DNA of 14,202 bases from a virus. Shown here piece by piece: positions 1-14,202 of this stretch. Made by a program: the position numbers and the translations under genes. A model generated the notes under the pieces. It was not told the DNA's origin and did not search any database. It worked only from the letters and a program-made list of their open reading frames with translations. How positions within the stretch are numbered: the stretch's first letter is position 1; each line of letters begins with the position of its first letter. The stretch lies in UHGV virus genome UHGV-0304018; one strand, 5' to 3'.

Positions 1-46
1 GTAATTTCCACATTGACCTCCGGATCTGTTTCTCCCCCTATTTATA

Positions 47-75
47 ATCTTATCATACTGTCAACAGAATGTCAA
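47..75 (-). promoter_or_regulatory. Candidate leftward promoter inside the conserved 110-nt repeat block (copy A)
   Basis: On the minus strand: TTGACA (rc of 70..75), 17-nt spacer, TAAGAT (rc of 47..52). It points at a GTG start at position 11 whose ORF runs off the left window edge. Confidence 0.35.
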
Positions 76-382
76 TGAGAATTATTATCATTCAGGTGTG
101 CTATAGGTGCAAGCAAGTCCACAGCAAAGGGGTAAGCATTATTAATGGCCCCTACCGTGTCAAAACCAGAATCACTTATAGCATTTATGCAATAAGATTG
201 TCAATGGCCCACAATGGATGGAGAGCACTTTTTGTTAAAACTTTGGAGGGTGTTAAACTCAAACCTCATGAGAGGCCCTACAACGCGATTTAAGCATCAG
301 GTAATGCAATTCACTAGGGAGTATGGTTTATCTCGCTGTAGGCGCTAAAATCGCGCTTATTTTCGATTTATGAGTGTCATAT

Positions 383-404
383 TACGTGCATGCACACGCG
401 CGCG
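383..404. repeat. 22-nt strictly alternating purine-pyrimidine tract (tacgtgcatgcacacgcgcgcg) in repeat copy A
   Basis: Read directly. Copy B has an analogous 19-nt tract at the equivalent place with a different sequence. Confidence 0.8.
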
Positions 405-506
405 GAATCCCTCGCTTAAACGGTCCGGATTGGAAACAGAAGTCTCTTATCCGGACTCCACATTATAAAGCTCCGTGCTATAGCACTACGCTCCCCACAC
501 ACAATT

Positions 507-541
507 GGGTGACGTGTCATGTATGGAATACATTGTCACCC
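507..541. promoter_or_regulatory. Large imperfect palindrome GGGTGAC-N21-GTCACCC with nested ATGTAT/ATACAT arms; candidate operator or RNA hairpin (copy A)
   Basis: Arms are exact reverse complements; identical in both repeat copies and flanked by CACACA runs. Confidence 0.5.
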
Positions 542-606
542 CACACAGGCCGACGTAGTCGGTTTAGCTGTATAGCTAAAGTCACAGAGTGACCCACACA
601 CATATT

Positions 607-645
607 GCCTAAAGAGTCGCTAATGCTCTTTAGGCTTTCATTTGT
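607..645 (+). terminator. Rho-independent terminator, rightward (copy A)
   Basis: Perfect 10-bp stem gcctaaagag / ctctttaggc with a 9-nt loop, followed by tttcatttg. Confidence 0.6.
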
Positions 646-698
646 GGGTTAAGCTTTTCCCTTAGAAAACCTTCCCCACTCTCTGATCCCTCCCCATT

Positions 699-721
699 CC
701 CCCCTGGGGGGTTAGGGGGGG
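699..721. repeat. Homopolymer cluster C6-T-G6-TTA-G7
   Basis: Read directly: cccccctggggggttaggggggg, just left of the iteron array. Confidence 0.9.
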
Positions 722-763
722 ATCTATTGTGTGGTCTATTACTTTATCTATTAGTGTCAAATA

Positions 764-949
764 TTTTTACAGGTAGTAGTAAAAGATTTTGACAGGTAGT
801 AGTAAAAATATTTTACAGGTATGGGCCGTATTATTGGTGGGGTAGTAAAATATTTTGACAGGTTAGGGGCTGTGTATCATGGGTGCAATGACTGCAAAAC
901 AGGAGAGTATGACTGTATAAACACACAGGTGTGAAAATTCTTTACAGGT
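764..949 (+). repeat. Array of five iteron-like direct repeats, core TTTKACAGGT; candidate origin of replication or protein-binding array
   Basis: Cores at 765-774, 787-796, 811-820, 854-863 and 940-949; the first two units also share acaggtagtagtaaaa; spacing of the first three is 22-24 bp. No ORF on either strand. Confidence 0.6.
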
Positions 950-1141
950 TAGTGCGGTAATATTTACCGGGGTGTGGTGCCTGAGTATGACTGAAAGGGG
1001 TTGTAGGAAATCCCAACAGGTGGGGGAGTGATTGCATCTGATTTTTTACTCTGTATTAGCCGTCAATTGACCTATTTTGACTAGCAAACCTCTCTCCTCT
1101 CTCTTTGCTTTGATTTTCTCTCATGTGTGGGAAATATGCAG

Positions 1142-1167
1142 ATCAACACCCGTTGATTTTATCAACA
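1142..1167. promoter_or_regulatory. Overlapping palindromes ATCAA-N6-TTGAT-TTT-ATCAA including a DnaA-box-like TTATCAACA
   Basis: Read directly; TTATCAACA (1159..1167) is one mismatch from the TTATCCACA consensus. Confidence 0.3.
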
Positions 1168-1726
1168 GTTATGTTGACCGGGTGTCATAACTATGGCCCC
1201 TGGGGCAGTCCATCCTTCCCTCACACAGGACAATGAATACATAAAGAACATGAAAGACTGTTCACACCAACACGCCGATAAATTGCCTGAAGAGGCTTGC
1301 ATGGGGTTATTGTTGTGTGGGTAATGGTGATCATGCTAACAGATTATGTTAATCAGATGTAAATTCCGGTTTTGTGGTCTACAGAGAACAAACTATACTG
1401 GTTAAATGATCAGGGGAATGACTACAAAACAATCAAAAATGTGGGATATAGCCATCTATACGTCTAATGTGCTGTGTGGGGTGTTAGTGCATGCTTACAT
1501 GTAAGTCATTGATTTGAAGGGTTGGGAAAATTGCATTTAACATAATAGATCTTATCTACACTAATAAAGCGCACTACAAAATCTGATTTAAAAATCATGA
1601 TCAGTGGGCACAGAATTTACGTACAGCCACCTGAATAAATAATGTGCACAACATACAGCAAAGCTTAAGAATTAACATAATAGCAACGTGGTCGGCAGTG
1701 GTGTGATATTTGAGAATTGTTAGAAG

Positions 1727-1763
1727 AAAAAAGGGAGGTGGGGGAGCGCCTGCCTGGCACCTC
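1727..1763 (-). terminator. Possible weak leftward terminator in the gene-free region
   Basis: 6-bp stem GAGGTG / CACCTC with a 17-nt loop, followed on the minus strand by CC and T6. No matching promoter was found. Confidence 0.3.
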
Positions 1764-2302
1764 AGACGAACATCTGACGGGTATTAATACCGCTAATGGA
1801 TATTTCTGACACCCACACCCAAGACCGCTTTCAGCACACAGCCATACACCGCACAGGATGCAATTGTGATAACAAAAAATGGGGGTGTAATAGGGTAGGT
1901 CATCTTTCATCAAAATCACTTCTACGACGTTCCCAGAGTGATAACAAGAAAACAGGCCTCTAAGATTATCTGTGCCTCGTTTTTAGCTTTTTGTGTGGTT
2001 ACCAGGTGAATAGGAAATGTTAAAAACTGTTCATTTTATGCACAAACTAGTCAGGGTGATACTACAAATTGAGGTGTAAGAAATCCAGCTGCAGATAATC
2101 TTGCAGCCAGATTTTGCAGTTTTTGAGGGTATGTTAAATTTGACAAAAATAGAGAAAAGGCCAATTGAGCTAAGCTATTGATTTTATTAGTATTGCAAAA
2201 AAGGGTTACATCCTCTCTCTTACACTGTCAACAATGCCCAAAACCATTAAATCAATAAATAGGCATTAAATACCCATTAAATAGGGGTTAAATAGGGGAT
2301 AA

Positions 2303-2328
2303 ATAAAAAAGGGGCCGTGATGGCCCCC
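2303..2328 (-). terminator. Rho-independent terminator ending the leftward membrane-protein gene
   Basis: Perfect hairpin ggggcc-gtgat-ggcccc (2311..2327) followed on the minus strand by T6, 17 nt after the stop codon at 2345. Confidence 0.75.
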
Positions 2329-2344
2329 TGGTGGGTTGGTGTGG

Positions 2345-3055
2345 TTATTTCATAGGAGAGGTTTCTACGGCTTCACCGTACATCTCATTAAGCATCTTCA
2401 ATGCTTCCATATCAACATTCAGGAGTGTTCCCTCAGTGATCCAGGCGTTATTCTGCCATGCTTCGTGAACGAGTTCACCGTTATACCATCGAGCCGTTCG
2501 TGTAGTTTCTATGCTTACACCGTCCATGTGGCGCATCTGTAGCCAACGATCATTGCCTTTTACATCCTTGCACCATACCGTCAGAACATCTTTATTTTTC
2601 CCAGTAGGTGCCCCACTGTTAACCGCCACTTTAATCTGGTTGCAAGCACCTTTTTCTGCATGATTCCACAGCCAGGCGTGAATCTGGTATTTATCTGTGC
2701 ATCCTATATCTTTAGAGAGATCGCAATCTAGCACACCATAAATATATTTATATGCTTTTACCCTGTCCTCCCATGTAAGATCGGAGACGTTAACCACTTC
2801 TTCATGCTGTGAGTTCACCTCTTCCACATTTGCAGCTGTATTTCCTGTGGGAAGAGAGAAGTAGGCCCAGCCAATAAGCCCCGCGACTATAACCAGACTT
2901 GTTATGACTGCTCCAGGGTGCTCTTTATATTGTGCATGCAGCTTTTTAATATCTTTCCCTACACTCATCACTAGTAATAGAGGCAAAGCAATTACTAACA
3001 CCCATGGACCAAATACAATGCAAGCTAATAGTGTAACAATAATTCCCTTAAACAT
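2345..3055 (-). CDS. Membrane protein, 236 aa: two N-terminal TM helices plus a ~165-aa extracytoplasmic domain with four Cys; function unknown
   Basis: ORF track; hydrophobic segments at about aa 5-30 and 50-68; SD AAGGGG 7 nt before the ATG; own terminator. The superinfection-exclusion or defence role is inference only. Confidence 0.75.
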   Translation of the reverse strand: MFKGIIVTLLACIVFGPWVLVIALPLLLVMSVGKDIKKLHAQYKEHPGAVITSLVIVAGLIGWAYFSLPTGNTAANVEEVNSQHEEVVNVSDLTWEDRVKAYKYIYGVLDCDLSKDIGCTDKYQIHAWLWNHAEKGACNQIKVAVNSGAPTGKNKDVLTVWCKDVKGNDRWLQMRHMDGVSIETTRTARWYNGELVHEAWQNNAWITEGTLLNVDMEALKMLNEMYGEAVETSPMK

Positions 3056-3062
3056 AGTGGTA

Positions 3063-3083
3063 CCCCTTTGCGAGAAGTTGATT
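3063..3083 (-). promoter_or_regulatory. Duplicated leader element AAAUCAACUUCUCGCAAA (minus-strand sense) immediately 5' of the ribosome-binding site of 2345..3055
   Basis: 18 nt identical to the element at 3583..3603; a 12-nt core gcgagaagttga recurs at 8086..8097. Confidence 0.5.
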
Positions 3084-3112
3084 TAAGTTAATAACCTGGT
3101 GGACTGTTCACA

Positions 3113-3373
3113 CTATTTATTCTTCTTAAATCTCCCATCCTCCTTTCTTTCGATATTGTGGTAGTCGGCATAGGCTTTTAGCCTTCTGTGCACGGTGGCG
3201 ATCCCCACACCGAAGGTTTTAGCGATGACCTGTCGTGGCGTTCCCTCCTCAACCATCTTGTACATCTGTTCCGCTACATCCATTTGTGCGGCTATCTCCA
3301 TTTGCTTTGCCTTAGCTTTAATTTCAGCTATCAGCTCTTCCCTCAGTCTCTTAATATCTTTAGTTCCCGTCAT
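3113..3373 (-). CDS. Small DNA-binding protein, 86 aa: N-terminal charged helix plus a C-terminal HTH resembling the DNA-binding domain of Hin/Gin-type serine recombinases; no catalytic domain
   Basis: ORF track; GTPRQVIAKTFGVGIATVHRRLKAY resembles the Hin C-terminal HTH as recalled from memory, not searched; start codon overlaps the stop of an upstream small ORF (ATGA). Confidence 0.7.
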   Translation of the reverse strand: MTGTKDIKRLREELIAEIKAKAKQMEIAAQMDVAEQMYKMVEEGTPRQVIAKTFGVGIATVHRRLKAYADYHNIERKEDGRFKKNK

Positions 3374-3450
3374 AAACTCCGCTCAATGATGATTAATACA
3401 AAATCTAAGACTGCCAGACCTATTAAAAATACTTTGCCTCCTTTGCCCAT
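3370..3450 (-). CDS. Possible 26-aa hydrophobic peptide (MGKGGKVFLIGLAVLDFVLIIIERSL), translationally coupled to the HTH gene
   Basis: Hand translation; below the ORF-track length cut-off; single predicted TM segment; stop overlaps the downstream ATG. Confidence 0.25.
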   Translation of the reverse strand: MGKGGKVFLIGLAVLDFVLIIIERSL

Positions 3451-3451
3451 C

Positions 3452-3574
3452 TCACACCTCCACACACAGAGCTAACATCAGGGCTAAAACTCCAACCACC
3501 TCAATTGCCTTAACAATGTGTGGGTGATGAAACCTGGCCTTTTGCCATGCGCTGGCACTGTTCTTGATACCCAT
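3452..3574 (-). CDS. Possible 40-aa peptide with hydrophobic C-terminus (MGIKNSASAWQKARFHHPHIVKAIEVVGVLALMLALCVEV)
   Basis: Hand translation; SD AAGGTGA 5 nt before the ATG; the duplicated leader element lies immediately upstream. Confidence 0.3.
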   Translation of the reverse strand: MGIKNSASAWQKARFHHPHIVKAIEVVGVLALMLALCVEV

Positions 3575-3582
3575 AACTATCA

Positions 3583-3603
3583 CCTTTTGCGAGAAGTTGA
3601 TTT
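3583..3603 (-). promoter_or_regulatory. Second copy of the duplicated leader element, immediately 5' of the ribosome-binding site of the 40-aa ORF
   Basis: Read directly; identical 18-nt core to 3063..3083. Confidence 0.5.
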
Positions 3604-3638
3604 GTTTGCTCGGTTGGGTGCTTTCACTGGCTATGCCA

Positions 3639-3655
3639 GGTGACTTTCAGTCACC
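3639..3655. promoter_or_regulatory. Palindrome GGTGAC-tttca-GTCACC; same half-site as the repeat palindromes
   Basis: Read directly; sits in the divergent control region between the leftward module and the rightward capsid promoter. Confidence 0.4.
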
Positions 3656-3744
3656 CCTTTGGGTGTCTCTATCAATGCTACCCTTCCTTGATTCGAACTA
3701 TAACCGGGTAAATCCCCGGAAAACATTGATATTGATCAAAAGAT

Positions 3745-3775
3745 ATCTATCACGAATGAAAAAGTTATGATAGAT
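3745..3775. promoter_or_regulatory. Inverted repeat ATCTATCA-N15-TGATAGAT; candidate operator
   Basis: Read directly; about 90 bp upstream of the consensus capsid promoter; a further ttgatagagg half-site follows near 3800. Confidence 0.4.
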
Positions 3776-3861
3776 GCGATGAGATGACGTATTGATGGGA
3801 TTGATAGAGGTCTGAAAATACCGTTACTACGCTAATTATTAGAATTTATATAATAAGGGGG

Positions 3862-3890
3862 TTGACAATTTGAGAGAATACTGATATAAT
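3862..3890 (+). promoter_or_regulatory. Perfect consensus sigma70 promoter: TTGACA, 17-nt spacer, TATAAT
   Basis: Read directly: -35 at 3862..3867, -10 at 3885..3890, with an AT-rich upstream stretch. Confidence 0.8.
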
Positions 3891-3896
3891 ATACAT

Positions 3897-4370
3897 ATAC
3901 CGTAAATCAATGGTGAAAGTGATTTGCCGTATTTTCCTCCAAAGTAAAGGCGACCAGGTAGCGGTGCCGCCTTATAAATAACACTACCCTGATCATCGTT
4001 GAGTGGTCGATTAATTCTCCTATTGGGCTAGTTATCCACACAGTTTTCTTTTGCGGGTTTTCTGTGTGGGTAGCTATCCCGAAAGGTATTTCCCCGCTGA
4101 TGTGACCGCAGCCTGAACTGATCCGGGGGAGTGCCTTTCGTGATAGTGCTCTCTAGTAACCGTAACCCATACTGTGAACTATCATCCGACTGTTGTCGGT
4201 TTCCCCATGTGGAATAGCCCCCGCTTGGCTACGGTGCGGGGCTATCTCCCTCTCCTTGTATCAATTTCCCTTTAGATTTCCGGCATAACTTTTCGGCCCG
4301 AGCCTGTCGTGGTTTGAGAGGTTATACCGGAACTCTTTGAGGGGAGTTAATTTAAATCGCAGGTGATCAA
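3897..4370 (+). other. ~470-nt untranslated, hairpin-rich leader between the consensus promoter and the first capsid gene; candidate cis-regulatory RNA
   Basis: No plausible ORF; several strong stems, e.g. ccacacag-N18-ctgtgtgg (4036..4069), ccgac-tgtt-gtcgg (4187..4200), tagcccccgc-N11-gcggggcta, aaggcg-N16-cgcctt. Folds were judged by eye. Confidence 0.5.
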
Positions 4371-4706
4371 ATGAGAGATATGACTATCCGCACACGCGGA
4401 CACATCATTTCATACGCCGCAGATGAGCAATTTTCTATTCGCGACGTTGAAATTAAAAACAAAGTTAAGGCTGAGATTCCGGCTGGCACTGTTGTTGTGG
4501 TGACTGAGGAAGGCGAGGTTGAAACATTCGTTAAAGCAACGCACACCGGTAAAACTCCGCTGCTGGTTGTAGAACGTGCTGAGGTTGGTGACGCTTTTAT
4601 CGTTGTTGCGAACAAAGGTTGCTACATCAATCCGGCCTACGTGGATAAAGAAGGCTTAGCCGCTGTTATTGCTGCCAGCAATGGCGATTTGCGTGTTGCA
4701 CAATAA
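4371..4706 (+). CDS. Putative head decoration protein, 111 aa
   Basis: ORF track; size and position immediately upstream of the major capsid gene, as in lambda D-E; AGGTGA site before the ATG; codon usage typical of a highly expressed gene. Family assignment is by context only. Confidence 0.8.
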   Translation: MRDMTIRTRGHIISYAADEQFSIRDVEIKNKVKAEIPAGTVVVVTEEGEVETFVKATHTGKTPLLVVERAEVGDAFIVVANKGCYINPAYVDKEGLAAVIAASNGDLRVAQ

Positions 4707-4711
4707 GGAGG

Positions 4712-5764
4712 TTGAAGATGGCTAAGAAAGAATTTGAAGTTCGCGATCTGTGTGGTCTGATTAAAGACATCCCGCTGGATAACCAGATTATTTCAGCAAT
4801 GGATATCTTCAACACTACAGCCCTGTGCAATACCTTTAAATTTGAATATGACAAAGTTCGCCAGGTGAAACAAACCGCTTTCGGTCAGTATCCGCGCTAC
4901 GGTGAACAGATGGCTACCATTACCGCAGATGAGCGTGAAACGGGCACGGGTGATATGGCATTCACTGCCGCATCAAGTGCTATTTATCCTTCTGACTGGC
5001 AAGGTATCCGTGTTCCGGGCAAAGATTCCGAAGAGAATTTAGAGTCTGTAACCGCTCGTCGTGTTATTCAACTGGGTGAAGGACTACGCGCGACCCATGA
5101 AGAAGCACGCCAGCTTGCTCTCTTTGAGAACAAAATTATCCTTACCAAGGGTAAAGAACTGAATGTGTGCGAACTGCTGGGCGCACAGCAAACCACTTCA
5201 GAAGTGGATCTAGCTCAAGATATCCTTAAACAGCTGCAGGACCTGGTTGCACTGAGCAAGGTTAAACAGCGTGGTGTTGTTCGCGCTCTGCGTGGTTTCA
5301 CCCTGTTCTGCCGTGCTGAGCTCTTTGCTGCAATTCAGACTGATGAACTGCTCCGTAAAGTGCTGTTGTTCGGCAATCAGAATATTACCGACAAAGGTCT
5401 GATGTTCCCTGAGGATATTCTGCCGGGCTTCCCGACCTTCCGCATTCCGGGCTTAGCTCTGCGTGTGGTGCAAATGGATAGTCTGCCAGAGAATACTGCT
5501 TATCTGGTCCCACAGTTCCAGCCGCATGCGTTAGGCGATATGGTGGGCGTTTATACTCAATTTTTCGGCCCTTGCGCTCGCAACCTGAAGCTTGCAAACG
5601 GCGCTGCACGTGAAGCTTTCATGTATATGGAAGAGTCCAGAGGTAAACGAGAAATCTTCATTGAATCCTCTTATGCTTTCATGAACATGATGCCTGAGGT
5701 TGTGGTTAAAGTGAGTGTTAGTAACTCCGCCGCCGCTGCTCTGGCAAAAGCCAAGGCTAAATAA
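4712..5764 (+). CDS. Putative major capsid protein, 350 aa
   Basis: ORF track; strong AGGAGG site 6 nt before the ATG; size and position after the decoration-like gene; followed by a terminator. Fold not verified. Confidence 0.85.
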   Translation: MKMAKKEFEVRDLCGLIKDIPLDNQIISAMDIFNTTALCNTFKFEYDKVRQVKQTAFGQYPRYGEQMATITADERETGTGDMAFTAASSAIYPSDWQGIRVPGKDSEENLESVTARRVIQLGEGLRATHEEARQLALFENKIILTKGKELNVCELLGAQQTTSEVDLAQDILKQLQDLVALSKVKQRGVVRALRGFTLFCRAELFAAIQTDELLRKVLLFGNQNITDKGLMFPEDILPGFPTFRIPGLALRVVQMDSLPENTAYLVPQFQPHALGDMVGVYTQFFGPCARNLKLANGAAREAFMYMEESRGKREIFIESSYAFMNMMPEVVVKVSVSNSAAAALAKAKAK

Positions 5765-5795
5765 GGTCCTTCTTCGAAGGCCAAATAAAAGCAAA

Positions 5796-5846
5796 GGGAA
5801 GAGGTGAGAGATCGGGGATAGGTCTTTCCCTCTTCCCTTTTTTATT
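5796..5846 (+). terminator. Rho-independent terminator after the capsid gene
   Basis: 9-bp stem gggaagagg / cctcttccc with a 24-nt loop, followed by ttttttatt. Confidence 0.55.
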
Positions 5847-5877
5847 ATCCCCGTCTTAAGTTTTTGAGGTGTCTTTT

Positions 5878-6129
5878 ATGAAAATTGTTTTATACGGCGA
5901 CCGTGACGACGTGCCTTTTGATATTATCCATATCGATGACGAGGATCTGCCGGAATTCCTGCGTATCTCCACATTTGCCGCCTGCTATGACGTTAGCCGC
6001 CAGGCTATGCATAAATACCGTGAATATAATAAATGCACCTGGGCCGAGACTTTCGAACATTTTATTGCACGCAAACAGGCACAGGACCGCAAAAAAGCCC
6101 TGAATGCCCATAATCGTTTTGCAAAATAA
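5878..6129 (+). CDS. Hypothetical small protein, 83 aa, with a possible HTH (STFAACYDVSRQAMHKY)
   Basis: ORF track ORF 5869..6129, start re-placed at the ATG at 5878 with GAGG 8 nt upstream. Confidence 0.65.
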   Translation: MKIVLYGDRDDVPFDIIHIDDEDLPEFLRISTFAACYDVSRQAMHKYREYNKCTWAETFEHFIARKQAQDRKKALNAHNRFAK

Positions 6130-6234
6130 CGCTCTCGGGAAGAGCTATAAGCGATTCTAACGAATAACTGCCCTGTATTTTCTGCAGATTTTAAGCAGGG
6201 CAACGAAAAGATTCATTTTTGAGGCATGTTCAAT

Positions 6235-7002
6235 ATGGCTAATGATGCTCTAACAGCTGCAAAACAAGCTGAGTCGAGATCTCCTGCATTCACTGTTATG
6301 TGTGGGGGATATTCACAAAACAAAAATATAATGGATGGCTTCAACTATACCGATAATGTGGCTATCTTCTTTGACTCTATCTCTGATGTCAGCTATTCGT
6401 TCCCTGTTGAGAAATCGAGCTATGCGGTCGAGGATGGCACCACCATGTCAGACCATGCCGTCATTAAAGATAAATCTGTCAGCTTTACGGGTATTGTTAC
6501 CTCTTCCCCTCATATCATCCGGAAAGAGAACTACATCGACCGGAACACTGATCCAGATAATCCCCGTGAATCTATGCGCCCTGCTGCCGCTGTTCAGGCA
6601 CTTATGGAAATGAGAGACAAGCGCCAGCTGGTTAGCCTGGTTAGTGAAGATGCCGGACTTCTTGAGAACTTCATCATGACGAAATGTGAAGTTAAGCGTA
6701 GCTCTTCCTCTGGCGACTGCATCACTATTGATTGCACTTTTGAAGAATTCCGCACCTTCAAGGTGAAGATGGTCGAAAATGCCGGAGTTTTCACTAACAG
6801 TAAGAAGGTGAATAAAACACAGCAAAAGGGTGCTGTTAACAGTGCTGAGAAGAATAGCAACGTCGGGAACTCAACCAACACCCCATCGGCTAAGCCTAAA
6901 AATTTACAAACTTTGCTCGATGAAAATGATGGGGCTATGAGCACAAAAGACATTTATGATCAGCAAAGGCAAGCCAAATTTGCCAAGGATGCTACAAAAT
7001 GA
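6235..7002 (+). CDS. Hypothetical phage protein, 255 aa, probably virion-associated; function unknown
   Basis: ORF track ORF 6226..7002, start re-placed at the ATG at 6235 (GAGG 10 nt upstream); stop overlaps the next gene's start (ATGA). Confidence 0.75.
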   Translation: MANDALTAAKQAESRSPAFTVMCGGYSQNKNIMDGFNYTDNVAIFFDSISDVSYSFPVEKSSYAVEDGTTMSDHAVIKDKSVSFTGIVTSSPHIIRKENYIDRNTDPDNPRESMRPAAAVQALMEMRDKRQLVSLVSEDAGLLENFIMTKCEVKRSSSSGDCITIDCTFEEFRTFKVKMVENAGVFTNSKKVNKTQQKGAVNSAEKNSNVGNSTNTPSAKPKNLQTLLDENDGAMSTKDIYDQQRQAKFAKDATK

Positions 7003-7457
7003 AAGTCCGGTGCACCATAGACAAGCGCATGATGGATAAGCTGCATAAAGAGCTCTCACAGATGGAAGGTGTAGCGGTTGGCTGGGATGACGGGAAACAC
7101 TATAGCGGCCTGAATTACGCCACACTGGCGGCTATCCACTCTGAGGGGTGGGGTGATTTGCCTAAGCGCTCATTTATGGAGTCTGCCCACGCTGCAATGC
7201 TCTATGAGAGCCTGAGACACACAAAAGCCCTGATTAATGCAATCGTAAAGGGTGGGAGCTCTGAGGCCGTCAGAAAGCGAATTGGCAAGCGATACGCCGA
7301 CATTTTGGAGACTATCCTGATTAGTGGGCAATTCAGCAATAACAAGGTTTCCCCACAATGGGCAAGCTATAAAGGCTTCAATGATGCAATGCGCCACTAT
7401 GATGATTTGATCGGTGCAATCAAATACTGGGTAGACATAGACAAGAAAGGGGCCTGA
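6999..7457 (+). CDS. Putative head-tail joining or tail-completion protein, 152 aa (HK97 gp10-like)
   Basis: ORF track; motif HSEGWGDLPKRSFMES matches the P-x-R-x-F signature I associate with that family; size ~150 aa. Recalled from memory, not searched. Confidence 0.75.
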   Translation: MKVRCTIDKRMMDKLHKELSQMEGVAVGWDDGKHYSGLNYATLAAIHSEGWGDLPKRSFMESAHAAMLYESLRHTKALINAIVKGGSSEAVRKRIGKRYADILETILISGQFSNNKVSPQWASYKGFNDAMRHYDDLIGAIKYWVDIDKKGA

Positions 7458-7470
7458 TAGCCCCTCTCTC
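7449..7470. terminator. Possible bidirectional terminator between convergent genes
   Basis: Hairpin ggggc-ctgata-gcccc overlapping the stop of 6999..7457, with T-rich sequence on both strands. Confidence 0.4.
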
Positions 7471-7475
7471 TGAGA

Positions 7476-7625
7476 TTAGATAAACTGGGATAATTCCCGC
7501 ACAAGCTTTATCTCCTGCCGTTCCTTCTGCTTCTCTTCTAACCATTTCCGGCCTTCTTCAGTCTTGAGAAACTTGCGAGCGTGAATCTTGCGGTTATTTC
7601 GCTTAATGGCATTGGCATTCTTCAT
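7476..7625 (-). CDS. Small very basic protein, 49 aa (MKNANAIKRNNRKIHARKFLKTEEGRKWLEEKQKERQEIKLVRELSQFI)
   Basis: Hand translation; below the ORF-track cut-off; SD AAGGGG before the ATG; candidate promoter just upstream; its start context is nearly identical to that of the membrane-protein gene. Confidence 0.5.
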   Translation of the reverse strand: MKNANAIKRNNRKIHARKFLKTEEGRKWLEEKQKERQEIKLVRELSQFI

Positions 7626-7659
7626 AGTGTCACCCCTTCTTATGACCTGCTACGCCTAC

Positions 7660-7688
7660 ATTATAGCCAAAATCCTGAATTCAGACAA
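7660..7688 (-). promoter_or_regulatory. Candidate leftward promoter: TTGTCT, 17-nt spacer, TATAAT
   Basis: -10 is rc of 7660..7665 and -35 is rc of 7683..7688; about 27 nt upstream of the start of the 49-aa ORF. Confidence 0.5.
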
Positions 7689-8085
7689 TAGAACTCTTTT
7701 TGATGCCGTGTTGGTGGTAAGGAGAAACACTAGCATCATTTAGGGGTTTTCAGGTTTTCATGTAGATCAGCTTTATCAGGTACCTGCTTATATTCCGGTG
7801 CGGTGAAACCGTGTGGGCATCTCTTAGTTTTGGCTTATCACTTATTGCCGGGTAAGAGAGCAGAACCACCAACGTTTGCCTGTTTATCACCTTGGTTAGG
7901 GTGAGGCCGCATCAAGCCCAGTGCTCTACAAGATACTCCAGATCATAGACGCTTATTTTCTCTTAGAGGTCGCGTTAACCTCTGGGATCTGTTTCCACTG
8001 ATGAATATAAAACAAACGGTATGAATGATCAAACGTGAACAGAAAGAGAGTTGACTTTCTCTCTGCAGATGATCACACTTGCCAG

Positions 8086-8097
8086 GCGAGAAGTTGA
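8086..8097. repeat. Third copy of the 12-nt core gcgagaagttga
   Basis: Read directly; lies 3' of the tape-measure gene, overlapping a possible rightward terminator hairpin (agcccc-N19-ggggct followed by ttttatt, 8097..8130). Confidence 0.5.
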
Positions 8098-8142
8098 GCC
8101 CCAAAGGATGACAAATCCCGAGGGGCTTTTATTATCAACCAG

Positions 8143-10284
8143 TTAGAAAAGCTGATTAGCTTCCTGTGTGGCTTTCCAATCCAGCTGATCGCTGACTTCC
8201 TTCTGGATCACCCTGGCAATTCCCCCCTCATCAATGGTTATCTCCCACTTGCCGGAGATCTCACCCTGCGGAACTACACTGATTTGAGTCGGCTGATAGC
8301 CTCCATTCTGAATAGCAATACCACCCGTTGGTGTTGGTCTGGTAATGTAGCGTCCTGCGTCCAGACGATAATCAAGGCCAAGGAAGCTAGAAGCACTATT
8401 AACCATACTGGTTAACCATTCAGGATGTTTAGCTCCTTCCTGCCGCTGATTATCAGGATTCTGCCAGTAGGAATCTAAGCTATTTGCAATGTCAAATCCT
8501 GTCAAAACAATCCCTGCCGGACCTGCAAATCTTCCTCCAAGTCTGCCTGCTTTCCCGATAAAGCCGCCTCTACCTGGTCTGCCTTTGCCTGCTGTGCCTC
8601 CAGTGCTGATATCACCAACACCGACTAAAGCACTAAGCGCCGCTTTAAGTTTCCACAGCATGGAAATAAGGCCGCCAACCATGCCAGCAATGCTTGTTGC
8701 AACCTTCAGGCCTAACAGGGCGGTCACAACCTGGCCAATCTTCTCGCCTGCATCCTGTGCGGTCCAGCCTAACGTCTCACCAATGCCTTTGGCGATCTTC
8801 TTAGTCCACCACCAAGCCCAGTTGACCCAAAAATAAATTTCATGCATTGCCTCGCCTAACATAACTCCGAGAGATTTGGCATCTTCACCTGAGCTACTGA
8901 AAATTGAGGATAAATCTTCAAAGATATAAATAAGGGATTCTGACAGGGTAATGACGCCATCCGCAGGATCCACAACACCCATAAAGGATTGCTTTAGTTT
9001 AAAAAACTGGTTGCTCATTCTCTGCAGTGCCACTTCAGGCTGTTGCATAGATTTAGCAAAAGCGTCAGTTTCTTTTGCAGCACCCCAGATTTTCACTAGA
9101 GAGGGAAGAAGCTTGTCCAGGGTGATTTTGCCATCTGCCATGGCTTTATCGAATTCCTGGGCACTCTTGATGATTCCGGCATCAATAGCGGCCTGTTGAA
9201 AATCCTGTTGTGAGCCTGCAAAGGCTTCTGACAGCTGGCCACGCAGCTCTTCCGCAGCTACTCTTCCTTTTGAAGCCATTTGTTGGACCGCAACAAGCGC
9301 CCTGTTCTGTTGCTCGCCAGTAGCACCCACTGAGCGGCCTTTAATCGCCATAGCCTCAAAAAGAGCCTGCTTATCAGATTCCTTCATGGTGGGAGTAGCG
9401 GCAGCAAAACGCATATAGCCACCCTCCATCTCACGCTGATCCATCCCGTAGGTGTTGGCTGTGTTCTCGATAAAAGCCATCTGCTGGTCAGTCTTGGCTT
9501 TATCATCCTTGTTCTGAGCAAGCAAACCATAATAGGCTGAGTTATGGTCAGATTGAGCGCTCATAGCACCACTAACAGCTCTCTGAATACCCCATCCTGC
9601 AGCGGTCAGGCCAATGGCTATCTTGCCTAAAGCACTGTTAAGCTTGCCGATATTGTTATGCACCTTGCTCGCACCTGCTGCCAGTTTATCTAGCTTGCTT
9701 TGAAAGGTGGTGGCATCTCTAGAGGCCATCTTCATTTCAGCTCTGAGTCGGGCCATTTTCTGATTATAGGTCTGCAGGTTAATAGCCCCTTTAGCATAAT
9801 CAGCATTAACTCTCTGGATTCTGCTTTGGAACTGAGCAACCAGGGATCCATCAAACATGCTGCTGATTCGTGCACTGTTGGCCCCTACACGTGCTTTTCT
9901 GTGCTGAACATCTCCAACACTACGATCTAACAGTTTTTGTTGTCTGGCGGCTTCTCTGGCTTGTTGTTGGTAGAACTTGCGCATAGAGTTAAGTTCGGCA
10001 TTGTTGCCCCCGGTCAGACGGCTGACAGCCTGAGCACGTTGTTTCTTCTGTGCTTCCTGTTGTTTCCTCTGAGCTCTGGCTATCTGCTCTTCCACCTTAG
10101 CGCGTGTTCTTTGTGTTCTGAGCACAGCCTGATTAGATTTAAAATCAGCTTTAGCTATATCGTCGGTAGCTTTCTTCCAGGATTTTTTATAATCCTCAAG
10201 CCGTTTAACTTCTTTTCGCCAGGAGGATTTATCAGAGTCCCAGTAAATAACGTTTGTTAGTCTGGCTACTTCCTTCATTGCCAT
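8143..10284 (-). CDS. Tail tape measure protein, 713 aa
   Basis: ORF track; charged coiled-coil-like N-terminal third, central region with the conserved core recalled for tape-measure proteins (GRVAAEELRGQLSEAF), and hydrophobic and Gly-rich segments near the C-terminus; SD GAGG before the ATG. Confidence 0.85.
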   Translation of the reverse strand: MAMKEVARLTNVIYWDSDKSSWRKEVKRLEDYKKSWKKATDDIAKADFKSNQAVLRTQRTRAKVEEQIARAQRKQQEAQKKQRAQAVSRLTGGNNAELNSMRKFYQQQAREAARQQKLLDRSVGDVQHRKARVGANSARISSMFDGSLVAQFQSRIQRVNADYAKGAINLQTYNQKMARLRAEMKMASRDATTFQSKLDKLAAGASKVHNNIGKLNSALGKIAIGLTAAGWGIQRAVSGAMSAQSDHNSAYYGLLAQNKDDKAKTDQQMAFIENTANTYGMDQREMEGGYMRFAAATPTMKESDKQALFEAMAIKGRSVGATGEQQNRALVAVQQMASKGRVAAEELRGQLSEAFAGSQQDFQQAAIDAGIIKSAQEFDKAMADGKITLDKLLPSLVKIWGAAKETDAFAKSMQQPEVALQRMSNQFFKLKQSFMGVVDPADGVITLSESLIYIFEDLSSIFSSSGEDAKSLGVMLGEAMHEIYFWVNWAWWWTKKIAKGIGETLGWTAQDAGEKIGQVVTALLGLKVATSIAGMVGGLISMLWKLKAALSALVGVGDISTGGTAGKGRPGRGGFIGKAGRLGGRFAGPAGIVLTGFDIANSLDSYWQNPDNQRQEGAKHPEWLTSMVNSASSFLGLDYRLDAGRYITRPTPTGGIAIQNGGYQPTQISVVPQGEISGKWEITIDEGGIARVIQKEVSDQLDWKATQEANQLF

Positions 10285-10285
10285 T

Positions 10286-10522
10286 TTATACCTCGCCCTG
10301 TCTTAAAGATTTTGATAATGAAATAGCCCTTTTCAGGGCCTCTTTATCAATATTATATTTCTCCGCCAGCTCTTCGATTGAGAGGCCTTCTGTGTGGGAG
10401 CTACTTTTAATAATGGTGGACCCCTCTTTCGCTGCCTCTGGCAGGTGACCTATTGTCACCCCTTCGGGCGTGTCTTCGGAGTCCTTAACCAGTTTTTGAT
10501 AAATCTTTTCGTAGATATTCAT
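10286..10522 (-). CDS. Hypothetical protein, 78 aa, immediately upstream of the tape-measure gene
   Basis: ORF track; SD AAGG 8 nt before the ATG; stop is 1 nt from the tape-measure ATG. A tail-assembly-chaperone role is inferred from position only. Confidence 0.7.
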   Translation of the reverse strand: MNIYEKIYQKLVKDSEDTPEGVTIGHLPEAAKEGSTIIKSSSHTEGLSIEELAEKYNIDKEALKRAISLSKSLRQGEV

Positions 10523-10523
10523 A

Positions 10524-10913
10524 TCATTTGCCTTTGCGTCTTAGTGGACACTTATCGCCAATAGTCCACACAAAAATATAATGGCGCTTGCTTTCAGCTT
10601 TAGGATTTAATAATTCTTTATGCAAATATCCGGCTGACAGCATTTTATCGACCAGGTTTTTCACTCTTTGCCCTTCCTCAAATGTTTGTGCTTTGAAATA
10701 GAGATTTGGAAAGTTTTGGCCTGTATACTTTCCATCTTCATTTAAGCGGGTGCATACCCAACGACATAAATCATCGTCGTTAAGATCACTAACGTGTGGT
10801 TTATCATCGCTGCTAAATAACGCCTGTTTAAAATGGGAGTAACTAAACTCCCCTTCTTCCAGGAAATCACCCTCTTCGAATTCAACTATCATTTCTTCAA
10901 TATTCATAGGCAT
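10524..10913 (-). CDS. Hypothetical protein, 129 aa, acidic N-terminus; possible tail assembly chaperone by position
   Basis: ORF track; compact gene spacing. Confidence 0.75.
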   Translation of the reverse strand: MPMNIEEMIVEFEEGDFLEEGEFSYSHFKQALFSSDDKPHVSDLNDDDLCRWVCTRLNEDGKYTGQNFPNLYFKAQTFEEGQRVKNLVDKMLSAGYLHKELLNPKAESKRHYIFVWTIGDKCPLRRKGK

Positions 10914-10967
10914 ATCCTCTCATTGATGCACCCCCCAAAAAATGGGGAGTGCTTATTTATCAATAGC

Positions 10968-11411
10968 TTAATCAAGATTAACCAGTTTGAGAGGTTTGAC
11001 AGCTTGGAGCATGGTCTGCATCATTCCTACGCTTATTTCAAAGAGATCTGCCATGTTCTGAAGGCTTGCCCCTTCTGCCTCAATCATTGATTTGGATAAG
11101 GCAGCAATCACAAAGCCATCCTGGGCGCTGTTCCACATGCTGATAAGAGGATCATCACCGTGTTGGCGCATAAGGTCCTGAATCATCCACAGCCTACATG
11201 CCATAACCACCAAATCGACATAGAAAACATCACCATTAGCGGACTTGCATTCAGCAAAAGCGTGGTGTCTGTGTTTTAAGAAGTGCTCTTTGTCACGGGT
11301 AAATGCCAGGGTGTTGGTAAACTTGCCATCTAAAAGATCCTGGCGAACTTTTGAATCTTCAGCGTCGAAAGCTTTGATTACCTGGGATAATAATTTAGCG
11401 ATTTGAGACAT
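10968..11411 (-). CDS. Hypothetical protein, 147 aa
   Basis: ORF track; AGGA 7 nt before the ATG. Confidence 0.75.
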   Translation of the reverse strand: MSQIAKLLSQVIKAFDAEDSKVRQDLLDGKFTNTLAFTRDKEHFLKHRHHAFAECKSANGDVFYVDLVVMACRLWMIQDLMRQHGDDPLISMWNSAQDGFVIAALSKSMIEAEGASLQNMADLFEISVGMMQTMLQAVKPLKLVNLD

Positions 11412-11484
11412 TTGGAATTCCTTAAATTAGAGCCCCGGAAGGGGTTAAAGTGAGTCGAAAATAAATAAATCGAAGAGATAAAAC

Positions 11485-11973
11485 TTAGGCTTTCTGGGCC
11501 ATTGCTTTCTGGACTTTATTTCTATGGCGGCGGTAGATGAATATAAATTCGCGATAAGCACGACTACCGGGCTTAGGCAAACGTTGATTAAGCTCCTTAC
11601 GTGGCAGGATTTCACTCAACAAGCCCCAGATATGAAAGCAGGTTACTTTTAATTCTTTTGCTATCTCTTCAATATTCATCCCACAATTCCACATTAAAAG
11701 AGATTTGCGGCGGCGATCTTCGAAGACATTTCTATCTCTATCTATTTCGTTGTAGACACTGAGGGGAACTCGACACCGTGGATTCCAGGACTCATTATAT
11801 AGTTTTTGGACTTTCTCAAGTTTAACGCCTGTATATTCCGCCACGAATTCAGGGGTAAAGCCCTCGACTAATAAGTGTTTAGCCTGTCGTGTTGGTTGAT
11901 CATCACTGGGGAGATATTTCTGCAGTGCTACCAGTTTTTCAAATTGGGAATCAGAAAGATCAGATTTGAACAT
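11485..11973 (-). CDS. DNA-binding protein, 162 aa, with a sigma70 region-4-like HTH; candidate late-gene activator or small-terminase-like protein
   Basis: ORF track; RRKSLLMWNCGMNIEEIAKELKVT follows the region-4 pattern (R-x-hydrophobic-L-x4-G-x3-EEIA-x2-L-x-V); GGAGA 7 nt before the ATG. Confidence 0.75.
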   Translation of the reverse strand: MFKSDLSDSQFEKLVALQKYLPSDDQPTRQAKHLLVEGFTPEFVAEYTGVKLEKVQKLYNESWNPRCRVPLSVYNEIDRDRNVFEDRRRKSLLMWNCGMNIEEIAKELKVTCFHIWGLLSEILPRKELNQRLPKPGSRAYREFIFIYRRHRNKVQKAMAQKA

Positions 11974-12071
11974 GATTAATTCTCCGAACGTTTAAAAGAT
12001 CAGGGCAATCAATCTAGTTCTAGTGCTTAGTTTGTTTATTTAGTTTGTTTGGGGATAACAGGGGATATTAA

Positions 12072-12218
12072 TTAATAAGGGATGTCAGAATCATTTTCTT
12101 CATCTGCTGGATCTTCAGCTAACCAACCACAATATTCTTCCCAATATGAAAAATGTTGTGATAGTTCATCTTCAAAATATTTTTCCTTTTCCAGGTAATA
12201 ATCAAGATCGCCATACAT
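12072..12218 (-). CDS. Small strongly acidic protein, 48 aa (MYGDLDYYLEKEKYFEDELSQHFSYWEEYCGWLAEDPADEENDSDIPY); candidate DNA mimic or anti-defence protein
   Basis: Hand translation; below the ORF-track cut-off; AGGA 8 nt before the ATG; 16 acidic versus 2 basic residues. Confidence 0.5.
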   Translation of the reverse strand: MYGDLDYYLEKEKYFEDELSQHFSYWEEYCGWLAEDPADEENDSDIPY

Positions 12219-12257
12219 TTTAAATTTCCTTTAGAATACTGTAAAAAATAAGAATGT

Positions 12258-13121
12258 TTATTTTGTAATGGTTAATTCGCCTTTTACAAGCTTGCAGTTG
12301 TTCCACAATCTTTCTTTCGGGGCATCATAGCCATGACTAATATAATCGATGATAATTGTTTTACCTCTTTTAGCTACATGTTGAGCCACCTTAAGGGCCT
12401 GTTCTGTTAAATGCCAATAATCATCTTCTTTCCAGATTCTACCCTCAACGGTGCCTTTAATTTTATCCATCACCTCCGGCCCGTAAAATGCATCTCGCAA
12501 TTCAGAGAGTTTAATGCTCTTCCGATCCTTAAATGTTGCCTGAATCCCTTTGTATTTGGCGTTCATCTCATCACTTGTCAGAATCGGATAACCGTGCTCA
12601 TCTTTCTCACGTTTGCCAGCGTCTCTAAAGCGCTCTCTGCGCTCGTTCTTAGGTTGGGTAGGCAATTGCACCACCTCGGCCTTTTTAGCTTGCTGTGTGG
12701 GTTGTTTTGGGGCTTCCTGTTGATTATCGGGGGCCTCTTTACTAGATCCCACACTGTCGGAGGTTTTAATACCCTGCTCATCACACATCTTGCCAAGCTG
12801 ATCAGGGGTAATTAGCAGTTTGTAATGATTAGATTTGCCTTTACTTTTAACTATTGAAATAAGCCCGGCATTTTCTAGAGATTTAATCGAGTTAATAACT
12901 GTCGGTCTTGAAACATCATAATCGTCTGCTAATCTCTGTTCAGAGATAAATATTTCACAACCTGCAGCATTAAAACTTGCCATCTCACCGTAAATTGTCA
13001 TTTCCAACAAGTTTAAGTGAAATCTTTCTTTATTGGTTGTAGTTTTTGCAATCGGATTTTTAAAAATGTATTTGATGAAACGTTTAAAAAGGGGAGTAAA
13101 ATTTTCCCCGTAATTACTTGC
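12258..13121 (-). CDS. Winged-helix DNA-binding protein, 287 aa (N-terminal wHTH, low-complexity linker, C-terminal domain); replication-initiator-like or antirepressor-like
   Basis: ORF track ORF 12258..13181, start re-placed at the internal ATG at 13121 (GGGGGA site 4-5 nt upstream), which removes the overlap with 13138..13353; wHTH-like segment ISEQRLADDYDVSRPTVINSIKSLENAGLISIV. Confidence 0.75.
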   Translation of the reverse strand, partial: ASNYGENFTPLFKRFIKYIFKNPIAKTTTNKERFHLNLLEMTIYGEMASFNAAGCEIFISEQRLADDYDVSRPTVINSIKSLENAGLISIVKSKGKSNHYKLLITPDQLGKMCDEQGIKTSDSVGSSKEAPDNQQEAPKQPTQQAKKAEVVQLPTQPKNERRERFRDAGKREKDEHGYPILTSDEMNAKYKGIQATFKDRKSIKLSELRDAFYGPEVMDKIKGTVEGRIWKEDDYWHLTEQALKVAQHVAKRGKTIIIDYISHGYDAPKERLWNNCKLVKGELTITK

Positions 13122-13137
13122 CATAATTCCCCCATAA

Positions 13138-13353
13138 TTATTTATTAATGTTATTGGTGTATTTAGCCAGTTCCCGCTCAAGGCGAATGCAATTTAGTTT
13201 TAAAATTGCTTCTTCAATGTGTGGATATTCTCCTTTATGTTTACGAATGAATGCATAAACGGAAGTTTTGCGGAAGTTCCCCTTAAGTACGTTCTCGACG
13301 ATTTCGTCAGTAGTCCAGTTTACCAGCTGGCTGATCGGTCCGGTTTTAGCCAT
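13138..13353 (-). CDS. Small hypothetical protein, 71 aa; possible regulator
   Basis: ORF track; perfect AGGAGG site 8 nt before the ATG. Confidence 0.75.
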   Translation of the reverse strand: MAKTGPISQLVNWTTDEIVENVLKGNFRKTSVYAFIRKHKGEYPHIEEAILKLNCIRLERELAKYTNNINK

Positions 13354-13486
13354 AGTATAAGCCTCCTGTTAGCTCACTAACCTGTGCGATATATGATTAA
13401 AAAGAAACGGGAACTTAAGACAAGCCCCCGCCAGTCTACTAAAGGAAATTCACTATGATGAGAATTACCCTATGCTTTATATTTTA

Positions 13487-13636
13487 TCAGACATTCGTCA
13501 AATTGTCAACAATCTTTTTGTATTTATCTATCATTTTTTCTTCAAGATTGTCGATTGCAGTTACTCCGGCTATGTAGGCAACACCGCACCACAGTACAGC
13601 CAGGTTGATGATCGCTATTGCATCAGTAATTTCCAC
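13487..13636 (-). CDS. Possible small single-TM protein, 49 aa, GTG start; its start lies inside the conserved 110-nt repeat block
   Basis: Hand translation (VEITDAIAIINLAVLWCGVAYIAGVTAIDNLEEKMIDKYKKIVDNLTNV); GGAGG 5 nt before the GTG; competes with a probably spurious plus-strand ORF 13472..13672. Confidence 0.35.
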   Translation of the reverse strand: MEITDAIAIINLAVLWCGVAYIAGVTAIDNLEEKMIDKYKKIVDNLTNV

Positions 13637-13671
13637 ATTGACCTCCGGATCTGTTTCTCCCCCTATTTATA

Positions 13672-13700
13672 ATCTTATCATATTGTCAACCAATTGTCAA
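13672..13700 (-). promoter_or_regulatory. Candidate leftward promoter inside the conserved 110-nt repeat block (copy B)
   Basis: Same TTGACA / 17-nt / TAAGAT arrangement as copy A, upstream of the small ORF 13487..13636, which has a GGAGG ribosome-binding site. Confidence 0.35.
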
Positions 13701-13914
13701 TGAGAATTATTATCATTTAGGTGTGCTATAGGTGCCATAGCCTGCACAGCAGACACAAGCAAGCCCACAAGGGAGGGCACTTTTTGCCTTAAGCGCTCTA
13801 AAATCGATTCTAACGCGATTTAGAGGTCAGGTAATGCAATTGCACTACTCACACTAGTTAATGCAGCCAGAAGGCCATTTAGGGGGCTTATTTTCGATTT
13901 ATGAGTGTATCCTT

Positions 13915-13933
13915 TATATATGTGTGCGTGCAC
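13915..13933. repeat. 19-nt alternating purine-pyrimidine tract (tatatatgtgtgcgtgcac) in repeat copy B
   Basis: Read directly; followed by the palindrome cccgcgcggg. Confidence 0.8.
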
Positions 13934-14089
13934 CCGCGCGGGAGACTCTTTGCTGCCTCCTTCCGGCGCTGGCAAGCTTTCGGCAGCGGTCCACATGTGG
14001 GCCTCATGCTGACGCATTCGCCGGACCACACACAGACCCGAAGGGCTTAGCCATGGGCTAAGGTGCCGTAGGCACTCCCACACACAATT

Positions 14090-14124
14090 GGGTGACGTGT
14101 CATGTATGGAATACATTGTCACCC
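14090..14124. promoter_or_regulatory. Same GGGTGAC-N21-GTCACCC palindrome (copy B)
   Basis: Identical to 507..541. Confidence 0.5.
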
Positions 14125-14137
14125 CCACACACATATT

Positions 14138-14176
14138 GCCTAAAGAGTCGCTAATGCTCTTTAGGCTTTCATTTGT
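14138..14176 (+). terminator. Rho-independent terminator, rightward (copy B)
   Basis: Identical 10-bp stem, 9-nt loop and T-rich tail as 607..645. Confidence 0.6.
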
Positions 14177-14202
14177 GGGTTAAGCTTTTCCCTTAGAAAA
14201 CC

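Follow-up and report, generated by a model that had tools for sequence, protein, structure and literature searches.

The gene under study encodes a protein of 162 aa (hereafter the target) and lies within a stretch of DNA of 14,202 nt, which was analysed at its full length and is referred to as the window. The features discussed below are listed with their coordinates in Table 1. The ORF is found exactly where the original prediction had placed it; the strand, which had not been given there, is the minus strand. It starts with an ATG codon, and its Shine-Dalgarno sequence is kept in two closely related plasmids (L001 and L002). Reading leftward, the order of the early genes is a 71-aa gene, the replication gene rep, a 48-aa gene and the target, followed by 147-, 129- and 78-aa genes and the gene for a 713-aa tape-measure protein (TMP; phrog_5255, E = 1.9e-139). 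Gene orientation and spacing suggest that all of these, from the early promoter through the TMP, form one operon. According to PHROGs and Pfam, Rep is an O-like/DnaD-like winged-HTH protein. The capsid genes code for a gpD-sized protein of 111 aa and a major capsid protein (Phage_cap_E / phrog_29), similar to lambda gpD and gpE, with a gene for an HTH protein of ~69-86 aa located 3' of the capsid gene; in the plasmid there is also an HTH gene of 86 aa, which adjoins the capsid promoter. Also present in the plasmid are a Dit-like "tail tube initiator" (PF21821, phrog_5197) and a tail-completion/Neck1 protein (phrog_222, E = 1.6e-29).

Table 1. Features of the target gene, its protein and the surrounding element. 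Positions are counted from the first nucleotide of the window; residues are those of the 162-aa protein.
Feature	Position	Strand	Description	Basis
Iterons	753-863
Second shared element	1704-1728		25 nt, common to the same Vequintavirus region as the 52-nt element
Double-hairpin element	3621-3672; second copy 10425-10475		52 nt
Capsid-operon promoter	3862..3890	+	perfect extended sigma-70 consensus, TTGACA-17-TG-TATAAT, 12/12; candidate control point
Capsid leader	3897..4370	+	long, structured; candidate site of read-through control, with a putative link to the target
Target gene	11485..11973	-	162 aa, 19.3 kDa, pI 9.56; stop codon included	ORF list, homologs, composition
Basic C-terminal helix	11488..11562	-	residues 138-162, net charge +7	alignment, model, composition
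Short helix and R-L-P loop	11563..11610	-	residues 122-137, net charge +3	conservation, model, composition
HTH-2	11611..11721	-	residues 85-121; helices 81-96, 101-108, 112-120	sub-threshold Pfam matches, PDB profile match, models, column profile
W-N-P-R-C-R motif	11770..11787	-	residues 63-68, adjoining the end of the third HTH-1 helix; first part of the linker	conservation, linker pLDDT
HTH-1	11788..11898	-	residues 26-62; helices 26-36, 41-48, 52-61	models, alignments, column profile
Shine-Dalgarno sequence GGAGAA	11980..11985	-	GGAG core 8 nt 5' of the ATG	read from sequence
Early-operon promoter	13481..13509	-	sigma-70-type, TTGACA-17-TG-TAAAAT, 11/12	promoter scan

The window shows no DNA-level match to any sequenced phage. 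Seven plasmid records from E. coli match it with 91-97% identity, covering 49-83% of its length; six of them represent complete circular plasmids (13.3-13.7 kb), and the seventh, of 39.6 kb, matches in three places. The two ends of the window (1-671 and 13626-14202) repeat each other imperfectly, which fits a circular replicon of about 13.5 kb. Genes for terminase, portal, protease, sheath or tube proteins were not identified in the gene inventory of the plasmid, and neither a terminase nor a portal gene was found in the window or in any related locus. The gene content makes the element look like a phage satellite, as the original prediction had supposed: capsid, decoration-like, tape-measure, Dit-like and tail-completion genes are present and terminase, portal and protease genes are missing, to which ties to rV5-like phages are added below. 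According to a 2025 review, few plasmid satellites are known (PMC12282955). In our literature search, the coverage of which was incomplete so that an earlier description is possible, neither this type of element nor the protein was described, and the element family is apparently undescribed.

The 162-aa ORF is a genuine gene and no chance reading frame, because it has homolog clusters and its N-terminus and synteny are kept across genera. A word-indexed search of 5.8 billion proteins yielded nine close clusters, all of them from E. coli and all "hypothetical", and an exhaustive phmmer search (1.84 billion representatives) gave 24 matches to the target. With a profile built from 15 members at least 119 homolog clusters were obtained, again all labelled "hypothetical", from Escherichia, Klebsiella, Raoultella, Citrobacter, Pantoea, Cronobacter, Brenneria, Leclercia and other Enterobacteriaceae. 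RefSeq likewise labels the target in the related plasmids as a hypothetical protein. Searching for related loci with the target returned one locus in genome contigs and two in viral contigs, and in a tblastn search against 50,697 phage genomes neither the target (E <= 1) nor the capsid protein gave a match. When domain fusions were sought with a profile of the module made up of HTH-1 and WNPRCR, only fragments of the target's own family were recovered.

Distant homologs of the target reside in integrated islands of about 10 kb in other Enterobacteriaceae, whose flanks hold integrases and defence or toxin cargo (Abi_alpha, DarT-NADAR, HigB/M78). These islands start with a gene of 142-148 aa, a gene of ~60 aa, rep (236-279 aa) and the target, the latter beginning 6-16 nt past the rep stop codon, continue with an optional gene of 114-153 aa (PF26210 "Phage_phiTE_211" / phrog_2970) and an optional TMP gene of ~720 aa, and end with a non-coding leader of 0.6-1.1 kb, a gpD-like gene, the capsid gene and an HTH gene of ~69 aa. 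In one of them (L012) no further gene was called between the target and the capsid leader. The plasmid forms have an additional ORF and about 100 nt between rep and target. In all loci compared the target follows the gene for an O-like/DnaD-like Rep and lies upstream of the morphogenesis genes. When the proteins of eight loci were clustered by BLASTP, the only genes common to 8/8 were the target and the first early gene (71/145 aa). The target is a universal non-structural core gene of the element family and its most reliably conserved non-structural marker. The capsid genes are a regular part of these elements, and tape-measure, Dit-like and tail-completion genes occur in some of them. Retention of the target in both the plasmid and the integrated forms argues against a role restricted to partition or to excision. 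Among the six close plasmids the target is 96-98% identical, with TMP at 67-99% and Rep at 43-99% or replaced outright.

Two AlphaFold2 models were built, one from 8 and the other from 81 sequences (mean pLDDT 77.6 and 81.2). Both agree on an all-helical protein, predicted to consist of an N-terminal helix followed by two three-helix HTH domains. The HTH fold, for which the original prediction had named structure prediction as a check, is thus found twice, and the HTH-like stretch that had been noted in the N-terminal half appears in both models as a complete domain, HTH-1. HTH-2, which is similar to sigma-70 region 4 and to LuxR-GerE, is the unit that had been flagged originally. In the alignments and the column profile HTH-1 is the most conserved block (signature AKxLLxG...V...V..L), and together with the WNPRCR motif that follows it constitutes the most conserved part of the protein, which as such was not part of the original prediction. 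The family signature comprises AKxLLxG...V in HTH-1, WNPRCR directly after HTH-1 and RLP after HTH-2. Three residues are invariant in all 81 sequences (N64, R68 and P133), and K32, L35, G38, V44, A45, V55, L58, G98, L101, I104, L119 and R131 are conserved in at least 90%. The putative recognition helix of HTH-2 is variable in the family at positions 114, 117, 118 and 121, whereas HTH-1 is much more constrained.

The linker between the domains (residues 63-84) has a pLDDT of 50-66, and the pTM of 0.46 indicates that the HTH domains have no fixed mutual orientation. WNPRCR, at the start of this linker, may serve as an arm that contacts the minor groove or the phosphates. At the C-terminus both models contain a long helix (residues 138-161), the length and sequence of which vary across the family. 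The pI of the target compares with a family median of 9.7, the charge being concentrated mainly in the RLP loop and the C-terminal helix. Both putative recognition helices, LEKVQKLY in HTH-1 and CFHIWGLLS in HTH-2, have a rather hydrophobic composition and contain few conserved basic or polar residues, the invariant polar residues being located in loops; a protein-binding role of one HTH is therefore possible. The deep-profile HTH units both match one and the same repeat unit of the tandem-HTH proteins 8vd6 and 2lvs (E = 0.0025), the latter a CRISPR-repeat-binding protein that we take to be Sulfolobus Cbp1, and HTH-1 and HTH-2 align with each other in register (hhalign, P = 0.002). Because of these two results the protein looks like a tandem duplication, and an internal duplication of one HTH module is the probable origin of its two domains. 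Like 2lvs and the paired-domain / Tc3-IS630 transposase group of tandem-HTH binders, the target has two homologous HTH units and a flexible linker. In contrast to them it contains no transposase or other catalytic domain and has no significant structural match over the whole chain, and the WNPRCR linker motif and the RLP loop are specific to the target family.

Regarding known families, the best Pfam scores of the target all stay below the gathering cut-offs: 15.2 bits for Sigma70_r4 (PF04545; cut-off 24.1, E = 0.015), 12.8 bits for Sigma70_r4_2 (PF08281; cut-off 25.7) and 13.9 bits for KorA/TrfB (PF16509; cut-off 26.7), with HTH_23 and HTH_40 likewise sub-threshold. Within the family Sigma70_r4 is the most frequent meaningful Pfam match (9/81 at E < 0.1, best E = 1.1e-5), followed by HTH_23 (7/81), KorA (6/81, best E = 0.0031) and Sigma70_r4_2 (4/81), and a precomputed PF04545 match exists in two clusters of the profile search. 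The proposed likeness to sigma-70 region 4 is therefore upheld at the level of the superfamily only, and to say that the segment follows the pattern closely was an overstatement. The best matches of the family profile in the PDB are DNA-binding domains of LuxR-type response regulators, and these are weak (E = 0.07-1, residues 79-129); GerE (PF00196) was not matched in Pfam at E <= 1. The tetrahelical HTH fold of sigma region 4 is present, but Sigma70_r2 has no match to the target at E <= 1, and the N-terminal half holds a three-helix HTH and no sigma-2 bundle. HTH-2 is thus region-4/LuxR-like at the superfamily level only, and the protein is no sigma factor. Compared with sigma-70 region 4 and LuxR-GerE proteins (PF04545, PF08281; 4wt0, 1fse, 1je8) the target falls below the curated cut-offs, lacks sigma region 2 as well as a receiver or ligand domain, has an additional HTH preceding HTH-2, and is devoid of the conserved basic and polar residues of the recognition helix in sigma region 4.2.

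To KorA/TrfB the target aligns weakly with residues 8-64, i.e. the N-terminal helix and HTH-1, and the plasmid setting is common to both; however, the target possesses a second HTH, and it is conserved in the integrated, non-plasmid forms of the element as well. Transcriptional-repressor PHROGs were matched by 3 + 3 of the 81 members. Searches of the target against NCBIfam, Pfam, PHROGs and PADLOC returned sub-threshold generic HTH matches or nothing, and in PADLOC no family was matched at E <= 0.01, so that membership in a known defence system was not indicated. Foldseek comparisons of the whole chain with BFVD and all PDB chains gave nothing significant (best E = 0.38, TM about 0.2); the non-significant neighbours in BFVD are "homeodomain-like", "psq-type" and transposase HTH proteins. 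Profile and fold comparisons gave no significant match of the target to any specific regulator family, and the lambda Q families and Mu Mor/C (PF08765) gave no match of either kind. The target family has no entry in Pfam, NCBIfam or PHROGs and is a new family with a known fold.

Links to a possible helper are found at both the protein and the DNA level. Between the Dit-like protein and the "tail tube initiator" of rV5-like Vequintavirinae the identity is 46%, and between the TMP and that of the same phages it is 26%. An unannotated site with 88-90% identity to the 52-nt double-hairpin element exists in 53 phage genome records, nearly all of them Vequintavirus, where it is essentially single-copy and located inside a gene-free region of ~2.5 kb. 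Among the copies of this element the stems covary and the loops vary freely. The 8-mer CCCACACA occurs 13 times in the window (0.43 expected), with a cluster at 490-1480, and 6 times in an 8-kb phage region (0.23 expected). These shared DNA features are present in E. coli plasmids, including the divergent L013 and L014, and missing from chromosomal relatives of other genera. Judged from these sequence comparisons, the element behaves like a satellite, and its E. coli members would exploit rV5-like virulent myoviruses. As family-wide target sites of the protein, the double hairpin (GGTGAC-N5-GTCACC) and CCCACACA were rejected, since both are confined to the E. coli plasmids and Vequintavirus DNA and are missing from the chromosomal relatives that carry the gene.

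The capsid operon of the window is preceded by a consensus promoter and a long leader. In the divergent plasmids L013 and L014 the capsid promoters score 11/12 and the leaders, of 0.5-0.7 kb, contain terminator-like hairpins. Folding of the RNA from 3897-4375 (479 nt) gave a minimum free energy of -172.9 kcal/mol, compared with -138.3 +/- 5.8 kcal/mol for shuffled sequences (z = -5.96). The region behind a promoter-like site in L009, a chromosomal locus, contains conserved stems and, immediately in front of the gpD-like gene, two intrinsic terminators in tandem; terminator-like hairpins were found at the same position in the aligned leaders of four further chromosomal loci (L003, L005, L011 and L012), and 10/40 predicted leader pairs show compensatory changes among the chromosomal relatives. 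A canonical terminator was detected neither in the window's own capsid leader nor downstream of the target. The window leader gave no BLASTN alignment with the chromosomal leaders, and in a MAFFT alignment few conserved columns were obtained for the window. The early and the capsid promoters have 46 nt at 74% identity in common (inverted repeat I1), so that the two may be co-regulated. We found no 10-mer common to at least five of the eight capsid leaders, and no DNA motif that co-occurs with the target across the whole family. Repeat D8 (3064, 3583 and 4333), considered as an operator, is on reading the sequence more likely a duplicated 5'-UTR/RBS belonging to two minus-strand ORFs.

Sigma-70 promoters of consensus sequence need no activator. 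The combination of such a promoter with a long structured leader, which in relatives contains terminators, makes classical activation of a late promoter unlikely, and for the late-gene activator of the original prediction we obtained no positive evidence; a strong promoter in front of a terminator-containing leader rather calls for repression or for control of read-through, more plausibly exerted in the leader. The reading that we rank first for the job of the target, with a probability of about 0.4, is that of a bipartite DNA-binding regulator of the morphogenesis module. The protein would be made from the early (replication) operon, its tandem HTHs would read a bipartite site with one HTH on each half-site and the linker arm between them, and it would thereby control the capsid and tail genes in one direction or the other. 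Control would probably be exerted at the strong sigma-70 promoter and its long, terminator-containing leader, and the mode would be repression or an antitermination-type control of read-through, with activation of a weak late promoter improbable.

Lambda Q-type late antiterminators and the late activators Mor/C of Mu are small DNA-binding proteins that control late genes, and late regulators such as lambda Q are encoded at the end of the early block, upstream of the structural genes. The target resembles these proteins in position, at the end of the early block and upstream of a strong promoter, a terminator leader and the structural genes. The gene is indeed found upstream of a constitutive promoter, a terminator leader and structural genes, yet directly adjacent to them only in the integrated forms, because the plasmids carry the capsid module in the opposite orientation to the early operon. 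Other HTH-like proteins of the core could be the regulator instead, namely the product of the first early gene (71/145 aa) and that of the ~69-aa gene after the capsid gene, and the 86-aa HTH gene beside the capsid promoter of the plasmid could encode a further candidate.

Among the other explanations, a role in packaging seems to us the least improbable, albeit clearly doubtful. As a small-terminase-like specificity factor, the target would bind a pac-like site with its HTHs and recruit the large terminase of the helper with its basic C-terminal region, bringing satellite DNA into capsids made of satellite proteins. An element with capsid genes and no terminase needs some solution for packaging, and the target is among its very few universal non-structural core genes. 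SaPIs encode their own TerS, and Rpp of the E. coli PICIs redirects packaging; the target is comparable in being a small satellite-encoded protein with an N-terminal HTH in an element that has no large terminase of its own. In contrast to TerS and Rpp, however, it shows no sequence or profile similarity to them, lacks a predicted oligomerisation domain and resides in the replication operon and not beside the capsid genes. The TerS profile phrog_7067 is matched by 3/81 relatives (best E = 0.0024), but its match to the target is not significant (E = 0.055, with no stretch passing alone), and none of the Pfam terminase families was matched at E <= 1. The monomer models contain no central oligomerisation hairpin or beta-barrel of the TerS type, and their sole C-terminal helix is not conserved in the family. 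At E <= 1 in tblastn the target has no similarity to proteins of sequenced phages, including the rV5-like helper candidates, and the elements that the plasmids have in common with the gene-free region of the helper could by themselves be signals recognised by the helper, with no need for a TerS. The proposal of a small-terminase-like protein in the original prediction has thus gained no positive evidence. Somewhat less probable than packaging is an action against the helper, in which the target would bind helper DNA, for instance at the promoters of the capsid or late genes or within the gene-free region, and silence or redirect the helper. CapR of the Vibrio PLE represses the ICP1 capsid operon, and since the satellite has a capsid protein of its own, silencing that of the helper might favour satellite-sized capsids. 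HTH-1 is highly conserved in E. coli plasmids despite their differences in Rep, TMP and leader, as would suit an external target that is itself conserved, and CCCACACA and the 52-nt element point to sites common to the plasmids and Vequintavirus; but the motifs shared with the phages are missing from chromosomal relatives that carry the target, and no similarity of the CapR type was seen in any search.

A still weaker case can be made for a replication accessory that would work with the O-like Rep as organiser of the origin or as recruiter of a helicase. In lambda P follows O, which is the positional analogue of such a function. Rep matches O-like/DnaD-like PHROGs, and the short distance between rep and target in the integrated forms suggests co-translation, although the two genes are set apart by an ORF in the plasmids. 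No helicase-loader similarity was found, and the target remains almost unchanged in plasmids in which Rep diverges or is a different initiator (L017), which argues that the target is not co-adapted to a given Rep or set of iterons. We regard as least likely of all that the target, as a sigma3-linker-sigma4-like protein, docks on core RNA polymerase or the beta-flap and redirects transcription. Sigma70_r4 heads the Pfam matches of the family by frequency, the top list of Foldseek consists mostly of sigma-factor chains whose sigma3-linker-sigma4 superposes on both HTHs, and the hydrophobic "recognition" helices could be protein interfaces. Against this stand the non-significance of all Foldseek matches, the missing sigma region 2 and the element's own promoters, which have an ordinary sigma-70 consensus.

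If the target is the regulator of the morphogenesis module, it might found a new class of satellite regulators, in which infection by an rV5-like phage (Vequintavirus) would lead to read-through of the leader and thereby to expression of the capsid and tail genes, and it might at the same time be the signature gene of undescribed capsid-encoding satellites of virulent myoviruses that exist in plasmid and integrated form. We consider this extended proposal speculative and rather unlikely; in its logic the target would resemble lambda Q, from which it differs in having an unrelated fold. Taken by itself the target is one more HTH protein, and its main value lies in being the marker gene, and possibly the switch, of an apparently undescribed satellite family. 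Should it prove to be the switch or the packaging determinant, the signature AKxLLxG...WNPRCR...RLP would provide a handle for detecting such elements in genomes, and the protein a handle on induction and packaging of a satellite of large virulent myoviruses as well as on a possible route for the transfer of plasmids and defence genes in Enterobacteriaceae. The element type has protein- and DNA-level ties to virulent rV5-like phages, which are themselves candidates for phage therapy.

The window represents a ~13.5-kb circular E. coli plasmid with genes for capsid, decoration-like, TMP, Dit-like and tail-completion proteins, and no terminase or portal gene is present in the plasmid. The tail proteins are akin to those of rV5-like phages. 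The comparison covered the whole window, the related E. coli plasmids (L001, L002 and L013-L018) and the further loci L003-L012 and L019. The relatives include ~10-kb integrated islands equipped with integrases and, as defence cargo, Abi_alpha, DarT-NADAR and HigB/M78. A published description of this type of capsid-gene plasmid or island was not found in a literature search. The related plasmids are modular and mosaic in build, as seen for the Rep initiator (window 12258-13181), which is swapped between plasmids that are otherwise ~93% identical (comparison with L001, L002 and L015-L018). Amino-acid identity of Rep ranges from 43 to 99% across the compared plasmids, and in L017 its position is taken by a 'MarR family' protein. 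Alternative alleles also occur for TMP, with 67-99% identity, and for the 78-aa gene, with 59-100%.

About 17% of the replicon (positions 1-2345, 2.3 kb) contains no credible genes, and the chromosomal relatives have a comparable gene-free region of 1-2 kb ahead of their early operon. The iterons in this region (see table) are symmetrically flanked by the 8-mer CCCACACA, with three plus-strand and three minus-strand copies. In total the 8-mer is present 13 times in the window vs 0.43 expected. It is found 4-10 times per locus in all E. coli plasmid relatives and 0-1 times in the chromosomal relatives. The window ends (1-671 and 13626-14202) are imperfect direct repeats with 90-100% identity, indels and a spacing of 13531-13625; either they are the overlap left by circular assembly of a heterogeneous population, or part of the CCCACACA-rich region is truly duplicated.

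The gene-free region of Vequintavirus (rV5-like) phages is enriched in the same 8-mer (6 copies vs 0.23 expected), and two further DNA elements are common to plasmid and phage. The longer one, of 52 nt, has the layout CTGGC-TAT-GCCAG, GGTGAC-N5-GTCACC, CCCTTyGGGTG and occurs twice in the plasmid, with 88-90% identity to the phage site for one copy and 84% for the second; the stems covary between copies. Its phage counterpart was found in 53 phage records, almost all of them Vequintavirus, where it is near-single-copy and lies inside a gene-free region of ~2.5 kb. Among the related plasmids its location differs, and three of them lack it. The 52-nt element may be a helper-derived signal for packaging, replication or regulation. 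The shorter element, of 25 nt, is shared by the 2.3-kb region and the gene-free region of the phage, and is kept in most related plasmids.

Features of the plasmid, of the phage loci around the Vequintavirus gene-free region (L021, L022) and of chromosomal relatives (L003, L005, L009, L012)
Feature	Position	Strand	Remark
22-nt iterons	753-863		inside the 2.3-kb gene-free stretch
CCCACACA copies	494, 540, 593, 14077, 14124	+	
CCCACACA copies	1124, 1314, 1473, 3517, 4063, 6299, 10391, 12694	-	
52-nt double-hairpin element	window 3621-3672 and 10425-10475; L021 4001-4052; L022 4001-4052		
25-nt element	window 1704-1728; L021 3391-3415	opposite	92% identity
Capsid promoter	3862-3890		perfect extended sigma-70 consensus (12/12, with TG)
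Capsid leader	3897-4375		479 nt, strongly structured (z = -5.96), precedes gpD-like and capsid genes
Post-capsid gene	5869-6129	+	~69-86-aa protein, MerR/excisionase-like HTH (SALARxLGVSRSTLLDRI)
First early gene	13138-13353	-	71 aa in window, 142-148 aa in islands
Hairpin pair with CCTnTACAGGAA	L003 7712-7813; L005 10589-10724; L009 10580-10684; L012 10472-10600		
ORF, 236-aa predicted membrane protein	2345-3055	-	preceded by 21-nt repeat
ORF, 43-aa hydrophobic peptide	3452-3583	-	preceded by 21-nt repeat

Regarding the promoters, the early-operon promoter (13481-13509) and the capsid promoter region (3848-3893) have 46 nt in common with 74% identity, including TTGACAATTTGA and CTGATAnAATATA, and this likeness suggests a common operator. 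The layout of promoter and leader is the same in the divergent plasmids L013 and L014. The leaders of the chromosomal relatives contain stems that are conserved, and in L009 also two tandem intrinsic terminators.

Two more small proteins, the products of the first early gene and of the post-capsid gene, are kept family-wide and are alternative candidates for a regulator or packaging factor. The chromosomal relatives share two small conserved hairpins (..CCGTGAC(G/A)GCCTG..CCTnTACAGGAA..), whose stems show apparently compensatory changes; the pair lies immediately before the RBS of the next gene after the tandem-HTH gene.

A 21-nt repeat (3064-3084 and 3583-3603, weakly 4333-4353) probably serves as 5'-UTR/RBS for two ORFs on the minus strand, of which the one for the 43-aa peptide may be a cargo or toxin-like gene. 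Unrelated long proteins built from 4-10 tandem copies of an HTH unit (LYNxGxxxxEIAKxLNVSxxTIxxYIKEL), which resembles the second, region-4/LuxR-like HTH of the 162-aa protein, were also encountered in the exhaustive search, namely P0015 (818 aa), P0017, P0019, P0020, P0022, P0023, P0025, P0028 and P0029.

Follow-up and report, generated by a model that had tools for sequence, protein, structure and literature searches.

A conserved orphan membrane-protein gene and a putative antisense RNA at the head of the replication operon of a circular, phage-like Escherichia coli plasmid

The right-hand end of the UHGV virus genome UHGV-0304018 is best explained, with a probability of roughly 60%, as the single locus of a circular element at which a gene for a small membrane protein, orf49, is followed by what appears to be an antisense immunity RNA, with exclusion as a guess at the role of the protein. 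The window, that is, the whole 14,202-nt stretch of DNA that was analyzed, had been read in a first-pass annotation as carrying on its minus strand the arrangement TTGACA-17-TAAGAT, a GGAGG site and a GTG start that opens a 49-aa ORF with one hydrophobic helix. All of these signals are present where they had been placed (Table 1), and the same promoter recurs in the left-end copy of the locus, where the reading frame leaves the window after its GTG.

Table 1. Predicted features of the orf49 locus and of its target region, in order of transcription, with the left-end copy last.
Feature	Position	Strand	Description
A/T-rich UP-element-like block	13701..13751	(-)	GCACCTATAGCACACCTAAATGATAATAATTCTCA; conserved in all lineages
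Promoter P1	13672..13700	(-)	-35 TTGACA 13700-13695, 17-nt spacer, -10 TAAGAT 13677-13672
Leader, ~30 nt	13637..13665	(-)	SD GGAGG 13646-13642, 5 nt from GTG 13636-13634
orf49	13487..13636	(-)	GTG start, 49 aa, single-pass membrane protein (predicted)
Promoter P2	13481..13509	(-)	TTGACA 13509-13504 (codons V-D-N), 17 nt, TAAAAT 13486-13481
Leader/3'UTR RNA, ~77 nt	13397..13476	(-)	hairpin 1, unpaired linker, intrinsic terminator
Anti-TIR linker segment	13457-13432	(-)	unpaired, between hairpin 1 and terminator
Intrinsic terminator	stem 13432-13406 plus U tail	(-)	from promoter/terminator scan
orf71	13353..13138	(-)	downstream of terminator, before RNA target
Replication initiator (rep)	13181..12258	(-)	HTH_36, lambda-O/DnaD-like
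RNA target, SD + AUG region of orf48	12216..12241	(-)	inverted repeat I4; co-varying pairing
orf48	12218..12072	(-)	first ORF after rep; very acidic 48-aa protein
Allele A, orf49 locus on second pass of circle	1..126	(-)	P1 75-47, SD 21-17, GTG 11-9

The upstream promoter, P1, scores 10 of 12 against the consensus in the promoter scan, has a TG immediately before its -10 box, and combines near-consensus hexamers with a 17-nt spacer, within the 16-18 nt usual for sigma-70 promoters. The hexamers are invariant in all lineages. The spacer holds a second TTGACA (13689-13684), which reads TTGTCA in two loci; together with the -35 box and TGATAAGAT, this inner motif is kept across the lineages fetched, and the remaining spacer bases vary. 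P1 thus carries tandem TTGACA motifs, and it shares TTGACAAT with P2 and P3. The A/T-rich block before it forms the upstream boundary of conservation across the family, and neither the promoter scan nor a reading of the sequence gave a convincing plus-strand promoter within this block. We place the start of P1 transcription by inference. The SD is kept in all loci (as TGAGG in one), and the -35 box, -10 box, SD and start codon persist in all fetched family members, including the most divergent, L024. Locally, the scan turned up 7 promoter-like sites where shuffled sequence gave 2.7 +/- 1.5, and the window has 85 ORFs of at least 40 aa. Because the window alone cannot gauge chance, the decisive support for P1 and orf49 comes from the cross-family comparison, which shows the conserved block to comprise a predicted sigma-70-type promoter, a short leader, a strong SD and the orf49 start codon.

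The product of orf49, MEITDAIAIINLAVLWCGVAYIAGVTAIDNLEEKMIDKYKKIVDNLTNV, was found in all of the roughly 30 relatives fetched. The frame is intact at every locus and the proteins fall into seven clusters, all of 49 aa; the exact protein occurs in 1657 sample blocks. PGAP annotates it as a gene (WP_157794903.1), and RefSeq labels the product as hypothetical. Over codons 5-40, dN/dS is 0.03-0.10 with dS reaching 0.96; for example, the window and the most divergent lineage differ there by 13 synonymous and 4 non-synonymous changes (dS 0.96, dN 0.049). Nearly all differences within codons 5-31 fall on third positions, and lineage 2 starts with ATG in place of GTG while retaining the SD. As judged from this pattern of substitution, orf49 is shown to belong to the true core genes of the family and to be under strong purifying selection. 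The Kyte-Doolittle profile has its 19-residue maximum of 2.18 at residues 7-25, a TM segment of 23 residues is predicted at about residues 6-28, and AlphaFold2 models a single helix over residues 3-47 (pLDDT 91.6). The N-terminus is short and acidic, and the C-terminal helix is Lys-rich and amphipathic; by the positive-inside rule, the C-terminus is therefore probably cytoplasmic. Searches in Pfam (E<=0.01), NCBIfam (E<=1), PHROGs, PADLOC and PDB sequences gave no homolog outside the element family. The same result was obtained in a word-indexed search of 5.8 billion proteins and in a full HMMER scan of 1.8 billion representative proteins, and tblastn against 50,697 phage records gave no match.

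The first-pass annotation had held the small protein to be the selected function of the conserved block. The low dN/dS supports selection on the protein; the exclusive part of that proposal did not survive, as P2 and the leader RNA are also selected here. The opposite extreme, in which orf49 yields no protein and the block is kept only for its DNA or RNA signals (promoters, an operator or a recombination anchor), draws on the overlapping DNA signals of the region (P1, P2 and the tandem TTGACAAT) and on the position of the block as one conserved flank of a cassette-like hypervariable segment. We regard it as barely credible: against it stand the third-position variation in codons 5-31, a start codon that survives a switch between GTG and ATG, and a frame that stays open in all loci and in each of the seven clusters.

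The earlier annotation had further pictured two paralogous copies at the window ends that kept their expression signals while the rest diverged. Comparison with relatives contradicts this: there is one locus. The relatives are circular monomers of 13.1-14.3 kb that close on themselves by exact k-mer end overlaps of 30-127 nt, with one copy of the locus each. Positions 593-14202 are 100% identical to the metagenome contig L032, which has a period of 13,531 nt, and positions 1-592 alone differ from it. Given circles with one copy and the identity of 593-14202 to L032, the two "small ORFs" are a single gene seen twice. Thus, judged by its relatives, the window is a circular element of ~13.5 kb, a phage-like plasmid of E. 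coli, traversed slightly more than once, and the extra 592 nt at its left end are, by the same comparison, a second allele of a non-coding region that is hypervariable across the family. This allele A finds its best match at no more than 85% identity, and its P1 spacer is of the lineage-2 type (TTGACATTCTGTTGACAGTATGA); its counterpart at the right end, allele B, occupies 13626-14123. An alternative is that the ends are real, i.e., that the molecule is linear or dimeric with non-identical terminal direct repeats of ~600 bp, each with the promoter and orf49. Positions 1-126 do match 13626-13751 at 90% identity, exact 49- and 79-nt repeats stand at both window ends, and a 26.7-kb dimer and a 39.6-kb trimer of the family are on record. 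However, all other family contigs circularize by exact k-mer overlap with a single copy, none of these relatives carries both terminal repeats on one molecule, and everything except 1-592 is identical to an independent contig. The copies inside multimers are identical or 99% alike; a heterogeneous multimer was rejected on the same ground, as the three copies of the trimer record are 99% alike. Just this picture is to be expected of an assembler that strays into another allele of a hypervariable segment, so that real ends are very unlikely.

Downstream of the start signals, orf49 is shown by the same family comparison to head a predicted short transcription unit that also contains a second promoter, P2, and a conserved hairpin before a terminator. 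P2 scores 11 of 12, is embedded in the last ~15 codons of orf49, and takes the TG of its extended -10 from the orf49 stop codon TGA. It is nearly invariant in all loci, with TATAAT as the -10 box in L024, and is retained in a phage hybrid, L030; the A-rich stretch upstream of it (about 13514-13543) is invariant as well. The absence of any synonymous change in codons 32-46 of orf49 is accounted for by the overlap with P2. The stem of this terminator, a strong one, lies ~55 nt past the orf49 stop and upstream of the replication genes. Transcripts from P1 and P2 would mostly end there, with lengths of ~270 nt for the orf49 mRNA and ~77 nt for the small RNA, and orf71 and rep would be served by terminator read-through. 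The leader RNA folds with z scores of -2.9 to -4.4, and its variants keep the hairpin with different stems. In neither hairpin 1 nor the terminator did RNAalifold report a pair that is compensatory in the formal sense; since MAFFT misaligns the inner stem, the individual folds were relied upon instead. A scan of the whole window against Rfam gave no match at E<=1, and tRNA and tmRNA searches found none.

The linker of the predicted RNA is complementary to the SD/AUG region of orf48, which lies ~1.2 kb downstream on the same strand. Across alleles, perfect complements of 12, 18, 17, 15 and 16 nt were found between the linker and the translation initiation region, always at the ORF that follows rep, and linker and target change together in at least 5 alleles, with compensatory double changes in 8 of 10 variable duplex columns. 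Lineage 2 has an unrelated 96-nt RNA, whose pairing with the 62-aa ORF of that lineage spans the AUG. When all RNAs were paired against all targets, the cognate pair topped each row of the duplex matrix, and 0-1 of 500 shuffles reached the observed energy. Only one target site was found for the leader RNA. The target is not universal, as the small ORF after rep is absent from L006, L017, L019 and L020, and L023 combines the lineage-2 RNA with a type-d target. From this co-variation, the small RNA appears to switch off orf48 in its own operon. It would block orf48 translation and possibly also the expression of the tail-gene cluster behind orf48, so that morphogenetic genes would stay silent in the plasmid state with rep on. 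Such logic would be that of P1/P7 c4 and P4 CI immunity, with hetero-specific alleles.

For P1 and P7, the c4 target is said to overlap the icd ribosome-binding site, and allelic specificity reportedly separates the two phages, a result credited to Citron and Schuster in 1990. The c4 RNA is a sense-strand RNA at the head of an operon that pairs further down the same transcript and blocks the genes behind the pairing site, and it serves as a secondary immunity layer of a phage-plasmid (PMC8198154). The present locus resembles immI, in which c4 acts on icd-ant1/2, in that an RNA is predicted at the operon head to pair downstream, with co-variation of linker and translation initiation region here. 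The features that mark c4 and CI RNAs were both found at the level of prediction: a small sense-strand RNA in an operon leader (P2, hairpin, terminator), and allele-specific complementarity to a downstream ribosome-binding site (12-18 nt in at least 5 alleles). Unlike c4, however, the predicted RNA comes with a promoter of its own, located within a protein gene, and with its own terminator, and would therefore need no processing by RNase P; a membrane-protein gene precedes it, and its one target site lies past rep at a distance of ~1.2 kb. In the window, nothing matches the C4 covariance model of Rfam at E<=1, so the likeness is one of predicted mode of action and not of family membership.

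The CI RNA of P4 and the CA RNA of N15 are reportedly processed leader RNAs that confer immunity in a satellite and a phage-plasmid, respectively, according to accounts attributed to Ghisotti, Deho and colleagues and, for 1999, to Ravin and coworkers. They likewise lie in the leader of a replication or early operon, beside a terminator, on a plasmid-capable element. These RNAs act mainly through premature transcription termination by pairing with leader sequences, whereas the complementarity described here is to a far-downstream ribosome-binding site, and there is no homology. The P4 record that was consulted carries no annotation of kil or of the CI RNA. In anatomy, the predicted leader RNA resembles the 3'UTR-derived sRNAs MicL (in cutC) and DapZ (in dapB), whose promoters lie in the 3' end of a gene, which share the intrinsic terminator of the mRNA, and which present an unpaired seed beside a terminator hairpin with a long U tail. 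The internal promoter, shared terminator and unpaired seed recur here. In contrast to these chromosomal, Hfq-dependent RNAs that act in trans on unlinked genes, the RNA described here shares an operon with its target, and the two co-vary.

The genes around the locus bear on the kind of element that carries it. Genes for a major capsid protein (MCP), a tape measure protein (TMP), a tube-initiator/Dit-like protein and a tail-completion-like protein are present; no terminase, portal or integrase gene was recognized in the element, several ORFs of which are without assignment. The tail proteins are 26-49% identical to those of rV5-like and phiTE-like phages, and an rV5-like phage contig, the hybrid L030, carries 1.41 kb of the element family, including the 3' part of orf49, P2 and the small RNA. 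More distant relatives, in which a small TM ORF might occupy the same position, were sought with the MCP: one-genome-per-species contigs gave nothing, and a large protein set gave only E. coli proteins, at 82% identity or more. E. coli carriers include strains E275a (pE275a_13), RM10740 (p3RM10740) and VTB97448v (pVTB448v-4). An ultra-conserved segment at 1180-2010 was considered as a structured RNA and rejected, the fold z being about 0 for either strand, and phage DNA contained no match to this segment. No description of the element family was found in the searchable literature. The element that carries the locus resembles a plasmid-borne satellite of rV5-like phages, of a kind not yet described. 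A bolder step, possible but tentative, is that the series P1-orf49-P2-sRNA-terminator forms the immunity/exclusion module of a new family of plasmid-borne satellites of virulent rV5-like (Vequintavirinae) myophages. The ~77-nt RNA would then belong to a new class of c4-like antisense immunity RNAs, whose hetero-specific alleles would silence hijacking and tail genes until a helper phage arrives, and orf49 would be a membrane effector made alongside it. The rV5-like phage represented by L030 would use the captured RNA as a counter-measure against the satellite.

Concerning orf49 itself, we infer that its product works at the membrane while the element is in its carrier state, and that its role lies in exclusion, addiction or the control of lysis. 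Our best guess is membrane-level exclusion of, or protection against, an incoming phage or sibling elements; plasmid addiction and the timing of helper lysis are live alternatives. Being co-transcribed with the putative immunity RNA, orf49 would be made in the carrier state. Yet the tandem TTGACA motifs and the shared TTGACAAT mean that P1 may be repressed in that state, which would undercut the argument, and a strong SD and promoter before a hydrophobic peptide also fit a toxin or an infection-induced lysis factor. Small inner-membrane exclusion proteins are made by prophages, such as gp15 of HK97 and RexB of lambda, the latter co-transcribed with cI; for exclusion, HK97 gp15 requires the incoming phage's tape measure protein. 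The parallel lies in a membrane protein transcribed with a predicted immunity determinant, on an element that here carries its own TMP. On the other hand, there is no homology to either protein, and orf49 is a universal core gene and not a moron-like accessory.

A function as the toxin of a type I toxin-antitoxin system, which by post-segregational killing would stabilize a plasmid without par genes and be countered by a plus-strand antisense RNA, is unlikely but deserves to be weighed. At 49 aa, the peptide is below the 60-aa size of such toxins, and as a ~50-aa hydrophobic single-TM peptide on a plasmid it recalls Hok/Sok; no par genes are recognizable, and orf49 is universal and highly conserved. 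A weak plus-strand promoter-like site (TCAACA-17-TATCAT, 9/12) lies in the invariant stretch inside the ORF, with plus-strand terminator hairpins downstream of it, but P2 and its UP region explain the invariance of that stretch equally well. Type I toxin leaders are typically long, structured and SD-sequestering, whereas the leader of orf49 is ~30 nt long and unstructured, with its strong SD exposed, and the N-terminus is acidic where that of Hok is basic. Searches of Pfam and NCBIfam linked orf49 to none of the known toxin families (Hok/Gef, Ldr, TisB, Ibs, ShoB, Zor and others). A search of the non-coding regions for an antitoxin RNA found none, as complementarity in trans to the orf49 translation initiation region did not rise above shuffles in either the variable or the conserved regions. 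Of about the same low likelihood is a holin, antiholin or LidI-like factor that times helper lysis in the element's favor upon infection by an rV5-like phage. This idea gains from the homology of the element's tail genes to those of virulent rV5-like and phiTE-like myophages, from the phage contig with 1.4 kb of the element family, which implies that both meet in the same cells, and from the scarcity of TM proteins in the element, which apart from the TMP number only two, the orf49 product among them. A precedent is LidI of the Vibrio cholerae PLE, a satellite of the virulent myophage ICP1: this orphan TM protein of 66 or 121 aa, without homologs beyond its family, was detected only after phage infection and was shown experimentally to collapse lysis inhibition (PMC7182436). 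The resemblance, a small and family-restricted orphan TM protein, is one of description. Against lysis timing, endolysin and spanin genes were found neither nearby, where the neighbors are orf71 and rep, nor anywhere in the element; the dual-start motif is absent; Pfam and PHROGs give no holin homology; the phage records hold no orf49 homolog; and the gene is transcribed together with an RNA that seems to belong to the carrier state. Finally, orf49 might be a regulatory leader ORF whose translation, and not its product, governs the terminator or P2. The gene does precede the terminator within the rep operon leader, and since P2 overlaps its 3' end, translating ribosomes could mask or expose that promoter. 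This is improbable, as purifying selection on amino acids extends over 36 codons in which synonymous change is saturating, the TM helix is canonical, and the distance from the stop to the terminator stem is too great for classical ribosome-mediated attenuation. Pairing of the orf49 SD with hairpin 1 in the 3'UTR, seen in the minimum-free-energy fold of the full mRNA, was rejected as a candidate mechanism, as its z score of -1.74 is not significant and it does not follow the hairpin alleles.

Taken alone, orf49 is an orphan membrane-protein gene, and its importance derives from its position: it matters because the control region of an E. coli element begins with it, and this element is very common, as its presence in so many sample blocks attests. 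The predicted RNA-RNA interaction, with its natural compensatory alleles, would extend immunity in the style of P1 c4 and P4 CI to an unrelated, new RNA, and the alleles would offer ready-made orthogonal pairs of regulator and target. If the element is indeed a satellite that resides on a plasmid and has virulent rV5-like phages as helpers, it would represent a new type of satellite for E. coli; phages of this group are widely used in therapy cocktails. In that event, orf49 and the RNA would provide the first handles for dissecting it.

The first-pass annotation had read, on the minus strand at the right end, the promoter TTGACA-17-TAAGAT, a GGAGG site and a GTG start opening a 49-aa ORF with one hydrophobic helix, and all of these elements are present (see the table below). 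Likewise, the left-end repeat carries the corresponding GTG start, from which the ORF leaves the window, as had been described. The product of this ORF (orf49) is hydrophobic over residues ~6-28 (Kyte-Doolittle 19-residue maximum, 2.18) and is predicted by AlphaFold2 to form a single continuous helix over residues 3-47 (mean pLDDT, 91.6). It has no K/R before the transmembrane (TM) segment and four K after it; by the positive-inside rule, the C-terminal amphipathic helix should be cytoplasmic. The window contains 85 ORFs of at least 40 aa, and a local scan returned seven promoter-like sites versus 2.7 ± 1.5 in shuffles. Because a 49-aa ORF with a promoter-like match is by itself weak evidence, the case for orf49 rests on comparison with relatives.

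Coordinates of the expression signals, orf49 and the terminator in the window
Feature	Position (nt)	Strand	Details
P1, promoter upstream of orf49	-35 TTGACA 13700-13695; -10 TAAGAT 13677-13672	minus	17-nt spacer; TG directly before -10
Shine-Dalgarno (SD) GGAGG	13646-13642	minus	5-nt spacer to GTG
orf49	GTG 13636-13634; ends 13487	minus	product MEITDAIAIINLAVLWCGVAYIAGVTAIDNLEEKMIDKYKKIVDNLTNV
Left-end repeat	promoter 75-47; SD 21-17; GTG 11-9	minus	ORF then leaves window
P2, promoter in 3' end of orf49	TTGACA 13509-13504; TAAAAT 13486-13481	minus	17-nt spacer; same direction as P1; 11/12
Intrinsic terminator	stem 13432-13406, then UUUCUUUUU	minus	strong; ~55 nt past orf49 stop; preceded by hairpin

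orf49 was found in every fetched locus of the element family, is annotated by PGAP on relatives as WP_157794903.1 and, in an index of sequencing samples, occurs as an identical protein in 1657 sample blocks. Its start codon is GTG in lineage 1 and ATG in lineage 2, with the SD retained. Over codons 5-40, dN/dS is 0.03-0.10 (Nei-Gojobori); comparison with the most divergent lineage gives 13 synonymous changes and 4 non-synonymous ones (dS 0.96, dN 0.049). The comparison with relatives bears out the proposal that the conserved block comprises the promoter, leader and start of a selected small membrane protein. Outside the family, no homolog was found in Pfam, PHROGs, NCBIfam, PADLOC, the PDB or a word index of 5.8 billion proteins, nor by full HMMER search over 1.8 billion representatives or in 50,697 phage records. 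On these comparisons, orf49 is judged to be a real, core, orphan gene of the element family.

The end repeats had been taken for two copies in which the signals were kept while the rest diverged, a reading that does not survive comparison with circular, one-copy relatives. The window is 91-94% identical to circular E. coli "plasmids" of 13.2-13.7 kb, whose PGAP annotation lists genes for major capsid, tape measure and baseplate proteins, two HTH proteins and hypotheticals. The family's short-read contigs span 13.1-14.3 kb, and many self-close via exact 30-, 77- or 127-nt overlaps with one copy of the locus; an exact dimer is found as a 26.7-kb contig and a trimer, with copies 99% alike, as a 39.6-kb record. 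Window 593-14202 (13,610 nt) is matched at 100% identity by the metagenome contig ERZ1753694 NODE_350, whose period of 13,531 nt equals 14202 minus 671. The sole segment deviating from this contig, window 1-592, has a best match of 85% among 30 relatives and lies where the family alignment is hypervariable (window ~100-1000). The differences between the promoter copies sit exactly at the spacer positions separating two lineages (ATTGG/AATATG versus TTCTG/AGTATG). We conclude that the end repeats are a single locus read twice around the circle, the second pass entering another allele (assembly wrap-around); therefore, comparison of the two ORF copies, which had been proposed as a check, is not meaningful.

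The view that the small protein is the selected function stands insofar as the protein is selected, but the same stretch also encodes the promoter for a putative regulatory RNA. Synonymous change is absent from codons 32-46 in all lineages, whereas about half of codons 5-31 show it; the invariant stretch is where P2 lies. An A-rich tract precedes P2, and the TG of its extended -10 comes from the TGA stop codon of orf49. P2 is nearly invariant in the family, with TATAAT as the -10 in the most divergent member (L024), and is closely similar to P3 (3862-3890), the capsid operon's promoter, which matches the consensus perfectly. P2 and P3 have in common TTGACAATTTGA...CTGATAnAAT, and P1, P2 and P3 (plus strand) are alike well beyond the sigma-70 hexamers. 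The motif TTGACAAT occurs five times in the window versus 1.0 expected, always at promoter-like sites; P1 holds two in tandem, 11 nt apart, and another shared-motif site lies at 197-204 (minus strand). The shared sequence points to an operator common to these promoters or to mimicry of the early promoters of a helper phage.

The predicted RNAs running from the P2 start to the terminator (the leader RNA), 78-101 nt in length, have fold z-scores of -2.9 to -4.4, and their hairpin is retained among alleles despite different stem sequences; RNAalifold gave no compensatory scoring of the hairpin stems, the inner stem being misaligned. Because the sequence from the terminator to orf71 shows no evident promoter, the downstream genes orf71 and rep are probably expressed by read-through.

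Between its hairpin and the terminator, the leader RNA has an unpaired linker (13457-13432). The complement of this linker, 12241-12216, is the SD and AUG of orf48, the first ORF after rep; this complementarity is also inverted repeat I4 of the window. The linker sequence varies across the family, and the target varies with it. In the window and others (allele a), linker and target (AAUUUCCUUUAG / CUAAAGGAAAUU) are perfect complements over 12 nt (21/26 with flanks); the perfect complement extends over 18 nt in L024 (allele b), 17 nt in L026 and L009 (allele c), 15 nt in L027 (allele c') and 16 nt in L014 (allele d). Lineage 2 has an unrelated 96-nt RNA, the linker of which pairs with a target of its own, across the AUG of a 62-aa ORF of lineage 2 (dG -26.6). 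When duplexes were computed for all RNAs against all targets, every row of the matrix had the cognate pair as its best, and 0-1/500 shuffled targets reach the observed energy; compensatory double changes are seen in 8 of the 10 variable duplex columns (manual register). An exception to the pairing rule is L023, in which an e-type (lineage-2) leader RNA is combined with a d-type target. Further exceptions are four loci (L006, L017, L019 and L020) that have no small post-rep ORF; together with L023, they would be useful natural controls for the immunity model.

Between P1 and an ultra-conserved block, window 100-1000 and 13740-14123 form a hypervariable, indel-rich, non-coding region represented in the window by two alleles. 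It contains repeated CCCACACAC-plus-hairpin modules, a G/C-run hairpin at 696-723 and iterons (GTAAAAnATTTTnACAGGT) at 758-964. Plus-strand hairpins resembling intrinsic terminators occur at 338-366 and 13872-13895, and also at 607-635 (= 14138-14166), followed by a conserved tail, ATTTTCGATTTATGAG; their stems are of three kinds across the family (AAGGCC/GGCCTT, AGGCGC/GCGCTT and CCTGC/GCAGG). These hairpins suggest that transcription divergent from P1 yields an RNA across the variable region, for which no convincing promoter was found on the plus strand. Window 1180-2010 (more broadly ~1000-2250) is the most conserved part of the element, ~0.8-1.2 kb with no ORF above 84 aa and no annotated gene in relatives, and its identity to L024 is still 96-98%, against 75-94% for the genes of that member. 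It gave no Rfam match, no phage DNA match and fold z-scores of about 0 on both strands; one possibility is a cis-acting DNA site, e.g., for packaging or helper recognition. At 2345-3055 (minus strand), a variable slot encodes a 236-aa protein that matches no family and has a TM anchor at its N-terminus (KD 2.71). The alleles in relatives, of 173, 176, 195, 225 or 236 aa, have little DNA similarity, and the slot, which adjoins an 86-aa HTH_7 regulator (3113-3373), could be an accessory or defence hotspot. Window 7400-8900, between orf152 and the C-terminal part of the tape measure gene, occurs in some relatives only, L014 alone being well matched; it includes a basic 49-aa ORF at 7476-7625, and the tape measure C-terminal part is mosaic.

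Members of the family are circular E. coli plasmids of 13.1-14.3 kb (L001-L029), whose capsid, tape measure, Dit-like tube-initiator and tail-completion genes have relatives in rV5-like/phiTE-like virulent myophages. The element encodes a lambda-O/DnaD-like Rep and an HK97-fold capsid protein, besides its iterons; its tape measure protein and Dit-like tube initiator are 26% and 46% identical, respectively, to those of rV5-like phages, and its tail-completion-like protein is 49% identical to that of phiTE-like phages. Genes for a terminase, portal or integrase were not recognised in the element. The family is absent by DNA from the phage collection, where the capsid protein also has no tblastn match, and no paper describing it was found. 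The element is a probable plasmid-borne satellite of rV5-like phages. Contig L030, which matches the rV5-like Escherichia phage nom at 98.8% identity over 90% of its length, carries a 1.41-kb insert (10173-11583) that is 96% identical to family member L002 and spans orf49 codons 25-49, P2, the leader RNA with its terminator, orf69 and an N-terminal portion of rep. This insert indicates that the element and rV5-like phages meet and recombine. In L030, orf49 codons 25-49 are fused to a phage ORF (P0008, 82 aa). Another member lies embedded in a 79-kb contig (GCA_043168025.1) with orf49, leader RNA and rep intact; there, a Tn3-family transposon with a beta-lactamase gene directly follows a shortened tape measure gene (629 aa).

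For orf49, a membrane-level exclusion or protection role is favoured with modest confidence, because the gene belongs to the same transcription unit as the putative immunity RNA, the usual site of carrier-state functions. In prophages and plasmids, such functions are placed beside the immunity determinant, as with lambda cI-rexAB and exclusion proteins such as HK97 gp15. A type I toxin is possible, but orf49 has no family match, its leader is short and exposed, and a search for an antitoxin RNA was negative. The link of the element to virulent phages makes a LidI-like or holin-like actor in helper lysis plausible, although the element has no lysis cassette. A pure leader peptide is unlikely, given that the peptide is under selection and that 55 nt separate it from the terminator.

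The P4 CI and N15 CA RNAs resemble the leader RNA of this element. In its proposed logic, pairing with a site in the same operon, the leader RNA is also like the P1/P7 immI c4 RNA, itself encoded in the operon whose icd-ant it blocks (PMC8198154). Since Rfam gives no match in the window, the leader RNA would work like c4 without belonging to that family. The rep gene is upstream of the RNA target, and the acidic orf48, orf162 through orf78 and the tape measure gene are behind it; plausibly, the leader RNA would keep morphogenetic genes off while replication goes on. The phage represented by L030 may have captured this putative immunity RNA. The unit would thereby combine RNA immunity of the c4/CI type, exerted by an unrelated RNA, with an orphan membrane protein.
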